In this document: in pieces, positions 1 through 64,000 of the stretch | Numbering within the stretch: position 1 is the stretch's first letter | Layout of the letters: the number at the start of each line of letters is the position of its first letter | DNA from: Candidatus Komeilibacteria bacterium | GTDB taxonomy: Bacteria > Patescibacteriota > Patescibacteriia > UBA1558 | Assembly (NCBI GenBank): GCA_048538235.1 | Contig: JBLYPX010000001.1 | Location: 136,013 to 200,012, forward strand | Reading direction: 5' to 3' | DNA: 64,000 bases | Made by a program: the position numbers and the translations under genes | Notes under the pieces: generated by a model | Databases searched by the model: none | The model's input: the letters and a program-made list of their open reading frames with translations, nothing else | What the model was told of the DNA's origin: nothing

Positions 1-765
1 AGTGAAGAAGAAGTAAAACTTGCTAAACGTAAAGAAAAGAATGACATGGAAGCTAGATCACAACTTGTGACTGCTAATTTACGTTTAGTTGTGTCCATTG
101 CTAAGAAGTTTGTTGGTAGAAATCTATCTTTACTAGACCTAATTCAAGAAGGTAATGTTGGATTATTTAGAGCAGTAGATAAATTTGATTACCGTAAAGG
201 GTATAAATTTTCTACTTATGCCACTTGGTGGATCAGGCAGGCTATTACTAGAGCATTAGCTGATCAATCTAGAACTATTCGTATTCCAGTTCACATGGTT
301 GAAACAATTAACAAATTTCAACAGATTGAAAGAAGGCTTATTCAAGATCTTGGTAGAGAACCATTACCAGAAGAAATAGCTGCTGAAATGGGAGAAGATA
401 TAGATAAGGTTAGACAGATTATGAAGATATCTCAAGAAACTGTTTCTTTAGAAACATCTGTTGGTGAAGATGATGAAGATAGCACCTTGGGTGACTTTAT
501 TGAAGATCACAAAACTATCACACCAGACAAAGTAGCTTCATTACAATTATTAAAAGATCATGTTAGAGCTATTATTGGTGAACTAAGTCCTCGTGAGCAA
601 AAGATATTGGAAATGAGGTTTGGTATTGATGATGGTGTAGCTCATACTTTAGAAGAAGTGGGCCAAGAATTTGGTGTTACTCGTGAACGTATTCGTCAGA
701 TTGAAGCAAAGGCTTTAGAAAAAATACAGAACCATGTAGATATGAAAAAACTACACGATTATTAA
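1..765 (+). CDS. rpoD: RNA polymerase sigma-70 factor RpoD, 3' portion; 5' end lies outside the window
   Basis: Frame 1 is open from nt 1. Translation shows sigma-70 regions 2-4: the '[37 protein letters not shown]' core-binding/-10 recognition segment and a C-terminal '[27 protein letters not shown]' region 4.2 HTH. Confidence 0.9.
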
Positions 766-788
766 TAAGAAATAGTATAAGATATAAA

Positions 789-824
789 AGAACTCATCTA
801 CAGATGAGTTCTTTATTTTTCAAA
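789..824. terminator. Bidirectional rho-independent terminator between convergent rpoD and the beta-lactamase-like gene
   Basis: Inverted repeat AAGAACTCATCT-aca-GATGAGTTCTT followed by TATTTTT, and preceded by an A-rich run for the opposite strand. Confidence 0.6.
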
Positions 825-1745
825 AGATATAGCTTCAAATATTATATTAGATATATTGGAAATGGCCTCAGATAATACACCAGATACTTGTCCTTTAGTC
901 ATTACACAGAGTAGATATGGATTATTTGGATAATATACAATTCCACAATCGTGTAATTGACTGTATTTATCTAAAATAGAATCGTTTCCGTATACATCAC
1001 CTTTGCTGCCAAATTTATGAGAAACAGTAATATCATCAGGTAGTTGTTTGGTTATACCTTCATTAAAAGTACTACTAGATAATATATTTAATATATATTC
1101 AGAATTTTCTCTGTTTAAGAATGAAGAATTGTATAACATTCTAAAAATACTACTATAGTATTTAACTTGCATATAGTAAGTATTGTTTATGTCTAATTTT
1201 ACTCCCGGAGCTATTGTTTCATAGATAGATATTTCATTATTCCTTCGTTCTAATTGTACTTCTTCTAAGCCAAGATCATTATATACTTTTCTAATAAATT
1301 TATAGTCTATATTTTTAAACAGCATACATTCTGCATCATTATTCGATTGAGTTAACAGCTTTTCTAATAAATAACGTACTGTATAGTTTTGACCATTTAC
1401 TAATTCATCTTGAGGTTCAAATAATTGAGGTCTATGCGGACACTCATTACTATCTAAGGTAATTTCTTTATCTAAAATTCCAGGTGTTGCTTCAGATAGC
1501 TTTAAGTAAGCGATAGCAAGTGGTATTTTATTTAAACTAGCGCCTGAAAAGTGCAGGTCTTTATTAATAGTGAACCACGGTCCATTATTCAAGTTACGGT
1601 AATAAACAGAGGCTTGTATATCTAATTTATCTATTACATCATTTTCTATTTTTTCTATAATATCCTTCTCGACAGATGTAATTACTGGATCATTATCTTC
1701 CTGACAGTCTAAATAAAGGGCTAATATATTGATAGCCGCTTTCAC
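813..1745 (-). CDS. Class-A beta-lactamase-fold serine hydrolase (PBP/beta-lactamase superfamily); possibly the frameshifted C-terminal part of a longer membrane-anchored gene
   Basis: SxxK-like motif (FSGASLNK), SDN-like motif (SNND) and KTG-like motif (KFGSKG) in class-A order. Apparent GTG start and no signal peptide. Overlaps the upstream ORF 1693..1893 in another frame. Confidence 0.45.
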   Translation of the reverse strand: MKAAINILALYLDCQEDNDPVITSVEKDIIEKIENDVIDKLDIQASVYYRNLNNGPWFTINKDLHFSGASLNKIPLAIAYLKLSEATPGILDKEITLDSNECPHRPQLFEPQDELVNGQNYTVRYLLEKLLTQSNNDAECMLFKNIDYKFIRKVYNDLGLEEVQLERRNNEISIYETIAPGVKLDINNTYYMQVKYYSSIFRMLYNSSFLNRENSEYILNILSSSTFNEGITKQLPDDITVSHKFGSKGDVYGNDSILDKYSQLHDCGIVYYPNNPYLLCVMTKGQVSGVLSEAISNISNIIFEAISFEK

Positions 1746-1893
1746 GTACTTCTTTGTTCTGTAAACTCGGGTTTATGATTAACAAAGTTGTTAAAATACC
1801 TGCTGTGAATAATAAAATACCAATAATTAAATGCAAAAAAACAACCCCAGATTGAGATTCTTTAGTAAATAAGTCTAATGCTCTTTTTTTCAA
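1693..1893 (-). CDS. Small TM-anchor ORF (66 aa); candidate N-terminal part of the downstream beta-lactamase-like gene, separated by a frameshift
   Basis: N-terminal hydrophobic helix (VVFLHLIIGILLFTAGILTTLLII). Its 3' end overlaps the next ORF by about 52 nt in a different frame. Confidence 0.3.
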   Translation of the reverse strand: MKKRALDLFTKESQSGVVFLHLIIGILLFTAGILTTLLIINPSLQNKEVRESGYQYISPLFRLSGR

Positions 1894-2067
1894 TTTGTTA
1901 GTCTAATACTGAATAAGATAATTATATATTAATTTTAGGTAAATGTCTGTAGGTTAAAAATGGTGTAAAAAAGCTAATATATTCCGTGTAATATTATTTG
2001 TTTTGTCATTTACCCCTTGATTTCTTTAAAATATTGTATTATACTGTCTCAGAGTTAATTTAATATA

Positions 2068-2143
2068 TTCCGCGGTAGCTCAGTGGTAGAGCAGTTGGCT
2101 GTTAACCAATTGGTCGTCGGTTCGAGTCCGACCCGCGGAGCCA
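2068..2143 (+). tRNA. tRNA-Asn(GTT), CCA encoded
   Basis: Manual fold. Acceptor TCCGCGG/CCGCGGA, D-arm GCTC-AGTGGTAGA-GC, anticodon arm GTTGG-CTGTTAA-CCAAT (G.U) giving anticodon GTT, T-arm GTCGG-TTCGAGT-CCGAC, discriminator G, CCA. Confidence 0.8.
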
Positions 2144-2206
2144 TCAAGAAATTCTTGTTAATAGCAAGAGTTTTTTGTTTACATTTTATTAAATCTATGT
2201 GATTAT

Positions 2207-3208
2207 GTGTGTATGAATATACAGAGTATAGAAAAGATATTAGCAAATGAACCAAAATATAGACTAAAGCAGGTGAAACAAGCTGTCTATGTTAATTTTG
2301 TATCTAATTGGGATGAGGCTACAGTCTTGTCTAAAGATTTAAGAGTAAAGTTAAATAAAGAAGCGCCTTTAGATATTCAGAGCGAGGTCTATGAGAGTTC
2401 TAGCGGTAATTCAAACAAAGTTTTAATAACCTTAGAAGACGGTCTGGTTGTTGAGACTGTTTTAATGAAACATAGTGATAGTCGTAGAACGGTTTGTGTT
2501 TCTTCTCAGGTTGGTTGTCCTTTAGGTTGTTCTTTTTGCGCAACTGGTCAAATGGGGTTTAAAAGAAATTTAACAGCGGGCGAAATTGTTCAGCAGGTTT
2601 TGTTTTGGAGTAGGAAGCTAAAGAAGAATGATGAAAGAGTTTCTAACGTAGTGTTTATGGGAATGGGTGAGCCATTTCTAAATTATGATAATGTGATAGC
2701 AGCTATTCATATATTAAATGATGGCGAGGGGCTAAATATTGGTGCTCGTAGAATATCTATTTCAACAGCAGGACTGGTTGAACAGATTAGGAAGTTAGCT
2801 AAAGAAGATTTACAAGTTAATTTAGCAATATCTCTACACGCCCCTAATGATAAATTAAGAACAGAGTTGATGGCTGTTAATGCTAAGGTTTCATTAAGAA
2901 GGTTGCTTAAGGCAGTAGATGATTATATATCTGAAACAAATAGAAAAGTAATGTTTGAGTATTTATTGATCGATGGAGTAAATGATAGTAAAGAAGAAGC
3001 TGAACAGCTTGCTCAGCTTATGAATAAGCCTTTACACATGGTTAACCTTATTCCTTTTAATCCTACACAGAAGTACAGGCCATCATCTAAAAAGGCAATT
3101 GCTAAGTTTAAGGAAGTGTTAGAAAGTTTTGGTATAGAAGTTAGCCAACGTTATGGTTATGGTGGAGATATTAAAGCAGCGTGCGGTCAATTAGCGGGTA
3201 AGAGATAG
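2207..3208 (+). CDS. rlmN: 23S rRNA (adenine2503-C2)/tRNA methyltransferase RlmN, a radical SAM enzyme
   Basis: CxxxCxxC radical-SAM motif (GCPLGCSFCATG), an 'MGMGEP' motif and a C-terminal 'AACGQL' motif typical of RlmN/Cfr. Confidence 0.88.
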   Translation: MCMNIQSIEKILANEPKYRLKQVKQAVYVNFVSNWDEATVLSKDLRVKLNKEAPLDIQSEVYESSSGNSNKVLITLEDGLVVETVLMKHSDSRRTVCVSSQVGCPLGCSFCATGQMGFKRNLTAGEIVQQVLFWSRKLKKNDERVSNVVFMGMGEPFLNYDNVIAAIHILNDGEGLNIGARRISISTAGLVEQIRKLAKEDLQVNLAISLHAPNDKLRTELMAVNAKVSLRRLLKAVDDYISETNRKVMFEYLLIDGVNDSKEEAEQLAQLMNKPLHMVNLIPFNPTQKYRPSSKKAIAKFKEVLESFGIEVSQRYGYGGDIKAACGQLAGKR

Positions 3209-3305
3209 TTTGTTAATTAATGTGTTTTTTATTGACACAAAAAGATATTAGTGTTAAGTTGTGTCATTCAACAGTTGTTTGAAAATAACAAAGGAGGATA
3301 ATAAA

Positions 3306-3818
3306 ATGAGAGATGATGGCTTTTTGATAGTGATGATATGGTTTTTACTTGTTGTTGTTCCTCTCTTCATGGTTGAGAATAACAATAATGATACGCATGT
3401 TCAGGAAGAAGTGCCAGTTGAGGTGGTTGAATCAGGGCCAGTGGTTATTGAAACTGTTCTATCTGCAGTAAAGGTGGAATATGAAATTCAATACGGATCA
3501 TTTTACACAGGAGATCAGACATTGATTTTTCACCGTGGTAGTAGTGAAATTAAGGCCAAAGAAGGTTATGGTATTGGTTATGGAGGTTTACCTATCACTA
3601 GTTATGGTTGGCCTGTTCATTCGGAGTTTGTTTTCGAATTAGGAGATAGTGAAGCAACTTTGTTCATTGCTTGTGCTGGTCCAATAGCCAATGAACCATA
3701 CCAACCCAACGGTCTTTTTAGGGCTCCAGGCGCTGCCAATGCTATTCTCATGGATATAGATCTTAAGTCCAATGAGGATGGTAGTATTTTTGTTAAAGCA
3801 AAACCTACACCCATCTGA
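3306..3818 (+). CDS. Hypothetical membrane-anchored/secreted protein
   Basis: AAGGAGGA Shine-Dalgarno 8 nt before ATG 3306. N-terminal TM/signal segment (FLIVMIWFLLVVVPLFMV). No recognisable domain. Confidence 0.5.
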   Translation: MRDDGFLIVMIWFLLVVVPLFMVENNNNDTHVQEEVPVEVVESGPVVIETVLSAVKVEYEIQYGSFYTGDQTLIFHRGSSEIKAKEGYGIGYGGLPITSYGWPVHSEFVFELGDSEATLFIACAGPIANEPYQPNGLFRAPGAANAILMDIDLKSNEDGSIFVKAKPTPI

Positions 3819-3844
3819 TTTTATTTATTTTATTTAGACAAAGG

Positions 3845-3880
3845 AAAAGACCACTCGGTTGAGTGGTCTTTTTTTTGTTC
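3845..3880. terminator. Bidirectional rho-independent terminator
   Basis: AAGACCACTC-ggtt-GAGTGGTCTT followed by TTTTTTTT, between convergent genes. Confidence 0.7.
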
Positions 3881-4259
3881 ATTTTCTTAACAAGCCATTG
3901 ATGATGTTGAGCAAGTCCTTAATATCATATGGTTTGATAAGACTTGCAGAACAACCAAGTTCTTCTAGTTTTTTCTGATTATGCTCGTTGATTACGCAGG
4001 ATATGCACACAATGGGTATATCTTTAAATTGCGTACTATTACGAATGCCACGAATTAGGTTAAAACCAGACTCAAGTGGCAACATAATTGCAGTAGTAAC
4101 CAGATCAACTTGTTCTTTTAGTAGGATTTCTCTGGCCTCATCTGCGTCTCTTGCCAACAATACCTTGTATCCGCCTTGTTCGAGTAAAAGTTTTTCAAGC
4201 TTTTGCTGAACAGTGTCGTTTTCAACAACCATTATGGTTTGTGTTTTTGGTGTATTCAT
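3879..4259 (-). CDS. Stand-alone CheY-like receiver domain protein; atypical, with the phospho-acceptor Asp apparently replaced
   Basis: REC fold signature: N-terminal acidic pair (VVEND), a conserved Lys region (IKPYD) and a Ser/Thr position. Where 'DLVLLDxxMP' is expected the sequence reads 'DLVTTAIMLP', with Ala at the D57-equivalent. Strong SD (GGGAGGGGGGG) upstream. Confidence 0.6.
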   Translation of the reverse strand: MNTPKTQTIMVVENDTVQQKLEKLLLEQGGYKVLLARDADEAREILLKEQVDLVTTAIMLPLESGFNLIRGIRNSTQFKDIPIVCISCVINEHNQKKLEELGCSASLIKPYDIKDLLNIINGLLRK

Positions 4260-4335
4260 TACACCCCCCCTCCCATTTGTTTAATGTGCGTTTAAGAATA
4301 GAATAATATACACTATTATTCTTTATTTGTCAATA

Positions 4336-5685
4336 TTATTGATTTATTAGTTTTTTAACACTATTAATTAGTGTTTGGTCTGGTATGTAAGAATAAAGCT
4401 GGTCTGTCCAATCTTCATCATTAATATCAATGGTTGGGTCAACGCCCCTGCCTTCTATTGGTTGATTATCATCTCTTAGAGTAATACTGTTCACTAAAAA
4501 CATCTTATATGTTTCTTCATCTGTTATTTGGTTGTCTATATCATAGACTGCTTCAATTGTACCCCAGCCTTTAGATTTTGTTCCGACCAGTACACCAACA
4601 TTATATTTCTTTAAAACAGCGGACATAACTTCAGCAGATGATTGGCCTAGCTCATCTTGTAGTATTACTACTTTTTTATACCTAACTAAACTAGGCAACC
4701 AACCAACCTTTGTTTTAACTGGTTCGTATTCACCTTGGTGGTATGTTTCGTAAGCATATTGGTTTGGCCCAATAAATGGCCCCAAAAAATATGGCATTAA
4801 ATCTACTGCTCCACCAATATTTCCTCTTAAGTCTAAAATTAAAGTATCTAATAGATTGTATTTATCATATTCATTAGCTACTTGTTGTAATTCCGTAAAG
4901 CTAGTAGGGGACATCTTTTTAATTTTCATATGGAGAATATTATTAGATAATATTTCTCCATAAACAGTAGCTTCTACACCTGAGTTATTATACATATCTC
5001 TAGAACTGTCTTGGGTAAGTGTTTCTTCAGCCCTGGTGATAGTAGCTAGCTTTGCTTGGGCTGCCTGTCTTTCTTCATCAGTTTTAGTATTGTCTGTAAT
5101 TATATTATTTAACGCAGTTGTTTTTTCTTCAGCCGCTGCTTGAATATCTTCTCTACTAGCATCTTCTGTTACTTCAAGTTCATCGTACAGATTAGTATCT
5201 GGGTCAATATTTTTTACATTATTCCATAGTTCAGTTTCTTTTTGGGTTGTGTATAGTCCACTTCTACCGATTGGTTGCAGATTGTATAAAACAATAGTTG
5301 CTACATTTATGGTAAAATCTTTTTTATCTTCTTCTGTTTCAATATTATCTATAATTTGTTTCATCATAGACCTCATGCCAACCTTATCATTATTAATAGT
5401 TACCTCGGTCTTTTTTTCTAGTTTCTCTGCAGCTTGTTTGTATAGATTAAATAGGTCTTCATCAGTTATTACTTCCCAATAATTTTCTTGTATTTTTTCA
5501 TAAATCTCAGATAAGAAATCTACATATTTATTTTCATTAGAAGTATTTATTACTTCATCGCTTTTAAAATCTACATTTTTGTATACAGCTAATCCAATAG
5601 TAATAATGGCTAACACTAAAACACTCCAACCTATGAGGGAGAGTATTTTTTGAGAAAGGTTTATACTTTGGTGTAGTCTTTTCAT
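4336..5685 (-). CDS. S41 family C-terminal processing peptidase (tail-specific protease-like), N-terminal TM anchor
   Basis: S41 signatures 'LILDLRGNIGG' and 'SSAEVMSAVLKKYNVGVLVGTKSKGWGT', which contain the catalytic Ser/Lys context. N-terminal hydrophobic helix. Confidence 0.7.
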   Translation of the reverse strand: MKRLHQSINLSQKILSLIGWSVLVLAIITIGLAVYKNVDFKSDEVINTSNENKYVDFLSEIYEKIQENYWEVITDEDLFNLYKQAAEKLEKKTEVTINNDKVGMRSMMKQIIDNIETEEDKKDFTINVATIVLYNLQPIGRSGLYTTQKETELWNNVKNIDPDTNLYDELEVTEDASREDIQAAAEEKTTALNNIITDNTKTDEERQAAQAKLATITRAEETLTQDSSRDMYNNSGVEATVYGEILSNNILHMKIKKMSPTSFTELQQVANEYDKYNLLDTLILDLRGNIGGAVDLMPYFLGPFIGPNQYAYETYHQGEYEPVKTKVGWLPSLVRYKKVVILQDELGQSSAEVMSAVLKKYNVGVLVGTKSKGWGTIEAVYDIDNQITDEETYKMFLVNSITLRDDNQPIEGRGVDPTIDINDEDWTDQLYSYIPDQTLINSVKKLINQ

Positions 5686-5725
5686 TAGGTATAGTATAAT
5701 ATAAAAGTAGTATTAAATCTATTGT

Positions 5726-6196
5726 ATGGAGTGTAAATTACTCACATTATGTATGTTAAGAGAGGGGGATAAACTTCTTTTAGGTATGAAAAAAAGAGGT
5801 TTTGGTGAAGGCTGGTATAATGGTTTTGGTGGTAAACTAGAAGAAGGTGAAAGTTTAGAAGAAGCTGCTTTCAGAGAAATGAAGGAAGAATCTGGTGTTA
5901 AGGCAAAGAATTTAAGAAAGACGGGTGTGTTAAAGTTTGACTTTGTTGATAATAGAGAACGTTTAGAAGTACATGTTTTTCATGTTACAGAGTATGAGGG
6001 TGAACCAATAGAATCTGAAGAAATGAAACCAGAATGGTTTCATGTAGATGAAATACCTTTTAATAAAATGTGGCCCGATGACATCCATTGGTTACCATTG
6101 TTTTTAGAAGGTCATTTATTTGAAGGTGTTTTTTCTTTTGATAAAGATCACAAAATGCTTTCACACAATGTTAAAAAAGTAGATAGTTTAAATTAA
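5726..6196 (+). CDS. Nudix hydrolase, MTH1/NUDT1-like 8-oxo-dGTP diphosphatase
   Basis: Nudix box [24 protein letters not shown]. Long collinear similarity to human NUDT1 ([17 protein letters not shown]...IPF..MWPDD..W.PL.L) as I recall that sequence. Confidence 0.75.
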   Translation: [156 protein letters not shown]

Positions 6197-6747
6197 TGGA
6201 TATTGTTAATACAATCAAAGAGGGTGGAGTTGTAGTTCTGCCAACAGACACGCTGTATGGTTTACATGCAAGTGTTTTTAAAAAACAAGCTGTTAATAAT
6301 ATTTATGAACTTAAAAAAAGAACTTTAAGTAAGCCGTTAATAATACTAATTAGTTCTTGGGAAGATTTAGATAAGTTAAATGTTAAGATAAGTGATAATA
6401 TAAAAGAGAAGTTAAATAAATGGTGGCCAGGATCTTTAAGTGTCATACTTTCTTGTAATGACAATTCTTTAGAATATTTACATCGTGGCACTAATAGTTT
6501 AGCTATACGTTGGCCAGATTATCCATTGTTAAATAATATTCTTAAACAAACAGGTCCGCTTGTTTCGACTACTGTTAATCTTGAGGGAGAAAAGCCAGCA
6601 GAATCTATTACAGAAGCTAAGGAATTATTTGGAGATAAAGTGAATGCTTATTTAGATGATGGTGAAAGATCTGGCACCCATTCAACTTTAATTAAAGTAA
6701 ATGGAGACGACATTGAAGTTTTAAGAGAGGGGGTTGTTAAAATATGA
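6196..6747 (+). CDS. tsaC: L-threonylcarbamoyladenylate synthase TsaC (YrdC domain)
   Basis: YrdC-family motifs 'VVVLPTDTLYGL' and 'KPLIILIS'. Length about 183 aa. Confidence 0.75.
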   Translation: MDIVNTIKEGGVVVLPTDTLYGLHASVFKKQAVNNIYELKKRTLSKPLIILISSWEDLDKLNVKISDNIKEKLNKWWPGSLSVILSCNDNSLEYLHRGTNSLAIRWPDYPLLNNILKQTGPLVSTTVNLEGEKPAESITEAKELFGDKVNAYLDDGERSGTHSTLIKVNGDDIEVLREGVVKI

Positions 6748-7670
6748 TTCAACGATTAACAAATATAGATATAATAAAATTTTTATCAATTATCATCATG
6801 GTAATTGATCATATGATTTTAACATCTATAGACCAGACAGCAAATGTAGCTCAAGTAGTTTTCTTTACTTTTGTTCCGCTTTGTCAGATGGGATTTTTAT
6901 TCTCTTCTGGTTATTTGATGGCCTATTCTTTTAATAAACAAAAGTTTAATAAATATATATACAGAATAGCATTGTTTGTTATCCTTTTTATTTTAATGAC
7001 AGTGCTATCTGGTGAAAAGTTTATAGCTTCTGGTTCAATACTTTTAAACTTTGCTATAAGCATAGCTATTAGTTTATTTTTCCTTTACAGAGATAAAGTT
7101 AAGGATTTGTTTAATTTTGTAATTATATTATTTGGCCTTAATATTTTATTTCAACTATTTACTATGAATGGAATAACAGTTCTTAATGATATTATGGCTA
7201 ATTATCCTTATCCAGTTAATTCTTTTTCATTGTATTTCTTTATGGGGGTAATTTTGTTCAGTTATAAAAATGAAGTTAGAACCTGGTTTAAGGGTGTTTT
7301 ACCAACACTCATAACAACTATATTATTAATAGGCTATCCCTTTATATATGCTTATGGCATATATATTAATAAATATAGTTTTTACCAACATCTACCATTG
7401 TTAATTCTAGCTAGCGCTTTTATTGGGTTATATTTTTTCTATAAATGGGAGAATGTTAAAATACCAAATATTATACATAAGCCAATAATAAAAATAGCAG
7501 ATGCACTATTATACATCTACGTTATTCATTACATTGCCTTATTTGGTTTTATAAAAGATTATAATCTACCGTGGTGGTTATTAATTATAACCGTTATTCT
7601 TATTATAATCTTATCTATTTACTTAAAGAAAGTAGTTTACTATATTAAAAAACTTTATCTAAAAGTTTAG
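6744..7670 (+). CDS. Polytopic integral membrane protein (TraX-like/unknown family)
   Basis: About 8-9 predicted TM helices. N-terminal 'FLSIIIMVIDH' resembles TraX-family proteins, but the family assignment is tentative. Confidence 0.35.
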   Translation: MIQRLTNIDIIKFLSIIIMVIDHMILTSIDQTANVAQVVFFTFVPLCQMGFLFSSGYLMAYSFNKQKFNKYIYRIALFVILFILMTVLSGEKFIASGSILLNFAISIAISLFFLYRDKVKDLFNFVIILFGLNILFQLFTMNGITVLNDIMANYPYPVNSFSLYFFMGVILFSYKNEVRTWFKGVLPTLITTILLIGYPFIYAYGIYINKYSFYQHLPLLILASAFIGLYFFYKWENVKIPNIIHKPIIKIADALLYIYVIHYIALFGFIKDYNLPWWLLIITVILIIILSIYLKKVVYYIKKLYLKV

Positions 7671-8814
7671 CAAATATTTTATTATTATCATCACCGTAAT
7701 TATTTTCAGAGAATTGTCTAGCGCTTACTGCTAGATTTTTTTTGTTTATCAAACAGTAATCTATACAATTAAGTAGAGCAGGACTGTCTATGTTCTGTAG
7801 CAATAGGTTTTTATTAAATGCATTAATAATCTCTGGGGTAGCACCAATATTTGTTCCAATAACTGGCAATGAAGCAGCAAGTGATTCAACGGTTGCTAAA
7901 CCAAAACCCTCATAGGCTAGGGTTGGTAGTATGAATATATCTGCTAATTGTAAATATTTAATTAAAGTAGTTTCTGGAAGTCTACCTAATAATATTACTT
8001 TACCACCTAGATTATTTTTTTTAATTAAGATATTTAAATTTTCTTTTAAATAACCATTGCCAATAATTAATAACTTAAAAGTTTTATGTTTTTTAATAAT
8101 GGCTGGAATAGATTTTATTAACCACTCAAGTCCCATTCTTGGAACCAATCTTCTAACAGTAATTGCAATAACATCTTTTGAGTTAACATTAAATTCTTCT
8201 CTTAGCTTATTTTTATCTTCTGCTGGTAAGAATTTATTCAGCTCAAGAATATATGGCACTCTTTGTATTTTACTACCGATCCTTGGGTATAGTTTTTTTA
8301 TAATATTGTCTGAAAAATTAGATAGGCTCCAGATTTGTTTAGCTTTTATTAATAATTTGTTTTCTATTCTTTTTGTATAGTAAACAAAGTATGGTTTAAA
8401 TATTCTACCTAATAGTTTATGCCTACTTTCAATATCCATACCTTGCCATTTTGTTTCTAAAGCAGTAGAAGCATGAAACATATATATGTAAGGAATATTC
8501 TTTTTTAAATTAAGAAAAGCTTTACCAATATATGGGTGGTGAATAATTACTAGGTCGTAATTATTATTGGCTATCTGTTTAGCTATTATTTGTTTGCCTT
8601 GTTTTAAGTCAGATAAACTTTTGCTGTTTGTGTTTATATAGCTAATTATTTGTATATTATTTACAAATTTTGTTTCTTCAACATCTGATCCGGTAACAAT
8701 GCTTACATTATATTTTAAAGATGCTAAAGATTTAGCTTGTTGCCAAGCTACTTTAGCAGATCCACCGATTCTGTCTGGGTATAATTCTTGAGTTAAAATT
8801 AGTATATTTCTCAT
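7645..8814 (-). CDS. Glycosyltransferase family 4 (GT4/GT-B)
   Basis: 'RIGGSAKVAWQ' near the N-terminus and the 'EGFGLATVESLAASLPVIGTNIGATPEII' E-x7-E region. Start set at ATG 8812-8814 (MRNILILT), which has an AGGA SD and avoids overlap with the downstream tRNA promoter region. Confidence 0.8.
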   Translation of the reverse strand: MRNILILTQELYPDRIGGSAKVAWQQAKSLASLKYNVSIVTGSDVEETKFVNNIQIISYINTNSKSLSDLKQGKQIIAKQIANNNYDLVIIHHPYIGKAFLNLKKNIPYIYMFHASTALETKWQGMDIESRHKLLGRIFKPYFVYYTKRIENKLLIKAKQIWSLSNFSDNIIKKLYPRIGSKIQRVPYILELNKFLPAEDKNKLREEFNVNSKDVIAITVRRLVPRMGLEWLIKSIPAIIKKHKTFKLLIIGNGYLKENLNILIKKNNLGGKVILLGRLPETTLIKYLQLADIFILPTLAYEGFGLATVESLAASLPVIGTNIGATPEIINAFNKNLLLQNIDSPALLNCIDYCLINKKNLAVSARQFSENNYGDDNNKIFAKLLDKVF

Positions 8815-8832
8815 AAATTGAATGTATCCTAT

Positions 8833-8860
8833 TTTTCCACATTTGACAAATGATAGATAG
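8833..8860 (+). promoter_or_regulatory. Candidate sigma-70 promoter for the tRNA cluster (TTGACA-16-TAATAT), followed by a perfect 14-bp palindrome AGGACAATTGTCCT (8886-8899)
   Basis: Consensus -35 hexamer, a 16-nt spacer and a near-consensus -10, located 65 nt upstream of the first tRNA. Confidence 0.45.
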
Positions 8861-8925
8861 CTGCTAATATACGTATTACCAATGGAGGACAATTGTCCTT
8901 CTTTTGTATTGTTCTTTTGCAAGCA

Positions 8926-9177
8926 GGGTGCGTAGCTCAGTTGGTAGAGCGCTTCATTGAAGTCTGAAAGGTTTTTTTCCGATCGAATATTCTGCAACGC
9001 TATTTAGACATGTGTGTGTAGCTCAACATCTTGACCAGAGCAGCAGTTTCCAAAAACTGTAGTACGCAGGGTAGAGGCCTGCCACATACGTTGGCTGAAA
9101 AGTTGAATAGTTCGTTTAGGAAGAAGGTATAACCTTAGGATGTGAAGTGGTCGCTGGTTCGAATCCGGTCGCACCCA
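8926..9177 (+). tRNA. Interrupted tRNA-Phe(GAA) with a 179-nt intervening sequence (8964-9142) at the junction of anticodon-loop position 38 and stem position 39
   Basis: The 5' half (8926-8963) folds as canonical positions 1-38: acceptor GGGTGCG, D-arm GCTC-AGTTGGTA-GAGC, anticodon stem CTTCA and loop TTGAAGT. The 3' half (9143-9177) supplies TGAAG, TGGTC, T-arm GCTGG-TTCGAAT-CCGGT, acceptor CGCACCC and discriminator A. The 5' exon ends in U and the insert ends in G. Confidence 0.6.
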
Positions 9178-9192
9178 CAATGTATTAAAAAG

Positions 9193-9269
9193 GCGAGTGT
9201 AGCTCAGCTGGGAGAGCGTCTAGTTAAGCTCAAACTAGGAGGTCGGTGGTTCGAGTCCGCTCACTCGCT
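9193..9269 (+). tRNA. tRNA-like gene with an atypical extended anticodon arm (21 nt instead of 17); identity unresolved
   Basis: Perfect acceptor GCGAGTG/CACTCGC, D-arm GCTC/GAGC and T-arm GGTGG-TTCGAGT-CCGCT. The anticodon region TCTAGTT-AAGCTCA-AACTAGG folds as a 7-bp stem with a 7-nt loop lacking U33, or as a 5-bp stem with an 11-nt loop. Confidence 0.45.
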
Positions 9270-9289
9270 CAATGTTTGTTCTATTAACA

Positions 9290-9361
9290 GTGGGCGTAGC
9301 TCAATGGTAGAGCGTCAGCTTGGTAAGCTGAAGGTTGGCGGTTCAACCCCGTCCGCCCGCT
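9290..9361 (+). tRNA. tRNA-Thr(GGT)
   Basis: Acceptor GTGGGCG/CGCCCGC, D-arm GCTC-AATGGTA-GAGC, anticodon arm TCAGC-TTGGTAA-GCTGA, T-arm GGCGG-TTCAACC-CCGTC. No encoded CCA. Confidence 0.75.
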
Positions 9362-9366
9362 CAAAT

Positions 9367-9440
9367 CGGGAGATGGAGCAGCTTGGTAGCTCGCTGGGCT
9401 CATAACCCAGAGGTCGTTGGTTCAAATCCAACTCTCCCTA
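9367..9440 (+). tRNA. tRNA-Met(CAT), initiator-type
   Basis: Anticodon arm CTGGG-CTCATAA-CCCAG, giving three G-C pairs at positions 29-31:39-41. Unpaired 1:72 (C1/U72), A73. T-arm GTTGG-TTCAAAT-CCAAC. Confidence 0.7.
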
Positions 9441-9488
9441 CAATGAAGAGATGGTGTTAAACACTATCTCTTTTCATTTTAAATCTAA

Positions 9489-10607
9489 ATGGATTATAAT
9501 GTAGATATGAAAAAGTATATATTATTATTTTTACTTTTAATTCTGCCAACCATTGCGAATGCAACACCTGTTGCAGACGAAAGTTTTGATTCTGACATAT
9601 TCAAAGCAGAAGTTGTTAGTGTTATAGAGGAAGATGTTAAAGACGTTGGAGACGGTTTTTCTTTAATACAGCAAGAAATTTTATTAATTGGTTTAGAAGG
9701 TGATTGGCTTGGAAAAGAATTTAAGGTTAATACTATAAATGACATTGAAGTTTTGGCGTCAAAGCGGTATGGGGTGGGGGATAAAGTATTGGTAAATCAT
9801 AGTATTGATTACGAAGGAGAGGATAGTTTTTATATTATAGATAATATTAGGTTTAATGCATTATCATTAATTTTTTTATTGTTTATTGTAGCAATTATAG
9901 TTGTGGGCAGGTGGAAGGGTTTAAGGTCTATTATATCTTTAGTGTTTAGTTTTTTAGTAATTTTTTATTTTATTATTCCGAATATTTTTAACGGTTATAA
10001 TCCTGTTGTTATTGCCCTCGTTGGCGGTTTAATAATGACACCCCTTATTGTATATTTTACAGAGGGGCTGAATAACAGGTCGCATGCAGCAGTTATAAGC
10101 ATATATGCTAGCTTGTTTGTCACGGGTATTTTATCTTGGTTCTTTATTAAGATTAGTCACCTTGTAGGTATTAGTGAAGAGATGATGTTTTTGGTTGGTA
10201 GTAGTCATGTAGTTGATTTTAGGGGCTTGTTATTAGCTGGGATGATAATTGGATCTTTAGGTGTCTTAGATGATTTAGTTGTTAGTCAAATTAGTGCAGT
10301 GGAAGAAATGTCATCGCTGGATAAAAAAATGAATAATAAAGAATTGTATAATAAAGCAAGTAGGGTCGGTGTCTCACATTTAGGATCTATGACAAATACT
10401 TTGTTTCTAGCATATGCTGGTGTAAGTTTGCCCTTACTGCTCTTGTTTTATATTAAACAGCCTCCGTTTATGACTGTGGGGGAAGTTATAAATTCGGAGT
10501 TAATTGCAACGGAAATAATTAGAACTCTAGTTGGTAGTATTGGATTAATATTAGCCATGCCTATATCAACTATATTAGCAATTAAATTTTTTAGGAGAAA
10601 TGATTAA
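9489..10607 (+). CDS. YibE/F-like polytopic membrane protein
   Basis: Signal/TM segment, then an extracytoplasmic region of about 100 aa, then 7-8 TM helices. The architecture matches the YibE/F family. Start could instead be M at 9507. Confidence 0.4.
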   Translation: MDYNVDMKKYILLFLLLILPTIANATPVADESFDSDIFKAEVVSVIEEDVKDVGDGFSLIQQEILLIGLEGDWLGKEFKVNTINDIEVLASKRYGVGDKVLVNHSIDYEGEDSFYIIDNIRFNALSLIFLLFIVAIIVVGRWKGLRSIISLVFSFLVIFYFIIPNIFNGYNPVVIALVGGLIMTPLIVYFTEGLNNRSHAAVISIYASLFVTGILSWFFIKISHLVGISEEMMFLVGSSHVVDFRGLLLAGMIIGSLGVLDDLVVSQISAVEEMSSLDKKMNNKELYNKASRVGVSHLGSMTNTLFLAYAGVSLPLLLLFYIKQPPFMTVGEVINSELIATEIIRTLVGSIGLILAMPISTILAIKFFRRND

Positions 10608-10962
10608 TTTAGCTGGAATAAAAAACATTGCTGTGGTTGGAGCCTCTGCTAATCCAGATAAGTTTGGTAATAAAATAGTAGCTAATTTAAAGGCTAGGGG
10701 ATTTAATGTTTATCCAGTTAATCCTAAGTCTGAAATAATTTTGGGTTTAAGAACGTATAATGGTATAGAGGAATTACCAAGAGAGGTAGAATTATTAGAT
10801 ATTGTGACGCCCCCACTTATTACTTTGAAAATTTTGCAAGCTGCAAAAGAATTAGGTTTTAATAAGGTTTGGATACAACCAGGTGCTGAATCTGAAGAAG
10901 TATTAGAATATTTAAAGAAGAATAACTTTGATTATATAGCTCAAGCCTGCATAATGGTTTAA
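10600..10962 (+). CDS. CoA-binding domain protein (YccU/YneT-like)
   Basis: 'IAVVGASANPDKFGNKIV' Rossmann-like CoA-binding motif. Length about 120 aa. Confidence 0.65.
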   Translation: MINLAGIKNIAVVGASANPDKFGNKIVANLKARGFNVYPVNPKSEIILGLRTYNGIEELPREVELLDIVTPPLITLKILQAAKELGFNKVWIQPGAESEEVLEYLKKNNFDYIAQACIMV

Positions 10963-11039
10963 GTGAATTTTCCACAAAAAAGCAGATGTTTACCTGTTTT
11001 TTTATTTGCTATATAATAATAACCACTTGTGTATAAAAA

Positions 11040-11975
11040 ATGATAAAAATTAAAGATTTAACAAAGAAATATGGTGATCTGGCTGCTGTAGACAATATCT
11101 CCCTAGAAATCAAAGAGGGGGAGATTTTAGGCTTTCTAGGGCCTAATGGTGCTGGTAAGACAACCACTATGAAGATATTAACTGGCTTTATGGCTCCAAC
11201 CACAGGTTCTGTTGAATTTGATAACTTAGATATTATTGAAGATAGTATTGCTATTCGTGAAAAGATTGGTTATTTACCAGAGAATAATCCTTTGTATGAA
11301 GATATGAAGGTGTATGAGTATTTAGCTTTTATGGGAAGAGTTCGTGGTATGAAAAGAGATAGATTGTTAAAGAGAATGAAGGAGATGATTAAATTAGCAG
11401 GACTTGAGGCGGTTTTGAAAAAACCAATTATGGAATTGTCTAAAGGTTATAGACAACGTGTTGGGCTTGCTCAAGCTATGCTTCACGATCCAGAGATATT
11501 AATACTTGATGAACCTACATCTGGTCTTGATCCTAATCAAATTGTTGAAATTAGAAGTTTAATTAAAAAGTTAGGTGAGCAAAAGACTGTTGTTTTATGT
11601 TCACATATTATGCAAGAAGTACAAGCTACTTGTGATAGGGTGATTATTATTAGTAATGGTAAAATTGTTGGACAGGGAACGCCTGACGAATTAACAGCTG
11701 GTGCTACTGGTAATGATTCTATGTATGTAAAGATTAAAGGTAATAAAGATTCTGTTTTAGAAAAAGTTGGTAAGTTGGAAAATGTGTTAAATATTACTTT
11801 GGCAGATAAAGAGTCAGAAGATATTAGAGGTTACAAGCTTTCTATTACAGCTGGAGGAGATATACGTGAAGAGTTATTTAAACTAGCAATAGATAATAAT
11901 TGGTCAATATTGGAGTCAAAGAAAGAGGCTGCATCTTTAGAAGATGTATTTAGAAAATTAACTAAGAATGAATAA
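11040..11975 (+). CDS. ABC transporter ATP-binding protein (ABC-2 type, GldA-like)
   Basis: Walker A GPNGAGKTT, ABC signature LSKGYRQRV and Walker B ILILDEP. Confidence 0.88.
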   Translation: MIKIKDLTKKYGDLAAVDNISLEIKEGEILGFLGPNGAGKTTTMKILTGFMAPTTGSVEFDNLDIIEDSIAIREKIGYLPENNPLYEDMKVYEYLAFMGRVRGMKRDRLLKRMKEMIKLAGLEAVLKKPIMELSKGYRQRVGLAQAMLHDPEILILDEPTSGLDPNQIVEIRSLIKKLGEQKTVVLCSHIMQEVQATCDRVIIISNGKIVGQGTPDELTAGATGNDSMYVKIKGNKDSVLEKVGKLENVLNITLADKESEDIRGYKLSITAGGDIREELFKLAIDNNWSILESKKEAASLEDVFRKLTKNE

Positions 11976-12697
11976 TGAGGTGGCAGACTATAAAATCTAT
12001 ATTTAAGAAAGAGTTTATTAGCTATTTTAATTCGCCAATAGCCTATATATTTATTGGTGTGTTTTTAATTGTTTCAATGTGGCTTTTCTTTCAAGATTTC
12101 TTTTTGATGGGACAAGCTACTATGCGTGGTTATCTTTCATTGTTACCATGGATATTTTTATTCTTAACACCAGCTATTACCATGAGACTTTGGTCTGAAG
12201 AAAAAAGATCAGGTACTATTGAAATATTATTAACCTTACCAGTTAAAGATAGTGAAGTGGTGTTGGGTAAGTTTTTATCTAGCTTAGCATTTTTAGCAGT
12301 TAATTTATTATTATCTTTAACATTGCCTATTACTATAGCTATCTTAGGTTCACTTGATTTAGGACCAGTAATTGGTGGTTATCTAGGAGCTTTATTCCTG
12401 GGCGCTGCTTATTTAGCATTGGGTCTATATATTTCATCTTTAACTAGAAACCAAATAGTTGCTTTCTTACTCGCTGTTGTTGCTAGTTTTATATTCTTCA
12501 TCATTGGTAGCAATATGGTAGTAGATAGTGTTAGCTTGTGGTTGGCTAAACTTTTAAGCTTTATTGGCCTTGGTTCACACTTTGCTAATATTGCTAAAGG
12601 AGTACTTGATTCAAGAGATATTATATATTATGTAACCTTTATTGCTTTTTTCCTATTTTTAAATATTCGAGCATTGTCAGCTAGACATTGGAAATAA
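11975..12697 (+). CDS. ABC-2 family permease
   Basis: Six predicted TM helices. Translationally coupled to the ATPase (stop/start overlap). Confidence 0.7.
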   Translation: MRWQTIKSIFKKEFISYFNSPIAYIFIGVFLIVSMWLFFQDFFLMGQATMRGYLSLLPWIFLFLTPAITMRLWSEEKRSGTIEILLTLPVKDSEVVLGKFLSSLAFLAVNLLLSLTLPITIAILGSLDLGPVIGGYLGALFLGAAYLALGLYISSLTRNQIVAFLLAVVASFIFFIIGSNMVVDSVSLWLAKLLSFIGLGSHFANIAKGVLDSRDIIYYVTFIAFFLFLNIRALSARHWK

Positions 12698-12698
12698 T

Positions 12699-14273
12699 AT
12701 GAAGTTTAATAAAAAACAATTCTATAGAGCTAGTAATACGATGCAGATTATAATTGTATTAGGTATTCTAATTGTAGTTAATGTTTTGTCTGTCTTTTTA
12801 AATGTTCGTTTAGATATGACTGAGGGTAAAGATTTTTCTATCTCTAAAACTACAAAAGATATTGTAAAGAATTTAGATGATATTGTTACAGTCAATGCAT
12901 ATTTTACAAAAGATTTACCGGGTAGACTTATTCCTTTAAGGCAGCAGGTGGAAGATATATTAGATGAGTATACAAATTATTCAAATAATAAAATAAACGT
13001 TAATTTTATTGATCCAGCTGGAGATCAAGATTTAGAGCAAGAAGTTATGAGTTTGGGTATTCCACCTTTACAGTTTTCTACTGTAGAGCAGGATAAGTAT
13101 GAGGTTGCTAGTGGTTATCTAGGTATGGCTATTTTATTTGAAGATAAAAAAGAAATTATTCCAGTTGTTGAAAATACTTTAACGTTAGAATATGAGTTAA
13201 CTAATGCTATAAAAAAGGTTACTAGTGATGAAAAGTTGACAGTAGCTTTTGCTACAGGTCATGGTGAATGGTCTAAAGATACAGATTATACTGCAGTAGC
13301 AGAATATTTAGCAAAACAATATGATGTCGTTGAACAAGATTTAAGTAGTGGAGAGTTTGTTGCAGATAATATTAAAACATTAATTATTGCTGGACCAAAA
13401 ACTTCATTTACAGATCAAGATTTATACATAATAGATCAATTCGTAATGAGAGGTGGTAGTGTCCTAGCACTACTTGATGGTACAGAGTTGGGAGATAATT
13501 TACAGGTTACACCATTAAGAACAGGACTTGAAAATTTGTTACAAAACTATGGTATGAAAGTTAATACAGATTTAGTATTGGATGTTTCTAATGGCATGGC
13601 TAGTTTTTCATCTGGCTATGTTCAATTTATGACACAGTATCCATTTTTTGTTAAATCAGTTAGTAAATATATGAATCCAGATTCTGTCTTGGTAAATCGT
13701 TTAGAGTCAGTTATGTTCCCTTGGGTAAGTTCAGTTGAGGTAATGAGTGATTCAAGCGAAACAACTTCTGTTTTTGATCTTGTTAGAACAACTGAACAAG
13801 CTTGGGATCAGGCAGAGAACTATAATTTAGATCCACAACAAAGATTTTCTGCTCCAGATGCAGAAAGATCTCAATATACTTTAGCTGCTGCAAAGTTTGG
13901 TGCTTTTAGTAGCTATTTTAGTAGTAGGGATGTTCCTGTAATAGAAGATCAGTCTATAGAAAATATTTCTAGTAGTGCAGATTCAAGATTAATAGTAGTT
14001 GGTGATGCAGACTTTGCTAAGGATTCTTTCTTAAGACAGAATTCAGAGAATTTAGTTTTCTTCTCTAACTTAGTAGATGGATTATCTCAAGATATGGATT
14101 TAATAATGATTAGATCTAAATCTGTAACAGATAGGCCATTAAAGGAATTATCTTTTGCTATGAAGCAATTAGTTAAATATATCAATATATTATTACCAAC
14201 TCTAATAGTAGTAATATATGGATTTATTAGATCATATATTCGCAGAAAGGAAGCAAGTAGAGATGTTATCTAA
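12699..14273 (+). CDS. GldG-like ABC-transport auxiliary protein (N- and C-terminal TM anchors, large extracytoplasmic domain)
   Basis: Immediately follows the ABC-2 permease. Bitopic architecture and a size of about 520 aa are typical of the GldG family. Confidence 0.55.
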   Translation: MKFNKKQFYRASNTMQIIIVLGILIVVNVLSVFLNVRLDMTEGKDFSISKTTKDIVKNLDDIVTVNAYFTKDLPGRLIPLRQQVEDILDEYTNYSNNKINVNFIDPAGDQDLEQEVMSLGIPPLQFSTVEQDKYEVASGYLGMAILFEDKKEIIPVVENTLTLEYELTNAIKKVTSDEKLTVAFATGHGEWSKDTDYTAVAEYLAKQYDVVEQDLSSGEFVADNIKTLIIAGPKTSFTDQDLYIIDQFVMRGGSVLALLDGTELGDNLQVTPLRTGLENLLQNYGMKVNTDLVLDVSNGMASFSSGYVQFMTQYPFFVKSVSKYMNPDSVLVNRLESVMFPWVSSVEVMSDSSETTSVFDLVRTTEQAWDQAENYNLDPQQRFSAPDAERSQYTLAAAKFGAFSSYFSSRDVPVIEDQSIENISSSADSRLIVVGDADFAKDSFLRQNSENLVFFSNLVDGLSQDMDLIMIRSKSVTDRPLKELSFAMKQLVKYINILLPTLIVVIYGFIRSYIRRKEASRDVI

Positions 14274-15183
14274 AATAGATAAAAAAAAGAATGTTGTTAA
14301 AACCAATATTATTTTAGGAGCAGTATTGGTTGTTTTAATTATAGTCGTTAGTATTGTTATGCTATTTGTTAATTTATCTGGATCAGATAAATCATTAAGT
14401 GGTTTAGATAAAAAAGTAGATAGTATTGAAATAACCAACAGTGAAGAAACAAATATTCTATTATTACAATCTGGACAATGGGTATTAGGTAATTATAACA
14501 ACCAGCCAGTGAAGCAAGAAAACGTTATAGATATATTTTCAACTTTAAACACATTAGAAATTGGTAATATTGTTTCCAGTAATCCAGATAAGCAATCTGT
14601 TTACCAAGTAGATGATAGTGGTATCAAGGTCGTGATGAAAAATGGAGATAAGGTTGTTGAAGAGTTTGTTGTCGGTAAGAATGGTCCGTCATGGCCAAGT
14701 TCATATATTCGTTTCTCAGGAAATAACGATGTATATCTAGTACGTCAAATGTTACCACAAATCTTTGGTCTCAAAGAATGGAGAGAACTTACCATTGCTC
14801 AAATTAATAGTGGTTTAATTAAGGGGTTAAAATGGAGTAATGGTTTAGAGGTTGTTAAGGAGGATACGGGTTGGAAAGTTGTTAATCCAGAAGAATTTGT
14901 AGTTGATGAAACTAAATTAAAATCAGTTTTAGATAATCTAAGTAATTTAGAAGCAATAGATATTGCAGATATTAGGGCTTGGGATTTAAATGGTCAGGAT
15001 GCAGATTTTATTTTAGAGGTTGTAACAGATGGTGTTAATTATAAGATTGCATATTACAGACACGATAGAGAAGAAGGAGATTATGATTATTACACAGTTA
15101 AAGAAGGGGATGATAATGTTTATGTTCTAACAAAATATATTGCTGAGAATATGAATAAAGAGGTTAAATTCTTAAAAGATTAG
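14263..15183 (+). CDS. DUF4340-like protein, N-terminal TM anchor
   Basis: Start ATG 14263 with AAGGAAG SD. Single TM, then a beta-rich domain. This family commonly follows gldG-like genes. Confidence 0.4.
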   Translation: MLSKIDKKKNVVKTNIILGAVLVVLIIVVSIVMLFVNLSGSDKSLSGLDKKVDSIEITNSEETNILLLQSGQWVLGNYNNQPVKQENVIDIFSTLNTLEIGNIVSSNPDKQSVYQVDDSGIKVVMKNGDKVVEEFVVGKNGPSWPSSYIRFSGNNDVYLVRQMLPQIFGLKEWRELTIAQINSGLIKGLKWSNGLEVVKEDTGWKVVNPEEFVVDETKLKSVLDNLSNLEAIDIADIRAWDLNGQDADFILEVVTDGVNYKIAYYRHDREEGDYDYYTVKEGDDNVYVLTKYIAENMNKEVKFLKD

Positions 15184-15210
15184 TTTGTTTATATATTATA
15201 ATTAATTAAT

Positions 15211-15233
15211 CGGGGTTACCCGGTTTTTTTATT
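15211..15233 (+). terminator. Rho-independent terminator
   Basis: CGGGGTTACCCGG hairpin followed by TTTTTTT. Confidence 0.5.
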
Positions 15234-15266
15234 GACTTTTACCGTATAATATATTAATTTGAAGTT

Positions 15267-17093
15267 ATGTTTAGCTTTAGAAAAAAGAAGAAAAGTAATA
15301 AATTAACAATCATGCTAGGAATAGTTGTTGTTCTATTTGTTTTGCTTTTCTATAGCTTGTGGACATTGCGTTATGTGGTGTGGCAATTAGATGATTTGGG
15401 TGATGTAGTTGTTTCAATGGCTGAAGATTTTAATGAAACAAGCCCAGAGCTTAAGTCTGAGAAATTAATGGTTGCCATGGCCATTATTGAAGACATTCAG
15501 GGTCAGTTAGATAGACTAAGATTTGTTCGCTTAGCTCCTGTTTTAAGGGGAATGTATTATGATATACAAGATAGTTTTGATCAGGTTGGACAGATATTTT
15601 TCTACCTTAATAAATTAAATACAGAATTAGCAGATGTATATGGAGATAAATTATCTGAAAAAACATTAGCTTCATATTTTTTACAAGTAGATGAGGAAGA
15701 GTTAAATAATAAGATAAAAAGCATATCTTCAATACTTACCAATATGGAAGATAATTTAACTGTTCTAAGTAAGGATGTAGATAGTTTAAGTAACACGTGG
15801 TTATTAAAGTCTCAGAAAGAAACAATGTTAAAAATGAGTTCTGGAGTAAATGAATTTGCATCTATATTAAGTAAGGTTAATGAGCTAATTGATATCGCGC
15901 CCGAGCTATTAGGTTATCCAGATGAAATGAATTATCTATTACTATTACAGAACAACCATGAAATGAGAGCAACTGGAGGATTTATTGGTAATTATGGAAT
16001 TCTAACAGTGCACAATGGACGTGTTAAAAATATTTTTATAGACGATATTTATCATTTGGACAGTGAAATAATAGGTGAGTTAGAAATTGAACCACCATCA
16101 CCTATACGAGAATATTTAAATGTTAAGTATTGGTATATGCGAGATAGTAACTGGTCTCCAGATTTTCCAACCGCTGCCAGAAAAGCTATTGAGTTCTATA
16201 ATCTAGAAGGTGGTAGTGAAACTATTGATGGTGTAATGGCAATATCACCAGATGTTATTAGCGATTTACTTGATGTTACGGGAGACATATTAATTTCAGA
16301 TGTTCTATATGAATCAGATAATTTTACAAATATATTACAGTATGAGGTAGAACAAAATTATGAGGCTAGAGGTGTAAGTCATTGGGATCGTAAAGACATT
16401 ATTTCAGACATTGCTAATACTATGATTGAGAATTTATCTAGCTTGCCTTTAGAAAAAATATTTAAAATTGTAGATGTAATATACGATAATTTGGATAGTA
16501 AAGATATACAGATATATTCTTTAGCAAATGATACTCAAAAATATTTAAATGAAAAGAATTGGTCTGGTAGATTAATATCTACAGATAAAGATTATCTAAT
16601 GGTGGTAGATAGTAATATGGCAGCGTATAAAACAAATCAGTATGTAGACAGATCTATAGACTATTATGTGCAGAAAGTAAAAAATCCTGTTGGTGAAGAT
16701 TATGCTATAGCTACAGTTAAAATTAAATATGATCATTCGGGAGATTTTTCTTGGGATACAACCAGATACAGAACATACACCAGAATATATGTGCCGAAAG
16801 GATCTATTTTAATTTCTTGGGATGGAGCTATGGCTGATGATAGAACAACAGAACCTGGGAATATAGATATATCTCAAGAACAAGATAAAACAGTATATGG
16901 AACATTTATTGCTATTGAGCCTGGTGAAACGGGTGAGCTAACTATGCAGTATAGATTACCAGATAGTGTATTAAAAAATTATACTTTCACTTACCAAAGA
17001 CAATCTGGTATGGAAGATAATTTATCTACTTCTTTATTTAATAGGAAGTCATCACATATGCCTGTTGAGTCAGATATTGAGATTAGATTATAA
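15267..17093 (+). CDS. Hypothetical envelope protein, DUF4012-like; N-terminal TM, then a large extracytoplasmic domain
   Basis: N-terminal hydrophobic helix. Conserved 'EMRATGGFIGNYG' block, which I recall from DUF4012 proteins. Confidence 0.4.
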   Translation: MFSFRKKKKSNKLTIMLGIVVVLFVLLFYSLWTLRYVVWQLDDLGDVVVSMAEDFNETSPELKSEKLMVAMAIIEDIQGQLDRLRFVRLAPVLRGMYYDIQDSFDQVGQIFFYLNKLNTELADVYGDKLSEKTLASYFLQVDEEELNNKIKSISSILTNMEDNLTVLSKDVDSLSNTWLLKSQKETMLKMSSGVNEFASILSKVNELIDIAPELLGYPDEMNYLLLLQNNHEMRATGGFIGNYGILTVHNGRVKNIFIDDIYHLDSEIIGELEIEPPSPIREYLNVKYWYMRDSNWSPDFPTAARKAIEFYNLEGGSETIDGVMAISPDVISDLLDVTGDILISDVLYESDNFTNILQYEVEQNYEARGVSHWDRKDIISDIANTMIENLSSLPLEKIFKIVDVIYDNLDSKDIQIYSLANDTQKYLNEKNWSGRLISTDKDYLMVVDSNMAAYKTNQYVDRSIDYYVQKVKNPVGEDYAIATVKIKYDHSGDFSWDTTRYRTYTRIYVPKGSILISWDGAMADDRTTEPGNIDISQEQDKTVYGTFIAIEPGETGELTMQYRLPDSVLKNYTFTYQRQSGMEDNLSTSLFNRKSSHMPVESDIEIRL

Positions 17094-17170
17094 TCTTTGA
17101 TTAACTCTTGACAAAAACGTAATAATAGTGTTAATATAATCCTTCAGATTATAAGTTTTTTAGTATTATT

Positions 17171-17863
17171 ATGATATATATAAAAAGGCTAAGATTACAC
17201 AAAAATTTAATATATAAAATAACCTTATCCATTATTGTGGTTACGGTTGTGATTTCACTATTCATGCCCCAGCAATACCGTGCTCAGGCTAAGCTATTGG
17301 TAATTCAACATCAATCACAATCTTTAGATGCATATCTTGCGGCCAAGTCAGCAGAAAAGGTTGGTAAAGTCTTATCTGAAGTTGTGTATAGTAGTTCTTT
17401 TTTTGATGAAGTTTGGCAAGCAGGATTCAATATTGGAACAGACTGGGGAGAGACCCCCAGAGATAGACGTAAGATATGGAAAAAAAGAGTCAGTTTAAAT
17501 CCTATACCGCAAACATCTTTAATTGAAATTAATACTTATCATACAGATAGAGTTAGTGTTGAACAACTAGCTCAGGCAATGATTTATGTATTAGTTGAAA
17601 GAGGTTCGCAATATCATGGTGGTGGCGATCAGGTTCAAATAAAATTAGTCGACAAACCGATTGTATCAAATTATCCGGTTAGACCGAATTTGTTACTTAA
17701 TGCCCTAGCTGCATTATTAATTGGTTTGGTGATTAGTTTCATATATGTTTATCTGAAACCAGATAAAGATAATATGAAAGTGGATGATAATTCTACATAC
17801 ACACCAGAAGGTGGTATGGTAGAAGAGATTCGTTCAAACAGTTATCTAACACCAAAGCGGTAA
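17171..17863 (+). CDS. Wzz-like polysaccharide chain-length determinant (short form)
   Basis: TM1, then a 'QYRAQAKLLV' Wzz-type motif, a periplasmic domain and a C-terminal TM2 (LLNALAALLIGLVISFIYVYL). Confidence 0.55.
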   Translation: MIYIKRLRLHKNLIYKITLSIIVVTVVISLFMPQQYRAQAKLLVIQHQSQSLDAYLAAKSAEKVGKVLSEVVYSSSFFDEVWQAGFNIGTDWGETPRDRRKIWKKRVSLNPIPQTSLIEINTYHTDRVSVEQLAQAMIYVLVERGSQYHGGGDQVQIKLVDKPIVSNYPVRPNLLLNALAALLIGLVISFIYVYLKPDKDNMKVDDNSTYTPEGGMVEEIRSNSYLTPKR

Positions 17864-17903
17864 TTTAAACACGATCGTTGAAAACAAAATAAGGGGAGTT
17901 AAC

Positions 17904-18974
17904 ATGAAACACTTACTCGTGACCGTGTTGCTAACAGCAACGGTTTTTGCTCAAACTCCAGATATTATTCTGGAAGGTTTTTCCTGGCCAGAACAGGTTA
18001 GAAAGGAAATGACAGTACGTTCAAGTCAACAGGCCCAAACAATCGTTTTGCATGAGCAACAACTGGCATATGGAGGTTACAGTCTGGTGGATCAGAATTT
18101 CCATGAGAATGTAATTCTTCCAGTCGGTTCCAAACTGAATGTTTGGAGATATGATTTAGAAGATGAATCATATTACCTTATGCAGACAAAGAATGGTTGG
18201 TACTGGGTGACCACTGCAGACCTATACCCCTCTCAAGAGAGTAGGGGGCCTAGTTTTGTAATTGAGAACCTTGAGTGGAATCAAAAATTCAGCTATTGGA
18301 GCGCAGATTATGGCGATCGAATAGCTGGTTCACGCTATAGCTTATTCGTAGATAAGAAATTATCTTGGATTGGTAATGGTGGAGATTTTGATCTATCTCC
18401 GGGTGCTGGTTTTAGCATGCGCTATAGACCAGATTCAGAGATTCGATCACAGGCTGAACAAATTCCCATGTATTTAGTGCGTTTAGCATTGAATGCGAAT
18501 AAGAGTTTGTTTCAGTCAGATTGGTTAAGATTCCAATGGTACGCTTCAGGAAGCTATTACATGCCAATAGAGAGTCGTTTTGACGATACTTGGGATGTGT
18601 ACAGCAAATTCTCGTGGCGACTACCAACTCTTTTGAGTAGTAACCTCAGATTGAATTTTACCTACTACGGTTCAGAGCCGGTTTCCAAGGAGTGGGAGTA
18701 TTCTGAAGGTAAGGTGCAGCTATTGTACTCTTACGAAAATCTACCCATATATATTGGGTGGGTGCCATATACTTCTGCAAATTGGAGAAATACCGATGGT
18801 TGGGTAACGCACAGTGAGGCAAAGGACAACAACTTTGTTATCGGTGTAGAATCCAGCAAGGTATGGTTCGAGTTAAACTTCGGAACTTATCACAAGAAAT
18901 CTGGCATGGAGCCGGAGATCAGCCATGAAGGTGACGAAAGACATTTGTCGTTTTCAGTTGGCACCAAACGCTAA
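17904..18974 (+). CDS. Secreted aromatic-rich protein, possible beta-barrel; first gene of the GC-rich island
   Basis: Signal peptide MKHLLVTVLLTATVFA|QTP. AAGGGGAG SD. Alternating aromatic/hydrophilic beta-strand-like patterns in the C-terminal half. About 45% GC against about 28% in the flanks. Confidence 0.55.
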   Translation: MKHLLVTVLLTATVFAQTPDIILEGFSWPEQVRKEMTVRSSQQAQTIVLHEQQLAYGGYSLVDQNFHENVILPVGSKLNVWRYDLEDESYYLMQTKNGWYWVTTADLYPSQESRGPSFVIENLEWNQKFSYWSADYGDRIAGSRYSLFVDKKLSWIGNGGDFDLSPGAGFSMRYRPDSEIRSQAEQIPMYLVRLALNANKSLFQSDWLRFQWYASGSYYMPIESRFDDTWDVYSKFSWRLPTLLSSNLRLNFTYYGSEPVSKEWEYSEGKVQLLYSYENLPIYIGWVPYTSANWRNTDGWVTHSEAKDNNFVIGVESSKVWFELNFGTYHKKSGMEPEISHEGDERHLSFSVGTKR

Positions 18975-18983
18975 GGAGGAAAT

Positions 18984-20027
18984 ATGAAAGTAAAAATGAG
19001 CTTAGTGCTCATGTCGTTGTTGGTGCTGATTGGCTGTTCCAAGTTTTGGGAAGACAGTCTAACTGCACCGACAAGCACGTATAATCTGGGTAATTCTCAG
19101 ATTACAGCGATAGTTTTGGGTAAGACTGCTGCTGATACCGCAAATTTTAAATCAAATATGTGGTTGAAGAGCGACAGTTCTGGCACGGAATATCGTGAGG
19201 TGCAGTTTTCCGACATATTGCGGATTACTACAATGGTGAGTGAACAGCTCTACAAGAGTAGGGTCAGCTATAACGGAATTGTACCTTTTGCGGGATTTAC
19301 CATTGCTGGTGTTGAACCAACATATTGGACTATTGATAAGGAGCAGGGTCCCTGGTTTTGGGGAGGAATTGATCCAGAAGGAAATTTCGTTCAGGATCAA
19401 AACAACCTTGCTGATACTGTCATTATTCCAATTGAGGTTTATGCAGCCAGTGGTAATAGTTACAGTTTCAACGGTACTGGTACAGATCATGACAATAGGA
19501 ATGTTCCATGGAATTCTGGTCTGAATCGTTATCGTGAGGAAATGGTAACATTACCTGGTGAGCATCGTTATGATTTTTACGGCTCCGGTATTGACTCAGT
19601 CAGAATTGGAAACACAATGATCTACGATATCAGTGGTGGATACATCAGTTTCGAAATCGTAGATTCTAATCAAGTATCTGTACTGGATGATCTGTCTGGT
19701 ATGCATGAGGTCTCTTGGCAGGATACTGCATCAGCAGATTCTGTCGCGTTGATGATCTCAGATAGATTAGGGGATAGAAATTATAACCTAATCAACCAGT
19801 CTGGCAATTGGCTTCATTCAGTTGTCATGCCGTCAGATACTTTAATATTGTTGAGAGTTGAAGCTGATAACGAATTGCAAGTGACAGGTGTTAAAGTTGC
19901 TAATACAGAACTTCATCATCTGGTCATGGTAGATTCGAGTCAGTATTGGTTCGCCTTTCGTCTTGTAGATGGAGTGGTGAGTCAGGATTCAGCTAACAAC
20001 TTTCCAAACCTTCAACTTTATCCCTAG
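18984..20027 (+). CDS. Lipoprotein of unknown function (island gene 2)
   Basis: Lipobox LVLIGC|SK. AAGGAGGA SD. GC-rich codon usage. Confidence 0.55.
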   Translation: MKVKMSLVLMSLLVLIGCSKFWEDSLTAPTSTYNLGNSQITAIVLGKTAADTANFKSNMWLKSDSSGTEYREVQFSDILRITTMVSEQLYKSRVSYNGIVPFAGFTIAGVEPTYWTIDKEQGPWFWGGIDPEGNFVQDQNNLADTVIIPIEVYAASGNSYSFNGTGTDHDNRNVPWNSGLNRYREEMVTLPGEHRYDFYGSGIDSVRIGNTMIYDISGGYISFEIVDSNQVSVLDDLSGMHEVSWQDTASADSVALMISDRLGDRNYNLINQSGNWLHSVVMPSDTLILLRVEADNELQVTGVKVANTELHHLVMVDSSQYWFAFRLVDGVVSQDSANNFPNLQLYP

Positions 20028-20036
20028 GAGGGAAAT

Positions 20037-20861
20037 ATGAAAGCATGGCAAGTTGGAACATTGGTTGCTGTAGTCGCCATTTTGTTCCTAATCACAGGAT
20101 TTAGTCTTCGAGGGTGTTCTTCATCTGATGAAGCCAAGTCCGAACCTCAGACTGTTACGCAGGATGAGGTGGGTAAGATGATTGCTCAGGCTATCGAGGA
20201 TTTTTCGAAGGAACAGTCCAAACAGATCCAATCATTGGGTTTGTCAATCGATACCCTGGGTATACGGATAGCTGAAAACAAACCAGCTCCTGTTGCAAAA
20301 CCCGCACAACATGCAAAGAAAACACCCACGAAAAAGCATGTGACGTACAAGAAGTCGACCAAGAAGAAGGCACCTGTACATCGAACGCAATCAGTGAGTG
20401 TTGATCAGTCAATGACTGAGATCTTTGCAAACAGTGAGTTTATTCCATCTCAACGCAAAACTGTTGCTGTGGCTCCTGTACAGCAACAGGTGATACGGAC
20501 CAGTGCTCCTGCTGTTCAGCAAAATGCTCTGGTGAAAACACCACCACCGCCCATTGGACAACTCAAAGTTCTTGTATCTTCGGATGCAAAGCACATCTGG
20601 GGAACTGCAACGAACTGGACATCTGGCCAGGTAAGGGTGAAGAAGGGAATTGCTTATATCCCAGCTCGCACGGGTAATAGACTGTACATCAATGGTGATC
20701 TGAAAGATAAGACCTACCTTGATGCTCAGGAAATTACCTTGGTTGCACCAAACGGAAGTCAGGTTACTCTTAATTGGAGTAATTCAGGCGTAGACGGTCC
20801 GGCAGCGAACCAGAAGAATTTGGTGTATTCGTACATGGGCGGGAATCTCAGCATTCCTTAA
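20037..20861 (+). CDS. Membrane-anchored protein with a Lys/Pro-rich linker (island gene 3)
   Basis: N-terminal TM (LVAVVAILFLITGF), a basic low-complexity linker (PAPVAKPAQHAKKTPTKKH...) and a C-terminal globular region. GGAGGGA SD. Confidence 0.5.
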   Translation: MKAWQVGTLVAVVAILFLITGFSLRGCSSSDEAKSEPQTVTQDEVGKMIAQAIEDFSKEQSKQIQSLGLSIDTLGIRIAENKPAPVAKPAQHAKKTPTKKHVTYKKSTKKKAPVHRTQSVSVDQSMTEIFANSEFIPSQRKTVAVAPVQQQVIRTSAPAVQQNALVKTPPPPIGQLKVLVSSDAKHIWGTATNWTSGQVRVKKGIAYIPARTGNRLYINGDLKDKTYLDAQEITLVAPNGSQVTLNWSNSGVDGPAANQKNLVYSYMGGNLSIP

Positions 20862-20876
20862 TATCTCCCAAAACAA

Positions 20877-20920
20877 AACAACGACCAGTCTTAGACTAAC
20901 TTTGACTGGTCGTTTTTTTA
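20877..20920 (+). terminator. Rho-independent terminator closing the island operon
   Basis: ACGACCAGTC-ttagactaacttt-GACTGGTCGT followed by TTTTTTT. Confidence 0.7.
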
Positions 20921-20985
20921 TTTTAAATAATATTGACAGACATCATTTTTTATGTTTAGATATAGCTTAATCAAAGGTATTAAAA

Positions 20986-22269
20986 ATGGAGAAAAATAGC
21001 TTAATTTTTACTAATTTACGACTAATCACAGTACTATTGTGCTTAGTTGTTTTATTATATCCATTTAACCAATTTTACTGGACTTATGGGTGGGATATAA
21101 ATATACCTTATGCAGATCTGATTATTATATTATTAGGTGTTATCACGGGTATATTTTTCATAACAGATTTGTTCAAAAAAAGACTTAAACCCTTTCCAAA
21201 ACAATTGTTTATTAATTTAATACCACTGGTTTTATTAATAATTACTGGAGCTTTATCTTTAACTAATGTTTGGTCAGAACAATTAGGCGCTAGTATTAAG
21301 TATTGGTGGAGGTTTGTTGGTTTCTACTATATTTTTTATTTTTTATTCATTCAGTATTTAGCAAGTAATGAAAAGAGGTTTTGGAGAATAAGTTATTGTA
21401 TATATGGTCTAGGTATATTTTTATCTTTTATGGGACTTGTTTCATTTATATCTCCTGAAATACCTCAAGCCTTTCGTATGGCTGCACCACTTTCTTGGTT
21501 CGGACTTTTTCCATACGCCTCAAGTCATAATTTATTAGCAGAGAGTTTAGTTAGTATCATTTTGTTTAGTTGGCTACTTGCTTACCGTTATCAATCTAGA
21601 GAAATTAGTAAGTGGTTATATTTAGGAATAGCTTTTATGATTGGCATCACAGTTTTAACTTTTTCTAGAACAGGTTGGTTAGTATTATGGATTGAGTTAT
21701 TTATTTTAGCAGCCATTTATTACAAAGATTATTTTATTTTGTTTATTAAAAAGTTTTGGTGGACTGGATTAGTTTTATTAGCATTACTTTCTATATATTT
21801 TATTACCTTTGGTCAGACAAATTTTGTGACCAGTTCTAATGCAGCTAGAGTAGCTATGATAGATAAAAGCTGGTCATTGTTTTTAGATCACCCAATACTT
21901 GGTAATGGCATAGGTACTTGGCAAGAGATAGTTAGTAAAGATATATATTATGTTGCAGAATTTGGACAACCATTAGAACAACATGGGATTTTATGGAAAT
22001 TAATTGCTGAGCAGGGCATAGTTGGTGTAATTGTGTGGTTTGGCATGATGATATATTTTCTGTATCTTTTGTTTAAAAATTATACAAGTTTTACTAAAGA
22101 TAATCCTTGGCGTTGGGGAGCTTTAATTGCTTTACTAGTTGTTTTAGGACAATTCATATTTCAATTACTAGATACAGGCTATTATTCAGCTAAAATGTGG
22201 ATGCCAATGGGTCTTGCTTTTGCTCTTATGTATATTTCACAGAAATATTTAGTTAACGAAAAGTCATGA
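20986..22269 (+). CDS. O-antigen ligase/polymerase-like membrane protein (Wzy_C/WaaL family)
   Basis: About 11 TM helices. 'FSRTGWL' loop motif, as in O-antigen ligase family proteins. Confidence 0.55.
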   Translation: MEKNSLIFTNLRLITVLLCLVVLLYPFNQFYWTYGWDINIPYADLIIILLGVITGIFFITDLFKKRLKPFPKQLFINLIPLVLLIITGALSLTNVWSEQLGASIKYWWRFVGFYYIFYFLFIQYLASNEKRFWRISYCIYGLGIFLSFMGLVSFISPEIPQAFRMAAPLSWFGLFPYASSHNLLAESLVSIILFSWLLAYRYQSREISKWLYLGIAFMIGITVLTFSRTGWLVLWIELFILAAIYYKDYFILFIKKFWWTGLVLLALLSIYFITFGQTNFVTSSNAARVAMIDKSWSLFLDHPILGNGIGTWQEIVSKDIYYVAEFGQPLEQHGILWKLIAEQGIVGVIVWFGMMIYFLYLLFKNYTSFTKDNPWRWGALIALLVVLGQFIFQLLDTGYYSAKMWMPMGLAFALMYISQKYLVNEKS

Positions 22270-23456
22270 AGATATTATTAATAAACAAGTTTCACTATAT
22301 TCAAGGCGGGGCAGATCGTCACTATTTAGAATTGGCAGATATCTTAAAAGCTAATGGACACGAGGTTGTATTTTTCTCAATGAAGAATGCTAATAATATT
22401 GAGTGTCAACAGTCAAAGTATTTTGTAGATTATTTAGATTTTTCTAAAGTTAAATTAGATAAGAATTTATTTAAAAAGATAGGAAGAATGTTTTGGTCAG
22501 GGAAGGCACAAAAGAATTTGCAGCAGTTAATTGATGATGAGAAGCCAGATATTGCTCATTTGCATAACATTTATCATCAGATATCTCCATCTATAATTAA
22601 GACATTAAAGAAGAATAATATACCAGTTGTTATGACTGTACATGATTATTATTTAGTAAGTCCTTTATACTCATTATTTGCTAAAGGTAAGGTGTTTAAT
22701 CCAGATAAATGGAAATATTGGCAAGTCATTATTAATAGAGCAGTTAAGAATTCTTTAGCAGCCTCTGTTTTATCTAGCACTGTAAATTGGTGGCACAAGC
22801 TTAGAAGACATTATACTAAGATAGATTTGTTTATATGTCCTAGTCAATTTTTAGCTAATCATTTAAAAAAAATTTATCCTCAGGCTAATATTCATGTACT
22901 ACCTAATTTTGTCAAAGAATTAGATAATGAAAATAACACTATTGGTAATTACTATATATATGCGGGTAGAATAATTGAAGAGAAGGGAGTAGATTTAATT
23001 TTGCAAGCAGCTAAAAAGTTACCAGATGTTAATTTTAGAATTGCAGGTGCAGGACCAGCTAAGGAAGAATTAGAAAAAGAGTATAAGCTTTCAAATGTTA
23101 AATGGATGGGTCAATTAAATAGTCAACAGCTATTTAAAGAACTGAGTTGTGCAAAAGCGATGATTGTTCCATCACGTTGGTATGAGAATTGTCCGCTTAG
23201 TGTTTTAGAATCACTTTCTTTAGGCATCCCTGTTATTGCTAGTAATATGGGTGGAATACCAGAAATTGTAAAGGATAAAGAGAATGGTTTGATTTTTGAA
23301 AATGATAATCCTACTGATCTTCTAGAAAAAATTAAGTTAATAGATAAAGATGATAATTTAAGAAAAAAGTTAGCAAATAATGCTAAGTTTACCTCTGCTA
23401 ATTATTCGGTTAAAAATTATTACAATAAATTATATAGTTTGTATGAAAGCCTTTAA
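22266..23456 (+). CDS. Glycosyltransferase family 4
   Basis: Acceptor domain at the N-terminus and the GT4 C-terminal domain 'ENCPLSVLESLSLGIPVIASNMGGIPEIV...ENGLIFE'. Confidence 0.8.
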   Translation: MKILLINKFHYIQGGADRHYLELADILKANGHEVVFFSMKNANNIECQQSKYFVDYLDFSKVKLDKNLFKKIGRMFWSGKAQKNLQQLIDDEKPDIAHLHNIYHQISPSIIKTLKKNNIPVVMTVHDYYLVSPLYSLFAKGKVFNPDKWKYWQVIINRAVKNSLAASVLSSTVNWWHKLRRHYTKIDLFICPSQFLANHLKKIYPQANIHVLPNFVKELDNENNTIGNYYIYAGRIIEEKGVDLILQAAKKLPDVNFRIAGAGPAKEELEKEYKLSNVKWMGQLNSQQLFKELSCAKAMIVPSRWYENCPLSVLESLSLGIPVIASNMGGIPEIVKDKENGLIFENDNPTDLLEKIKLIDKDDNLRKKLANNAKFTSANYSVKNYYNKLYSLYESL

Positions 23457-25398
23457 GTTTTACATTGTAATATTTATTATTTTAAGCATCTGTCTTCCTC
23501 AGATAAGTTTTGGTATTAAAGAAGATTACCCTAAATTGGCTAACTATTATTTGAAATGGCGTATTAACGACATGGACGTTAATGAACTAGCTAAGTGGGA
23601 TGTACTAGTTTTAGATATGCAGAATCAATATACCAGTAATGAAGCTTTGAAGAAGATAAAGGAAATTAATCCAGATATTACATTACTGGCATATATGACT
23701 GTAGAAGAGGTGCGAGATCAGCACAGTGGAACAGATGCGGGAAATCCCTGGAGAACTCTTTATGATAAAGTTAATGGATCTAATTTATGGCTATATAGTA
23801 ATTCTTCTCAAAAGTTATCTGTCTGGCAAGGTACTAGTATGATAGATATTACTAATAATGCCTGGCAAAGTTGGTTGCCTAACTTTTTAAAGAACGATAT
23901 TTTAGTTAATGAATATTGGGACGGTATATTTTTGGATAATTGTTTTGATAGTATTTCTTGGATAGGTGGTAGTAGAGTTTCAGATAATAGTTGGAAAATA
24001 GCAATGAATAGTTTATTACAGAAGATAAATAATACTATTTCTTCTGAACATCTATTAGTCGTGAATAGCAGTAGTAGTTATGCTTCATATACTAATGGTA
24101 GATTGTACGAAGGTTGGCCAGAAGTATATACAGGAACATGGCAAACAAATATGAACGACTATTTGAACTTAGTAGATAAAGTTAAAGAGCCAACCACGAT
24201 TATTATTAATAGTAATACTGGTAATAGTAATAACCGAACAGATTACAGAACAATGAGATTTGGTTTAACATCAGCTCTGCTAAGTGATGCGTATTTTAGC
24301 TTTGACTATGGTGATCAAGATCATGCTCAAACTTGGTGGTATGATGAGTATGACCAATACTTAGGTAAACCATTAAATGAAGCATACAATTTATTACAAG
24401 ATAATAGTTATGGTTTATGGCGTAGAGATTTTGAACAAGGAAGTATATTAATTAATCCTTCATTAACTGATCATAGAATTAAATTAGGAGCAGAGTTTGA
24501 AAAGATTACTGGTGTGCAAGATCCAAGCACTAATAATGGTCAGATAGTAACCGCTGTAGATATTAAGTCTCAGGATGGTTTAATTATATTAAGAAGGTCT
24601 AAAAATATTACAGGGGCTGTATTTAGGAATGGTAGTTTTGCTAAAATCTACGATCAATATGGTAGTAAGGTAAAAAATGGATATTTTGTTTACGATAACA
24701 AAGCAGCTGGAGATAACAAAGTGGCAAGTGTGGATTTAGATTCAGACGGCAAATTAGACAAAGTGATTGCTGGTAATAATTGGATAGATATATATAATGA
24801 AGATGAGTTTGTTAAAAGGTTCTATCCATATACAGAGGGGTATAATCAGGGAATAAATTTTGCAGTTGGGGATTTAAATGGAGATGGTTGGGTAGAGATT
24901 ATTACTGGCACAGAACGTGGTGGTGGTCCCCAGATTAGAATATTTAGTAGCGACGGTAGATTAATTAATCCAGGCTTTTTTGCTTATTCAGATAAGTTTA
25001 GAGGTGGAGTATCTGTTGCTGTTGCAGATATGAATAATAATGGTCAAATGGAGATTGTAGCTGGCGCTGGTTATGGCGGTGGTCCACATGTTAGGATCTT
25101 TGATGCTAGCGGTCAATTATTGAGTCCTGGTTTCATGGCTTTTGATCCTTCTTTCCGAGGGGGTGTAACCGTAGCTACTGCAGATTTAAATAATGATGGT
25201 AGAGCTGAAATAGTAACAACACCTGGTCGTGGCGGAAAGGCAGAGGTTAGAACATTTAGTATGGAAGGAGAGCTATTAAACGAATGGGCTGTTAATGAAG
25301 GAAGTAATACTTTAGGCCTAGACCTATCAATATTAGATATATCTGGTGATGGCGTGTTAGATATAGTCGCTATGACTAGAAATATATTTTCATGGTAA
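23443..25398 (+). CDS. Secreted fusion protein: N-terminal GH114-like (GHL TIM-barrel) glycoside hydrolase domain plus C-terminal FG-GAP repeat beta-propeller
   Basis: Signal peptide MKAFKFYIVIFIILSICLPQISFG. 'WDGIFLDNCFD' resembles the GH114/GHL catalytic region. At least five FG-GAP-like repeats, for example 'GDLNGDGWVEIITG...GGGPQIRIF', 'ADMNNNGQMEIVAG' and 'ADLNNDGRAEIVTT'. Confidence 0.5.
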   Translation: MKAFKFYIVIFIILSICLPQISFGIKEDYPKLANYYLKWRINDMDVNELAKWDVLVLDMQNQYTSNEALKKIKEINPDITLLAYMTVEEVRDQHSGTDAGNPWRTLYDKVNGSNLWLYSNSSQKLSVWQGTSMIDITNNAWQSWLPNFLKNDILVNEYWDGIFLDNCFDSISWIGGSRVSDNSWKIAMNSLLQKINNTISSEHLLVVNSSSSYASYTNGRLYEGWPEVYTGTWQTNMNDYLNLVDKVKEPTTIIINSNTGNSNNRTDYRTMRFGLTSALLSDAYFSFDYGDQDHAQTWWYDEYDQYLGKPLNEAYNLLQDNSYGLWRRDFEQGSILINPSLTDHRIKLGAEFEKITGVQDPSTNNGQIVTAVDIKSQDGLIILRRSKNITGAVFRNGSFAKIYDQYGSKVKNGYFVYDNKAAGDNKVASVDLDSDGKLDKVIAGNNWIDIYNEDEFVKRFYPYTEGYNQGINFAVGDLNGDGWVEIITGTERGGGPQIRIFSSDGRLINPGFFAYSDKFRGGVSVAVADMNNNGQMEIVAGAGYGGGPHVRIFDASGQLLSPGFMAFDPSFRGGVTVATADLNNDGRAEIVTTPGRGGKAEVRTFSMEGELLNEWAVNEGSNTLGLDLSILDISGDGVLDIVAMTRNIFSW

Positions 25399-25404
25399 AT
25401 ATTT

Positions 25405-27144
25405 ATGAAGTATAAATTATTACAAAATAATATTTTAAATAAAAGATTCTCAATAACTCATAATGTTGTGATTAGACCTATGCAGATGAGATATATTCGT
25501 TTGTATCACCAAAGATCTATGGCGCTTGTTTCTGACCTATTAATTATAGTTGGAGTGATGGTAATGTTTATTGCTTTAATATTTTTTTGGAATCATCCTA
25601 TTACAAGTAATAGGTATATAGATTTACAGATGAATTTAAATAGCGATCAGGTTTCTGGTCAGGCAGTCAGCTATAAAATATATTGGGAGAACGATAATAG
25701 AAATAGTGTAGATGATGTATATATGAGTTTAATGCCACCAAAAGGATTTGTAATAGATGAAGTGTTAGCTAATGGTTTTACTTATCAAGAGAAAGACAAT
25801 TTAATTGTAATGGGAGAGCTATTACCAGGAGCTAATGGTGAATTCGAGATTAAGGGTAAAATGTGGGTAGATATAAGTCTGGGAGCAGATTGGGATATTA
25901 GAATGTATTACAAGAATTTAGGTTTAAGACATAATAAGACATTACAAAAAAATATCACATATAGCGAATCATTATTAGATAGCAACATCTCAACTTTAGA
26001 AAAGGTATATTTGAATAATTACTTTCCAATTAATATTAAAGTTGTAAATAATTCTGAAGAATATTTACCAATAGTGTATGTGAATTTAGAATTGCCAGAG
26101 GATTTTGAATATGCTCCAGTATATGCTATTAAGGATAATACTTGGTATATTAATGGATTAAAACCAGGTGAAGAAAGAGATTTAACAATAACTGGTAGAT
26201 TAACGTATTTAAATGCTGCTAAGGCTAATTTTGGAGTAAAAACAGGCATAACAGCATATGATTCAAACCTAGAACAAAGGTCTAAATATGTTGCTGCTGA
26301 CTATATATTACCAAGGGTAGATTTAGATTTATCTTTGGAAGAACAAAATACATATATGTTGGGTCAACAATATTCATCTCAGATATATTACAATAATCGT
26401 GAGAGTTATGATTTAGAAGATGTTCAAGTGAGATTATATAGTGGGAGCGCTGGTCTTAAAGCAGAATTTAATCCAGGCTTCTATTCATATAAAGAGATAG
26501 GTGTTGAAAAGGAAGATTTTTTAAAGTCTACATTTGTGATTAATAGAGCAAATGGGGAAGTAAATAAATATGTAAATGTTTGGGCTGAGTTATCTTGGAA
26601 GAATACATATTCAGATGATCCAGAAAGAATATATGTGTTTAGTGAAAAGAAAACTATACAAGCTTCTCCAGATTTGAATTTAGAAGCAAAACTATATTAC
26701 TTTACACCAGGTGGTGATCAAATTGGTTATGGTCCGCTTCCACCAGTTGTTGGCGAGGCTACTAGTTATTGGGTTAGTATTCGTTTGTGGCCTAGCTTTG
26801 GTGAAGTAGATGATTTAAAGTTAACAGCAGATCTTGGTGATAATGTCAGACTGGTTGAGTATAATACTTCTTTAGGTAATGTTGTAAATGGTAATAATTT
26901 AACTTGGTCATTAGATAGTTATAGTACTAGTTGGTATTACCAACCACAACCAAGATTAAATTTACATTTAGAAATAACTCCAAGTGAGTGGCAGGTTGGT
27001 AATAATGTTGTATTACTAAAAAACATTACAGCTTCAGCTTTGAGTTTGGTGGATAAAAAGACCTTAAATAAAGAAATAGATATATTAAATAATAGCATGT
27101 TAGTGGATAATTTCTGGCCAAATGACGGCAAAATAATACCTTAA
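25405..27144 (+). CDS. Hypothetical membrane-anchored beta-rich protein
   Basis: TM helix (LLIIVGVMVMFIALIFF), then about 500 aa extracytoplasmic with no recognisable motif. Confidence 0.4.
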   Translation: MKYKLLQNNILNKRFSITHNVVIRPMQMRYIRLYHQRSMALVSDLLIIVGVMVMFIALIFFWNHPITSNRYIDLQMNLNSDQVSGQAVSYKIYWENDNRNSVDDVYMSLMPPKGFVIDEVLANGFTYQEKDNLIVMGELLPGANGEFEIKGKMWVDISLGADWDIRMYYKNLGLRHNKTLQKNITYSESLLDSNISTLEKVYLNNYFPINIKVVNNSEEYLPIVYVNLELPEDFEYAPVYAIKDNTWYINGLKPGEERDLTITGRLTYLNAAKANFGVKTGITAYDSNLEQRSKYVAADYILPRVDLDLSLEEQNTYMLGQQYSSQIYYNNRESYDLEDVQVRLYSGSAGLKAEFNPGFYSYKEIGVEKEDFLKSTFVINRANGEVNKYVNVWAELSWKNTYSDDPERIYVFSEKKTIQASPDLNLEAKLYYFTPGGDQIGYGPLPPVVGEATSYWVSIRLWPSFGEVDDLKLTADLGDNVRLVEYNTSLGNVVNGNNLTWSLDSYSTSWYYQPQPRLNLHLEITPSEWQVGNNVVLLKNITASALSLVDKKTLNKEIDILNNSMLVDNFWPNDGKIIP

Positions 27145-27200
27145 GAAATGTATTGACAAGCAGTATATTATTTGTTACTGTGATATACCAAAACAATATT

Positions 27201-28340
27201 ATGAAAATTGCATTTATAGGACAAAAAGGCATACCAACAAAATTCGGTGGAGTTGAAAGGTATGTTGAAGGAGTAAGTCAAAATCTGGCCAAATTAGGTC
27301 ACGATGTTTTTGTCTATACAAGACCATATTATACAAATAGCAAGAAAAAGACTTGGCGCGGTGTTCATTTAATTAGCATTCCTTCAATATATACTAAGCA
27401 TTTAGATGCCATTTCTCATGTGTTTGTTTCTACTATTCATGCCTTGTGGCAGGATTATGATGTAATACATTACCAAGGTGTTGGTCCATCATTATTATCT
27501 TTTATACCTAGAATATTTAAACCAAAGACAGAGGTTGTAGTTACATTTCATTCTTTAGATAGAAATCATGCAAAATGGAATTGGTTTGCAAGAATCATTT
27601 TAACAATAGGTGAGTGGACAGCTTGTAAATTCCCACATAGAACAGTTACTGTATCAAAAGGTTTACAAAAGTATTGTTTAGCAAGATATAATTCTCCAAC
27701 AACATATATTCCTAATGGTGTCTACAGTAAGACTGCGAAAGGTACTCAGGGTTTTTTGAATAAATTAGGTTTAAGTAAATATAAATATTTTGTTGTGGTA
27801 GCCCGTTTTATTAAACATAAAAAAATTGAAGATGTTATGAAAGCATTTTCATTATTAAATAAAGATGATGTTAAGCTTGTTATAGTAGGAGATGTAAGTT
27901 TTACTGGAGAGTATGCAAAGAAGGTTAAAAAATCTGCTGGTGAAAATGTATTATTCTTAAGCTCTTTATCTGCCGAGCCTTTATTTAATTTAATCAGTGA
28001 TTCCCTGGCATTTGTATCTGCATCAGAAGATGAAGGTATGCCTATATCTGTATTAGAAGCTTTAAGTTTAGCTACGCCAGTTATTTTATCAAATATTGAA
28101 GGTCACCGTGATGCAGTTGAAGGTTGTTATTGGTATGATTTTCCTGTTGCAGATATAAATGCATTACAAAATAGGATGAAATATATTATTCGTTATCAAT
28201 CAAAGGTGAGAGCTGAAGCTAAGCAGAATCAAAAATTAATAAAGGAGAATTATGATTGGGAAGGAATAGCTTCTTCTTTAGCAGATTTATACGCTCAGGA
28301 GATTAATGCTCCTAAGAGTTGGCAAACAAGTTTATTCTAA
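27201..28340 (+). CDS. Glycosyltransferase family 4 with a DUF1972-type N-terminus
   Basis: 'MKIAFIGQKGIPTKFGGVERYVE' is a DUF1972-like N-terminus. C-terminal 'EGMPISVLEALSLATPVILSNIEG' is a GT4 motif. Confidence 0.75.
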   Translation: MKIAFIGQKGIPTKFGGVERYVEGVSQNLAKLGHDVFVYTRPYYTNSKKKTWRGVHLISIPSIYTKHLDAISHVFVSTIHALWQDYDVIHYQGVGPSLLSFIPRIFKPKTEVVVTFHSLDRNHAKWNWFARIILTIGEWTACKFPHRTVTVSKGLQKYCLARYNSPTTYIPNGVYSKTAKGTQGFLNKLGLSKYKYFVVVARFIKHKKIEDVMKAFSLLNKDDVKLVIVGDVSFTGEYAKKVKKSAGENVLFLSSLSAEPLFNLISDSLAFVSASEDEGMPISVLEALSLATPVILSNIEGHRDAVEGCYWYDFPVADINALQNRMKYIIRYQSKVRAEAKQNQKLIKENYDWEGIASSLADLYAQEINAPKSWQTSLF

Positions 28341-28342
28341 AG

Positions 28343-28373
28343 TGCACAAAACACCTTGTCAGGTGTTTTTTTA
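28343..28373 (+). terminator. Rho-independent terminator
   Basis: AAACACCTTGTCAGGTGTTT hairpin followed by TTTTT. Confidence 0.55.
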
Positions 28374-28412
28374 ATTGTTAAACTTTATATATAACAATTA
28401 ATCACATATTAT

Positions 28413-28601
28413 ATGAAACCAGTAGTAGACAAAGATAAATGTACCGGTTGTGGTACATGTATGGCATTATGTCCAAAAGTATTTGAATTTGGTGAAGATG
28501 GTAAGTCTATGGTAATAGATGAACTGGGCTGCCAAAAGGGCTGTGATTGTCAACAAGCAGTTGACAGTTGTCCAACCCAAGCAATAAGTTTACAGGAATA
28601 A
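28413..28601 (+). CDS. Small ferredoxin (single Fe-S cluster)
   Basis: CTGCGTCMALCP motif plus a distal Cys-Pro (DSCP) pair. Length 62 aa. Confidence 0.7.
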   Translation: MKPVVDKDKCTGCGTCMALCPKVFEFGEDGKSMVIDELGCQKGCDCQQAVDSCPTQAISLQE

Positions 28602-28603
28602 AA

Positions 28604-28636
28604 AAATACCTACTCATCTGAGTAGGTATTTTATAT
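28604..28636. terminator. Bidirectional rho-independent terminator
   Basis: ATACCTACTCA-tct-GAGTAGGTAT flanked by A-runs and T-runs. Confidence 0.65.
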
Positions 28637-29086
28637 TATTAGTATATATATAATTACTACTAATGCTATTTGCATAGCAATACCCATTTTAAAGGGTATA
28701 TTTTTTTTAGCTGGATTGTGAAAAAAGTTGTGAAATTTTACAAAAGGTTTTAATATTTTTATCTTTCTAACATCATAAATTCCCCATAATATGTCTGGTA
28801 GTATAGATCCTAAAATAGCAGCAAATATTATAACTGGATTAATATTTGTTTTTGTCATTATCATGAAAGCATAAATACCAGTAATGATTAAGTCAAAAAT
28901 AACAATAGATATTATCTTTTTATAACGTTTAGCCGCAGATATATCCTTTTCAAATATTTCTTCATCACCATGTGGTATCATATCTAAAATATAATGAGCA
29001 ATAAAGGCTAATATAAAAGCAAAAAAAGGATTTATTGTTTTAGTAGCAATAGCTATACCAACTGCACTGTGAGTAGTTAAATACAT
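28631..29086 (-). CDS. Membrane-bound metal-dependent hydrolase (DUF457/YdjM-like)
   Basis: 'THSAVGIAIA' N-terminus, 'ILDMIPHGDE' and 'LPDIL' motifs, and four TM segments. Confidence 0.5.
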   Translation of the reverse strand: MYLTTHSAVGIAIATKTINPFFAFILAFIAHYILDMIPHGDEEIFEKDISAAKRYKKIISIVIFDLIITGIYAFMIMTKTNINPVIIFAAILGSILPDILWGIYDVRKIKILKPFVKFHNFFHNPAKKNIPFKMGIAMQIALVVIIYILII

Positions 29087-29141
29087 GAATATATTATAGT
29101 TTATTTAACAAAAAAAGCCCAGAATAAATCTGAGCTGTTTT

Positions 29142-29217
29142 TGGTAGCGGGGGTTGGACTCGAACCAACGACCTTCGGGTTATGGGCCCGACGAGCTGCC
29201 AACTGCTCTACCCCGCG
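29142..29217 (-). tRNA. tRNA-Met(CAT), initiator-type, CCA encoded
   Basis: After reverse complement: acceptor CGCGGGG/CCCCGCU with unpaired C1/U72; anticodon arm TCGGG-CCCATAA-CCCGA with three G-C pairs; T-arm GTTGG-TTCGAGT-CCAAC. Confidence 0.7.
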
Positions 29218-29272
29218 TCATAGTTTATATATACTATCCCGGAGGACAATAATTGTCAAGTTAAATTGATTT

Positions 29273-29349
29273 TGGTAGCGGGGGTGGGGTTTGAACCCAC
29301 GACCTCAGCGTTATGAGTGCTGCGCTCTGACCAACTGAGCTACCCCGCC
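29273..29349 (-). tRNA. tRNA with CAT anticodon, elongator-type (tRNA-Met or lysidine-dependent tRNA-Ile2)
   Basis: After reverse complement: acceptor GGCGGGG/CCCCGCU with a G1.U72 wobble pair; anticodon arm CAGCA-CTCATAA-CGCTG (A31/C39 mismatch); 9-nt D-loop; CCA encoded. Confidence 0.65.
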
Positions 29350-29350
29350 A

Positions 29351-29435
29351 TGGTGGGCGAAGAGGGACTCGAACCCTCACGAGCTTGCGCTCATAGGTTT
29401 TTGAGACCTACGTGTCTACCAGTTCCACCACTCGC
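29351..29435 (-). tRNA. tRNA-Leu(CAA), class II with a long variable arm
   Basis: After reverse complement: GGGCGAG acceptor, D-arm GTGGAACTGGTAGACAC, anticodon arm TAGGT-CTCAAAA-ACCTA, 15-nt variable arm, T-arm GAGGG-TTCGAGT-CCCTC, CCA. Confidence 0.8.
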
Positions 29436-29512
29436 CCTGGTAGATATCTGTAAAAGCGTTATCATTTTAAGGTATTTATGTTAATAAGTCAACCCAAATG
29501 CAGATTAGATCA

Positions 29513-29541
29513 TTGAAATAAACGTATTTTTTAGGTATAAT
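29513..29541 (+). promoter_or_regulatory. Candidate sigma-70 promoter for parAB (TTGAAA-17-TATAAT) giving a near-leaderless transcript
   Basis: Near-consensus hexamers with 17-nt spacing. The -10 ends 10 nt before the parA ATG, and no SD is evident. Confidence 0.45.
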
Positions 29542-29551
29542 TAAGTCAATT

Positions 29552-30322
29552 ATGGCAAGAACAATATCAGTCGTTAATCAAAAAGGAGGAGTCGGTAAAA
29601 CTACCACAGCTATCAACCTGTCGGCTTTTTTAGCTAAACTTGGTTATAAAGTTTTACTAGTAGATATAGATCCGCAGGGTAATGCGTCATCTGGTTTTGG
29701 TTTACGCACTCAGGATTTAGAAGAAAGTATTTATGATGTATTAGTGCAAGAGCCTAAAAGTTTAGATAGTATTGTTCAAAAAACAAAGATTAGTAAATTA
29801 CACGTAGCACCAGCCAATACAAATTTAGCAGGGGCTAATGTAGAGTTAATATCTATGCCTAGGCGTGAGTTTAAGTTGTGGGATAATATTAATTCAATAT
29901 CCCATAAATATGATTTTGTTATTATAGACAATCCACCATCATTAGGAATACTAGCCATTAATGGTCTTGTTGCAGCTGATGAAGTGCTAATACCAGTACA
30001 AACAGAATATTATGCTCTAGAGGGTTTAAGTCAGCTTTTACACACAATTGAATTGGTTAGACAGAATTTAAAACCAGATCTAAAGATATTAGGAGCTGTT
30101 ATGACAATGTATGATGGTAGATCTAAATTATCTGAGGCTGTTTTTTATGAATTGTACAAATATTTTCCAAATAAAATATTTAGATCAATAATTCCGCGTA
30201 ATGTTCGTTTAGCAGAAGCACCATCTCATGGTAAGTCTATTTATGAGTACGATAAAAAATCTAAAGGTGCTAAAGCTTATGAAAAATTAGCTAGAGAAGT
30301 AGCTGAAGCAAAACGTTTTTAA
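29552..30322 (+). CDS. parA: Chromosome partitioning ATPase ParA/Soj
   Basis: Deviant Walker A 'NQKGGVGKTTTAINL'. Length 256 aa. Followed by parB. Confidence 0.9.
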   Translation: MARTISVVNQKGGVGKTTTAINLSAFLAKLGYKVLLVDIDPQGNASSGFGLRTQDLEESIYDVLVQEPKSLDSIVQKTKISKLHVAPANTNLAGANVELISMPRREFKLWDNINSISHKYDFVIIDNPPSLGILAINGLVAADEVLIPVQTEYYALEGLSQLLHTIELVRQNLKPDLKILGAVMTMYDGRSKLSEAVFYELYKYFPNKIFRSIIPRNVRLAEAPSHGKSIYEYDKKSKGAKAYEKLAREVAEAKRF

Positions 30323-30340
30323 TTCTGGTATAATATATAT

Positions 30341-31225
30341 ATGATAAATGGAAATTTAGGTAGGGGATTAGGTTCTTTAATACCACAAACGCCAGCACCT
30401 CAAACCCCACAAGAAGAAACAACAGACATAATACAAGAAAATGATACACCAATATCTGAAGAGGGTACTCTTCAGTATGTTGATGCGAGCAAAATAACTC
30501 CTAATCCTTATCAACCAAGATTAGATTTTAAGCATGAAGAGTTAGAACAGTTAGCCGAGTCTATTAAGAAGTTTGGTATTTTAGCACCATTACTTGTTTC
30601 TAAAAAAGGTGATGGCTATCAATTGATTGCGGGTGAACGTAGATGGCAAGCTTCTACTTTAATTGGTTTAAAAAAGGTTCCGGTTATAGTTAGACAAACA
30701 ACAAATCTAGAAAAACTAGAAATATCTTTACTTGAAAATTTGCAGAGAGAAAATCTAAATCCTATTGAAGAAGCTTTAGCATATAAGAGGTTTATTGATG
30801 AGTTTAATATGACTCAAGAACAGGTAGCAGATAGGGTAGATAAGAATAGGTCATCAATTGCTAATGCTATTAGACTATTAAATTTACCAAAAGAAATACA
30901 AGAAGCTATTAGAGTGGGCTCTATTAGTAGAGGACAAGCCAAGATAATACTTAGTGTAGAAGATGAAAAGTACCAGAAGAAGTTATTTAAAAAGATTATT
31001 CGTGAAGGAATGACAGTTAGGGAGACTCGTAGAGCAACTGCTCAGTATAAAAAAACAACACCAGTTAGTGCTGCTAATATTGAATTGTCTGCTGATGAGG
31101 AAAGATTAAGAAATTATTTAGATACTAGGGTTAAAATTGAAAATGATCCAGATGGCGGTAGGTTAGTTATAGATTATTATTCAATTGAAGAACTAAAAAG
31201 AATTATAGATAAAATTATTGATTAG
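30341..31225 (+). CDS. parB: Chromosome partitioning protein ParB/Spo0J
   Basis: ParB box 'GERRWQAS' and an HTH region. Length 294 aa. Confidence 0.88.
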   Translation: MINGNLGRGLGSLIPQTPAPQTPQEETTDIIQENDTPISEEGTLQYVDASKITPNPYQPRLDFKHEELEQLAESIKKFGILAPLLVSKKGDGYQLIAGERRWQASTLIGLKKVPVIVRQTTNLEKLEISLLENLQRENLNPIEEALAYKRFIDEFNMTQEQVADRVDKNRSSIANAIRLLNLPKEIQEAIRVGSISRGQAKIILSVEDEKYQKKLFKKIIREGMTVRETRRATAQYKKTTPVSAANIELSADEERLRNYLDTRVKIENDPDGGRLVIDYYSIEELKRIIDKIID

Positions 31226-32737
31226 CTATTCTCTAGAAAATGGATTTTTAAGATTGAGGTTTTTAAAACCTCTTTTCTTTTTTAATGCGCTTTTAATTTT
31301 ATCTCTAGCCTGATCTGTTTTTACAAAATCTAACCAGTCTGGATTTGGCCACTTTCTGGAATTGTTTGTTATTATTTCTACAACATCACCATTTTTTAGT
31401 TTACTATCTAAATTACCAATAGCTCTATTAATTCTAGCCTCCACACATCTATTTCCTAAATCAGTGTGAATGGTGTAAGCAAAATCTATGGGAGTAGCAT
31501 TTTCCGGTAAATCTATAACATCACCCTCAGGTGTGAATACAAATATTCTATTTTTGAAAAAATCTAATTTAACTTTTTGTAAGTTGTCTAAGTATTTTTC
31601 ACTATCTCCAATATCTTCTTGCCAGTTTATTAAATTATCTATCCAGTCTTTATAATTTTCTGGTATAGTACCTGCTTTACTAGCAGAGTAGTGCCAGTGA
31701 GCTGCAATACCAAATTCTGCCAAGTCATGCATTTCTTGTGTTCTAATTTGGATCTCAATAACTTCACCCTTACCAGTAAATAGAGTTGTGTGTAGCGATT
31801 GGTAATTATTTGGTTTAGGTTGAGCAATATAATCTTTAATACGACCCTTTAATGGTGTCCATAGGGTATGAATTATGCCTAATACTGCATAGCAATCTCT
31901 TTCTGTTTTTACAATAACTCTCATGGCAACTAAATCATAAATACGATCAAGATTTTTATCGTGAGACATTAACTTTTCATAGATGCTGTATATACTTTTT
32001 ACACGACTAGTGATATTTAAATATTCAATATTATTTTTTTTAAGTTCTTTTGCTAAAGTACGTTTAGATTTTTCAATAATCTTTTCTTTATGCTTTAAAC
32101 TATCTTTGGTTATAGATTTTGTCCAGGCAGATTCTTTAGGATAAATATATGGAAAGGATAAATCTTCAAGCATAGATTTTAATTCACCCATTCCTAATCT
32201 ATCTGCAATAGGTGCATATATTTCCATAGATTCTTTAGCAATACGTAAGGCCTTTTGTGGTGGTTGGTATTTTAACGTTTGTAAATTATGTATTCTATCT
32301 GCAAATTTAATTACAACAGTACGAATATCTTTAGCCATTGCGACAAACATTTTACGTAAGTTTTCTGCATACCTTTCAATACCACGGTACTTAACTTTAC
32401 TTAACTTTGTAATACCTTCTACAATTTGAGCAATTTCTTTACCAAACTTTTTTCTTATCTCAGATAATGACACATCTGTATCTTCTGGTACATCATGTAA
32501 TAGGCTAGCAGCAATAGTGATAGGATCGAGGTGCATATCTGCTAAGAGTTTTGCAGTAGAAATGCAATGCACTATATAGTCATCTCCAGACAATCTCTTC
32601 TGACCATGGTGGGCAAGCGAAGCAAAAGAATAGGCATTTCGAATTAATTTCTCATGCTCTAGTGTCATATCTGGGTTCTGTTTCTTGGTAGCCTGTATAA
32701 TTTCCTCTATTTTTGCCTTGTGTTTATCCATTTTCAC
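31226..32737 (-). CDS. rel: Short bifunctional (p)ppGpp synthetase/hydrolase (RelA/SpoT homolog), 503 aa
   Basis: HD hydrolase motifs (HxxxH..HD, 'LLHDVPEDT'), synthetase domain ('YQSLHTT') and TGS ('IFVFTPEGDVIDLP'). No C-terminal ACT/RRM region. Confidence 0.8.
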   Translation of the reverse strand: MKMDKHKAKIEEIIQATKKQNPDMTLEHEKLIRNAYSFASLAHHGQKRLSGDDYIVHCISTAKLLADMHLDPITIAASLLHDVPEDTDVSLSEIRKKFGKEIAQIVEGITKLSKVKYRGIERYAENLRKMFVAMAKDIRTVVIKFADRIHNLQTLKYQPPQKALRIAKESMEIYAPIADRLGMGELKSMLEDLSFPYIYPKESAWTKSITKDSLKHKEKIIEKSKRTLAKELKKNNIEYLNITSRVKSIYSIYEKLMSHDKNLDRIYDLVAMRVIVKTERDCYAVLGIIHTLWTPLKGRIKDYIAQPKPNNYQSLHTTLFTGKGEVIEIQIRTQEMHDLAEFGIAAHWHYSASKAGTIPENYKDWIDNLINWQEDIGDSEKYLDNLQKVKLDFFKNRIFVFTPEGDVIDLPENATPIDFAYTIHTDLGNRCVEARINRAIGNLDSKLKNGDVVEIITNNSRKWPNPDWLDFVKTDQARDKIKSALKKKRGFKNLNLKNPFSRE

Positions 32738-32790
32738 TTTTATTAAATTTGTATTATAATGTTACTGTATATTAATATTAATTTCAAGTT

Positions 32791-33252
32791 ATGTTTAAAA
32801 GAGAACAAAAGGGTTTTACCCTTATAGAACTACTAGTTGTAATAGCCATTATTGGACTATTATCTACTTTAGCGGTTGTATCTTTAAATAGTGCTAGAGA
32901 AAAGGCTAGGGATGCAAGGCGTGAAGCAGACATTAAGATTTTAAATAATGCTATACAGCTTTATTTACAGGAAAATGATGCTGCTCCAGTTGGTGACGAT
33001 GCCAATGATGGGGTTTGTTTGAGTACAGAGGCATGTTGGGCTGCTGGTGGAGATTTAGCTGCTGCTTTAAGTACATATACAGCTCCGTTAGTTACAGATC
33101 CAAATAATACAGGCGTATATTATTATGTATATGCAAGTCCTGCAGCTACAACTGGTAATGACGAAAGTTATCAATTGTATGTTAAGACCCTAGAAAGAGA
33201 TGATAGTACTTGGGGTTTTAACATGAGTGATGATGTAGATTGGGTTGAATAA
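32791..33252 (+). CDS. Type IV pilin-like protein (prepilin with an N-terminal methylation motif)
   Basis: Class III signal 'KG|FTLIELLVVIAIIGLL', then an N-terminal helix and a small variable globular domain with a Cys pair. Confidence 0.8.
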   Translation: MFKREQKGFTLIELLVVIAIIGLLSTLAVVSLNSAREKARDARREADIKILNNAIQLYLQENDAAPVGDDANDGVCLSTEACWAAGGDLAAALSTYTAPLVTDPNNTGVYYYVYASPAATTGNDESYQLYVKTLERDDSTWGFNMSDDVDWVE

Positions 33253-33265
33253 ATAAAATTCGAGT

Positions 33266-33301
33266 AATAAAAAATACTGGATATATATCCAGTATTTTTT
33301 T
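33266..33301. terminator. Bidirectional rho-independent terminator between the pilin gene and topA
   Basis: ACTGGATATATATCCAGT hairpin flanked by A-runs and T-runs. Confidence 0.65.
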
Positions 33302-33305
33302 ATCT

Positions 33306-35507
33306 CTATTTTGTATAATTGCATTCTTTATTAGAGCAGAATATTTTATCTTCTTTTCCAAACACTAGTAATGATTTACACTCAGGGCACGTTTCACCGT
33401 TTGGTTTTTGCCATAAGGCGAATTTACAACTAGGGTATTGATCGCAAGCATAGAATGTTCTGCCAGTCTTTGTTCCTTTGGCAACTATTTTACCTTTACC
33501 ACAGTCAGGACAAGATGCACCCGTTTCTTCAACAATCTGTTTAGTGTTTTTACAATCTGGGTAGTTGGTACAAGCCATAAACTTACCAAAACGTCCACGC
33601 TTAATAGTCATGTCTGCGCCACACTTTTCGCACTGCTCATCTATTTTTTCCTCTTCTTCTGGTTTATTATCTTTACCTATTTGTTTAGTGTTCTTACATT
33701 CTGGATAATTAGAGCAAGCCATGAACTTACCAAAGCGTCCCATTTTTATAATCATATCTGATCCACATTTCTCACATTGTTCATCTGTTTTTTCTACTAG
33801 ATCATCTTTTTTAACTTCCTCATATTTATTGTCTAAATTTTCCATAAAAGGCATATAAAAATTATTAATTACTGGTTGCCATTCTTTTTTACCCAATGAT
33901 ATCTCATCTAAGTCTTCTTCCATATTGGCGGTAAAAGTATAGTCCATAATTTTAGAGAAGTGTTTTAGTAGTAAATCTGTTACTACTGTACCTATTTCTG
34001 TTGGTTTTAATCTCTTTTCTTCTCTAGTTACATAATTTCTAGCAATGATGGTAGATATAATAGGAGCATAAGTTGAAGGCCTACCAATACCTTTTTTTTC
34101 TAATTCTTTAACAAGCCCAGCATCTGAGTAACGAGCTGGTGGTTTAGTAAAGTGTTGTTCGTTAACTATTTTATCTAAATCTACTTTATCTTTTTCATTA
34201 CAAGCTGGTAATAGATCGCTACCTTTAAAATTACTATATACTTCTAAGTAGCCAGTAAATTTAATAACAGAACCGCTAGCTGTAAATACATATTTATTAT
34301 CTTTATCTGCAATACTAATACTTGTTACATTTATCTCAGCTGGTTGCATTTGACTAGCTACTGATCTATTCCAGATAAGTCTATATAGTTTATATTGTTT
34401 ATCGTTTAAATATGATTTAATGTTGTCTGGTTCATGATTTACATTTGTAGGCCTAATTGCTTCATGAGCTTCTTGAGCATTTTTACTTTTTGTCTTATAT
34501 ATTTTAGCACTCTTTGGTAAATAGTCTTTACCAAATTTAGATTCAATTAAATTTCTAGCTTCATTTATAAACTTATCGCTTAGATTTTGTGAGTCAGTAC
34601 GCATATATGTTATTAAACCTTCGCTTTCTTTACCACCAAGTTCAATACCTTCATATAATTGTTGAGCAAGCATCATTGTCTGTTTTGATGAGAATCCCAA
34701 TTTACGGTTAGCTTCCTGTTGTAATAGAGAAGTAGTGAGTGGAGTTGGAGGATTCTTTTTTTCTTGTCTACTATTAACCTCTGTTATAGTATAATCTAAC
34801 TTTTCAGCATCTTCTTTTATCTTTGTAGCAGCTTCTTCATTATTAATATCTAATTTAGCAATTCTTTTATTATCTATTTGGCTTAGCTGAGCGTTTATTA
34901 CATCTTTACCTTTTTTAAATTCACCAAGTATAGTCCAATACTCATCTGCTTTAAAAGCTTCAATTTCTTTTTCTCTTTCAACAATTAATCTAACAGCTAC
35001 AGATTGAACACGGCCAGCAGACAAACCTTTGGCTACTTTTTTCCATAACCATGGAGATAATTTATATCCCACAATTCTGTCTAAAATACGTCTAGCTTGC
35101 TGAGCATCAACCATAGCATTGTCTAGTTCACGTGGATTAGCAATAGCTTCTTCTACAGCCGTTTTAGTAATTTCATGAAAAGCAATACGTTTAGTATTTT
35201 CTGGTTTTAATTTAAGGGCATGAATTAAATGCCAAGCAATAGCTTCTCCTTCACGATCTTCATCAGTTGCTAAATATACTTCAGTATCTTTAGACACTCT
35301 TTTCTTTAAATTGGCTACAGCTTTTTTAGCTTTTGTCGGAATTACATATTCTGGTTCAAAGTTATTATCTGGATCAACACCTAATTTACTTTTAGGCAGA
35401 TCTCTAATATGACCAAAAGAAGATTGGACATCCCAATCTTTTCCCAGAAAGCGGCTAATTGTTTTTGCTTTTGTTGGAGATTCAACTATAGCTAGCTTTT
35501 TACTCAT
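33306..35507 (-). CDS. topA: DNA topoisomerase I with C-terminal zinc ribbons
   Basis: TOPRIM N-terminus (LAIVESPTKAKTI), catalytic Tyr region and three C4 zinc-ribbon repeats (CxxC...CxxC) at the C-terminus. Confidence 0.9.
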   Translation of the reverse strand: MSKKLAIVESPTKAKTISRFLGKDWDVQSSFGHIRDLPKSKLGVDPDNNFEPEYVIPTKAKKAVANLKKRVSKDTEVYLATDEDREGEAIAWHLIHALKLKPENTKRIAFHEITKTAVEEAIANPRELDNAMVDAQQARRILDRIVGYKLSPWLWKKVAKGLSAGRVQSVAVRLIVEREKEIEAFKADEYWTILGEFKKGKDVINAQLSQIDNKRIAKLDINNEEAATKIKEDAEKLDYTITEVNSRQEKKNPPTPLTTSLLQQEANRKLGFSSKQTMMLAQQLYEGIELGGKESEGLITYMRTDSQNLSDKFINEARNLIESKFGKDYLPKSAKIYKTKSKNAQEAHEAIRPTNVNHEPDNIKSYLNDKQYKLYRLIWNRSVASQMQPAEINVTSISIADKDNKYVFTASGSVIKFTGYLEVYSNFKGSDLLPACNEKDKVDLDKIVNEQHFTKPPARYSDAGLVKELEKKGIGRPSTYAPIISTIIARNYVTREEKRLKPTEIGTVVTDLLLKHFSKIMDYTFTANMEEDLDEISLGKKEWQPVINNFYMPFMENLDNKYEEVKKDDLVEKTDEQCEKCGSDMIIKMGRFGKFMACSNYPECKNTKQIGKDNKPEEEEKIDEQCEKCGADMTIKRGRFGKFMACTNYPDCKNTKQIVEETGASCPDCGKGKIVAKGTKTGRTFYACDQYPSCKFALWQKPNGETCPECKSLLVFGKEDKIFCSNKECNYTK

Positions 35508-35561
35508 TTATTGTTTAATTAATTCTTTCACAAGATAATATATATTTGTTTATGCGTCAAG

Positions 35562-36818
35562 TTAGAAGCTTGAGCGATAACGTAATATATTTTCTTCTGG
35601 TATCCAGTGAGCACGTAATTCACCGGTTAAATACATAGAGCCGGTTACCAGAATAAAGTCTCTTTTTTTTGCTTTGCTAAGTGCGGCATCGAGTGCGTCT
35701 TGTGCATCCCAGAATAACTCTACATGTTTTTTAGGAAAGTGTTTTTGTATAAACTTCTTCATTCTTAATGGTGATACAGTTGAACGACGTGAGTTTAAGT
35801 ATTTTGTTACATATACATATTTTGCATGAGGAACAATCTCTTGAAGACATGTTCGCCAATCTTTATTGGCAGACATACCAATAATTAAATACTTAAGCGG
35901 CTTGTTCATCTTTTTTACTGTTGAGGTAATAGCTTTTATCTTTGGCGGGTTATGTGCGCCATCAAGCATTACTAATGGCTTAGCTTGCATTATTTCTTGG
36001 CGACAAGGTAATTTAGCAGATTTGTCTATTATGGATTTAGTAATTTTTTGTTTAACACCAAGCTGGTCAACTGCTGCTTGAGCTAAACGAATATTTACAT
36101 TATTGTATGAATCACCATTTGGTTTTATTAAAGTAAATGGAACTTTAATTTGTTCACATCTTTCTTTTAGTACTTTTAGAGCTCTTGGTTTGTCTTCAGC
36201 TGTAATAAATTTAGTACCTTTTTTAATTATACCGGCTTTTTGAGTGGCAATTTTCTTTAATGTTTTACCAAGAACATCTGTATGATCATAGCCAACATTT
36301 GTTATAACAGTGACTTCTGCTTTTGGTACTACGTTGGTGTGGTCATATTTACCACCCAGCAAAGCCTCAAGAACAACATAGTCGCACTTTTCTTCAGCAA
36401 AGTATTTAAAAGCAATAGCTAATGACATTCCAAAGAAATTTGGTGGAATATCTATAGCGTGCATAGCGGGTTTAATTTTATCTAAAATATTATATAGTGC
36501 TTCTGCTGCTATATATCTTTCATTTAGTTTAATTCTTTCTGTAAGAGTGGTTGTGTGAGGTGACATATATAATCCAACTTTATATCCGGCCTTAACTAAC
36601 GTTGAGTGAATCAAGGAAGCTACAGTTCCTTTGCCAGCAGTTCCAGCTACATGAATAACTTTACATTTTGTTTGTGGATCACCAATTTCGTGCAGATATT
36701 CCTCAAAGATTCTCAGTTTATGTTTAATATTAACTTTATTCTCACCATACATACCTGCTAGGCCTTCTAGAAAATCTACTGCGCGATGATATTTTTCAAT
36801 GTCATGTTTGATTCCCAT
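35562..36818 (-). CDS. folC: Mur-ligase family protein, FolC-like (folylpolyglutamate/dihydrofolate synthase)
   Basis: P-loop 'HVAGTAGKGT'. Mur-ligase central and C-terminal domains. Length about 418 aa. Confidence 0.65.
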   Translation of the reverse strand: MGIKHDIEKYHRAVDFLEGLAGMYGENKVNIKHKLRIFEEYLHEIGDPQTKCKVIHVAGTAGKGTVASLIHSTLVKAGYKVGLYMSPHTTTLTERIKLNERYIAAEALYNILDKIKPAMHAIDIPPNFFGMSLAIAFKYFAEEKCDYVVLEALLGGKYDHTNVVPKAEVTVITNVGYDHTDVLGKTLKKIATQKAGIIKKGTKFITAEDKPRALKVLKERCEQIKVPFTLIKPNGDSYNNVNIRLAQAAVDQLGVKQKITKSIIDKSAKLPCRQEIMQAKPLVMLDGAHNPPKIKAITSTVKKMNKPLKYLIIGMSANKDWRTCLQEIVPHAKYVYVTKYLNSRRSTVSPLRMKKFIQKHFPKKHVELFWDAQDALDAALSKAKKRDFILVTGSMYLTGELRAHWIPEENILRYRSSF

Positions 36819-36927
36819 AATTTTTTATTATAGATAATAAGTGCCACCCTGCTTTGTATATATATTGTGTTGGGTGGCTTTAATTTAACATTATTAATTT
36901 TACTACTTTGCCGCAAATAAGCAACTA

Positions 36928-37806
36928 TTACCAGTGTTTATATACATTAAATATATCCCGGCTGTGGATTATTGGTAAAGCACCACGTTGGAGTAGTTTA
37001 TTAGTTCCAAGCGAATTTGTCAAGAGTATATGGCCGGGTACAGTTAGCACTTCACGGTTTTGATCAAGGGCTTGCCAGGCAGTAATTAATGAACCTGATC
37101 TATCTGCCGCTTCTATAACTAAACAGGCCTGACACAGCCCAGATATTATACGGTTACGTCTAGGAAAATTTTGTGCTTTAGGAGACTTGCCAGGTGGATA
37201 TTCAGATATGATTAGACCATTATTATTTATTATGTCTTTAGCTAATTGTGTATTTTGTTTAGGATAGAATGATTTATAGTCCAGGCCACCACCAAGTACT
37301 GCAATTGTTGCTTTATTATTATCTACAGCTATTTGATGAGCAGCGCTATCTGCACCAATTGCTAAACCAGATACTATTACAATATTATTTGTTAAGGGTT
37401 TTAATAGATAGGGTATTATTTCTTTACCATAATTAGATAATTTTCTTGATCCAACAACTGCTAATTTATATTTATACTTTAGGATATTAATATTTCCTTT
37501 GTAATATATAACAACAGGAGGGTCATATATTTGTTTTAGAAGAAGAGGGTATTCTTTGTCTATAATAGTTATGTATTTAATATCTGTTTTATTTATTTCT
37601 TCTTCAAGCTTTTCTGGATCAATATTATATATAGCTGGTATTAATTTATTAGCTATATTATTTCCAAGTTTTAAATATATATTTTCATTTGAATCATGCC
37701 AAAGCTGCTCTAGTTGAGGATAGAGTTTAATAATTCTATTAATAGATACTGGTCCAAGTTTAGGGATTAAAGAAAGGGCCCTAATTAGGACCCTTTGTTT
37801 ATTCAT
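36928..37806 (-). CDS. dprA: DNA processing protein DprA (Smf)
   Basis: Rossmann-like DprA core 'LAVVGSRKLSNYG...VIVSGLAIGADSAAHQ...LGGGLD'. Confidence 0.8.
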   Translation of the reverse strand: MNKQRVLIRALSLIPKLGPVSINRIIKLYPQLEQLWHDSNENIYLKLGNNIANKLIPAIYNIDPEKLEEEINKTDIKYITIIDKEYPLLLKQIYDPPVVIYYKGNINILKYKYKLAVVGSRKLSNYGKEIIPYLLKPLTNNIVIVSGLAIGADSAAHQIAVDNNKATIAVLGGGLDYKSFYPKQNTQLAKDIINNNGLIISEYPPGKSPKAQNFPRRNRIISGLCQACLVIEAADRSGSLITAWQALDQNREVLTVPGHILLTNSLGTNKLLQRGALPIIHSRDIFNVYKHW

Positions 37807-37846
37807 ATATTTACTCTATATATATTTGGAATAAATTGCAAGTAGT

Positions 37847-40800
37847 TTATTTAATAAATAGTTTTACAGCTTGTTTTAAGCTCTCTAGTCTGTCCTTTTC
37901 TAATTTATCTTTATCTATCTTTAGAACATTGTCTTTAAATTCCCAATTTGGATTAATGTCTAGTAATTTTTTAACAGCAGAATAATTTAATTCATCAGTA
38001 AAGTGAATATATACATATGTTTTAACATCAGTATTATTTCTAATACTTTTTGCAGTTATTAAATTAATACCAGCTTGTTCACTTAATATTCTTAATTCAG
38101 AAACACTTTTAAGGTTTTTAACTTTTTGTGGCCACGGTTTTGGTAATCTTTTAAAGTGATTATTTAATTTATCTAAATTATTACAATTAGCAAGTAGCTG
38201 ATAATATCTTAAACGGCTTGTTTCAGTCTTTAGATAATCTTTTGGCAATCCAATATTAATAGGTAGATCTATAGTTGTATCTATAAGGGAGGTTGGTATA
38301 AGGCCAGTTTTAATCTCGCTAACAGTTTGTTTTATTAACTCATTGTAAAGAGTTAATCCTATTAAAGATACTTTACCGTGTTGTTTTTTACCCAATATGT
38401 TTCCAATACCACGTATTTCCATATCTCTAGTTGCTATTTGAAAGCCAGAGCCTAAAGCTTCAGCTTCTTGTAAAGCTTGTAATCTTTCAGCAGACCTGCC
38501 TTTTAATTTTTGAGAACTGTAAAGGAAGTAAGCGTACGCTTGTTTATCTGATCTACCAATTCTACCTCTTATTTGGTAAAGTTGTGCTAGTCCAAAGTTT
38601 TGCGCACCCGTTACAATTAAAGTATTTACATTAGCCAGATCTAAACCATTAGCAATAATAGTTGAACAAATAAGTATATCTATCTTACCAGTATCAAAGT
38701 CATGCATTGTTTTAGCAATTTCTTTTGAGGTTAATTGTCCATGAACAATACCATAAGTATATTTAGGTAATAAATTCTTTAGAAATTTTAATTGTTCTTC
38801 TATTGTCTCAACTTTATTGTACAGATAATATACTTGACCATTACGAGCAAGTTCATAATTTATAGCGTCTTTAATTATATCCTCAGAAAATTGTGTAATC
38901 TTTGTTTTAATTGGTAATCTGCCAGCTGGTGCTGTAGCAATAACGCTAATATCTCTTACGCCGCTAAGGCTTAAATTTAATGTTCTAGGTATTGGTGTAG
39001 CAGATAAAGCGATGATATGTGCTTCTGTTTTTAAATCTTTTAACTTTTCTTTATCTTTAACTCCAAACTGTTGTTCTTCGTCTATTATTATTAAACCAAC
39101 TTTATTAAATTTAATATCTTTAGATAATAGTCTGTGAGTGCCAATAATAATATTGGTTTTACCGGATTTAATATCTGTAATATTTTTTAATTGTTTTTTA
39201 CTATCTACAAACCTAGATAGTAGGGATATATTAATATCATAATCTTTAAATCTTTCTGTAAAAGTGTCATAGTGTTGTTGAGCTAAAATAGTAGTAGGGC
39301 AGAGTAGAATAACTTGCTGTTTATTAAGAACTGCTCTGTAAGCTGCTCTAACAGCTATTTCTGTTTTACCAAAGCCAACATCTCCACATATTAGTCTGTC
39401 TGTTGGTTTATCCTTTGTAAGATCATTTAAGGTTTCTTCTAAGGCTTGTTTTTGATCTTCTGTTTCTTCATAAGGAAAAGAGGCTGCTAATTCATTTTCT
39501 TCTTTTATGTGTGGCAAGAGGGGATTGGCCTGACTTAATTCACGTCTAGCATAAAGATTTAATAGTTGCTGAGCCATCTTTATTATATCTTCTTTAACCT
39601 TGCGTATTATCTGTGGCCAAGTTGATGCAGCACCTAGTCTGTGTAGCTTTGGATTTTTAACACCTAAATATTTACTAATTCTATCTACCTGATCAATTGG
39701 TAAATATAGCCTATCTTCTCCTTTGTATTGCAAAACAAAATACTCTCTTTCAATATTGTCTATAGTTTGAAATACAGTTTGTGTAAACTTAGCAATACCA
39801 TGATCTCTGTGAACAACATAATCTCCAAGCTTAATATCCACTTGATAAATATCATCTGACTTTGTTTTAGCAATATTTTCTATTTTAAATATATTTGCAT
39901 CTGTTAAATATATTTTATTATTTTTTACATCTTCCAACCCAGGGAAAGTGAAATCTTTAAATTCTAGAATAGGGGAGTTTATATTTAATTCTTTAAATAA
40001 ATTTTTAACTCTAGTTTTATTTTGGGTAATTATTTCTGGCTTATTATTTGCAATGTATTTTTTTAATGACGGTAAATTATTATGGAAATAGTTTGTGTTT
40101 TTTAATATTAATTTAGCCTCGTCTTCGTGTAACGGCTGAATAATATATATATTGTCTATATTATTATTTTCAATCTCCGGATAATCTATTAAAGTATTTT
40201 GATCAATTAAGATGTTTTGGTTGCTTGCTATATTTAAAACAGATTCTTTTAATTTACTATTTAATATATTAGGAATTATTTTTATGCTATCCAAAGCTTT
40301 CACTTTCTTTTTATTAACATTATCTATTTCATGTAATGATTTAACAATGTCATTGTCTAATTCAATTCTTATTGGGTTTGAATATTGTGGCGAATATATA
40401 TCTATAACAAAACCGCGGTATGAGAAAAGTCCAACTTGATCTGCTTGAGTATTTACTTCATAGCCATTATTTACAAGCAACTCTTTTAAAGTACTCAAGT
40501 TTATTTTATCTTCAGACTTAATATTTATACTTTGTTTTTTAAATTCTTCAATGCTAATAACTTTAGACAATATATTATCTGGTGTTGTTATTATTAATAC
40601 ATTATCTTTATTTATTAAATTAAAATATTGTAAAGAACTAAGCTCTGTATTGTCTGCCCAAGTAATAATATGTGGTGTCTTTATATTGTTTTGTTTATAC
40701 CACCAGGTTATCAATTTATATATTCTAACCAATTCATAATCGTTGTTTATACAAAGCCAAAACACCCCACTTTTATATAATAGGGGGGTTAGATAGGTTT

Positions 40801-40975
40801 TATTAAATATGTTGCTACTACCCGAAATTATGTATTTTCCAGGCGGTTTTTTAATTATTTCCACAATTACATCTTGACAACTATTTAATTCTATGCTAAT
40901 ATACCGTATTATCCTTTGAAATGCAAATATTTGTGGATAGTATCCTACTTGCCAGTAGCGTCGGAGTTGTGACAC
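37847..40975 (-). CDS. mfd: Transcription-repair coupling factor Mfd
   Basis: Superfamily-2 helicase motifs (GDVGFGKTE, DEEQ-like, 'QLRGRIGRS'), a TRCF domain and a CarD-like region. Length 1042 aa. Confidence 0.88.
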   Translation of the reverse strand: MSQLRRYWQVGYYPQIFAFQRIIRYISIELNSCQDVIVEIIKKPPGKYIISGSSNIFNKTYLTPLLYKSGVFWLCINNDYELVRIYKLITWWYKQNNIKTPHIITWADNTELSSLQYFNLINKDNVLIITTPDNILSKVISIEEFKKQSINIKSEDKINLSTLKELLVNNGYEVNTQADQVGLFSYRGFVIDIYSPQYSNPIRIELDNDIVKSLHEIDNVNKKKVKALDSIKIIPNILNSKLKESVLNIASNQNILIDQNTLIDYPEIENNNIDNIYIIQPLHEDEAKLILKNTNYFHNNLPSLKKYIANNKPEIITQNKTRVKNLFKELNINSPILEFKDFTFPGLEDVKNNKIYLTDANIFKIENIAKTKSDDIYQVDIKLGDYVVHRDHGIAKFTQTVFQTIDNIEREYFVLQYKGEDRLYLPIDQVDRISKYLGVKNPKLHRLGAASTWPQIIRKVKEDIIKMAQQLLNLYARRELSQANPLLPHIKEENELAASFPYEETEDQKQALEETLNDLTKDKPTDRLICGDVGFGKTEIAVRAAYRAVLNKQQVILLCPTTILAQQHYDTFTERFKDYDINISLLSRFVDSKKQLKNITDIKSGKTNIIIGTHRLLSKDIKFNKVGLIIIDEEQQFGVKDKEKLKDLKTEAHIIALSATPIPRTLNLSLSGVRDISVIATAPAGRLPIKTKITQFSEDIIKDAINYELARNGQVYYLYNKVETIEEQLKFLKNLLPKYTYGIVHGQLTSKEIAKTMHDFDTGKIDILICSTIIANGLDLANVNTLIVTGAQNFGLAQLYQIRGRIGRSDKQAYAYFLYSSQKLKGRSAERLQALQEAEALGSGFQIATRDMEIRGIGNILGKKQHGKVSLIGLTLYNELIKQTVSEIKTGLIPTSLIDTTIDLPINIGLPKDYLKTETSRLRYYQLLANCNNLDKLNNHFKRLPKPWPQKVKNLKSVSELRILSEQAGINLITAKSIRNNTDVKTYVYIHFTDELNYSAVKKLLDINPNWEFKDNVLKIDKDKLEKDRLESLKQAVKLFIK

Positions 40976-41073
40976 CCCTCCTTGTCTATAACTTCATAGC
41001 AATTGAGTTAAGGTTTTAAGTCCTAGTGGTTTAAGATCTTACACTGGTACGTAGGATAGTATTCGCTAAATGT

Positions 41074-41103
41074 TTTTTAAAAACCTCTCGTATGAGAGGT
41101 TTT
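41074..41103 (-). terminator. Rho-independent terminator downstream of the pth-der-LCP operon
   Basis: AAAAACCTCTC-gtat-GAGAGGTTTTT perfect hairpin immediately 3' of the pth stop on the minus strand. Confidence 0.65.
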
Positions 41104-41107
41104 TAAT

Positions 41108-41692
41108 TTAGTTATATTTATTCATTACGTTTTCTAATCCATCTTTTAGTAAATCATTCGTTGCTTGTTTAGCTCTGTTTATTATTTCTTCAAGTTGTTT
41201 TTTATCTTTTCTTGTAAATTTAGACAGTACAAATTTATCTGCGGGCATTTCATCTAATAATTCATTTTTAATACCCAATCTTATTCTAATGAAATTATTA
41301 TATCCCAATTCTTGGATAATAGATTTAATTCCGTTATGTCCGCCAGCTGACTCAAACTTACCGATTCTCATTGTGCCAAATTCTAAATCTAAATCATCAT
41401 ATATTACAATAATGTCTTCTGGTTTTAAACTATGCTTCTTAGCAGCATAGGCAACTGCTTGACCAGAGTTATTCATAAAGGTCTGTGGTTTAAATAGTTC
41501 TACATCAGTATACTCTAATTCTGTTTTTAGAAATTCTGCTTTAGTACCACTACTACTGTGCCATTTATTTTTGCCAGCTAATTCATCTAGGATAATAAAT
41601 CCGAAATTGTGTTTTGTTTTTTTATATTTTCTGCCTGGATTACCTAGGCCAACAATTAATTTCATATGTTTATCCCTCATCTTCATCACCAA
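41108..41692 (-). CDS. pth: Peptidyl-tRNA hydrolase
   Basis: 'LIVGLGNPGRKYKKTKHNFG' Pth signature. Confidence 0.9.
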   Translation of the reverse strand: MVMKMRDKHMKLIVGLGNPGRKYKKTKHNFGFIILDELAGKNKWHSSSGTKAEFLKTELEYTDVELFKPQTFMNNSGQAVAYAAKKHSLKPEDIIVIYDDLDLEFGTMRIGKFESAGGHNGIKSIIQELGYNNFIRIRLGIKNELLDEMPADKFVLSKFTRKDKKQLEEIINRAKQATNDLLKDGLENVMNKYN

Positions 41693-43058
41693 TAGTTGGT
41701 TTGATAGATTTATGACTTAAGTCTATTTTATTTAATTCAATTTTTATAGGTGTACCTAAGAAGCCAAATTTTTCTCTAAGTGCCTTTATTAGGTATTTAA
41801 CCCAAGCCGAAGATAGTGTACTTTTGGAATCTACTTTTAATTCAAAGGTTGGTGGATCAACTGCAACTTGTGCAAAATTAATAAGGTAGGGTTGTTTAGT
41901 ACCTTTACTTTTGGTTGGCTTATTCTTTTTAATTGCCCATTTAAGGAATTTATTAGCAGCATTTGGTTCTAGTCTTCTAAATCTTTCTTCATATGATTCT
42001 AGAGCAAGGTCTAATATTTTTCTAACTCTTTGTTGTTCAACGGCTGAAGTAAAGACAACAGGTGAGAAATTAATAAATGGTAAATTAGCGTAAATATATT
42101 TAATATATTTATTTATTGTCTTATCGTCTTTATCTGGTATTAGATCCCATTTATTAGCAACAATAACAGTGTTTATTTTATTTTTATTAATTAGGTCAGC
42201 AATTTTTTGATCTTGTACAGAAATACGACTAGTTATATCTAATACAATTAAAGCAACATCTACCTGTGGTAATAGACTTTGTACTTGATCAATACTAAAC
42301 TTTTCTACTAGGTCAGATTTACGACTTCTTCTCCTTAAACCAGCTGTGTCTAATAGTCTGAAGTCTCTTTTTTTATATTTAAAATCTATTACTTGTACGC
42401 CTCTAGTAGTGTGGGGAATAGGCGAGACAATAACTCTATTCTCATTCATTATTGAATTAACTAAAGAAGATTTACCAACATTAGGTTGACCAACAAACAT
42501 AATATTTATTGGTTTAACTTTCTTTTCTTTAATTTTTTCTTCTTTAGCTGGTTTATAGTTTGGTTTTAATACTTTAACAATTTCATCTAATAGATCACCA
42601 ACACCAGAACCACTGGCAGAGGATACAGGAATTGGTTCACCAAGGCCTAGTTTATAGAATTCATTTATATACTGTCTTCTTTGTAAATTATCTGCCTTGT
42701 TAGCAACTAGTACTACTTTCTTCTTTGACTTTTTTAAAAAGAGAGCAAATTCTTTATCTTGAGGCATAGTACCAGTCTTAGTGTCTACTAGGAAAAGAAC
42801 AAGATCAGCACCAGTAATGGCTTGAGCTGTTTGTTCATAGATTTGCTTCTCAATTATATCTTTCATGTTAACATCAAATCCGCCAGTATCTATAATAGTA
42901 AAATCTAAACCATTCCAAGAACAGTCAGCTGTTAGGCGATCTCTAGTTGTGCCAGCAATAGGACTAACCAAAGCACTAGGCTTAGATATTAGTTTATTAA
43001 AAAGAGTAGACTTTCCTACATTAGCACGTCCAACAATAGCAACCGTTTGTTTTTTCAT
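41670..43058 (-). CDS. der: Ribosome-associated GTPase Der (EngA) with two GTP-binding domains
   Basis: Two G1 motifs (GRANVGKST, GQPNVGKSS) with matching G3/G4 motifs, and a C-terminal KH-like domain. Confidence 0.88.
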   Translation of the reverse strand: MKKQTVAIVGRANVGKSTLFNKLISKPSALVSPIAGTTRDRLTADCSWNGLDFTIIDTGGFDVNMKDIIEKQIYEQTAQAITGADLVLFLVDTKTGTMPQDKEFALFLKKSKKKVVLVANKADNLQRRQYINEFYKLGLGEPIPVSSASGSGVGDLLDEIVKVLKPNYKPAKEEKIKEKKVKPINIMFVGQPNVGKSSLVNSIMNENRVIVSPIPHTTRGVQVIDFKYKKRDFRLLDTAGLRRRSRKSDLVEKFSIDQVQSLLPQVDVALIVLDITSRISVQDQKIADLINKNKINTVIVANKWDLIPDKDDKTINKYIKYIYANLPFINFSPVVFTSAVEQQRVRKILDLALESYEERFRRLEPNAANKFLKWAIKKNKPTKSKGTKQPYLINFAQVAVDPPTFELKVDSKSTLSSAWVKYLIKALREKFGFLGTPIKIELNKIDLSHKSIKPTIGDEDEG

Positions 43059-44575
43059 TAGTTTAGCTGGTTTAATTGATTATTGTATGCCTTATCTTGT
43101 CCTATTATGATAATAAAGTCAACATTATTTATTTCACTATCTTCACTAATATATGTAGGTATACTTGAGGTCATAATAGCATAAGGAATAACCCTTTGTA
43201 ATAACTCTGTGGTTAATGGTTTATCTCCGTCTGTTAGGTTGTATATTATTGTCCTTTGATAATCTTGAGTAGCTGCATTTTCATATGAAGCTATTTCTAA
43301 ATTATACCCTCTTAATTCTTGAGATAAAGAATAAGCAAGCCCTGGTACAGTTGTTCCATTTTGTATAGATATGGTAGCTGTTTCAGAAGCAGTATCTGAA
43401 TATTCAAACTGTTCATCAATAAATTGTCTTAAAGAATCATAACCATTGATTGGTGTTAATATATATGCGCCTTCTTCAGAAATACTAGCTTGTAATAATC
43501 CACCTGGTGAATCATCTATAGTGTATTGTAATGTATCGTCCAAGTTTATTTCTTTTAACTTTTCAAATAAATCTAAAGCTGTTTTTAAAGAAATATTTGT
43601 TGTTAAGTGGCTAGTAATAGAAGAGTATAGTCTACTTAATTTATATGGATTAAGTAGTGTTTGGTATGAAAGAATTTTATCTTTAATTGCAAATAATAAT
43701 TTTTGTTGCCTTCTTGATCTAGCAAAATCTGAACCCTCACCATTGTTTCCATGTCTTGAGCGTGAGTATTTTAGAGCAGTGTCTCCATCCATTAATTGTG
43801 GTCCAGCTTCAAAGCTAACTGTTTGGTATTCATAATCTAGAGTAGGGTATTGCGTGTCTGTGAAAGATCTTTCTACATCAATTGTAACACCACCTAATAT
43901 ATCTATTATTTCGCTAAAACCATTAAAATCCACAACTACATAATAATCTATTTCTTGACCTAAGTTATCTCCTATAATATCTGCTGCAAATTTACCAGGT
44001 TCGTCATCATTTCTTCTGCCAATGGTATATACTTCATTAATTTTAGGGTAATAGGAGTCAGTATACTTAACTACCAAGTCTCTAGGAATAGAAGTTAAAG
44101 ATAATTGAGAAGTAGAGTCTCTCATGCTAGAAAAAATAATAGTATCTGTTAAGAATGGTCCATCATGACCAGCTCCACCCATTCCTAAAATTAAGAAATT
44201 AGTTCTATCATCATCTGGGGTTGGTAATACCCCGGTAATGATAGAGGAGAGTTGTTCCCACAAGTTTAGTTTGTTTAGAGCGTGAGTTAAACTATTATCG
44301 TTCTGTCTGGTTTGTAAATAATTTGAGAATAATAATGTTCCAAATAAAAAAATTAGTAGGAGTACAATTAAGAAGATAGATTTAAAAATTCTCTGACCAT
44401 TACTTGGCAGAGTTATGTCTGTTCTATTATTGTATTCTTGTAAGAAATCTACCTGAGACGGAGCCGTCTTTTTTTGTTTTATATGTTTTGCTTGAGTTTG
44501 TTTTGGCTCTTCTTTTATAGCTTCATTACTTTCATTTCTTACATTTATTTTTATTCCATCAAGATTTTGACTCAT
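43058..44575 (-). CDS. LytR-CpsA-Psr (LCP) family cell-wall glycopolymer transferase
   Basis: N-terminal TM. LCP core 'NFLILGMGGAGHDGPFLTDTIIFSS...SIPRD'. C-terminal LytR_C-like region. Confidence 0.75.
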   Translation of the reverse strand: MSQNLDGIKINVRNESNEAIKEEPKQTQAKHIKQKKTAPSQVDFLQEYNNRTDITLPSNGQRIFKSIFLIVLLLIFLFGTLLFSNYLQTRQNDNSLTHALNKLNLWEQLSSIITGVLPTPDDDRTNFLILGMGGAGHDGPFLTDTIIFSSMRDSTSQLSLTSIPRDLVVKYTDSYYPKINEVYTIGRRNDDEPGKFAADIIGDNLGQEIDYYVVVDFNGFSEIIDILGGVTIDVERSFTDTQYPTLDYEYQTVSFEAGPQLMDGDTALKYSRSRHGNNGEGSDFARSRRQQKLLFAIKDKILSYQTLLNPYKLSRLYSSITSHLTTNISLKTALDLFEKLKEINLDDTLQYTIDDSPGGLLQASISEEGAYILTPINGYDSLRQFIDEQFEYSDTASETATISIQNGTTVPGLAYSLSQELRGYNLEIASYENAATQDYQRTIIYNLTDGDKPLTTELLQRVIPYAIMTSSIPTYISEDSEINNVDFIIIIGQDKAYNNQLNQLN

Positions 44576-44718
44576 GCAGATATTATTCTATTTAAGTGAC
44601 TTAATTTTAGGATATTTTAACACTTAAGTCAATTTGATTTTTATTAAAATGTCTGGTATAATCATCATACTTTGGCTATTTTTTAGCCTTTTATTGCATA
44701 ACTCATATAAATGGGTTA

Positions 44719-44795
44719 GGGTTTATAGCTCAGCTGGTTAGAGCGCTACATTCACATTGTAGAGGTCGCAGGTTCGACTCCTGCTAAACCCACCA
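44719..44795 (+). tRNA. tRNA-Val(CAC), CCA encoded
   Basis: Acceptor GGGTTTA/TAAACCC, D-arm GCTC-AGCTGGTTA-GAGC, anticodon arm CTACA-TTCACAT-TGTAG, T-arm GCAGG-TTCGACT-CCTGC. Confidence 0.8.
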
Positions 44796-44825
44796 GTTTA
44801 GTATTAATAACATAACTATATATTC

Positions 44826-45428
44826 ATGTCTGAAGAATTAGATAATTTAGATTTGGAAGAAGATAAAACAGAGTCGTTTAAAGATTTTGTGTTTGAAATG
44901 ATCAAGGTTTTGGTTGTTTCTTTAATTATAATAGTTCCTATTAGAGCATATGTTGTGCAACCATTCTATGTTGATGGCGCTTCTATGGAACCAAATTTTC
45001 ACGATGGTGAATATTTAATAGTAGATGAGATAAGTTACAGGTTCAAAGATCCGCAAAGAGGAGATATAGTTATATTCCATCCACCAGACAATCCAAAGGT
45101 TTACTATATTAAAAGAATCATTGGCATGCCTAATGAGGTGGTAGATATTAAAAATGGAGAGATTAAAATTTATGAAAACGATTCGCCAGATCCATTAATT
45201 GTAGACGAATCTAAGTATTTAACAAAAGATTACTATTTAAGGCCAAGTGAAAAGTATCATGTTAAGTTAGGAGAAGGTGAGTACTATTTAATGGGAGATA
45301 ATCGTCCAAATAGTTTAGATTCAAGAAGATTAGGACCTATTAGTGAGTTACATATAAAGGGAAAGGTAGCTTTAAGAGCTTTTCCTTTCGATAAGTTTAC
45401 AGTTATTAAACCGCCAATTTACGAATAA
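44826..45428 (+). CDS. lepB: Signal peptidase I
   Basis: 'VDGASMEPNF' Ser box, 'GDIVIFHPP', 'KRIIGMPNE' Lys box and a 'GDNRPNSLDSR' box. Confidence 0.88.
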   Translation: MSEELDNLDLEEDKTESFKDFVFEMIKVLVVSLIIIVPIRAYVVQPFYVDGASMEPNFHDGEYLIVDEISYRFKDPQRGDIVIFHPPDNPKVYYIKRIIGMPNEVVDIKNGEIKIYENDSPDPLIVDESKYLTKDYYLRPSEKYHVKLGEGEYYLMGDNRPNSLDSRRLGPISELHIKGKVALRAFPFDKFTVIKPPIYE

Positions 45429-45438
45429 AATATATAAT

Positions 45439-46743
45439 ATGGTTAAAAAAGAGAAAAAAGCCTTTAAATTAATTAAGGGTATGAAGGATATAATGCCTTC
45501 AGATCAGAAGTATTGGGAATATCTACGTAAGACATTAAATAGATTAGCTTTTGACTATAACTATGATCGTATAGATACTCCAATGACAGAGTTTACAAAC
45601 CTTTTTAAAAGATCTGTTGGCGATCATACAGATATTGTGGAAAAGGAAATGTATTCATTTGAAGATTTGGGAGGAGAAAAGTTAAGTCTAAGGCCAGAAA
45701 TGACAGCTGGAGTGGTAAGAGCATATATTGAACACGGTATGGTTAATATGCCTCAGCCAGTTAAGATGTTTTATGTTGGTCCTTGTTTTAGATACGATAA
45801 ACCACAAGCTGGTAGACAAAGGCAGTTTTGGCAGATGGGTTTTGAAGCTATTGGTGATGCTGCTCCAGTGATTGATGCACAGGTTATTAATATGGGGTAT
45901 AAGCTATTAAGCAAGTTACATTTACCAGCAGTTGTTCAGATAAATAGTTTAGGCTGTAAAGAGTGTAGGCCAAATTACCATGAGGTGTTATTAGACTTTC
46001 TTAAGGGTAAAAAAAATCAATTGTGTGAGGATTGTAAGAGAAGAGTTAATAAAAACCCTTTAAGAGTATTAGATTGTAAGGAAGAATCATGTCAGGCAAT
46101 AATAGCTGATGCACCCCAACAGGTAGATTATCTGTGTGATGATTGTCGCACTCACTTTGTATCAGTTCTAGAATATTTAGATGAACTAGAAATTGTATAT
46201 AATTTAAACCCTAAGATTGTTAGAGGTTTAGATTATTATACTCGTACTTGTTTTGAATTTACTTTGCAGGATGCAGATGAAACAAGACAAGGTGTGCTAG
46301 GTGGTGGAGGTCGTTACGATGGACTCGTTGAAGAATTAGGTGGCAGACCAACACCAGCGGTTGGACTTGCTATGGGAGTGGAAAGAATAATTAAAGAATT
46401 AAAGAGATTAGATATTAAAGTTCCAGAAATAAAGCAGTATGAAGTTTTTGTAGCACAACTTGGTAAAGAAGCTCGTAAGAAATGTATTTCTCTATATGAA
46501 GAATTATTAGCTGAAGATTTAAAAGTTGTAGAGAATTTTTCTAAAGATGGAATTAAGAATCAACTAGAGCAGGCCAATAAATTAGGAGTAGTCTATTCTT
46601 TAATAATTGGTCAGAAGGAAATGGTAGATAATACTGTGCTTATTAGAGATATGGAAAACGGCATTCAAGAGACAGTGGACTTTGCCAAAGTGGTCTCAGC
46701 TCTTAAGAAAAGACTGAAGTCAAAAGAGGTAGAATCAGTATAA
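45439..46743 (+). CDS. hisS: Histidyl-tRNA synthetase
   Basis: Class II aaRS motifs, including 'FRYDKPQAGRQRQFWQ' and 'GGGGRYDGL', and an anticodon-binding C-terminal domain. Confidence 0.9.
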   Translation: MVKKEKKAFKLIKGMKDIMPSDQKYWEYLRKTLNRLAFDYNYDRIDTPMTEFTNLFKRSVGDHTDIVEKEMYSFEDLGGEKLSLRPEMTAGVVRAYIEHGMVNMPQPVKMFYVGPCFRYDKPQAGRQRQFWQMGFEAIGDAAPVIDAQVINMGYKLLSKLHLPAVVQINSLGCKECRPNYHEVLLDFLKGKKNQLCEDCKRRVNKNPLRVLDCKEESCQAIIADAPQQVDYLCDDCRTHFVSVLEYLDELEIVYNLNPKIVRGLDYYTRTCFEFTLQDADETRQGVLGGGGRYDGLVEELGGRPTPAVGLAMGVERIIKELKRLDIKVPEIKQYEVFVAQLGKEARKKCISLYEELLAEDLKVVENFSKDGIKNQLEQANKLGVVYSLIIGQKEMVDNTVLIRDMENGIQETVDFAKVVSALKKRLKSKEVESV

Positions 46744-46754
46744 TATATAGTCAA

Positions 46755-46800
46755 AAATAGTTTTGACAAAACTATTTATTTGTGTTAAATTATATTTGAA
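46755..46800 (+). promoter_or_regulatory. Perfect 11-1-11 palindrome AAATAGTTTTG-A-CAAAACTATTT embedding a TTGACA -35-like hexamer, followed 17 nt later by TAAATT; candidate rpsU promoter/operator or weak hisS terminator
   Basis: Exact reverse-complement arms at 46755-46765 and 46767-46777. The element lies between the hisS stop and the rpsU start. Confidence 0.35.
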
Positions 46801-46840
46801 TTTAATTATTAAACATTAATCAGATTGGGGGTGAAAACCT

Positions 46841-47089
46841 GTGTTAGAAGTTAAACGGAAACAAAGCGAAACATTTGAGAGTCTTTTACGTCGTTTTACT
46901 AAGAAAACAATACAGAGTGGAAAACTATTACAAGCAAAGAAAATTAGATTTCACCAGAAGGATAAATCTCCATTAGCTCGTAAAGAAGGGGCTTTAATGA
47001 GAGAAGAATTTCGTAAAAAACGAGATTATATGAGACGTATTGGTAAATTAGACGACTATTTAGACAAAAAGAAAAAAGGTAGAAGATAA
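46841..47089 (+). CDS. rpsU: 30S ribosomal protein S21 (probable GTG start)
   Basis: 'FESLLRRFTKKTIQSGKLLQAKKIRFHQKDKSPLARKEGA' matches the S21 family. GGGGGTGA SD upstream. Confidence 0.8.
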   Translation: MLEVKRKQSETFESLLRRFTKKTIQSGKLLQAKKIRFHQKDKSPLARKEGALMREEFRKKRDYMRRIGKLDDYLDKKKKGRR

Positions 47090-47535
47090 TGTCATTATTA
47101 CAACAAATAGATAAAGATAGATTAGAAGCAATGAAGGCTCAAGAAGAGCTTAAGTTGTCTACTCTTAGAATGCTATCTTCTTCTATTAAAAATGCTCAAA
47201 TTGCTAAGAAAGCAGAACTGACAGACGAGGAAGTATTAAAGGTTTTGCGAACTGAGAAAAAGAAGAGAATAGAAGCTGCTGAAGGCTTTACAAAAGGTGG
47301 CAAACCAGAATTAGCTGAGCAAGAAATGAAAGAATTAGGCTTTATTGAAGCTTATTTACCTAAAGCAATGTCAGAAGAAGAATTAAATGGCATTGTGTCT
47401 AAGGTTTTGTCAGAAGGTAATTTTACTGAAATGTCGCAGTTTGGACAGGCTATGGGCGCTGTTATGAAAGAAGTGGCAGGTCGGGCTGATGGACAGGCTG
47501 TACAAGCAAAAGTAAAAGAACTTTTGAATAAATAA
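47089..47535 (+). CDS. yqeY: GatB/YqeY domain protein
   Basis: YqeY-like helical protein, commonly encoded next to rpsU. Length 148 aa. Confidence 0.65.
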   Translation: MSLLQQIDKDRLEAMKAQEELKLSTLRMLSSSIKNAQIAKKAELTDEEVLKVLRTEKKKRIEAAEGFTKGGKPELAEQEMKELGFIEAYLPKAMSEEELNGIVSKVLSEGNFTEMSQFGQAMGAVMKEVAGRADGQAVQAKVKELLNK

Positions 47536-47564
47536 AATAAAAGATAAAATTATATACTAGTCCT

Positions 47565-50486
47565 ATGCTTTTTTTAAAGCGTAAATACTTTATTAAAATG
47601 AGAACTGTTTTAGTGTTAGCTATGCTTTTTGTAACAGTTCTTTTTTTATTCCCTTCAGGTGTTTTAGCGTCAACAGACTTTGGTTTAGCTGATGCTAATC
47701 CAGGTTTAGGCGATACTGACTTAAAGCAAATTATAGTAAATATTATACAAATAGCATTAGGCTTTATTGGGCTTATTGCTGTTATTTTTATACTATATGC
47801 GGGTTTTGTTTGGATGACAGCTGGTGGGGCTGCAGATAAAGTAGATAAAGCTAAAAAAATATTAATAAGAGCAGCAATTGGATTAGTAATTGTATTATCC
47901 TCTTATGCTATAGCAACCTTTATATTTAATGCTATTGGTTGGTCAACTGGAATAGATATGGATGGAACTAGCAGGGATAGATCATATTATTATTCGGGTG
48001 GTTTAGCTGGCGGTGTTATTCAGTCTCATTATCCAGCTAGAGGAGCAACAGGTATTCCAAGAAATGTTTCTATTGTTGTTACTTTTAAAGAATCTATGGA
48101 TGCAGACTCTATCATCTCTGGCGGTCAGTTAACAGATAATATTACTATTGTAGATCAATTTGGAGATGAAGTAGCGGTTGCATCTGCTGAGACAGTGGAT
48201 AATTATTCCTTTTTAATAAACCCAACAGAGCCAGATTATTTAGGAACAGATGCAGATAATATTACCTATGTAGTAAGTTTGGGTTCAGGTATATTAAAGT
48301 CCAATGGAGATCCAGCTTTTGGCAATTTAGGTTCATATGAATGGCAATTTACAACCTCAACAGACTTAGATGTTTCTCCACCTAGAATAGTTTCTGTTTT
48401 ACCAGGGGATGCTAGTACTAATCCAAGAAATGCAGTTGTACAAATTAATTTTAATGAAGCAATTAATCCACTGAGTGTGGCTGGTGATACAGCCGATGGT
48501 TTTGATAATATTATTGCTAGTAATACAGATGGTACAGTTGTAATAAACGGTAAATATACTATTGCTAATGAGTATAAAACAGTTGAATTTTTAACAGATG
48601 ATTTATGTGGTACTAATTCTTGTGGCGGCGATGTATATTGTTTACCTGGTGCTGAGGAATTAGCCTTTAATGTTAAAGCTTCAACTTTAGAAGCAATTAT
48701 CTTTGATGGAGCTGTAGATATGGTTGGTAATTCTTTAGATGGTAATGCTGATGGTCAGGCTGAAGGTCCTGGCGTGGATGATTATGAATGGTCTTTTAAT
48801 ACAACAAATAATGTAGATTTAAGCCCACCTAGTGTTGTTTCTGTAACACCTGGAGTTTCTTCAAATAGTGTAAGCACAAGGGCTAATGTAAAAGTTTCTT
48901 TCGATAAATTAATGATGCTTTCTTCTTTAAACGCAGATTCTTTAATGATTGACCAAGGAGTTAATTATTGGATTAGTAGTACTAATAAAGAAAATCACAC
49001 AGAAAGCTATATTAAACATGATGAATTTGGTGAGTATGTAACATATAATCCACTAGTTACAAATGAGTGTAGAGATTTATACCAGAATTGTTTTAATCCA
49101 ACTTCTGGTCCTGGAGATTTTAGAATTGGTGGAGATGATACAGATAATACTTGGGCGGCCGGATCAAAACTTGGAGATATTAATGATACTCAAGTGCCCG
49201 GACAATTAAGATTAAATTTTAAAGGTGCAGATACTCCATATTTATGGGTAGCTAGGTCTAATTTAGATCAGGTTGTAAGGGTTAGTACAGCTGATGGTAG
49301 TATCACTGGTCCATATATAGTAGGAGATAATCCATCTAGAACATCTGTGGATTCTTATGGCAGAGTATGGGTAGCAAATAGGAATTCTAATGATATTACA
49401 GTTATTTTAACTGATGCGGAGGGAAATGAATTATTGAATGAAACCTTTTCAACTTCACCAGCTAATGGTCCAAGAGGTGTGGCTGTAGATATTAATAATG
49501 ATGTTTGGGTGGCAGGCGGGTGTTATGTAGTAAAGTTGAGTGGTCAAACAAATACTTTAGGAGACAGATTAACCTATTTAAATAAACAGGGTGGTTGTCG
49601 TGCTTATGGAGCGGTTATAGATCGTGATGGACGCTTATGGATACCAGATAGAAATACTGGTAGAGGTTCTGTAATAGATACAGAAACAGCTACAGTAATT
49701 GCTACACCTATGATTGGAAGAGTTGGTCAGTTGTATGGGATAACAGCTGATCCAGATGGAAATATTTGGGAGGCAAATTCGTGGGGTGCGTCAACAGTGT
49801 CAAAGGTTGATGGTTCAGATTATAGCTATGTTGAGTATAGTACTGGTGGTGGTGCACCAAGAGGTGTGGCTGTAGATAAGAATGGCAATATTTGGGTTAC
49901 GAATTGGAGCTTGAATAAAGTTGCGCATTTACGACCAGACGGTACTCTAATAGATCTCTATCCAACAGGTAGTGGGCCACTTGGTGTTTCAGCAGATGCG
50001 GATGGATATGTTTGGGTGGTGAATTATAGTGGTGGTGGACCAGCACCAAGAAACTATACTAATTGTTCTGGTGGAACAACTACAAAATATGATATGGAAG
50101 ATGGTACTCCTATTGGCACATATTGTGTTGGTGGCAATCCTTATACATATAGCGACATGACTGGTTTTGGCTACCAGAGTGTAGTAAAGGGATTAGTAAG
50201 TGGCGAGTGGACATCAAGTGCTATTGATTTGGAAGGTTTATCTAGTGTGGGTGGATTATTTATTCATGGTGATATCCCAGTTGGAGCGAGTGTTAAAATG
50301 CAGGCTAGAGGAGCTGGTTCACAAGCGGGTCTTGCTGAAACCACTTGGCAGGATGTTGCTAGTGATGGAACAGTTAGTATTACAAATGTTTCTTGGTTGC
50401 AGATAAAGCTAGAGCTGCAGTCTGTTCGTATCAATGTGACGCCATCAATAAATTATATAAGTATCAATAAAATAAGCTTAGAATAA
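47565..50486 (+). CDS. Giant surface protein 1 (973 aa): N-terminal T4SS-pilin-like (VirB2/TrbC-like) two-helix module, Ig-like domains, and a C-terminal six-bladed beta-propeller (Vgb-lyase/NHL-like repeats)
   Basis: Signal peptide ...VLA|STDFG. Hairpin helices 'IALGFIGLIAVIFILYAGFVWMTAGG' and 'AIGLVIVLSSYAIATFIF' separated by 'AADKVDKAKKILIR'. 'SPPRIVSV/ SPPSVVSV' Big-like domains. Repeats such as 'PRGVAVDxNGNIWVTN' and 'GITADPDGNIWEAN'. Start may be M at 47598. Confidence 0.65.
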   Translation: MLFLKRKYFIKMRTVLVLAMLFVTVLFLFPSGVLASTDFGLADANPGLGDTDLKQIIVNIIQIALGFIGLIAVIFILYAGFVWMTAGGAADKVDKAKKILIRAAIGLVIVLSSYAIATFIFNAIGWSTGIDMDGTSRDRSYYYSGGLAGGVIQSHYPARGATGIPRNVSIVVTFKESMDADSIISGGQLTDNITIVDQFGDEVAVASAETVDNYSFLINPTEPDYLGTDADNITYVVSLGSGILKSNGDPAFGNLGSYEWQFTTSTDLDVSPPRIVSVLPGDASTNPRNAVVQINFNEAINPLSVAGDTADGFDNIIASNTDGTVVINGKYTIANEYKTVEFLTDDLCGTNSCGGDVYCLPGAEELAFNVKASTLEAIIFDGAVDMVGNSLDGNADGQAEGPGVDDYEWSFNTTNNVDLSPPSVVSVTPGVSSNSVSTRANVKVSFDKLMMLSSLNADSLMIDQGVNYWISSTNKENHTESYIKHDEFGEYVTYNPLVTNECRDLYQNCFNPTSGPGDFRIGGDDTDNTWAAGSKLGDINDTQVPGQLRLNFKGADTPYLWVARSNLDQVVRVSTADGSITGPYIVGDNPSRTSVDSYGRVWVANRNSNDITVILTDAEGNELLNETFSTSPANGPRGVAVDINNDVWVAGGCYVVKLSGQTNTLGDRLTYLNKQGGCRAYGAVIDRDGRLWIPDRNTGRGSVIDTETATVIATPMIGRVGQLYGITADPDGNIWEANSWGASTVSKVDGSDYSYVEYSTGGGAPRGVAVDKNGNIWVTNWSLNKVAHLRPDGTLIDLYPTGSGPLGVSADADGYVWVVNYSGGGPAPRNYTNCSGGTTTKYDMEDGTPIGTYCVGGNPYTYSDMTGFGYQSVVKGLVSGEWTSSAIDLEGLSSVGGLFIHGDIPVGASVKMQARGAGSQAGLAETTWQDVASDGTVSITNVSWLQIKLELQSVRINVTPSINYISINKISLE

Positions 50487-53400
50487 TGAATAAACGTTAT
50501 TCAAAATATATAGTCCCAGTTATCACAATCATTTTATTAATGGTTCCTTTTGCTATATTCGCTTCTACAGATTTTGGTATATCTGATGTAGATGTTGGAC
50601 TAGGGGATAATGATGTAAAAAGTATTGCAACGAATATAATAAGTATAGTTTTAAGTTTTTTGGGTATTATTGCAGTTGGTTTTGTTATTTATGCTGGATT
50701 TCTATGGATGACAGCTGGTGGTAATGCAGACAGAGTAGATAAAGCTAAAAAGATTTTAATAAGAGCGGCTATTGGTATAGTTATTATTTTATCCTCTTAT
50801 GCAATTGCTAGTTTTGTAATAAGTAGTATTAGTGGTGCTACGGGCGATGGTACTGATGGAACGGGTGGTACAAATCCTCCAGGTGGTGGCTTTGGTGGAG
50901 GAGAAGCTAATTTAATTATTAGAAATTGGCAACCATATGATGGTGCTACTGGCACAGCTAGAAATATATTAGTAAGAGTATATTTTAATAAAACAATAGA
51001 CGCGTCTTCTGTAGCAAGTAGTGATTTTACTTTTACTAATACTTCAAATAATACAGCAGTTAATTTTAATGTTACTGTTGTTGGAAGTCGTATAGATATT
51101 CAACCTTTAATTGCTTGTGAGGTTGAAGGAGTGGATTATTGTTTAGGCAATACTCAGGGTTATACAGTAAGTGTAGCTAATGGTTCAATTACATCGCTTG
51201 ATAACAAAGATTTAGTATGTACTACTGGTTGTTCAACAGATTTTGTTACTAGTGATTATATTGATGTTATGCCACCAGTTGTTTCACTGGTTAACCCACA
51301 AGATAATGATACATTTTCTGTAGCTGCTAATGTACCAATTGAAGCCCAAGCAACGGATGATAGAGGTATGGTAGCAGCCCTAACATTTTTAGCAGACAAT
51401 GAAGAAGTTTTGCCAGAGGGCACAGATGGTGCTGAGCCTTGGTTAGGATTGTTTAGTACCGCTGCATATGATGAGGGGGATAGTATAGATATTAGTGCAG
51501 TAGCAGAAGATTTAAGTGGTAATATTGGCAGATCAGGGGCAGTAGATATTCGCATACTCCCTGAGCACTGTTTTAACCAAACTAAAGATGCTGATGAAAC
51601 AAATATAGATTGTGGTGGTTCTTGTGGAGCTTGTTTAGGGGAGAGTTGTAATAGTAGTTCGGGTGTAGATAGTTGTGAACCAAATGATGCCTTGTGTGGT
51701 CAGGGAGTGTGCAATTTAGATTGCATCTGTGCTTCAGCTCCAATAATAACAAATATATCTCCAGACAATGGTGCAGTTGGTAATTATATAACTATAATTG
51801 GCGAAGAATTTGGTAGTTCAACCGGTCAGGTTGTTTTCTTAGGCAGTGCTGATTTTGGCGATGAGATTGTCTCTTCATTAGCAGGTTGTGATACAGCATG
51901 GTCACCATGGCAAGTAATTGTTGAAGTTCCAGAAGGTGTAGTATCTGGGGGAATAAAGATAATTACGAATTCAGGAAGTTTTGACACCACTTTAGATGAT
52001 AGAGGTTGGCAAGGAGATTTTACACTAAACGAAACTGTTAGACCGGGTATTTGTGGAATTACACCAGAAGCTGGCACAGCTTTAAGTACTGTTGATATAG
52101 CTGGTACGCAGTTTGACGAAAGTAAAGACAGGGTTGTTATTGGTGGTGTTAGCGTTTCTAATTCAGATATATCTTTATGGTCAAATAATAATATCACTTC
52201 CTTGGTTCCAAATTTACAACAAGGGAAAGTATCTGTTGCAGTTGGTGTGGGAGATGAATTAAGTAATCCAGTTCAATATGAAGTTGTTCCAGATATATTA
52301 GTTCCATCTATATCATATATAGAGCCAGATAATGGACCAGTTGGTACATATATTACTATTCACGGAAATAATTTTGGGTATAATGAGTCAAATGTATTAG
52401 TTAATTTTGTTAATAATAGTACTACTATCCCAGCAGATATAGATTTCCCAGAAATGTGTGGAGATTACTCTGTGGAGAATACAGAGATTGTGGTTAAGGT
52501 TCCAGAGGGTGTTACTTTAGGATTATGGAATGTAGTTGTAAATAGAGATTTGAAAGATAGCCAACCAGCAAGTTTTGATGTTAATGAAGACGTGCTGTCT
52601 CCAGGTCTTTGTTTATTAGAGCCAAATAATGGTCCAGTTGGAACTATTATTGATGCTTATGGAGAAGGTTTTGGTTCAACTGGTCAGATTTCCTTTTTCG
52701 ATAATATAATAGCCGCTATTAGTAATTGGACAGGCATACATATTGGTTCTCAAGTTCCAGCAGCAGCTAGTACTGGTCCTGTACAAGTTACATCTGGATC
52801 TGGTGGAGTATCTAATTCAATTAATTTTGCAGTTGGTAGTTGTGATGCTAATAGTTGCTCAGTGGGTGATGAGTGTTGTTCAGATGGTATTTGTCGTGAA
52901 ATTGGCTTATGTGAACAATCTCTTGGTGCTGGTGAATATATTTGGTCATTTACAACTGGTCAACAATTACCACCATTTATAGTAGAAGAAGTTTGGCCAT
53001 TATGTGATGAAGCTTGTATTAATACAATGATCGGTGTGAAGTTTAGTAATCCAGTAGATTTAGAAAGTCTGACAGATATTAGCGTAGACGTTAAACAATG
53101 TACAGATGAGAATTGTTCAGCTTTTGTTACAGAAGTTGGTTATACAGAAAATGATGTACCAGTTGGCTATTATGATGACACAAACTATATCCTAAGCATT
53201 AACCCATCTGCAAATTTAGTGCCACAAACATATTATAGGGTGGTGCTTAAATCTGGATCATTAGGAATCGTTAACACAGAAGGTGGTTATTTAGAAAATA
53301 TGAATTATTCAAGTTCAGGTGGTGAGGTAGATAGTTATTCTTGGATTTTTAGAACAGGTGTTGATGAGTGTACTTTAGATAATGTAGAAGTTTTACCAGA

Positions 53401-56400
53401 TGAACGTACTATTACTTCTCAGGAAGAAAGATTAAATATGTCTGCTTATGCATATTCTGAGCCAGATGATTGCTCTCCTCGTGGTCAAATGCTTGATCCT
53501 GCAGAATTTGCTTGGACATGGCAATCTACAAATGTAGGTACAGCAACAGTAGCCGGAACTTTGAATGAGGGAATAGTAACTCCTATTTGGGGTCATCCAG
53601 CAGATGTAAGTATTATTTCTACAGCCGACGGTGTTAGTGGTAATGCTCAAATTACTGTAGATATGGATATTCCAAGAATAGATAATATATCTCCAGATAA
53701 TGGAATGATTCAGGCTGACTTAAAAACTTATGTAACTGTACATGGAGATAATTTTGGAGACGAGCAAGGTTCTACAGTTGTTCTAGTGGGTGGCATTGAG
53801 GCAAAGATTGCAGATTGTTCAAGTGCTTGGTCAAATACACAAATAGTAATTGAAATGCCATTATCTACTAGCACTGGAGATAGAATTAAAATAATAAAAA
53901 CAGGTGGGGATGATGAATCAGATCCTTTTACTGTTAATAGTATTATTCGTCCAGCGCTTTGTAGTATAGATCCAAATTATGGAATAGAGGGAACAAGCGT
54001 TACTCTAGAAGGATATAATTTTGGGGATACACAAAATGATGGCATGGTTTTCTTTGATCAATTAGGAGTAGATAGTATAAGTAGTTGGTCAAACACTAAG
54101 ATAAAAGCATCTGTACCAGCTAATGCTGCTACAGGTCCGGTTACAGTTAATGTGTTAGGCAATGATTCAAATTCATTAGTCTTTTCTTTAGAACCATATA
54201 TTAGTGGTCTAAATCCAGACAATGGAGCAGTAGATAGTTATGTCACAGTTTACGGTGGTAATTTTGGTGACGAGCAGGGTAGCGGTTATGTATTAATTGG
54301 TGGTCGAAGAGCATATCTTGCCCCATGTTTAGGCAGCTGGTCTAATACAAGTATTATTGTTCAAGTGCCAAGTAGTTTAAGTCTTGGTAATAGGAAGGTT
54401 CAAGTTATTACACATTATGGCATTGGTAGTAATGAGGTAAATTATGAGGTAAAAGATGTTCCAGCTAATCCACTATTATGTGAAGTTAATCCTAATTGGG
54501 CTGCTAATAATGAGCAGGTTGGTTTATTAGGAGATAATTTAGGTAGAGCTCCTCGTTTATCTGATCAAATAGAAGTAGATACAGATTTGGGAGCAAGTTA
54601 CACAAATTCTTCTGGTAATTCATGCATGAGTAATAATGGTTCATATGTAAGTGGTTGTTCAAATTATTGGGTTGAGTACCAGTTCAATTTTACAGATAGT
54701 AATTATTATAATGCTTGGGCAGAAACCAGTAATTATAGTACAGATTTAACGGATCAAAGTATTTACCACAACGTTAATATATATATTGATGGCACATACG
54801 CTGGTTATTTTAGTAATATAGCTTCCCTTGATCATCAGTTTGGTGGCGTAGATTTAGGTTGGGTAAATGCTGGTGTTCATACAATTAGATATTATTGGAC
54901 AAATGATTGGTGTGGTGGTTGTAGTAATGGAACGGGGGATTCAAATATTAGGATTTACAATGTTGGTATTAATACAGGAATACCAACTAGCTACCCAGTG
55001 TTTACAAGAAACTACACAGCTTCTACTGAGGGTTGGTCAAACAGTAGTGTGTTAACACGTATAGATAGTGAAATACAGTCTGGTCCAGTTTCTGTTATTA
55101 AAGAAGTGGTTACTGGCCAGCAGTGCGCTGGCTTCCATATTGGTAGTTGGTGTCCAGGAGGCGTTTATGAAGATATTACAGAGAATATTGAAAGTAATAG
55201 TGTAGATTTTAATAAAGGATGTGTAATTGGAACAACTTCATCTCGAGAAGAAAATTATATTCCAACTGTTGCTGCTAATAGCGAAGCTGTTGGTACATTA
55301 GCAACCGATGGTACATATATCTATGGTAAGAGTTGGAGTAGTTATGATGAGTATGATGTAGTTATATCTAAGATAGGTACTGGTTATAATAATACAGTAC
55401 TGGGAGAAGACTATGGAGATTTAGCAATAGTTTCTAGCAGTATTACCATGACTTATCATCCAGATGGTTATATATACAATGGTTATTCATCAGATGGTCA
55501 TAGTTTACAGCGTATAAATGTTGCTACTGGGGTTGTAGATAACAGTGTTGTGATTACAGATGGTTTATTAAACAGAAATACTGGTAATACTTATTCAGAG
55601 GCTAGGGGTGACAACTTAGTAACCTCAGACGGAACATATATATATAATTTAGCGTTTGGAACCCATGCTTGTCCAAATAATTATTCTAGTCGCTGTTATG
55701 ATGGATTTAAAGTAAGGGTATTTGATCCAATGAATAATTGGAAGTTAGTTAGAGAGTGGGAAACAACTACAAATGGATCTTTTTATACCGATGGTATTGT
55801 AGCTGATGGTAAATATATTTACGCCATTGAGTGGGGTGGTTTACATAGAATACGTATGATGGATATTCAGACTGGTGAATATATTGCTCAGTGGATATCT
55901 GAACAAGGCAGGCCAACTGGTCAGGGTAATGATATTATTTCTGGTCAGTATGATTGGGTTAATGACAGAATATGGCTAGGTGATTTGGTTGATCATAGTA
56001 GATATCCTGGCCCAGCTTATATATATAAATATACTAGCTGTCACGACTATGACGTGAATGACATTATAATAGAGGATGAAGGTTATTGTGGAGATGGACT
56101 CATTGCTTCAGGCGAAACTTGTGATGACGGCAATACTGTAAGCGGGGATGGCTGTTCTAATGTTTGTGAGATAGAATTAAGTGATCTTCAGGCAGATATT
56201 AATTATGAGGTTGGTTGGAAATATTGGAGTAGTAATAATTGGGTCCATGTAGATTTTAGAGATACATATTCAAATCCAGTTTTGATACTAAGTCCAGTTA
56301 AACACGAAGGTGGTGACACTGCTACCTTTAGAATAAAGAATTTATCTAGTTCTGGTTTTGATTTTAGATTACAAGAATCTAATAGTCATGATGATCCTCA

Positions 56401-59400
56401 TTGTTGTGATAAAGAAGTCTATTATTTTGTAGCTGAAGCAGGTGTTTATCAATTAGAAGGCGGTATAACAATTGAAGCTATGAATACTGTTCTTGATTCA
56501 GTTACACCAAATTATACTCAGCTTCCTTATGATATTGAATTTACAGAAGTTCCTACAACATTATCTCAGGTAATTACAAGTGGTGATGGCAATGATCCTA
56601 ATTTTGATCCAAAAGGAACTATTAATTATATAAAGACAAGACAGAATAATGTTTCGGCTAATAGTTTTTATATTGCTTTAGAAACAGACACTACTTATTC
56701 AACTCATGTACCAGAAACAGTAAGTTGGTTAGCCATAACTCAAACAGATGGCAATTTAAATAATAGTTTATTTGAATCAAAAACTATTAATAATCTTATT
56801 AATAATGACACTTCAAATATTACTTTTGATAATTCTTTTGCTAGACCAACATTTTTTGCAAATAGTTTAACTATAAATGATCCAGCTCCTGGTGTTTTAC
56901 GATGGATAGCTCTAGAACCTACATCGGTTGGTGTGCGTTTTGAGAATGATGACAGTTCTATTCACGCAACTCCAGAAGATATTAATTATTTAGTTATTAA
57001 TCTACCCGAGAATATTGATCCACCAGCACCAGATACATGTGGTAATGGCGAAATTGAAGCTGGTGAAACTTGTGATAGTTGTCCAGACGATGTTGGCGAA
57101 TGTAGTGATAGTGATTTGTGTGGAAACTTTAGTTTAGACACTGGTGAAGCTTGTGATATTAGTGAAGTTGGTGATCCAATATTAGGTGGACAGACTTGTG
57201 ATTCTTTAGAAGGTTTTTCTGGTGGTAACTTAGATTGTTCTGTGAATTGTGAATTAATAACAGATGCATGTGTTATTGGTAATCCAGCAAGTAATATTTG
57301 TTTAAACACAGAGATATCTGCTGAATTTGATTCATTAATGGATCAAAGTAGCTTTGCCGGTAATGTTCATTTTGAAAAGGTCACTAATACTTGTGAGACA
57401 GGTTCAAATATTGGCAATGCGTGTGATACAGACGAAGATTGTGGTGATGGTGTTTGTGATCTAGATGTAGTAGTTAGTTATGATTTAGAGAATTTGCCAC
57501 CAAATGATTCTCAATACTCAAAGTTATATATATATCCAGAAAATGGTCTATTAGATATTAATTCTGAATACAGAGCAACAGTAAGGGGTGGAACTAGTGG
57601 TGTTCAAGATATTGAAGGTTATACTTTAGCTGCGGATTATGTTTGGCCATTCTATACTGGAGATACAGAGTGTTTAATAAGTAGAGTGGAAATTGAACCA
57701 AGTAGTTATCAATTTAATAGTGCAGATGAAATAGTTAACTTCACAGTTCATGGATATGATGAAAATGGTATTTCTGTTATAGGAGATTATTCATGGAGTA
57801 TTCAAGGTAATGCAGATTTATTAAATATAGTTGGAGGAAATACCCAGACTGTACAAGTTTCCCCAACAGATACTGGTAATGGTGAGTTAAGTTTAGAAGC
57901 TAGTGTATATGCTAGCGAAGATTCACAAGGTGTGGCTCAAGCTCCAATAGATATATTTATGTGTAATATACCGTGGAATTATGAGAATAAAACATATAAC
58001 TTTAAGACAAGATATTGTAGGGGTGAAGGTGTAAACCATGTATATAATAGTGGTTTTGAAATGGATGATAACAGCGACTTAAGACCAGATGTTTGGTTTG
58101 ATGATATCTATGATGAAGATTGGCAGGATATTTCTTTAGTAAGTTCAGATTTAGAAGGTGGTGGAAATTATGCTGTGCAAATAAATAATTTACAGGACGA
58201 TCGTTCTGTAGGAGATAGAACAGGTATTGCTTCAGGAATAATAGATGTTAAAGATGCTATCTATACTTTATCTGCTCAGATTAAGGGTGAAACTAATGGT
58301 CAATTAGCATATTTTGGTCTTAAATTTATGAATGAAAATGGTCAGGCACTTGGCGGAAACGGTGGCTACCATTATCCAGTACTTAACCACGCTTCAATAT
58401 CTGATGAATGGACATTGTATAGTGCTAGTTTTAGGCCATCTGAATTATTTACTGGTACTGAGAAGGTTCAGGTTGTATTTATTCTTGCAGGTAGTGATGA
58501 ATTAGATAAACATGTAGCCTGGATAGATAATGTTCAATTAGAGTTAGGTTCAGAAGTTAGTGTTTATGAAGAATCTAATTTATTACCATCATTAAATATA
58601 TCTCCAGATGCTGCTTCTGGTGATGAGCTGCTAAATAGATTGTTCTTACAATCTGACTACAATATTCCAGATGCCATTGGTTTAAGAGTGTTTACTAACT
58701 TTGAACACCAAGCACCAATTGTTTGGTATCAAGATAATGTTACGAATATTGGTAATCCAGCTACTATAGATGTTGGCGGTTATTCAGCATTACAAGAGGG
58801 TAGAACAACTTATGTGAATGCTGCTAATAATAGTAGTAATAATATTTATACAAACATATTTGTTTTGTCATATACAGATGGTGCTAATGCAACTACGCAA
58901 GATATATTTACTCAGATGTACGAGAATTGGACGTTCAATAGTAATATAGATTCATATTATGAGAAACAACAACTCGCTAGAGACACAAAACGTTTTGAGA
59001 ATATTGTTCAAATGTCTGAGCAATTAGACGATTATTATCAATTAAATGGTGGTTATCCTCAATTACAGGCAGGGACATATTTAGCTGGTACAACAGTTTC
59101 TGTTTGGGATTCTTGGAACGCTACTTTTGGTGCAGAGCTTGGTGGTGTGCCAGTAGATCCAATCAATGAACATGGATTATGTAATGGTGCATACGATCCA
59201 ATAACCTGTTGGAATCCAGACGATTTGCGTTATGTTTGCCCATTAAACTCCTATGTTTACAGATATGACTATGTAAATTCGGATTATTATCTATATAGTA
59301 ATTTTGAATATGAAGGGGTTGTTTGGAAGGGAGATTTTGATTTGACCATAGCTAGTAATCCGCAGTGCGATAATGTAATTTTAAACAATGGTGTTATGTC

Positions 59401-59431
59401 TTCCATTTCTCCAGCACAAAATATTGAATAA
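50486..59431 (+). CDS. Giant surface protein 2 (2981 aa): paralogous T4SS-pilin-like N-terminal module, at least 8 IPT/TIG domains, Myxococcus-type Cys-rich repeats, beta-rich regions and a CBM4/9-like domain
   Basis: N-terminus about 65% identical to the upstream protein. IPT/TIG consensus 'P.I..I.PDNG.VG.YITI.G.NFG' recurs at least 8 times. 'CGDGLIASGETCDDGNTVSGDGCSNVCE' and 'CGNGEIEAGETCDSC...' Cys repeats. 'FEMDDNSD...GNYAVQI...VAWIDNVQLE' carbohydrate-binding-module-like jelly roll. Confidence 0.65.
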   Translation: MNKRYSKYIVPVITIILLMVPFAIFASTDFGISDVDVGLGDNDVKSIATNIISIVLSFLGIIAVGFVIYAGFLWMTAGGNADRVDKAKKILIRAAIGIVIILSSYAIASFVISSISGATGDGTDGTGGTNPPGGGFGGGEANLIIRNWQPYDGATGTARNILVRVYFNKTIDASSVASSDFTFTNTSNNTAVNFNVTVVGSRIDIQPLIACEVEGVDYCLGNTQGYTVSVANGSITSLDNKDLVCTTGCSTDFVTSDYIDVMPPVVSLVNPQDNDTFSVAANVPIEAQATDDRGMVAALTFLADNEEVLPEGTDGAEPWLGLFSTAAYDEGDSIDISAVAEDLSGNIGRSGAVDIRILPEHCFNQTKDADETNIDCGGSCGACLGESCNSSSGVDSCEPNDALCGQGVCNLDCICASAPIITNISPDNGAVGNYITIIGEEFGSSTGQVVFLGSADFGDEIVSSLAGCDTAWSPWQVIVEVPEGVVSGGIKIITNSGSFDTTLDDRGWQGDFTLNETVRPGICGITPEAGTALSTVDIAGTQFDESKDRVVIGGVSVSNSDISLWSNNNITSLVPNLQQGKVSVAVGVGDELSNPVQYEVVPDILVPSISYIEPDNGPVGTYITIHGNNFGYNESNVLVNFVNNSTTIPADIDFPEMCGDYSVENTEIVVKVPEGVTLGLWNVVVNRDLKDSQPASFDVNEDVLSPGLCLLEPNNGPVGTIIDAYGEGFGSTGQISFFDNIIAAISNWTGIHIGSQVPAAASTGPVQVTSGSGGVSNSINFAVGSCDANSCSVGDECCSDGICREIGLCEQSLGAGEYIWSFTTGQQLPPFIVEEVWPLCDEACINTMIGVKFSNPVDLESLTDISVDVKQCTDENCSAFVTEVGYTENDVPVGYYDDTNYILSINPSANLVPQTYYRVVLKSGSLGIVNTEGGYLENMNYSSSGGEVDSYSWIFRTGVDECTLDNVEVLPDERTITSQEERLNMSAYAYSEPDDCSPRGQMLDPAEFAWTWQSTNVGTATVAGTLNEGIVTPIWGHPADVSIISTADGVSGNAQITVDMDIPRIDNISPDNGMIQADLKTYVTVHGDNFGDEQGSTVVLVGGIEAKIADCSSAWSNTQIVIEMPLSTSTGDRIKIIKTGGDDESDPFTVNSIIRPALCSIDPNYGIEGTSVTLEGYNFGDTQNDGMVFFDQLGVDSISSWSNTKIKASVPANAATGPVTVNVLGNDSNSLVFSLEPYISGLNPDNGAVDSYVTVYGGNFGDEQGSGYVLIGGRRAYLAPCLGSWSNTSIIVQVPSSLSLGNRKVQVITHYGIGSNEVNYEVKDVPANPLLCEVNPNWAANNEQVGLLGDNLGRAPRLSDQIEVDTDLGASYTNSSGNSCMSNNGSYVSGCSNYWVEYQFNFTDSNYYNAWAETSNYSTDLTDQSIYHNVNIYIDGTYAGYFSNIASLDHQFGGVDLGWVNAGVHTIRYYWTNDWCGGCSNGTGDSNIRIYNVGINTGIPTSYPVFTRNYTASTEGWSNSSVLTRIDSEIQSGPVSVIKEVVTGQQCAGFHIGSWCPGGVYEDITENIESNSVDFNKGCVIGTTSSREENYIPTVAANSEAVGTLATDGTYIYGKSWSSYDEYDVVISKIGTGYNNTVLGEDYGDLAIVSSSITMTYHPDGYIYNGYSSDGHSLQRINVATGVVDNSVVITDGLLNRNTGNTYSEARGDNLVTSDGTYIYNLAFGTHACPNNYSSRCYDGFKVRVFDPMNNWKLVREWETTTNGSFYTDGIVADGKYIYAIEWGGLHRIRMMDIQTGEYIAQWISEQGRPTGQGNDIISGQYDWVNDRIWLGDLVDHSRYPGPAYIYKYTSCHDYDVNDIIIEDEGYCGDGLIASGETCDDGNTVSGDGCSNVCEIELSDLQADINYEVGWKYWSSNNWVHVDFRDTYSNPVLILSPVKHEGGDTATFRIKNLSSSGFDFRLQESNSHDDPHCCDKEVYYFVAEAGVYQLEGGITIEAMNTVLDSVTPNYTQLPYDIEFTEVPTTLSQVITSGDGNDPNFDPKGTINYIKTRQNNVSANSFYIALETDTTYSTHVPETVSWLAITQTDGNLNNSLFESKTINNLINNDTSNITFDNSFARPTFFANSLTINDPAPGVLRWIALEPTSVGVRFENDDSSIHATPEDINYLVINLPENIDPPAPDTCGNGEIEAGETCDSCPDDVGECSDSDLCGNFSLDTGEACDISEVGDPILGGQTCDSLEGFSGGNLDCSVNCELITDACVIGNPASNICLNTEISAEFDSLMDQSSFAGNVHFEKVTNTCETGSNIGNACDTDEDCGDGVCDLDVVVSYDLENLPPNDSQYSKLYIYPENGLLDINSEYRATVRGGTSGVQDIEGYTLAADYVWPFYTGDTECLISRVEIEPSSYQFNSADEIVNFTVHGYDENGISVIGDYSWSIQGNADLLNIVGGNTQTVQVSPTDTGNGELSLEASVYASEDSQGVAQAPIDIFMCNIPWNYENKTYNFKTRYCRGEGVNHVYNSGFEMDDNSDLRPDVWFDDIYDEDWQDISLVSSDLEGGGNYAVQINNLQDDRSVGDRTGIASGIIDVKDAIYTLSAQIKGETNGQLAYFGLKFMNENGQALGGNGGYHYPVLNHASISDEWTLYSASFRPSELFTGTEKVQVVFILAGSDELDKHVAWIDNVQLELGSEVSVYEESNLLPSLNISPDAASGDELLNRLFLQSDYNIPDAIGLRVFTNFEHQAPIVWYQDNVTNIGNPATIDVGGYSALQEGRTTYVNAANNSSNNIYTNIFVLSYTDGANATTQDIFTQMYENWTFNSNIDSYYEKQQLARDTKRFENIVQMSEQLDDYYQLNGGYPQLQAGTYLAGTTVSVWDSWNATFGAELGGVPVDPINEHGLCNGAYDPITCWNPDDLRYVCPLNSYVYRYDYVNSDYYLYSNFEYEGVVWKGDFDLTIASNPQCDNVILNNGVMSSISPAQNIE

Positions 59432-59488
59432 AATTATATTATTATATAAATATACGGTATAATTAATAGCAAGTTAATATATAAATAT

Positions 59489-62400
59489 ATGAAAAGAAAA
59501 ATTATTACAATTATGACTGTTATGGCATTTATTTTTACTTTAATGCCACAATCATATGTTAGTGCTCAAACAATCGATCAGTGTGAGCAAGTTTTAGCAT
59601 CAGGACAACCAGAATTGTCTACTTGGGAAGATGATGCAGGAGCAACGCCTGCTAATAATTTTTATTTCATGGATAAACTGGGTGACTGGATAAAGCTCAG
59701 ACTTTTTTCTTTTACCAAGGATGCAAGAATTAATACTTTGTTAGATCAGGCACAAGAAAGAGTAGGCGAGCTTGAACGTTTACAGAGGCAGAACAATCTT
59801 AAACCTAGTTATGTTAATAGAATTGTAGATAGCTACAATAATATTATGGCAGAAGTTAGTACGAGATTATCTAATATGCAGGGCGATGGTGTAGATATGA
59901 CAGATATAATCTCTAGAGTAACAATACTAAGTGCTAAAAATAAAACTATTATAGCTGGTATTTTATCTAAGGTTTCTGCACAGAACTATAATACAATACA
60001 GTCTGCATATAATCAGTCTGGTACAGCGTTTTGTGAAGTTGTAGATAGTTGGGTTTCAAGAGAGAATCAATGTAATGATACTATTCTATTAACACAAGAG
60101 AGTTCTAATTCATTTAATAATATTGCAGGCGAGATAGCCAATGTTGGAGAAACAAGTTCTTCAATAGAAAGTTCATTTGAACAAGTTAGTTCGTATTTAG
60201 ATAGAGTGGAAAATATTAGTGTAGATATAAATAATAGTAAAGAAGATTTTAGTGGAGCTGTTAGTAGTTCTAGTTTGAGCTTAAGTGATAAAGAACAAGT
60301 ATTAAATGATAAGCTAGATGATTTTAGAGGGGATTATTTTTACCTTTTAAATAATCAACCTCAAGTAGATACTGCTATTAGATCTATCATAAGCTATAGA
60401 TTAAACGACAACCCTAGAAGTTTAGTTGCAAGAGCTAGGGCTAGCGCTGCTTTAATGGATGTTGCTTTAAACAATGCAGAAGTGGGAGCAGACATTGCAT
60501 ATATTGAAAATATAATGTCTGTTAATCTGTCTGAAGATAAAGATTTAAATGATTTATTAGATAATTTAAAGTCTGCAAAAGAAAGTAGTTTGCAAACTGA
60601 AATAAATACGCTATCTTCATTAGTTTCTTCACAACAGGATGAAATTGAAGCATTAGAAGAAAGTAAAAATGTCTGTAGGAGTTTAAAGAACGATTTTTCA
60701 GAAATATTAGACAGGTTAGATACTGGAAGATTTTCTCAGGCTAGAAATGGTGTCTTAGCTTTACAAGCTGAAGCTAGTAATTTAAATAGCACATATTTAC
60801 CAGCTTGTGGAATGATGCCAGTTATAGACACTCTTTATGATATTCTAATTAATGGTAATGCTTTGGACCCAAATAATAGTTGTAGTAGTCAATCATATAT
60901 AGATAATTATGTAGCTGAGATAGTTGCTTGGGGAGAGGATCGTTTAGCATTATGGGATACAATGTTAGATCAACACGATGGTATTGTAGATGAATTGAAC
61001 AGTCAACTAGATTCATATGAAATGATAAGTGTAAATAAGGGATCAGTTGCAACAAGTTTAGATTCACACTTTTCTTCCTATGCAAATGTTAATGCTGCAC
61101 AAGTTTCTTCAGCTGAATTAGATAGCATTCAAACTGAAATAGGAGATTTAGAAAGAAGATTAAATTCGGCTGAATCAGATGTGGTGGATTATGAAGGATA
61201 TAAGAATAATGCTAATGCGTCTTTACAGGTTGCTAATAGTTCATATGTTGAAGCGCAAACAGCTGTAAGTAAGGCAGAGTCAGAATTGCAAACAGCAGAT
61301 ACTAATGTGAAGCAGGCACAAGCCGCAGCAGATCAAGCAAGAGCAGATTACCTAAAAATAGAACAATCTTTAAATGAACTTAATACAATTAAAAACAGTA
61401 CATTATCTGAATTAAACGCTGCTAAAGATTCGCTTGATGCATTAAATACAGAAAAAGTTGATTTAGAGAAACAGATTGATACTTTAAAAGTTTCTTTAAA
61501 TAATAATTTTAGTATAGCTTCTATTAATCAAGATAACTTTCAATTGGAAGAAGAAATCTTATTGGACCTATCTGAAGATATTAATTTTGATAGAAGTGCA
61601 GTTGAACTAGAGGCTTTAGATGCAGAATTAAAAAATTTAAATGAAGACATAGTGTTAAAATCTGCAGAAGTAGATCAATTACAGTCAAATTACGACAAGG
61701 TGTTAGCAGACTATAATTCTACTTTAACAGAATACAATAATAAAGAAGACGATGTGGTTCAGGCAGATTTTGGAGTATATGCAACTACGCAGGTTTATAC
61801 ACAAAAAGAAAGTGCATATAATTCTGCAGTATCTGGTTTGAATACAATCTCTAACAATTTAAATAGTCTTCAAGCTAGTTATGATGCAGCTGTATCAGAT
61901 TATACAGAAGCTGTTGTTTTAAGAGATATTATTAGTAGTGATTTAGATAATAAGAATAATGAGTATAATAATGCGGTTGCTAAAGCTGTGAAACTTGAAG
62001 TTATTAGACAGGAACTAGATTCGTTCATTACAGATAAATTTGATAGCACAGTCAGTAATTATAGAACTAGCGTTGATTCTTTAGGAGTTTTAAACAATGA
62101 TTGGAAAACTGTTGCCTTTGAATATAATGAAATAGCAGATAATATTGCAGACTTAAGAACTACTATGAATGGAACAAATCTTGCTAATATTAGAACTGAG
62201 CTTAATAGCATGAAGACATTAGCGGGCAACTTGGAAACTATGGTTGAATATAATATGCCAGCTCAACAAATTAGTAATCAATTAGATACAATAGATAGAT
62301 TAGTAAGTATGAGAATGCTTGGACAAGCTAGGATAGATAATATCAAAGCATCGGTTCAAACGAGTGTGGTAAATTTACAGAATATTACTTGTTCCGAAGC

Positions 62401-62917
62401 TCAACCATTATATAATCAAGGTATAACAGATATTTGTAATAACTTCTCTATTGGAGATTATCTTAATACTTGTGATGTTATAAACAATTTAGAAATTCAA
62501 ATCGTAGATACTTGTCAGTTACAACCTGTAAATAATTGTGGTAATACAATCGTGGATGATGGAGAACAATGTGATGACGGTAATAAATTATCTGGCGATG
62601 GTTGTAGTGCATTATGTCAAAGTGAAATAACATCATATTGTGGTGATGGCCGCATTCAAAGACCAAATAGTTTTGGTGTGAATGAAGAATGTGAGAATGT
62701 ACCAGCAAATAATGAAGACGGTGATGGTTGTTCATCACAATGTACGAATGAAGTTCAAGCAGTTTGTGGTGATGGTATTTTACAACAACCAAATAGTAAT
62801 GGTTTTAGTGAACAGTGTGATGATGGTAATAGGTTTGCTGGTGATGGCTGTAATAACCTATGTCAGCTAGAAAGAGGTTCACAAAAAACTATAAACATTA
62901 GAAGAACAATTCCATAA
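59489..62917 (+). CDS. Secreted giant coiled-coil protein (1142 aa) with three C-terminal Myxococcus-type Cys-rich repeats
   Basis: Signal peptide MKRKIITIMTVMAFIFTLMPQSYVSA|Q. Heptad-like helical low-complexity sequence for about 950 aa. C-terminal 3x 'CG.G....GE.CDDGN...GDGC...C..E'. Confidence 0.6.
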   Translation: MKRKIITIMTVMAFIFTLMPQSYVSAQTIDQCEQVLASGQPELSTWEDDAGATPANNFYFMDKLGDWIKLRLFSFTKDARINTLLDQAQERVGELERLQRQNNLKPSYVNRIVDSYNNIMAEVSTRLSNMQGDGVDMTDIISRVTILSAKNKTIIAGILSKVSAQNYNTIQSAYNQSGTAFCEVVDSWVSRENQCNDTILLTQESSNSFNNIAGEIANVGETSSSIESSFEQVSSYLDRVENISVDINNSKEDFSGAVSSSSLSLSDKEQVLNDKLDDFRGDYFYLLNNQPQVDTAIRSIISYRLNDNPRSLVARARASAALMDVALNNAEVGADIAYIENIMSVNLSEDKDLNDLLDNLKSAKESSLQTEINTLSSLVSSQQDEIEALEESKNVCRSLKNDFSEILDRLDTGRFSQARNGVLALQAEASNLNSTYLPACGMMPVIDTLYDILINGNALDPNNSCSSQSYIDNYVAEIVAWGEDRLALWDTMLDQHDGIVDELNSQLDSYEMISVNKGSVATSLDSHFSSYANVNAAQVSSAELDSIQTEIGDLERRLNSAESDVVDYEGYKNNANASLQVANSSYVEAQTAVSKAESELQTADTNVKQAQAAADQARADYLKIEQSLNELNTIKNSTLSELNAAKDSLDALNTEKVDLEKQIDTLKVSLNNNFSIASINQDNFQLEEEILLDLSEDINFDRSAVELEALDAELKNLNEDIVLKSAEVDQLQSNYDKVLADYNSTLTEYNNKEDDVVQADFGVYATTQVYTQKESAYNSAVSGLNTISNNLNSLQASYDAAVSDYTEAVVLRDIISSDLDNKNNEYNNAVAKAVKLEVIRQELDSFITDKFDSTVSNYRTSVDSLGVLNNDWKTVAFEYNEIADNIADLRTTMNGTNLANIRTELNSMKTLAGNLETMVEYNMPAQQISNQLDTIDRLVSMRMLGQARIDNIKASVQTSVVNLQNITCSEAQPLYNQGITDICNNFSIGDYLNTCDVINNLEIQIVDTCQLQPVNNCGNTIVDDGEQCDDGNKLSGDGCSALCQSEITSYCGDGRIQRPNSFGVNEECENVPANNEDGDGCSSQCTNEVQAVCGDGILQQPNSNGFSEQCDDGNRFAGDGCNNLCQLERGSQKTINIRRTIP

Positions 62918-62936
62918 AATATTAAATAAAAATATT

Positions 62937-63680
62937 ATGTTTGAAGATTTACAATCAGATCAACAGGCTGGTGTACCAAAACCAGAACCAGTAAATACAC
63001 CTAAACAGCCACCAATGGCGCCAAAGCCAGAACAGGCAGGGGAGATAGAAGACATCTTAGCAGATGTTGATTCTTCAGCTCCTTCAGTAACTCCAAAACA
63101 ACCTCCAATGCCAGCACAGCCTCCTGTGCAAGATATTGGTCCAGCTCAACCTTTAACAGATTTACCAGGCGCTGAAGTAATGGATAAGAGTAAACGTTCA
63201 GGCGGATCAAAGAAATTATTCTATTTAGTTGGAATTGTTGTGGTAGCCGCTATCGTTATTATTGGTGTTATCAAATTCACTTCTTCTGCAAGTTATGATG
63301 AGTATGAAAACTTTGTAACAGAGCCAGTTGTTAATAATCAAGTAACAGATAATACAGAAGATACAACCGAGCCAGAAGTAATAGATGAGCCAGAAGTTGT
63401 TGATGAGGTTGTAGAAAAAGATATAGTAGATGATGATGGCGATGGTATAACTAATGAACAAGAATTAGCAATTGGAACCGATCCATTTAATCCAGATAGT
63501 GATAATGATGGTTTATTTGATAAAGAAGAGGTGGTAACTTATGGAACAGATCCACTAAATGAAGACTCAGATGGCGATGGATATTTAGATGGTGCTGAAG
63601 TAAAAGCAGGATATAATCCAAGCGGCCCAGGCGAATTATTGAAATTACCACCATTAGATAATGGAACAAATAATAATTAA
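62937..63680 (+). CDS. Bitopic membrane protein: Pro-rich N-terminal region, one TM helix, acidic linker, thrombospondin type-3-like Ca-binding repeats
   Basis: PKQPPM repeats. TM 'LFYLVGIVVVAAIVIIGVI'. 'DDDGDGITNEQE...DPFNPDSDNDGLFDKEE...DPLNEDSDGDGYLDGAE' are Dx[DN]xDGxxD motifs. Confidence 0.55.
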   Translation: MFEDLQSDQQAGVPKPEPVNTPKQPPMAPKPEQAGEIEDILADVDSSAPSVTPKQPPMPAQPPVQDIGPAQPLTDLPGAEVMDKSKRSGGSKKLFYLVGIVVVAAIVIIGVIKFTSSASYDEYENFVTEPVVNNQVTDNTEDTTEPEVIDEPEVVDEVVEKDIVDDDGDGITNEQELAIGTDPFNPDSDNDGLFDKEEVVTYGTDPLNEDSDGDGYLDGAEVKAGYNPSGPGELLKLPPLDNGTNNN

Positions 63681-63685
63681 AATAA

Positions 63686-64000
63686 ATGTTTACAGATAAC
63701 AAAAACCAAACAACAACTGGTAGTCAGTTAATAGATAATGCTGGTCCTCAGGCTAGTCAACCAGCTGGTAATAGTATGACTGGCGAGATATATACTATGC
63801 CAAGAGCGGATGGTCCAGTAAAACCAGCTAAGGCTAAAAGTTCTCCAAAGCTTATGTTTATCATAATAGCTATTGTTATTATTGCTATTGTTGGAGTTGG
63901 TTTTTGGTTCTATTCAACAATGACTGTAGTGCCAGAAGATAATCTATTAATAGATCAAAATTTTAATACAGATAATTTAATTCCTCCTATTGTTGATGAA
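63686..64000 (+). CDS. Partial ORF (runs off window end): low-complexity N-terminal region, then a TM helix; probable paralog-type bitopic envelope protein
   Basis: ATG at 63686 in an open frame to the window end. TM 'LMFIIIAIVIIAIVGVGFWFY'. Confidence 0.35.
   Translation, partial: MFTDNKNQTTTGSQLIDNAGPQASQPAGNSMTGEIYTMPRADGPVKPAKAKSSPKLMFIIIAIVIIAIVGVGFWFYSTMTVVPEDNLLIDQNFNTDNLIPPIVDE

Follow-up and report, generated by a model that had tools for sequence, protein, structure and literature searches.

Two adjacent genes for large proteins with a shared VirB2-like pilin module form a conserved unit in Komeilibacteria and other Parcubacteria-group Patescibacteria

RESULTS

Two adjacent genes encode large proteins with the same N-terminal module

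The stretch of Candidatus Komeilibacteria DNA analyzed here (64 kb, hereafter the window) carries two adjacent genes on its forward strand, which we call A (47565..50486, an open reading frame of 973 aa) and B (50486..59431, 2981 aa). Protein A consists of a signal peptide, a pilin hairpin, three Big_5 Ig-like domains, a beta-propeller, and a C-terminal beta-sandwich. From the sequence, the signal peptide spans aa 1-35 (47565..47669), where the AlphaFold2 (AF2) model has a helix at 4-27, and would be cleaved after VLA, before STDFG. The pilin module follows (aa 36-129, 47670..47951), delimited by Pfam family PF18895 (T4SS_pilin) and by our own module hidden Markov model (HMM); its AF2 model has helices at residues 53-84 and 90-123, joined by the loop AGGAA(DK). 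Pfam detects Big_5 in three stretches (E = 1.3e-21) within about aa 150-530 (48012..49154), and Vgb_lyase, SGL, and NHL in the region of the propeller (about aa 534-860) and sandwich (aa 881-971; together 49164..50477). The whole-protein model reaches a mean pLDDT of 76.5. The top Foldseek match of the A cargo is 1L0Q, an archaeal S-layer protein with a YVTN propeller and a PKD domain (E = 2e-16); the likeness extends to the fold but not to the anchor or the organism, and it fits a surface-exposed protein. Protein A is 100% identical to a protein of a Ca. Komeilibacteria metagenome-assembled genome (MAG), and the exact sequence has a single member, on a single contig, in the protein collection; an exact search for it in a contig index gave no match.

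The stop codon of A and the start codon of B overlap by one base in the string TAATG (50484..50488, forward strand), and overlaps of 1 or 4 bases also occur at L001, L003, L005, and L006; translation of the two genes may thus be coupled. Protein B has a signal peptide by the same reading (aa 1-26, 50486..50563), with a predicted cleavage site after IFA, again before STDFG, and the pilin module, delimited as in A (aa 27-120, 50564..50845). Its cargo comprises a conserved Ig-like stalk of Big_5, Big_7, and six TIG domains (aa 126-1025, 50861..53560), a variable, lineage-specific middle (aa 1026-2685, 53561..58540), and a conserved distal domain (about aa 2695-2945, 58568..59320), divisions that follow the coverage by orthologues and, for the stalk, Pfam. 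The Pfam matches on B are TIG (E = 1.9e-42, six stretches), Big_5, Big_7, T4SS_pilin, and DUF4215. The distal domain has no Pfam match and no relative in the PDB by sequence, and its assignment as a type IV pilin-like head is unsupported.

Upstream of A lie lepB, hisS, rpsU, and yqeY (44826..47535, forward strand, identified by Pfam), and only 29 nt separate yqeY from A. Scans for promoters and terminators gave matches as frequently in shuffled sequence; the best forward-strand match, a mere hint, lies just upstream of rpsU.

The shared module belongs to the T4SS_pilin family

Proteins A and B align in BLASTP with 155 bits (E = 1e-41). Between residues 36-125 of A and 27-116 of B, identity is about 67-68% at the protein level and 72.6% at the DNA level, and both of the strings quoted in a preliminary description of this DNA are present and align with each other, which bears out its report of a duplicated N-terminal cassette recognizable in the nucleotide sequence. 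No third copy was found in the 64-kb window, even at relaxed thresholds.

The module is the Pfam T4SS_pilin domain, the VirB2-like pilin of Patescibacteria. Both copies score above the PF18895 threshold of 26.6 bits (A, 34.1; B, 28.5), and the module HMM gives 150 bits for A and 136 for B. Preceded by the signal peptide, the module consists of two hydrophobic helices with a short intervening loop, which is basic and rich in lysine and arginine, and a model of the module alone is a helical hairpin with a pLDDT of 85-94. The presumption that A and B are surface proteins sharing an export or anchoring module is thereby given a concrete identity, by Pfam and AF2, as a VirB2-like pilin hairpin. The TrbC/VirB2 family PF04956 covers its full profile on both copies with E values of 2-3e-4, at 21.2 and 22.0 bits, below the gathering threshold of 27.9, and the scores of the NCBIfam model Mbov_0395 for the module are likewise below its cut-off. 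The module shares 43-64% identity with free pilins of 113-152 aa and keeps the pilin motifs Y.GF.WMTAGG and K..KAKK.L..A.IGL. Searched more widely, the module matches 32,317 representative clusters, among them free pilins, proteins with 2-17 tandem modules each, and N-terminal fusions of up to 4605 aa. Set against free pilins of such length, A and B are carriers of the domain rather than pilins in the usual sense.

Comparisons with solved structures returned no pilin. The best Foldseek match of the hairpin in the PDB had an E value of 0.5, with no VirB2, TraA, or pilin in the top 50, a test that is uninformative about the VirB2 fold because a hairpin of two helices lacks the complexity to discriminate. 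A search of PDB sequences with the module profile likewise gave spurious matches only.

The pair is old and fixed, and its cargo is not exchanged

In 74 genomes, drawn from several candidate phyla, we find the same arrangement: a small gene for a pilin-Big_5 protein and, directly after it, a giant gene with a fused pilin module. These 74 loci come from MAGs of Komeilibacteria, Uhrbacteria, Falkowbacteria, and other members of the Parcubacteria group, and at least 576 such pairs exist. The genes lepB-hisS-rpsU-yqeY precede A in 61-64 of 73 loci, and synteny around the pair is identical in five Komeilibacteria genomes. The sole variant of the arrangement is an extra free pilin gene between A and B, seen at four loci. 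The pair is thus a fixed, old feature of Parcubacteria-group Patescibacteria.

Orthology extends to the cargo. The A cargo matches all 73 A orthologues and none of the 73 B orthologues, and the B cargo matches all 73 B orthologues and none of A. The preliminary description had likened the pair to polymorphic or contingency loci, in which recombination exchanges the displayed domains; in a pair that is fixed and syntenic across 74 genomes and whose cargo is never swapped, this reading is not supported, and the pair is very probably not a variation-generating locus. A 23-mer specific to B, used to look for strains of the same species, had no match in metagenome contigs. The cargo does differ among species behind the same module, but through gain or loss of domains within one orthologue rather than through a swap between A and B. 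In A, the first 350-400 residues of the Big_5 region are conserved in all orthologues, and this region is covered and colinear in 73 of 73; the propeller and sandwich, a lineage-specific addition, are found in only 3-5 of 73 and are missing from versions of 641-642 aa. In B, the stalk is covered in 52-73 of the 73 orthologues and the distal domain is present in 58, whereas the middle is covered in only 0-22.

The statement that everything downstream of the module is unrelated holds beyond about residue 285, past which A and B share nothing. Before that point, a Big_5 Ig-like domain follows the module in the same position in both proteins, and this stretch alone aligns at 26% identity (E = 1e-7).

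The two modules evolve in concert in relatives

Within a genome, the A and B modules are 0.60 identical, whereas A-B comparisons across genomes give 0.46, A-A comparisons 0.47, and B-B comparisons 0.48. The B module closest to a given A module is that of its own genome in 36 of 74 cases; for the adjacent Big_5 stretch, this is true of only 3 of 74. Codons at identical residues are themselves identical 1.18 times as often as expected within genomes (z = 10), compared to 1.02-1.07 between GC-matched genomes, and among the 11 genomes whose two modules are at least 75% identical, the ratio rises to 1.40. Exact runs shared by the two modules reach 80 nt in L030, 70 in L081, 49 in L023, and 47 in L084; in 53 GC-matched comparisons between different genomes, which served as the yardstick, the maximum was 17 nt. 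Identity drops to background at the 3' edge of the module, and the tree of Komeilibacteria modules contains a bipartition with 100% bootstrap that groups sequences by genome clade. Base composition does not account for the same-genome similarity, since GC-matched pairs from different genomes are still at 0.48 and the Big_5 stretch has no same-genome effect. In some relatives, then, the module has occasionally been copied between A and B by gene conversion with the cargo left in place, such events being rare when measured against the divergence of species. The proposal that the repeated module is a substrate for homologous recombination is to this extent confirmed, by the same-genome likeness across 74 genomes and by tracts of 47-80 nt in some of them.

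The window itself carries no sign of recent conversion, its DNA identity being barely above what protein conservation and codon bias produce. The same codon is used at 38 of 61 identical residues, against 30.8 expected (z = 1.95), or at 36 against 31.2 once Met and Trp are set aside (z = 1.3), and the longest exact run between the modules is 18 nt (47840-47857 and 50734-50751). Because this synonymous excess is not significant, the case for conversion rests on the relatives and on the protein-level patterns. Among the three closest species, the A modules form one clade and the B modules another, and the last detectable homogenization in this genome is old. A fixed, syntenic pair with no more nucleotide identity than purifying selection would leave had been named beforehand as the outcome that speaks against exchange; given the separate A and B clades and an identity of about what selection plus codon bias predict, this is largely what the window presents.

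DISCUSSION

A proposed anchored, surface-displayed pair with a likely link to pili

Many Patescibacteria encode VirB2-like pilins and arrays of them, and in one cultured species the type IV secretion system (T4SS) and its pilins are essential for epibiotic growth (Quinonero-Coronel et al. 2025, PMC12102498; Wang et al. 2023, PMC10633639). The pilins described so far are small and free and often lie near virB4, as in 1135 of 1948 assemblies, and their arrays have a mean identity of 25% and a maximum of 54% (PMC12102498; PMC10633639). Genes A and B resemble these arrays in belonging to the PF18895 family and to the same phylum and in being tandem, module-bearing genes; one of the loci in our data set, L087, has an array of six free pilins. 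They differ in that the module stands at the N terminus of proteins of 973 and 2981 aa, in that its two copies are 67% identical, and in that the genes follow rpsU-yqeY and have no T4SS gene in their neighborhood. The literature that we searched contained no description of a conjugative-type pilin module as the N-terminal carrier of giant cargo.

We propose, with fair confidence in the explanation as a whole, that A and B form a two-gene unit of Parcubacteria-group Patescibacteria that is ancient and vertically inherited, whose proteins are anchored by the pilin hairpin, carry their cargo outside the cell, and probably enter the pilin pool, and in which conversion is restricted to the module. 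Each protein would begin with a cleavable signal peptide, followed by the VirB2-like hairpin holding it in or on the membrane. The positive-inside rule would place the basic loop in the cytoplasm and have both ends of the hairpin point outward. The second helix would then act as a signal-anchor that leaves the entire C-terminal cargo outside the cell, namely the Ig-like domains and propeller of A and, in B, an Ig/TIG stalk that runs, together with further domains, to roughly 2850 residues. Given that the module keeps the motifs of free pilins, we infer a role beyond anchoring: the hairpins most likely put A and B into the pilin pool of the VirB2-like pilus system of Patescibacteria, where they would be minor, terminal, or basal subunits and would show adhesive domains toward a host cell. 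Since a cargo of 850-2850 residues cannot fit into a major subunit of a helical pilus, any such incorporation would be rare or terminal. The likeness of the two modules would have three sources: descent from one ancestral copy, inherited together with the first Big_5 domain; strong purifying selection; and episodic short-tract gene conversion limited to the module.

Alternative explanations

The alternative closest to this proposal would have the hairpin serve as a membrane anchor only, with A and B being ordinary tethered fibrils that have no tie to pilins or a T4SS and with the likeness of the modules stemming from descent and neutral conversion. The surroundings of the pair, which are housekeeping genes, agree with it: T4SS genes (VirB4, VirB6, VirD4, and others) are absent from the 64-kb window and, in five relatives, from the 10 kb around the pair, and none lies near the pair in any of six Komeilibacteria loci. 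The cargo is also far too large for a filament subunit, the fold and PDB searches retrieved no VirB2, and the existence of proteins with tandem modules suggests that the hairpin can be no more than a membrane element. A mere anchor, however, needs hydrophobicity alone, yet the pilin motifs are kept, the module is 43-64% identical to free pilins and scores above the PF18895 threshold, and an A-A identity of 0.47 across candidate phyla is high for a transmembrane anchor; we therefore see this explanation as possible but somewhat improbable. An unlikely alternative, though one that could act together with conversion, is co-evolution at the protein level without any exchange of DNA, in which the modules touch each other or a common fast-evolving partner and matching substitutions are selected. 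It would account for the residues private to a genome that A and B of the window's clade share, mostly with different codons, as at alignment column 114, which is Ala/Ala, Val/Val, and Ser/Ser in three species. Private states in common likewise number 2.33 in matched pairs against 0.67 in mismatched ones, although these counts are small, and the nonsignificant synonymous excess in the window agrees with such a process. The exact tracts of 30-80 nt and the codon ratio of 1.40 in the most similar pairs, on the other hand, are real DNA transfer in several lineages.

Two further scenarios concern the locus as a whole. Surface variation generated by recombination between the 5' modules, with a swap of the C-terminal domains on display, might be suspected from the fact that two neighboring surface-protein genes start with direct repeats of about 280 nt, from the recombination between modules that does occur in relatives, and from the variation of the B middle and the A propeller among species. 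We nevertheless consider it highly improbable: the arrangement is fixed in 74 genomes, no A/B swap appeared in 73 comparisons, and the window has its two copies only and no silent cassettes, an identical run of at most 18 nt, and A and B modules that are reciprocally monophyletic among the three closest species. Moreover, a crossover between direct repeats would delete the A cargo instead of exchanging it. A recent tandem duplication in this genome, followed by rapid 3' divergence, would produce adjacent genes in the same orientation with similar 5' ends, but its probability is close to nil, as orthologues of A and of B with matching cargo are present in 73 other genomes, which span several candidate phyla.

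Relation to other systems and possible significance

Most Patescibacteria are uncultured, and to our knowledge their attachment to hosts has been described mainly in Saccharibacteria. Genes A and B, packed behind a gene for a ribosomal protein, encode candidate attachment proteins, very large carriers of a VirB2-like hairpin that are conserved across several candidate phyla, and the concerted evolution restricted to their modules hints that the two hairpins work together. It is tempting to speculate further that these are modular VirB2-type pilins: the T4SS pilus machinery would take up the hairpins and place giant adhesins at its tip or base, and both conversion and parallel substitutions would be selected for fit to the same filament or platform. 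We regard this extension as rather doubtful; were it true, much of the Parcubacteria group would have this device for host attachment in common.

Among better-known pilins, those of Gram-negative T4SSs (TrbC/VirB2, PF04956) also combine a signal peptide with a pair of hydrophobic helices and a short, basic loop; the module, in contrast, stays below the gathering threshold of that family and matched no solved pilin, the organism is a monoderm, and A and B add giant cargo at the C terminus. In modular type IV pilins, for example PilB and PilC of Streptococcus sanguinis, an adhesive module of a few hundred residues is grafted onto the pilin C terminus. Proteins A and B share this plan of a pilin module followed by a C-terminal functional module, with the differences that their pilin class is VirB2-like rather than type IV and that the grafts run to thousands of residues. 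As for the transfer between the modules, tufA and tufB evolve in concert by gene conversion, and pilE and pilS of Neisseria bring about antigenic variation of a pilin. The non-reciprocal transfer between paralogous stretches of one genome is common to these pairs and to A and B. Unlike in pilE/pilS, the conversion between A and B draws on no silent cassettes and does not diversify the exposed part; it homogenizes the conserved anchor.

Genes A and B share a pilin-like N-terminal module

Gene A (47565-50486, + strand, 973 aa) and gene B (50486-59431, + strand, 2981 aa) adjoin in an AT-rich window (GC 0.28 to 0.42); A ends and B begins within TAATG, where their stop and start codons overlap by one base. 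Protein A has a 100% identical counterpart on an 860-kb contig of a Candidatus Komeilibacteria MAG, which NCBI taxonomy assigns to the Patescibacteria group, Parcubacteria group. The N-terminal duplication reported in the preliminary description was confirmed by several results that agree: both DNA strings quoted there occur in the window and can be aligned with each other, BLASTP of A against B gave an E value of 1e-41, identity over A residues 36 to 125 is 68% for protein and 72.6% for DNA, and the module HMM placed copies at 47670-47951 (A) and 50564-50845 (B), both on the + strand, with no third copy in the window up to E = 10. The same description took all downstream sequence to be unrelated, which goes too far: a Big_5 Ig-like domain comes after the module in both proteins, and this stretch by itself is 26% identical between A and B (E = 1e-7). 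Since the likeness runs past the module, the first Ig domain was part of the ancestral duplicated unit.

The N termini of A and B both match the Pfam family T4SS_pilin (PF18895) over its gathering threshold. The whole TrbC/VirB2 profile (PF04956) is matched as well, with a score under threshold, as is the NCBIfam Mbov_0395 pilin-like family, under its cut-off. The N-terminal sequence runs from a signal peptide through an acidic region to a first hydrophobic helix; a short loop with Lys/Arg-rich residues behind it then leads into the second hydrophobic helix. In the AlphaFold2 model of A, residues 53-84 and 90-123 form the two helices of a hairpin, and pLDDT is 85 to 94 when the module is modelled alone; PDB fold and sequence searches, which a two-helix hairpin makes uninformative, did not retrieve VirB2/TraA.

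A profile of the module matches 32,317 representative clusters (E up to 0.001), a family that includes free pilins, proteins with 2 to 17 tandem modules, and N-terminal fusions reaching 4605 aa. Such tandem chains are found in many of the proteins matched in this search (P0121 to P0128 among them), one example being 1775 aa long with 17 matched stretches. Free pilins of 113 to 152 aa reach 43 to 64% identity to the A module, which leaves A and B, at 67%, only slightly over the family background. One of these free pilins sits within an array of six consecutive T4SS_pilin genes at L087 (8351-11729), a locus from another genome. The genes encode 422, 110, 139, 121, 121, and 125 aa, and the 10 kb around the array contain no T4SS machinery. 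VirB2-like pilins have been described in 1948 Patescibacteria assemblies, in arrays of 2 to 11 pilins with an average identity of 25% and a maximum of 54%; the T4SS of these bacteria is related to conjugation systems of monoderm bacteria, and epibiotic growth of the sole genetically tractable species requires the T4SS and its pilin genes (Quinonero-Coronel et al. 2025, PMC12102498; Wang et al. 2023, PMC10633639).

The A-B pair is syntenic, and its cargo is not exchanged

Five other Komeilibacteria genomes share the gene order of the window, in which mfd, pth, der, and lytR (− strand) precede lepB, hisS, rpsU, and yqeY (+ strand), followed by A and B; their A orthologues are 53 to 72% identical to A. 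Scanning species-representative genomes yielded at least 576 stretches encoding a relative. Of the 80 loci examined, 74 carry a small pilin-Big_5 gene (508 to 1000 aa) directly followed by a giant pilin-fused gene, commonly of 2000 to 3600 aa or ended by the contig edge; the MAGs concerned belong to Komeili-, Uhr-, and Falkowbacteria and to other members of the Parcubacteria group. The genes lepB, hisS, rpsU, and yqeY lie upstream of A in 61 to 64 of 73 loci. Four loci hold an extra free pilin gene (125 to 171 aa) with the same module between A and B (L038 8735-9247, L062 11725-12132, L067 11884-12282, and L079 7065-7439). In two others (L010 11573-16519 and L012 11508-16532), the B hairpin has diverged and was missed by the module HMM, with the signal peptide, both hydrophobic helices, and the basic loop all retained.

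The pair had been proposed to be a contingency locus in which displayed domains are swapped behind a common module. When orthologous loci were compared for different cargo (the C-terminal remainder of each protein), the A cargo had a colinear match in every one of the 73 A orthologues and in 0 of 73 B orthologues; reciprocally, the B cargo matched 73 of 73 B orthologues and no A orthologue. The contingency-locus model thus fails the refutation that the preliminary description itself set for it, the exception being exchange inside the module in relatives. Species differences in cargo are confined to within an orthologue. The A propeller, for instance, is present in only 3 to 5 genomes, and in B a lineage-specific middle of ~1700 residues separates a conserved ~900-residue stalk from a distal domain that is conserved in 58 of 73 genomes.

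The modules evolve in concert

Had A and B separated a single time and evolved independently from then on, each A module should be equidistant from all B modules. This is contradicted by the data: mean A-B module identity is 0.60 within a genome, against 0.46 (A-B), 0.47 (A-A), and 0.48 (B-B) across genomes, and the closest B module is that of the own genome for 36 of 74 A modules (chance, ~1). In the 160 residues immediately downstream of the module, no such effect is seen (a genome's own B ranks first in 3 of 74 cases; median rank, 27), and A/B identity drops to background at the module's 3′ edge. Base composition was ruled out as the cause, because identity remains 0.48 in GC-matched cross-genome pairs. 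Identical codons exceed expectation 1.18-fold within genomes (z = 10), versus 1.02- to 1.07-fold between GC-matched genomes, and 1.40-fold in the 11 genomes with a module identity of at least 75%. Exact A/B runs longer than 20 nt occur in 17 genomes (cross-genome maximum, 17 nt), the longest being 80 nt in L030 (at 10067 and 11831), 70 nt in L081 (at 10208 and 11774), 49 nt in L023, and 47 nt in L084; the L030 and L081 repeats are the clearest recent gene-conversion tracts. Taken together, these observations show short-tract gene conversion that is confined to the module and took place at differing times in differing lineages. The suggestion that the modules are a substrate for recombination thus holds in part: exchange inside the module is seen in relatives, while the cargo was never exchanged in 73 comparisons.

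In the window itself, A/B DNA identity is close to that expected from protein conservation and codon bias. Identical codons are used at 38 of 61 identical residues against 30.8 expected (z = 1.95), or 36 against 31.2 without Met and Trp (z = 1.3), and the longest exact run is 18 nt, next to the 17-nt maximum of 53 GC-matched cross-genome comparisons. The Komeilibacteria tree separates both paralogues of four genomes from both of two others (100% bootstrap). Within the three-species clade that includes the window, A modules group together (74%), as do B modules (84%), so the last homogenization in this lineage is older than those species. One site reads Ala/Ala, Val/Val, and Ser/Ser in A/B of the three species, with mostly different codons, and matched A-B pairs have 2.33 private residues in common versus 0.67 in mismatched pairs (small numbers), a faint sign of protein-level coupling between the modules.

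Predicted topology, function, and surroundings

A contains three Big_5 domains, a beta-propeller (Vgb_lyase/NHL/SGL), and a C-terminal beta-sandwich, its best structural match being a YVTN propeller plus PKD of an archaeal S-layer protein; B contains six TIG domains and cysteine-rich DUF4215 repeats in addition to Big_5 and Big_7. These domains are all of typical extracellular type. The positive-inside rule would put the basic loop on the cytoplasmic side, making the second helix a signal-anchor that leaves the cargo outside the cell. The cysteine-containing distal domain of B (58568-59320, aa about 2695 to 2945; motif YP.L.SG.F..G.S.S.WPSW...LG..LP.DP.N...C...TCW....F.CP..S..Y.Y) forms the extreme C terminus in the window and is followed by 700 to 1300 further residues elsewhere (e.g., L048 7988-8776). 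It has no match in Pfam and no sequence relative in the PDB, so a tentative likeness to the type IV pilin/GspG head domain gained no support from these searches.

The best-supported reading is that A-B is an ancient, fixed two-gene unit for a pair of large surface proteins, both with a VirB2-like pilin hairpin as their carrier, and that descent, purifying selection, and occasional gene conversion keep the shared module alike. Alternatively, the module might be a bare anchor. Judged from sequence, it probably links A and B to a pilin system, because it keeps the motifs of free pilins, although the size of the cargo and the absence of T4SS genes nearby (no T4SS component was found in the 64-kb window) weaken this tie. 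The T4SS_pilin domain family and Patescibacteria pilin arrays are already known. In the searchable literature, no description of a fusion between a pilin module and large cargo was found, and three features appear to be undescribed there: giant cargo carried on this module at the N terminus, the A-B unit conserved behind rpsU-yqeY, and concerted evolution restricted to the module.

Because yqeY and A lie only 29 nt apart, a single transcript may span rpsU-yqeY-A-B. The best + strand sigma-70-like match lies in the gap before rpsU (46763-46791; TTGACA, 17 nt, TAAATT, upstream TG), in a scan where such matches were overall no commoner than in shuffled sequence. Downstream of B lie a DUF5667/coiled-coil/DUF4215 protein (59489-62917, 1142 aa) and a bacterial TSP3-repeat protein (62937-63680, 247 aa), which may be part of the same surface apparatus; a DUF5667 protein also lies 3′ of B in the related locus L001. 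Elsewhere in the window are genes for ABC transporters and glycosyltransferases, along with parA/parB, relA/spoT, topA, and a Mur ligase gene. Pfam gives no match for three consecutive ORFs at 17904-20861 (356, 347, and 274 aa) or for another one at 17171-17863; the 356-aa ORF has a signal peptide and beta-rich sequence, and the 347-aa ORF has a lipoprotein-like LIGC box. The GC content of 18001-20000 is 0.42, with flanks at 0.30 to 0.36, and the 17904-20861 region may be acquired DNA.

Follow-up and report, generated by a model that had tools for sequence, protein, structure and literature searches.

A probable membrane-anchored, fibrillar adhesin-type giant protein encoded by a Candidatus Komeilibacteria bacterium

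Introduction

The genome of an ultra-small Candidatus Komeilibacteria bacterium encodes a giant protein that begins like a pilin subunit and continues as a long series of Ig-like, cysteine-rich and other modules, which raises the question of what such a protein does and how it is held by the cell. For giant membrane proteins of an epibiont of the Candidate Phyla Radiation (CPR, i.e. Patescibacteria), a role in attachment to the host has been proposed (PMC8080830). An initial annotation of the 64-kb window analyzed here (the whole stretch of DNA) ascribed to the protein a pilin-like anchor, at least eight IPT/TIG domains, two blocks of Myxococcus-type cysteine-rich repeats and a CBM4/9-like jelly roll, and took this to point to carbohydrate-directed adhesion.

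Results

Architecture of the giant protein

All of the features named in the initial annotation fall within a single open reading frame (Table 1), whose product is 100% identical to the NCBI entry 'IPT/TIG domain-containing protein [Candidatus Komeilibacteria bacterium]' (P0001), encoded on an 860 kb contig. Most of the by-eye domain calls were right: the TIG array, the first cysteine block and the anchor stand, the second cysteine block does not, and the CBM assignment remains below the profile threshold. However, more than half of the architecture had been missed, namely the three Big_5 domains, the Big_7 domain, two further Cys knots, the domain nested inside TIG unit 8, the ~300-residue propeller-like repeat region and the 286-residue orphan region; the end that had been given (58480) also precedes the conserved ~250-residue C-terminal domain of the family. 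The protein contains 72 cysteines, which are clustered, and no function can be assigned to ~40% of its ectodomain, which comprises the insert in TIG8, the propeller-like and orphan regions and the C-terminal domain.

Table 1. Features of the giant gene and its neighbors (positions in the window; all on the + strand).
Feature	Residues	Position	Strand	Basis and remarks
Upstream paralogous partner gene, 973 aa		47565..50486	+	Pfam: T4SS_pilin hairpin, Big_5 x3, NHL/SGL-type beta-propeller
Giant gene, 2981 aa		50486..59431	+	ORF list and translation
Predicted signal peptide (...AIFA/ST)	1-26	50486..50563	+	Hydrophobic segment aa 14-24 after basic N-terminus
T4SS_pilin (VirB2/TrbC-like) two-helix membrane hairpin	46-111	50621..50818	+	PF18895
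Big_5 (SbsA-type) Ig-like domain 1	145-241	50918..51208	+	PF13205, 32.2 bits; behind Gly-rich linker
Big_7 Ig-like domain	264-331	51275..51478	+	PF17957, 39.9 bits (cut-off 24.1)
Cys knot 1	362-415	51569..51730	+	Cys clustering; 10 Cys, including ...NIDCGGSCGAC...
TIG units 1-4	418-518, 519-604, 606-703, ~704-790	51737..52846	+	PF01833, 4 stretches
Cys knot 2	786-809	52841..52912	+	Cys clustering; 6 Cys
Big_5 domain 2	844-933	53015..53284	+	PF13205, 27.2 bits
TIG units 5-7	1062-1154, 1155-1236, 1237-1326	53669..54463	+	PF01833, own HMM
TIG unit 8, split	1329-1356 (N half), 1499-1552 (C half)	54470..55141	+	Own HMM
Insert nested in TIG unit 8, ~142 aa	1357-1498	54554-54979	+	Between own-HMM halves
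Propeller-like repeat region, recurring DG.YIY	~1556-1860	55151..56065	+	Motifs at aa 1608, 1715, 1774
Canonical Cys-rich acidic repeat (Cys block 1)	1866-1897	56081..56176	+	TIGR02232, PF13948
Orphan region, 286 aa	1898-2183	56177..57034	+	Three weak internal ~95-aa repeats
Cys block 2	2185-2262	57038..57271	+	Cys clustering, motif statistics; 10 Cys
Big_5 domain 3	~2263-2395	57272..57670	+	PF13205, 30.6 bits, 2 stretches
CBM4/9-like jelly roll	2518-2667	58037..58486	+	PF02018 (sub-threshold), phmmer, Foldseek
Conserved C-terminal domain	2727-2977	58664..59416	+	Homologue coverage, AF2
Downstream 1142-aa protein		59489..62917	+	Pfam: DUF5667; long coiled coil, three C-terminal Cys-rich repeats
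Downstream 247-aa membrane protein		62937..63680	+	PF18884, 76.5 bits; bacterial TSP3 (calcium-binding type) repeats

The N-terminus scores above threshold for the T4SS_pilin family (PF18895, 28.5-30.7 bits; cut-off 26.6), in agreement with the pilin-like anchor originally proposed. As in VirB2/TrbC pilins and the T4SS_pilin family, a predicted signal peptide, whose cleavage site at residue 26 is our reading of the sequence, is followed by two hydrophobic helices (hydrophobicity peaks at residues 53-70 and 98-109) joined by a short basic loop, DRVDKAKKILIR. Unlike in VirB2/TrbC pilins, the matches to PF04956 (TrbC, 22-25.7 bits) and NF045849 (26.3 bits) lie under their cut-offs of 27.9 and 40 bits, respectively. 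Hydrophobic segments are confined to the first 120 residues, the profile showing none beyond residue 130, and the protein has a single anchor, located at its N-terminus.

The anchor is followed by the Big_5 (PF13205, cut-off 23.6 bits), Big_7 and TIG domains. Over the whole protein, PF01833 matches with E=1.9e-42 and 143.6 bits, and six stretches exceed its gathering cut-off of 20.9 bits. Scanned alone, TIG units 1, 2 and 3 score 28.5, 39 and 42 bits and units 5, 6 and 7 score 40.4, 36.0 and 37.0 bits, whereas units 4 and 8 have no Pfam match. HMMs built from the other units in a leave-one-out scheme assign 35-69 bits to each of units 1-7, as compared to at most 14.3 bits for shuffled sequences (best of 2000), and unit 4 is recovered only by this procedure (46.5 bits). 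Both halves of unit 8 are detected separately by the protein's own HMM, and when spliced they reach 26.2 bits, whereas no shuffle exceeds 7.9. Because these leave-one-out and spliced scores lie above the shuffles, the count of at least eight IPT/TIG domains is correct, with one unit interrupted and two divergent; of the eight, six are recognized by Pfam on their own, unit 4 being among the divergent ones and unit 8 the interrupted one. TIG unit 8 is continuous in the close homologues P0004 and P0005, and its insert, for which neither Pfam nor the PDB gave a sequence match, is common to P0002, P0003 and P0006. With a best DNA identity of 66-72%, the repeats of the stalk are old and have diverged. 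A small Cys-rich loop (residues 2303-2324) lies within Big_5 domain 3. A putative Ig-like-looking stretch of ~100 residues follows Big_5 domain 2.

The cysteine-rich elements differ in how well they match known families. Cys block 1, with cysteines at positions 1868, 1879, 1890 and 1894, is a bona fide Myxococcus-type repeat, as had been claimed for positions 56078-56190: it scores 56.5 bits against TIGR02232 as a segment and 47.2 in the whole-protein scan (cut-off 20.8), and 32.5 bits against PF13948 (DUF4215, cut-off 27). The same assignment for positions 57037-57270 fails, as Cys block 2 reaches only 7.2 bits (E=4.4) against TIGR02232 and has no DUF4215 match. It does contain the half-motif CG[ND][GF]x4-7GExCD twice, at residues 2185 and 2212, each reading CGNx5-6GExCD and corresponding only to the N-terminal half of the repeat; this half-motif occurs three times in the giant protein, as compared to none in 20000 shuffles. 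An 11th cysteine of the cluster is located at residue 2272. Cys knot 1 has no match in Pfam or NCBIfam, and the profile scan of Cys knot 2 returned none.

Distal modules

The repeat region preceding Cys block 1 is, by inference from its sequence, possibly beta-propeller-like. It has no Pfam match and shares 33-49% identity with portions of five smaller proteins (P0111-P0115); its best PDB sequence match, at a non-significant E=0.19, is glutamine cyclotransferase, which we take to be a beta-propeller. The orphan region is covered by none of 100 homologues and a dedicated search was empty at E<=1e-3; its repeat pattern is visible by MAFFT only and not by BLAST.

The jelly roll is similar to CBM4/9 (PF02018) and to CBM16/22, as it aligns at low score with nearly the full profile (positions 3-131 of 136) and its closest sequence relatives carry CBM_4_9. 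The score of 15.1 bits (E=0.03) is below the gathering cut-off of 25.9, but exhaustive phmmer searches retrieve CBM_4_9 proteins at E 1.3e-10 to 7.6e-4, and Foldseek matches a low-confidence model (pLDDT 35-80) to CBM4, CBM16 and CBM22 at E ~1e-4 and TM ~0.5 (top matches 1gu3 (CBM4), 2y64 (CBM4-2), 8xmz, 2zez (CBM16) and 4xup (CBM22)). The annotated CBM-like fold is therefore backed by relatives and by structure comparison, not by Pfam. Unlike CBM4/9 modules, it is not joined to a glycoside hydrolase or lyase, its core is hypervariable between orthologues, and sugar binding is only putative; judged from the fold, glycan binding, and with it carbohydrate-directed adhesion, is plausible.

The C-terminal domain is confidently modeled by AF2 (pLDDT 88, pTM 0.86). 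No Pfam family was found among 19 members, and Foldseek returned no PDB or BFVD match at E<=1e-3. In many homologues this domain is internal and is followed by ~1000 further residues.

Conservation and gene neighborhood

At least 100 homologues share the architecture, and those with named sources come mostly from Patescibacteria, Uhrbacteria, Komeilibacteria or Magasanikbacteria, making the 'eukaryote-like' label once given to this domain repertoire unnecessary. The protein is a fairly typical member of a large family without characterized members, and PF18895 is present in at least 81 of 100 homologues (counted from a precomputed Pfam column). Coverage by the 100 homologues is 61-98 over residues 1-1350 and 53-67 over residues 2700-2950, as compared to 0-19 over residues 1350-2700 and 0 over residues 1900-2200. 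In the variable zone, the same Pfam column lists Laminin_G_3, VWA, FG-GAP, C-type lectin, sialidase-type lectin and CBM_4_9 domains. The CBM core (residues 2536-2667) is 80% identical in P0002 and 12-18% identical in P0003-P0005, whereas its flanks are 63-81% identical. The stalk and C-terminal domain are thus kept across the family and the distal modules are exchanged as cassettes.

The upstream partner is 38% identical to the giant protein across the first ~285 residues, and its TAA stop shares one base with the ATG of the giant gene (TAATG, read from the sequence). The pairing of pilin-fusion and giant genes is kept in L002, L003 and L004, with the same 1-nt overlap in L002. By BLAST, the three Cys-rich repeats of the 1142-aa neighbor are related to residues 1863-1899 of the giant protein, and its gene also follows the giant gene in L002; the TSP3 gene is likewise downstream in L002 and L004. 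Synteny is kept across Patescibacteria, with the arrangement lepB-hisS-yqeY-(pilin fusion)-(giant)-TSP3 recurring both in a close relative and in a MAG of Uhrbacteria.

Discussion

On balance, we favor the view that the giant protein is a fibrillar surface protein of the adhesin type, anchored in the membrane of the Patescibacteria (Komeilibacteria) cell. This reading fits its anatomy, but the sub-threshold CBM-like module with its low-confidence model and the ~40% of the ectodomain that has no assigned function count against it. We infer that, after Sec export and removal of the signal peptide, the VirB2/TrbC-like hairpin would hold the protein in the cytoplasmic membrane, with the basic loop of the hairpin facing the cytoplasm, leaving the remaining ~2870 residues extracellular. 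About 13 Ig-like domains (Big_5 x3, Big_7 and TIG x8), with Cys knots between them, would form a stalk, braced by disulfides, that extends from the cell and presents the TIG8-nested domain, the propeller-like region, the Cys-rich repeats, the orphan triple repeat, the CBM4/9-like jelly roll and the C-terminal domain. As the stalk and C-terminal domain are conserved and the distal modules exchanged, we take the latter to determine which ligand on a host or partner cell is recognized, a glycan or surface polymer being the likeliest candidate; the swappable lectin-like modules probably bind another cell.

The neighborhood could also be read as that of a constitutive envelope or surface-layer scaffold, in which the giant protein, the upstream pilin fusion and the downstream TSP3 protein form a fixed coat or spacer and the variable modules help to evade immunity or phages instead of recognizing a host. 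In favor of this, translational coupling links the two pilin-fusion genes, TSP3-type repeats bind calcium and typify extracellular assemblies of the matrix type, and an operon-like block among housekeeping genes, kept in order between Komeilibacteria-like and Uhrbacteria genomes and across classes, would also suit a constitutive component in place of a host-specific adhesin. However, lectin-type and VWA modules typify binding proteins, not lattice formers, Pfam scans of the giant protein detected no S-layer homology or self-assembly domain, and cassette replacement at three sites is more easily explained by changing ligands; we consider a scaffold rather unlikely. The above-threshold pilin match and the tandem pair of pilin-type genes could instead indicate that the protein belongs to a T4SS-type pilus, as a subunit or as its tip adhesin; its VirB2-like domain would polymerize with small VirB2-like pilins via the patescibacterial type IV secretion machinery and thereby display the ectodomain on a filament; in Patescibacteria with VirB4, VirB2-like pilins are widespread, often as arrays of 2-11 genes (PMC12102498). 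At this locus, the Pfam-scanned ORFs of the 64-kb window, which include every ORF of at least 300 aa, contain no VirB4, VirB6 or coupling-protein homologue, the window has no small pilin gene, and in three genomes the locus is surrounded by housekeeping genes. VirB2 pilins of the classical kind have roughly 70-120 residues and are encoded beside virB4 and virB6, whereas the hairpin here is the first 4% of a 2981-residue protein. We estimate that a helical pilus could hardly accommodate, for steric reasons, a 2870-residue appendage on each subunit, and the protein would thus at best be a rare or tip subunit, and we give a pilus role little credence.

An enzymatic or toxin-delivering protein tethered to the surface, with the propeller-like region, orphan repeats and C-terminal domain acting on the host envelope and the CBM targeting polysaccharide, is highly improbable. 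CBM_4_9 does accompany heparinase-type lyases and a peptidase in the proteins that match the CBM-like module, and no relative is known for the fold of the C-terminal domain, so a new activity is possible. Nevertheless, Pfam and NCBIfam scans found no catalytic family in the giant protein at E<=10, and the C-terminal domain is conserved, unlike the variable part of polymorphic toxins, and often internal.

The adhesin-type reading is in line with known fibrillar adhesins, which combine an Ig-like stalk array, distal adhesive domains and a cell anchor, as in RTX adhesins, whose tips bind ligands, and in the giant adhesins of Gram-positive bacteria built from Ig repeats (examples in bioRxiv 10.1101/2025.09.30.679566 and PMC10619420). 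The giant protein shares their very large size, a long tandem array (TIG, Big_5 and Big_7), lectin/CBM-type modules toward the far end and one anchor at one end. It differs in that the anchor is an N-terminal VirB2/TrbC-like hairpin, with no LPxTG motif or sortase signal found in the protein and neither an autotransporter nor a type I secretion family detected by Pfam and NCBIfam scans, that the stalk repeats are diverged rather than recent and near-identical, and that it presumably belongs to a patescibacterium with a single membrane. The Vampirococcus lugosii paper (PMC8080830) describes neither a VirB2-like anchor nor this family, and the domains that it lists are different ones (WD40, PKD, saposin, DUF11, integrin and fibronectin). 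By its description, the giant proteins of V. lugosii resemble the one studied here in being encoded by a reduced CPR genome, in their length of several thousand residues, in their predicted membrane or surface location, in their wealth of interaction domains and in their proposed role in attachment.

The giant gene encodes a predicted fibrillar adhesin

The feature initially placed at 51728-58480 lies wholly within one open reading frame on the forward strand, and the encoded giant protein is 100% identical to the NCBI entry 'IPT/TIG domain-containing protein [Candidatus Komeilibacteria bacterium]', which places the organism in the Patescibacteria (Candidate Phyla Radiation, CPR). A generic database name is already attached to the gene; its domains are annotated and its function is uncharacterised. 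After an N-terminal pilin-type hairpin the protein contains a Gly-rich linker, Big_5, Big_7, Cys knot 1, TIG units 1-4, Cys knot 2, a second Big_5, a putative Ig-like stretch, TIG units 5-7, TIG unit 8 with a nested domain, a propeller-like region, Cys block 1, an orphan region, Cys block 2, a further Big_5, another Ig-like stretch, a CBM-like module and a C-terminal domain. This domain map has the anatomy by which fibrillar adhesins are operationally defined, i.e. a tandem Ig-like stalk, an adhesive or lectin-type domain and a surface anchor, and with moderate confidence we predict that the protein is a membrane-anchored fibrillar adhesin. The coordinates of its modules and of the neighboring genes are collected in the table.

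Features of the giant gene, its protein and its neighbors (positions refer to the window, residues to the giant protein)
Feature	Position	Strand	Residues	Size	Characteristics
Partner gene	47565-50486			973 aa	paralogous T4SS_pilin hairpin, three Big_5 domains, NHL/SGL-type beta-propeller
Giant gene	50486-59431	+		2981 aa	
Probable signal peptide			1-26		hydropathy peak centred at aa 14-24
T4SS_pilin hairpin			46-111		PF18895 28.5 bits (whole protein) and 30.7 bits (segment); cut-off 26.6
Cys knot 1	51569-51730		362-415		10 Cys, including ...NIDCGGSCGAC...; directly before first TIG block
Cys knot 2	52841-52912		786-809		6 Cys; after first TIG block, before second Big_5
TIG8 nested insert	54554-54979	+	1357-1498	~142 aa	in the TIG8 loop, directly after the GDN[FL]G turn
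Propeller-like region (inferred)			~1556-1860		recurring DG.YIY motifs
Cys block 1			1866-1897		TIGR02232 56.5 bits (cut-off 20.8); PF13948 (DUF4215) 32.5 bits (cut-off 27)
Orphan region	56177-57034		1898-2183	286 aa	
Cys block 2			2185-2262		10 Cys, plus an 11th of the cluster at aa 2272
CBM-like core	58091-58486		2536-2667		
C-terminal domain	58664-59416		2727-2977	~250 aa	just past 58480, the end first assigned to the feature
Downstream gene	59489-62917			1142 aa	DUF5667, long coiled coil, three TIGR02232/DUF4215-type Cys-rich repeats
Downstream gene	62937-63680			247 aa	membrane protein with bacterial TSP3 repeats

Pilin-like anchor and TIG array

The initial annotation had described at least eight IPT/TIG domains behind a pilin-like anchor, and both descriptions were upheld. 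At the N-terminus, the T4SS_pilin profile PF18895 scores above its threshold, a probable signal peptide is present, and two hydrophobic helices centred at aa 53-70 and 98-109 are joined by a short basic loop, GGNADRVDKAKKILIR. Two other profiles fall below their cut-offs at this end of the protein (PF04956, 22-25.7 bits against 27.9; NF045849, 26.3 bits against 40), and elsewhere in the giant protein there is no further hydrophobic segment and no LPxTG motif. The gene does not have the form of a small pilin beside type IV secretion system (T4SS) machinery, as its product is 2981 aa long and it has no virB4 or virB6 neighbors in the window. The window ORFs scanned, which included all those of at least 300 aa, encode no VirB4, VirB6 or coupling protein, and no extra small pilin gene is present in the window.

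The IPT/TIG profile PF01833 matches the whole protein with 143.6 bits (E = 1.9e-42) in six stretches above threshold; scanned singly, units 1, 2, 3, 5, 6 and 7 exceed the cut-off of 20.9 with 28.5-42 bits each, and unit 4 (aa 704-790) has no Pfam match on its own. Each unit was also scored with a leave-one-out HMM built from the protein's own TIG units minus the unit tested, with 2000 shuffles per unit. Units 1-7 reach 35-69 bits in these HMMs, where the shuffle maximum is 14.3 bits, and only the HMMs from their sister units detect units 4 and 8. Unit 8 is split: HMM positions 1-27 align to aa 1329-1355 and positions 34-85 to aa 1505-1552, and the two halves when spliced reach 26.2 bits, where shuffles peak at 7.9. 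Its unbroken counterpart in the close homologues P0004 and P0005, which lack the insert, scores 45.7 bits; the insert is present in the giant protein and in the homologues P0002, P0003 and P0006. It carries two Cys pairs, and profile searches against Pfam and PDB sequences returned nothing significant for it. The split unit and its nested domain had been missed by the initial annotation. With only 66-72% identity in their DNA, the TIG units are old duplications and the array was not recently expanded.

Cysteine-rich blocks and CBM-like module

Two Myxococcus-type cysteine-rich repeat blocks and a CBM4/9-like jelly roll had also been proposed, with mixed outcome. Cys block 1, whose cysteines lie at aa 1868, 1879, 1890 and 1894, scores above the cut-off of both profiles and is a TIGR02232/DUF4215 member. 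Membership could not be confirmed for Cys block 2, which reaches only 7.2 bits with TIGR02232 (E = 4.4, below cut-off, aligning profile positions 2-16 only) and has no PF13948 match. The half-motif CG[ND][GF]x4-7GExCD occurs twice in this block and three times in the giant protein, and in none of 20000 shuffles. Because this half-motif is non-random despite the failure of the profiles, Cys block 2 is held as a possible relative of the TIGR02232 repeats, i.e. a degenerate Cys module, rather than as a member. Neither of the two Cys knots is matched in Pfam or NCBIfam profile scans.

A direct assignment of the jelly roll to PF02018 (CBM_4_9) did not stand. On the CBM-like region this profile scores 15.1 bits (E = 0.03), below its cut-off of 25.9, even as the match spans profile positions 3-131 of 136; it is not reported in the whole-protein Pfam scan, and it matches three of seven aligned segments of the region (its own and those of six homologues) with a best E of 3.4e-4. 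The fold and superfamily are nevertheless likely to be CBM4/9-like, since three indirect lines agree. An exhaustive phmmer search with aa 2505-2680 as the query, covering 1.84 billion representatives, gave 11 matches, and the four long alignments that cover most of the domain (~110-155 aa) are to the CBM_4_9 proteins P0101, P0103, P0104 and P0110 (E = 1.3e-10, 4.5e-8, 2.6e-6 and 7.6e-4, respectively). PF02018 is the top family of their matched segments (23.6, 22.2, 25.0 and 37.5 bits, respectively). Foldseek searches used an AF2 model of aa 2500-2981 whose CBM-like part is of low confidence (pLDDT 35-80), and returned mainly sugar-binding or related jelly rolls at E ~1e-4 and TM ~0.5, among them CBM4 (1gu3), CBM4-2 (2y64), a porphyran-binding CBM (8xmz), CBM16, CBM22, the Fbs1 sugar-binding domain and MAM; the remaining top matches are longer, high-rmsd alignments to multidomain chains, e.g. 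CDTb. Lastly, an orthologue sequence profile finds weak CBM matches among PDB sequences (8xmz at E = 0.04, plus 4mgq), where the region as a single sequence has no match at all, and P0002, the closest homologue among the matches listed, carries a precomputed PF02018 match.

Regions outside known families

Three further regions lie outside recognised families. For aa ~1556-1860, which we infer to be propeller-like, neither PDB sequences nor Pfam yielded a significant match in profile searches; this region shares 33-49% identity with five smaller proteins. The orphan region is covered by none of the 100 homologues listed, the closest included, and a dedicated homologue search was also empty. It contains a faint threefold internal repeat of ~95 aa each, and as a guess it might be H-type-lectin-like.

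The C-terminal domain was modeled alone by AF2 with pLDDT 88 and pTM 0.86. It belongs to no Pfam family, and at E <= 1e-3 Foldseek matches it to nothing in PDB or BFVD; its best matches, which are weak (E ~1e-2), are the T6SS Eag (EagT6) and SciW chaperones. Searched as a single sequence against PDB sequences, the C-terminal part finds nothing better than E 0.44. The motif helix-YPxL-GT[YF]...W.SW...DPxN...YxY prompted consideration of the second half of the domain as a GspG-like pseudopilin, which was rejected: hhalign against E. coli GspG, GspH, GspI and GspJ aligned at most 28 columns with a probability of 6-9%, and the top 50 PDB matches of the pLDDT 88 model in Foldseek include no pilin. 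A scan of the genome collection for this domain found two loci only, both 33% identical and on MAG contigs deposited under the label 'uncultured Gammaproteobacteria', L005 (CAZCFX010000002.1) and L006 (CAZUKY010000007.1), with a G+C content of 35% and 55%, respectively, in the stretch examined. The L006 copy is part of an ORF that is 937 aa or longer and extends past that stretch.

A conserved stalk with variable distal cassettes

The giant protein has at least 100 homologues at E <= 1e-10, and among the matches listed most are 2900-3700 aa long. The named sources of those listed are mostly Patescibacteria, Uhrbacteria, Komeilibacteria and Magasanikbacteria, and a count of precomputed Pfam matches places PF18895 in 81 of the 100. 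Coverage by these 100 homologues is uneven along the protein: 61-98 cover aa 1-1350, 0-19 cover aa 1350-2700 (none over aa 1900-2200), and 53-67 cover aa 2700-2950 and with it the C-terminal domain, which is often internal in them. The hallmark of the family is the stalk plus the C-terminal domain. According to precomputed Pfam matches, family members carry Laminin_G_3, VWA, FG-GAP, C-type lectin, sialidase-type lectin, fn3 and similar modules in the variable zone.

Three sites behave like cassettes, namely the TIG8 insert, the stretch between the propeller-like region and Cys block 2, and the CBM-like core. The second of these has a different, longer sequence in P0002-P0006, and P0003-P0005 carry a precomputed Laminin_G_3 match at some point in the protein. 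The CBM-like core is 80% identical in P0002 and 12-18% identical in P0003-P0005, in which identity is 75-81% over the 36 preceding residues and 63-70% over the C-terminal domain; this divergence looks like cassette replacement or diversifying selection. A diversity-generating retroelement was considered as the source of the variability and rejected, as no template/variable repeat pairs occur within the 64 kb.

A conserved gene pair in a housekeeping neighborhood

The window has a G+C content of ~33%, and the chromosomal genes around the giant ORF are ordinary: signal peptidase I, HisRS and YqeY are encoded upstream, and LytR-CpsA-Psr, Der GTPase and Mfd on the opposite strand. A close relative (GCA_041294325) and an Uhrbacteria MAG (GCA_030688135) have a conserved version of this neighborhood. 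The gene order runs from signal peptidase through HisRS and YqeY to a 650-990-aa pilin-fusion protein and the giant protein; a DUF5667/coiled-coil/Cys-repeat protein comes next in some cases, and then a TSP3-repeat protein, YbeY and diacylglycerol kinase. The pilin-fusion partner and the giant gene are conserved as a pair in other genomes. At 50484-50488 the partner's TAA stop overlaps the ATG of the giant gene (TAATG), with the same 1-nt overlap in the related syntenic locus L002, and over 300 nt the two genes share 71% identity in their pilin-coding parts. The two genes downstream seem to share both the orientation of the giant gene and its conservation.

Proposed mechanism and alternatives

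We propose that a VirB2-type hairpin serves as the anchor. After cleavage of the signal peptide, both ends of the hairpin would lie outside and the basic loop inside; from the sequence and the known VirB2 topology, the 2870-aa C-terminal extension would be extracellular, and a long, disulfide-braced Ig-like stalk would bear binding-type modules distally. A conserved stalk with swapped distal cassettes is as expected if ligand specificity resides in the tip. For the ligand, a glycan is the most economical guess because the family contains CBM-like and lectin-type modules, and we hold this carbohydrate part with less confidence than the adhesin prediction itself. As it stands, the result is an annotation-level one for a predicted adhesin, with a proposed mechanism.

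Other roles were weighed against this one. The synteny with housekeeping genes would suit a constitutive envelope scaffold, a reading that we consider unlikely. The pilin domain would in turn suit a subunit or tip of a T4SS pilus, but the gene context, in which the window holds no T4SS genes, does not favor such a part, which we consider improbable. That the protein is a tethered enzyme or effector is very improbable; no catalytic family was found in it.

A bolder reading, which we regard as speculative and rather improbable, concerns a large branch of Patescibacteria with members labelled Komeilibacteria, Uhrbacteria and Magasanikbacteria. There, the conjugative-pilin (VirB2) fold would have come to serve as the N-terminal module in two surface proteins (650-990 aa and ~3000 aa), a conserved pair with translational coupling, which would co-assemble via their pilin hairpins into a T4SS-independent or T4SS-derived fibre, the tip of which would combine exchangeable lectin cassettes with a new 250-aa domain that has no structural relative. 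If true, such a fibre would represent a new kind of organelle by which ultra-small bacteria attach to their hosts.

Patescibacteria are mostly thought to live attached to other cells, and to our knowledge type IV pili in a few Saccharibacteria are the only case in which their host-recognition molecules have been identified. The family is of interest in this setting, with at least 100 members, synteny across classes and a conjugative-pilin fold as the predicted membrane anchor, and its combination of a conserved stalk and three distal cassettes prone to swapping is what a host-specificity determinant would be expected to show. Tractable targets are the CBM-like cassette, with a near-wholly divergent core between orthologues that are otherwise 63-81% identical, and the confidently modeled C-terminal domain. 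The giant protein is of the same general kind as known fibrillar adhesins, but its VirB2-type hairpin anchor is unusual. Small VirB2-like pilins and their arrays have been described in Patescibacteria (PMC12102498), PF18895 is abundant in freshwater-specific protein clusters (10.1101/2025.04.23.650224), and giant membrane proteins have been proposed as attachment factors in Vampirococcus (PMC8080830). Pam pili, also from CPR bacteria, form a distinct system of Ig-like pilins that assemble by donor-strand exchange (10.64898/2026.03.03.709456). In a limited literature search, we found no description of VirB2-like hairpins that anchor giant Ig-repeat proteins, nor of the conserved gene pair.

Other features of the window

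Envelope-polysaccharide genes are also present in the window, at a greater distance from the giant ORF. In that region, two further probable surface proteins are encoded at 23380-27144, one of 672 aa with GHL15 and FG-GAP repeats and one of 579 aa with DUF11. A pair of 49-nt repeats at 29136-29315, 82% identical and spaced by 131 nt, looks like the 3' halves of two adjacent minus-strand tRNA genes.

Follow-up and report, generated by a model that had tools for sequence, protein, structure and literature searches.

A probable rod-shaped surface protein of Candidatus Komeilibacteria with DUF5667 and DUF4215 modules, encoded beside giant adhesin-like proteins

The window analysed in this work (the whole stretch of 64,000 nucleotides from a Candidatus Komeilibacteria bacterium) contains a gene for a protein of 1142 aa, which is 100% identical to P0001, a "MAG: DUF4215 domain-containing protein" of Candidatus Komeilibacteria bacterium. 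The gene is real and its product is predicted to be a secreted, almost wholly helical rod ending in three Cys-rich repeats, i.e. a variant of the stalked surface proteins that is confined to one lineage and so far uncharacterised. The best explanation, which we favour with modest confidence, is that this is a rod-shaped surface protein of Komeilibacteria, consisting of a base, a stalk and a head, which serves as a spacer or partner in an attachment assembly of giant adhesins. The base of this extracellular, disulfide-stabilised rod would be the DUF5667 module, lying within a conserved Cys-containing helical domain that follows a Sec signal peptide; its stalk would be a fast-evolving pair of very long helices of variable length, most likely arranged as an antiparallel hairpin; and its highly conserved head would comprise a four-Cys helical subdomain, three DUF4215 repeats and a short invariant tail. 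The features of the gene and its product, all on the + strand, are as follows:

59489..62917, + strand: complete ORF including the stop codon, with an ATG start, for the DUF5667/helical stalk/DUF4215 protein of 1142 aa
59489..59566, + strand: predicted signal peptide, aa 1-26, with cleavage predicted between VSA and QT (read from the sequence)
59567..61078, + strand: conserved all-helical N-terminal domain, aa 27-530, with six invariant Cys (C32, C182, C195, C396, C440, C465), from invariant columns and AF2 helices
59639..59917, + strand: DUF5667 domain (PF18915), aa 51-143, with the invariant core G51, P54, Y59, F60, D62, G65, W67, F73, S74
61112..61501, + strand: long helix 1, aa 542-671, putative first arm of an antiparallel coiled-coil hairpin (AF2 DSSP)
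61502..61579, + strand: helix break, aa 672-697, putative hairpin tip (AF2)
61580..62167, + strand: long helix 2, aa 698-893, putative return arm and continuation (AF2 DSSP)
62180..62524, + strand: C-terminal helical region with the four-Cys subdomain (C968, C983, C995, C1009, invariant in eight homologues)
62537..62872, + strand: three tandem DUF4215/TIGR02232 Cys-rich acidic repeats, aa 1017-1046, 1051-1088 and 1093-1128, from the Cys pattern
62873..62914, + strand: conserved C-terminal tail ...I-x-I-x-x-x-x-P (RGSQKTINIRRTIP), with I1135, I1137 and P1142 invariant in eight homologues

The N-terminus (MKRK-IITIMTVMAFIFTLM-PQSYVSA, followed by QT) shows upon reading the n, h and c regions expected for Sec signal peptides together with a V-x-A site, and the Ala at position -1 of the predicted cleavage site is invariant in eight homologues. 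No LPXTG, TM helix or lipobox is recognisable after this site, and the C-terminus ends as ...NIRRTIP, without LPXTG or TM helix. The three nearest homologues retain every one of the 22 Cys residues of the protein; the six of the N-domain are invariant across eight N-domains and the 16 C-terminal ones in eight sequences. On the basis of its sequence, the protein is predicted to be exported and to have its disulfides formed. In the AF2 model, which is a monomer run based on only four sequences and is of low confidence at aa 1-76 and 958-1142, DSSP assigns helix from about aa 30 to 1010, i.e. about 980 aa. The preliminary description of this DNA was thus right in proposing a secreted, stalk-like protein with about 950 aa of helical sequence, as indicated by the predicted Sec signal peptide and the AF2 helices. 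It had also described this region as a coiled-coil stretch, which holds for its helical nature but not for its uniformity, as the very long uninterrupted helices, two in number, are limited to about aa 542-893 and the conserved N-terminal domain occupies aa 27-530. The helical region is thus no single uniform coiled coil; its N-terminal part is a conserved domain, made up of DUF5667 and further helices, and what follows is a probable hairpin. The further suggestion in that description of an S-layer-like nature is unsupported. A self-assembling S-layer or lattice protein would be in accordance with a large secreted protein of a monoderm CPR cell, encoded among envelope genes and with TSP3 (Ca-binding) neighbours; however, no SLH or other S-layer/anchoring match was obtained in Pfam or NCBIfam at E <= 0.01, the length variation within the family would not easily suit a fixed lattice, and S-layer proteins do not typically have 22 invariant Cys and an elongated coiled coil. 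We regard this reading as highly improbable.

To date, the protein is known only from Candidatus Komeilibacteria (Patescibacteria/CPR). Only about 7-8 family representatives with the full N-domain are present among 1.84 billion (1.84e9) proteins, all members with a named taxon being Komeilibacteria, and in a scan of GTDB species the full N-domain was seen in three loci only. Family members vary from 458 to 1292 aa (2.8-fold), with both ends retained and the middle varying in sequence as well as in length. The identity is 77-83% in the repeats (even in a homologue that is 37% identical overall), 56-78% in the DUF5667 region and 24-40% in the arms.

The DUF5667 domain is detected at aa 51-143 with a PF18915 score of 30.2 bits versus a gathering score of 27, and the family homologues score 21-36 bits for it. 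About 190 other proteins match the DUF5667 part only (profile positions ~20-150), which is always N-terminal in them, and in nearly all of the matched proteins the match begins at residue ~25-60, directly after a signal peptide or TM helix; in the 1142-aa protein it likewise directly follows the signal peptide. Examples of such proteins from Patescibacteria are a 677-aa cupredoxin-headed protein of Portnoybacteria (OGZ35828.1 cluster) and the Kazal-headed proteins. Common to these and the 1142-aa protein are the signal peptide, the core G-x-TP-x4-FYF-x-D-x2-GDW-x-KL-x-LFSF, and a long helical segment followed by a small Cys-containing extracellular C-terminal head; in other CPR DUF5667 proteins the linker is long, charged and helical, and the head is a small Kazal or cupredoxin domain. 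However, the 1142-aa protein differs from them in having an N-domain extended to about 500 aa with six Cys, a much longer helical middle which is probably a hairpin, and a DUF4215 array as its head, and its gene is locked beside those for giant T4SS_pilin-anchored proteins, whereas other DUF5667 genes are found in varied contexts. When modelled alone by AF2, the N-domain is all helical (pLDDT 59.5), and fold comparison of this low-confidence model returned nothing at E <= 1e-3. No papers on DUF5667 were found in the literature searched.

At the other end of the protein, TIGR02232 matches in three stretches with 91.7 bits (cut-off 20.8; E 1.7e-26) and PF13948 (DUF4215) with 31.4 bits (versus 27), and each repeat shows a four-Cys pattern with an acidic DDGN...GDGC core, all 12 Cys being invariant in eight homologues. 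The three tandem Cys-rich repeats noted earlier are therefore real and far above chance, with a span of nt 62537-62872 in place of the 62516-62865 given then, and the claim that giant protein 2, encoded upstream, carries a repeat of the same type is confirmed by a TIGR02232 match at its aa 1866-1897 (47.2 bits, E 1.4e-12). In a six-frame scan of the whole window, the motif GDGC-x(2-4)-C is confined to these two genes. Among proteins of this kind (TIGR02232 "myxo_disulf_rpt"/PF13948), human pappalysin-1 (PAPP-A; PDB 8a7d, 7y5n, 7ufg) has a copy of the repeat with a solved structure in its central part. The repeats described here match PAPP-A residues 865-922 (E 8e-5) and may adopt the same disulfide-bonded extracellular fold, although the AF2 pLDDT of the repeat region in the 1142-aa protein is only 25-38. 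They share with PAPP-A-type repeats the pattern C-x(n)-C-DDGN-x3-GDGC-x3-C, repeat 1 being 63% identical to residues 865-897. Among the DUF4215 proteins recovered, no other has DUF5667, the long helices, the four-Cys helical subdomain or the C-terminal tail; in a search with the C-terminal profile the four-Cys subdomain was not recovered in other proteins, the matches covering the repeats only.

It had been proposed from the shared repeat that the two neighbouring proteins take part in a common interaction, such as a disulfide-stabilised docking. However, at least 2808 proteins carry DUF4215 arrays, their sources being Proteobacteria, Deltaproteobacteria, Patescibacteria and eukaryotes, and because the module is promiscuous its presence in both genes need not mean that their products interact. 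Further, the repeats of the 1142-aa protein show 50-60% identity to the repeat of giant protein 2 and 50-63% to that of human PAPP-A and, being equally close to both, they give no sign of specific pairing. The sharing of the repeat is thus by itself a weak argument for the proposed interaction, and it is the conserved synteny from which the idea of a partner of the giant protein gains support. The evidence for the latter comes from the genes surrounding that of the 1142-aa protein, which are as follows:

47565..50486, + strand: giant protein 1, 973 aa, with a T4SS_pilin N-terminus, Big_5 domains and an NHL/Vgb-like beta-propeller
50486..59431, + strand: giant protein 2, 2981 aa, upstream of the 1142-aa gene, with T4SS_pilin, Big_5, Big_7, six TIG and one DUF4215 repeat
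54512..54907, + strand: beta domain of giant protein 2, aa 1343-1474, homologous to an insert in the homologue P0007
56081..56176, + strand: DUF4215 repeat of giant protein 2, aa 1866-1897 (TIGR02232)
62937..63680, + strand: membrane-anchored TSP3 protein, 247 aa, with three TSP3 repeats, 19 nt downstream of the 1142-aa gene
63687..64000, + strand: first part of the following conserved gene, which runs past the end of the window (product of ~540 aa in relatives), with an N-terminal TM helix

The stop codon of giant protein 1 overlaps the start of giant protein 2, whose N-terminus is a VirB2-like T4SS_pilin membrane hairpin. From giant protein 1 to the ~540-aa gene all genes lie on one strand with gaps of -1, 57, 19 and 6 nt, and no terminator-like site is present between them in the window. 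The 247-aa ORF contains three TSP3_bac repeats (E 1.3e-21), and the ~540-aa orthologues, which have no Pfam match on record, show upon reading of their sequences two pseudopilin-like "RD-x-R-x-x-D-I...IP-x-DP" modules and TSP3-like DTDEDG repeats. The order T4SS_pilin giant(s), 1142-aa-type gene, TSP3, ~540-aa membrane protein, ybeY is observed in four loci (L001, L004, L006 and L007), and also in L005 and L008 as far as the contigs reach. This gene order is kept at all homologue loci with assembled flanks, down to homologues that are only 26-37% identical, and a TSP3 gene lies immediately downstream at each locus with an annotated downstream flank, which bears out the earlier proposal of one cluster of surface-protein genes including the TSP3 neighbour. 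Orthologues of giant protein 1 (~990 aa) are found upstream in L001 and L004, and the giant neighbours keep their DUF4215 repeat(s) wherever sequence is available (L001/L009, L004, L007/L011, L010).

The distribution of DUF4215 arrays across phyla and eukaryotes, and the fact that the repeats are no closer to those of the neighbour than to those of PAPP-A, could also be explained if the 1142-aa protein is functionally independent of the giants and merely carries a common extracellular repeat, its adjacency to them being a lineage-specific accident of gene order. A TATAAT box at 59458-59463, 26 nt upstream of the ATG, could in this regard be the gene's own promoter. However, the maintenance of the gene order at such low identities, the short same-strand gaps, and a second module common to P0007 and the giant protein argue against independence, which we consider quite unlikely. 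Likewise, a signal peptide without a retention signal on a long helical secreted protein, and weak Foldseek matches that include components of Tc and umbrella toxins (E 0.05-0.6), might suggest an effector, or a helical toxin that forms pores, which this bacterium, presumably an episymbiont, secretes onto its host cell. However, no toxin domain is detected in Pfam or NCBIfam, the toxin-like fold matches are not significant, the most conserved part of the protein is a disulfide-rich repeat array typical of matrix/adhesion proteins, and the gene is embedded in a cluster for adhesin-like membrane-anchored proteins, making a toxin very unlikely. A pilus-tip protein of the VirB5/TraC type was also considered because of the VirB2-like pilin domains of the neighbours; no VirB5/TrbJ match was obtained in Pfam or NCBIfam at E <= 0.01.

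With regard to the stalk, pLDDT is 75-92 within the long helices (about 80-90 in long helix 1, which shows 24-40% identity to the homologues), and they are separated by the non-helical aa 672-697 (pLDDT <50), with which the acidic motif FQLEEEILLDLSEDINFDR (aa 684-702, nt 61538-61594) overlaps. The best Foldseek matches in the PDB are intramolecular antiparallel coiled coils, viz. MukB, SMC, JetC, Rad50 and PrgA, with low TM-scores of 0.07-0.20. The lengths of the two arms co-vary across homologues (141/133, 140/131, 54/40, 190/165, 193/176 and 193/186), which is only suggestive, as the alignment inside these hypervariable arms is unreliable. Based on the AF2 model, the Foldseek matches and the co-varying arm lengths, the long helices most likely fold back on each other to give an antiparallel coiled-coil hairpin, with a length of about 20 nm. 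However, monomer prediction can artificially fold back a homo-oligomeric parallel coiled coil, and the AF2 run was made on a monomer with only four sequences. If the hairpin is an artefact of this kind, then the protein would instead be a parallel homo-oligomer (dimer or trimer) forming an extended fibre, as M protein and other fibrillar adhesins do, with its DUF5667 end at the cell and its Cys-rich head at a distance of at least 100 nm. Such a fibre would agree with the linear appearance of other DUF5667 proteins (base, linker and a small C-terminal head) and with the 458-aa family member P0009, which consists of base and head only. However, the two long helices are separated by a conserved break, whose flanks are gained or lost together among homologues (in P0003 both are shortened, with 87 vs 93 aa lost), and in P0007 a globular, beta-rich insert is located at the alignment columns of the break, as is typical of a hairpin tip; the fibre is thus unlikely, if still a serious alternative. 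The insert in P0007 has its homologue in giant protein 2, at aa 1343-1474 (E 2e-8). The acidic motif, in turn, sits at the N-terminus in P0004, and it is therefore a poor fit to a simple role in display at the tip of the hairpin.

Of the coiled-coil proteins that resemble this stalk, PrgA of the Enterococcus faecalis plasmid pCF10 (PDB 6z9l) is a surface-exclusion protein with an antiparallel coiled-coil stalk of ~40 nm, encoded beside the adhesin PrgB (bioRxiv 10.1101/2020.06.18.156562). The Foldseek match to 6z9l has an E-value of 1.7e-3 and a probability of 0.98 but a TM-score of only 0.14-0.20, and no sequence homology was detected between the two proteins. Their likeness should thus be interpreted as a functional analogy only: both are secreted monoderm surface proteins dominated by a long antiparallel coiled coil (predicted in the present case), both genes adjoin that of a large adhesin with which they have an apparent shared evolutionary history, and in P0007 a globular domain is located at the putative hairpin tip, similar to the CAP domain in PrgA. 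However, the 1142-aa protein has no CAP/protease domain in Pfam and no LPXTG anchor, its tip is only a 26-aa loop, and its conserved globular parts are at the base; conjugation genes are absent from the window.

The similarity to SMC, MukB and Rad50 is likewise limited to the long intramolecular antiparallel coiled coil. The weak NCBIfam matches for SMC, ASRP and Rad50 on aa 533-894, the position of MukB and SMC as top Foldseek matches, and the presence of ftsA and ftsZ downstream in L006-L008 could be taken to indicate a cytoplasmic SMC/Rad50-like chromosome or division protein. However, these matches cover the coiled coil only and reach 15-36 bits versus cut-offs of 300-1087, there is no ATPase head, hinge or P-loop domain in Pfam, and the protein, which is Cys-rich and predicted to be exported, carries a signal peptide together with 22 invariant Cys in repeats of extracellular type, so that this identity is effectively refuted.

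The 1142-aa protein is thus probably part of a cell-surface attachment machinery rather than anything exotic. It would be produced along with two giant adhesin-like proteins, whose membrane anchor is a VirB2-like pilin hairpin, and with two TSP3-repeat membrane proteins. Inside this surface assembly it most likely acts as a structural spacer or partner, and the assembly would let the ultra-small cell attach to a host cell or a surface. A more far-reaching joint interpretation, which we offer as speculative and rather doubtful, is that the five co-linear genes may encode a new Komeilibacteria-specific host-attachment organelle. In it, the 1142-aa protein would be a PrgA-like hairpin stalk at whose tip binding modules can be exchanged: some lineages would have the acidic peptide motif there, and another a beta-sandwich taken over from the giant adhesin. 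The Cys-rich head of the protein would bind Ca and attach to the repeat of its own type in the giants. On a wider scale, stalked display proteins throughout the CPR would form one family, sharing DUF5667 as the base next to the cell and differing in their heads (Kazal, cupredoxin or DUF4215).

A large part of bacterial diversity falls within the Patescibacteria (CPR), which are believed to lead a life attached to host cells. The known CPR contact candidates are type IV pili and T4SS with VirB2-like pilins (PMC12857230, PMC12102498), other contact molecules being largely unknown, and no PrgB-like adhesins were found according to PMC12102498. If the protein described here is merely one more uncharacterised surface protein, then the value of these results will lie only in better annotation. 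Beyond this, the locus provides a conserved and testable candidate set, consisting of giant adhesin-like proteins anchored by a VirB2-like hairpin and a stalked, Cys-rich partner, and it offers a first structural reading, viz. base, stalk and head, for DUF5667.

The open reading frame at 59489..62917 (+) starts with ATG and encodes a protein of 1142 aa, which is 100% identical to the NCBI record 'DUF4215 domain-containing protein [Candidatus Komeilibacteria bacterium]' from an 860-kb contig. Its N-terminus, as read from the sequence, consists of MKRK, a hydrophobic stretch and PQSYVSA/QT, and it has the form of a predicted cleavable Sec signal peptide, whose Ala at position -1 is retained in 8 of the 8 homologues. 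A match to DUF5667 is seen at aa 51-143 (30.2 bits vs 27, Pfam), AlphaFold2 (AF2) predicts a helical protein from about aa 30 to 1010, and the Cys-rich repeats that follow belong to TIGR02232 'myxo_disulf_rpt' (Pfam PF13948, DUF4215), which matches in three stretches with 91.7 bits against a cut-off of 20.8. The preliminary description of a long helical protein ending in three Cys-rich repeats was, in this respect, accurate, and its repeat coordinates agree to within about 20 nt with the limits given by the Cys pattern. The features referred to below are as follows.

Features of the 1142-aa protein
aa 542-671: first long helix (AF2; helices pLDDT 75-92)
aa 672-697: non-helical, low-confidence break (AF2)
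aa 698-893: second long helix (AF2; helices pLDDT 75-92)
aa 1017-1046, 1051-1088 and 1093-1128 (nt 62537-62872, + strand): three DUF4215 repeats, delimited by Cys pattern

The same type of repeat had also been noted in the adjacent giant protein 2, and a single TIGR02232 repeat is indeed present there (aa 1866-1897, 47.2 bits); when the window is translated in all six frames, the GDGC-x(2-4)-C core is confined to these two genes. However, a profile of the C-terminal module matched at least 2808 proteins at E <= 1e-6, all of these matches spanning the three repeats only, and the carriers of DUF4215 include Proteobacteria, Deltaproteobacteria, Patescibacteria and eukaryotic transcriptomes, some of them with astacin, C-type lectin or collagen domains. 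Further, the repeats of the 1142-aa protein show 50-60% identity to that of its neighbour vs 50-63% to the copy in human PAPP-A. Because the carriers are this numerous and the PAPP-A copy is similarly close, the sharing of the repeat should by itself be taken as weak sequence evidence of a partnership. In the literature searched, DUF5667 was unmentioned, DUF4215 was mentioned only incidentally, and the papers on PAPP-A structure leave the repeat unnamed. The two neighbours could, on this basis, be functionally unrelated proteins that merely carry a common repeat, but this reading is unlikely, and its likelihood is lowered by the gene order, which is kept in every homologue locus with flanking sequence, including those whose homologues are only 26-37% identical.

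Gene order conserved among the homologue loci
1: protein of ~990 aa with T4SS_pilin and propeller
2: giant protein of ~3200-3800 aa with T4SS_pilin and TIG domains
3: homologue of the 1142-aa protein
4: TSP3 protein of ~250 aa
5: protein of ~535 aa
6: ybeY and dgkA, followed by ftsA and ftsZ in part of the loci

In the window, the genes of this cluster lie on one strand with intergenic distances of -1, 57, 19 and 6 nt, the stop codon of giant protein 1 overlapping the start of giant protein 2, and no terminator-like sites are present in the gaps between them. A TATAAT sequence is found at 59458-59463, within the 57-nt gap after the giant protein 2 gene and 26 nt 5' of the ATG; it may be an internal promoter, in which case co-transcription with the giants would not be guaranteed. 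In giant protein 1 (973 aa, 47565-50486, +) and giant protein 2 (2981 aa, 50486-59431, +), the N-terminus is a two-helix membrane hairpin of the VirB2-like T4SS_pilin type (PF18895), which is followed by large, adhesin-type ectodomains that carry Big_5, Big_7 and six TIG domains or an NHL/Vgb-like propeller, and no T4SS core genes (VirB4 and related) occur in the window. The TSP3 repeats reported downstream were likewise found, the 247-aa ORF containing three TSP3_bac repeats (Pfam). The next gene (63687-64000, +) is cut at the window end; its orthologues of ~535-542 aa (L001:14189-15817 and L007:13354-14949, in two homologue loci) contain an N-terminal TM helix, TSP3-like DTDEDG repeats and two modules with a pseudopilin-like 'RD-x-QR-x-xDI...ALxxY...IPxDP' pattern, without a recorded Pfam match. 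In L006, L007 and L008 the surface-protein cluster is located directly upstream of ybeY-dgkA-ftsA-ftsZ-nrdR, a region that the window stops short of. The cluster in L006 (JGI 3300045909 contig, 1-13646) is fragmented, with the homologue in pieces of 536, 164 and 108 aa and the giant in at least 9 pieces, due to either pseudogenisation or assembly frameshift errors.

One or two copies of DUF4215 are retained in the giant neighbour throughout the lineages for which its sequence was available. In addition, the homologue P0007 contains an insert (aa ~660-790) that is homologous to aa 1343-1474 of giant protein 2 (54512-54907; 29% identity over 139 aa, E 2e-8), and this common beta domain has no Pfam match. 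This homology suggests an exchange of modules between the two gene families. The kept gene order, the short same-strand gaps, the retention of DUF4215 in the giants and the sharing of a module between P0007 and the giant thus support a functional partnership of the 1142-aa protein with the giants.

The AF2 model of the protein (4 sequences) has a mean pLDDT of 63.8, and its best Foldseek matches in the PDB, viz. MukB, SMC, JetC, Rad50 and enterococcal PrgA (6z9l, E 1.7e-3), are intramolecular antiparallel coiled coils, whose low TM-scores are as expected, since these are long flexible rods. The numbers of residues on either side of the break co-vary across the homologues (141/133, 140/131, 54/40, 190/165, 193/176 and 193/186, in an arm alignment that is unreliable), with P0003 having lost 87 and 93 aa on the two sides, and the insert in P0007, a beta-rich element of ~110-130 aa, is located at the break columns. 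The co-variation in arm length and this insert are two independent comparative observations that agree with a hairpin, and the two long helices are, as modelled, likely to form one. A parallel homo-oligomeric fibre, in which the helices would instead pair between subunits, is plausible, if a good deal less probable. In contrast, the matches to SMC-like proteins should not be interpreted as indicating a cytoplasmic SMC-like protein, a reading with little or no support and scarcely any probability, as they reflect coiled-coil composition and the ATPase head is absent. A PHROG tape-measure match (E 3.5e-7, aa 700-965) is similarly attributable to coiled-coil composition, the flanks being housekeeping genes and not prophage. 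At the putative hairpin tip, an acidic amphipathic motif of 19-22 aa, FQLEEEILLDLSED (FQ[LM]E[ES]EI[IL]LDL[ST]ED-x2-FDR), is present in the 1142-aa protein (aa 684-702, 61538-61594) and in its homologue P0002, and it is seen at L004 10109 and 10217 and at L001 12059. This motif is missing from P0003, occurs in two copies immediately after the signal peptide in P0004, and was not found in other proteins of the window or of loci L001-L004.

A search with the full-length protein retrieved just 4 close homologues and a word-index search with the N-domain (aa 27-530) alignment 1 homologue, the family becoming visible only in an exhaustive HMM search with a 487-position N-domain profile against 1.84 billion representatives. 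In that set the N-domain is covered in only about 7-8 proteins (P0002, P0004-P0008 and the short P0009); those with a taxon name are all Komeilibacteria, and every one scanned combines DUF5667 with DUF4215. About 190 further proteins match the DUF5667 part only, and in them it always directly follows a signal or TM segment at the N-terminus. When one genome for each GTDB species was scanned for the pattern, the full N-domain was found in 3 loci only, and DUF5667 alone in Portnoy-, Campbell- and Saccharibacteria. An AF2 model of aa 27-515 (8 sequences) reached a pLDDT of only 59.5, and this low-confidence model had zero PDB matches at E <= 1e-3 (Foldseek), while the N-domain profile matched PDB sequences only at E >= 0.06 (syntaxin).

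Identity to the closest homologue amounts to only 61%, and synonymous sites are therefore saturated. In the 8-member alignment both ends are kept in all members, viz. the signal peptide, C32 and DUF5667 at the N-terminus, and at the C-terminus a module of ~200 aa comprising a 4-Cys helical subdomain, the three repeats and a tail I-x-I-x4-P. The middle varies from nearly nil in P0009 (458 aa) to very long in P0004 (1292 aa), and in P0006 it contains tandem low-complexity expansions.

Identity to the three closest homologues
DUF4215 repeats: 77-83%
DUF5667 region: 56-78%
two long helices (arms): 24-40%

Among the close homologues none of the 22 Cys varies, and the six N-domain Cys are likewise invariant in 8 of 8 N-domains. 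Due to this invariance, and to the conserved ends and variable middle, the sequences point to a protein that is extracellular and oxidised, with constraint on its ends and a middle that resembles a spacer. Of the interpretations offered earlier, a stalk and a cluster partner are thus favoured, the latter by synteny and module sharing, disulfide docking is hypothetical, and an S-layer protein has little or no support and is very improbable. No LPXTG, lipobox or TM helix that could retain the cleaved protein on the cell was found in it. A secreted toxin, also with little or no support, is improbable.

The protein would be exported by Sec and then oxidised to about 11 disulfides, forming an elongated rod that makes specific contacts through its conserved N- and C-terminal modules, while the variable hairpin would set a distance or display a tip element. 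It would work in a surface assembly alongside both TSP3 membrane proteins and the giant, adhesin-like proteins with their VirB2-type anchors, plausibly for host or surface attachment. By motif resemblance, the acidic DDGN...GDG loops and the neighbouring TSP3 proteins point to a possible Ca2+ dependence. Among functional analogues, PrgA of pCF10 comes closest; it is a hairpin coiled-coil stalk protein, which is encoded beside the adhesin PrgB and has co-evolved with it (bioRxiv 10.1101/2020.06.18.156562). However, since the protein lacks the CAP domain, LPXTG and sequence homology, its membership in the PrgA family is excluded. Patescibacteria have an essential T4SS with VirB2-like pilin arrays (PMC12857230, PMC12102498), and as no PrgB-like adhesins were found in a survey of 3,035 of their genomes (PMC12102498), the pilin-anchored giants may fill a PrgB-like role.

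The window, with ~32% GC, tRNAs and, around the cluster, the housekeeping genes mfd, pth, der, an LCP-family protein gene, lepB, hisS, parAB and topA, is chromosomal DNA of a Patescibacteria/CPR MAG. Elsewhere in it, between a DUF4012 protein and a Wzy/glycosyltransferase cluster, four consecutive ORFs (17171-20861, +; 230, 356, 347 and 274 aa) have zero Pfam matches at E <= 1e-5, and GC at 18001-20000 is 0.419 vs about 0.30-0.34 nearby.

The DUF5667 proteins examined from other CPR follow one plan, in which a signal peptide and a common core (G-x-TP...FYF-x-D-x2-GDW-x-KL-x-LFSF) are followed by a highly charged helical stretch of several hundred residues and a small C-terminal Cys-containing head, namely a Kazal domain in L013 and L016 and a cupredoxin domain in L012 and L017. 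Their sequences suggest that base, stalk and head may constitute a general display architecture of the uncharacterised DUF5667 family. The 1142-aa protein, which is uncharacterised and restricted to its lineage, combines two DUF families in an enlarged version of the base, stalk and head with a DUF4215 head. It is thus a variant among stalked extracellular proteins and does not represent a system of a new category.
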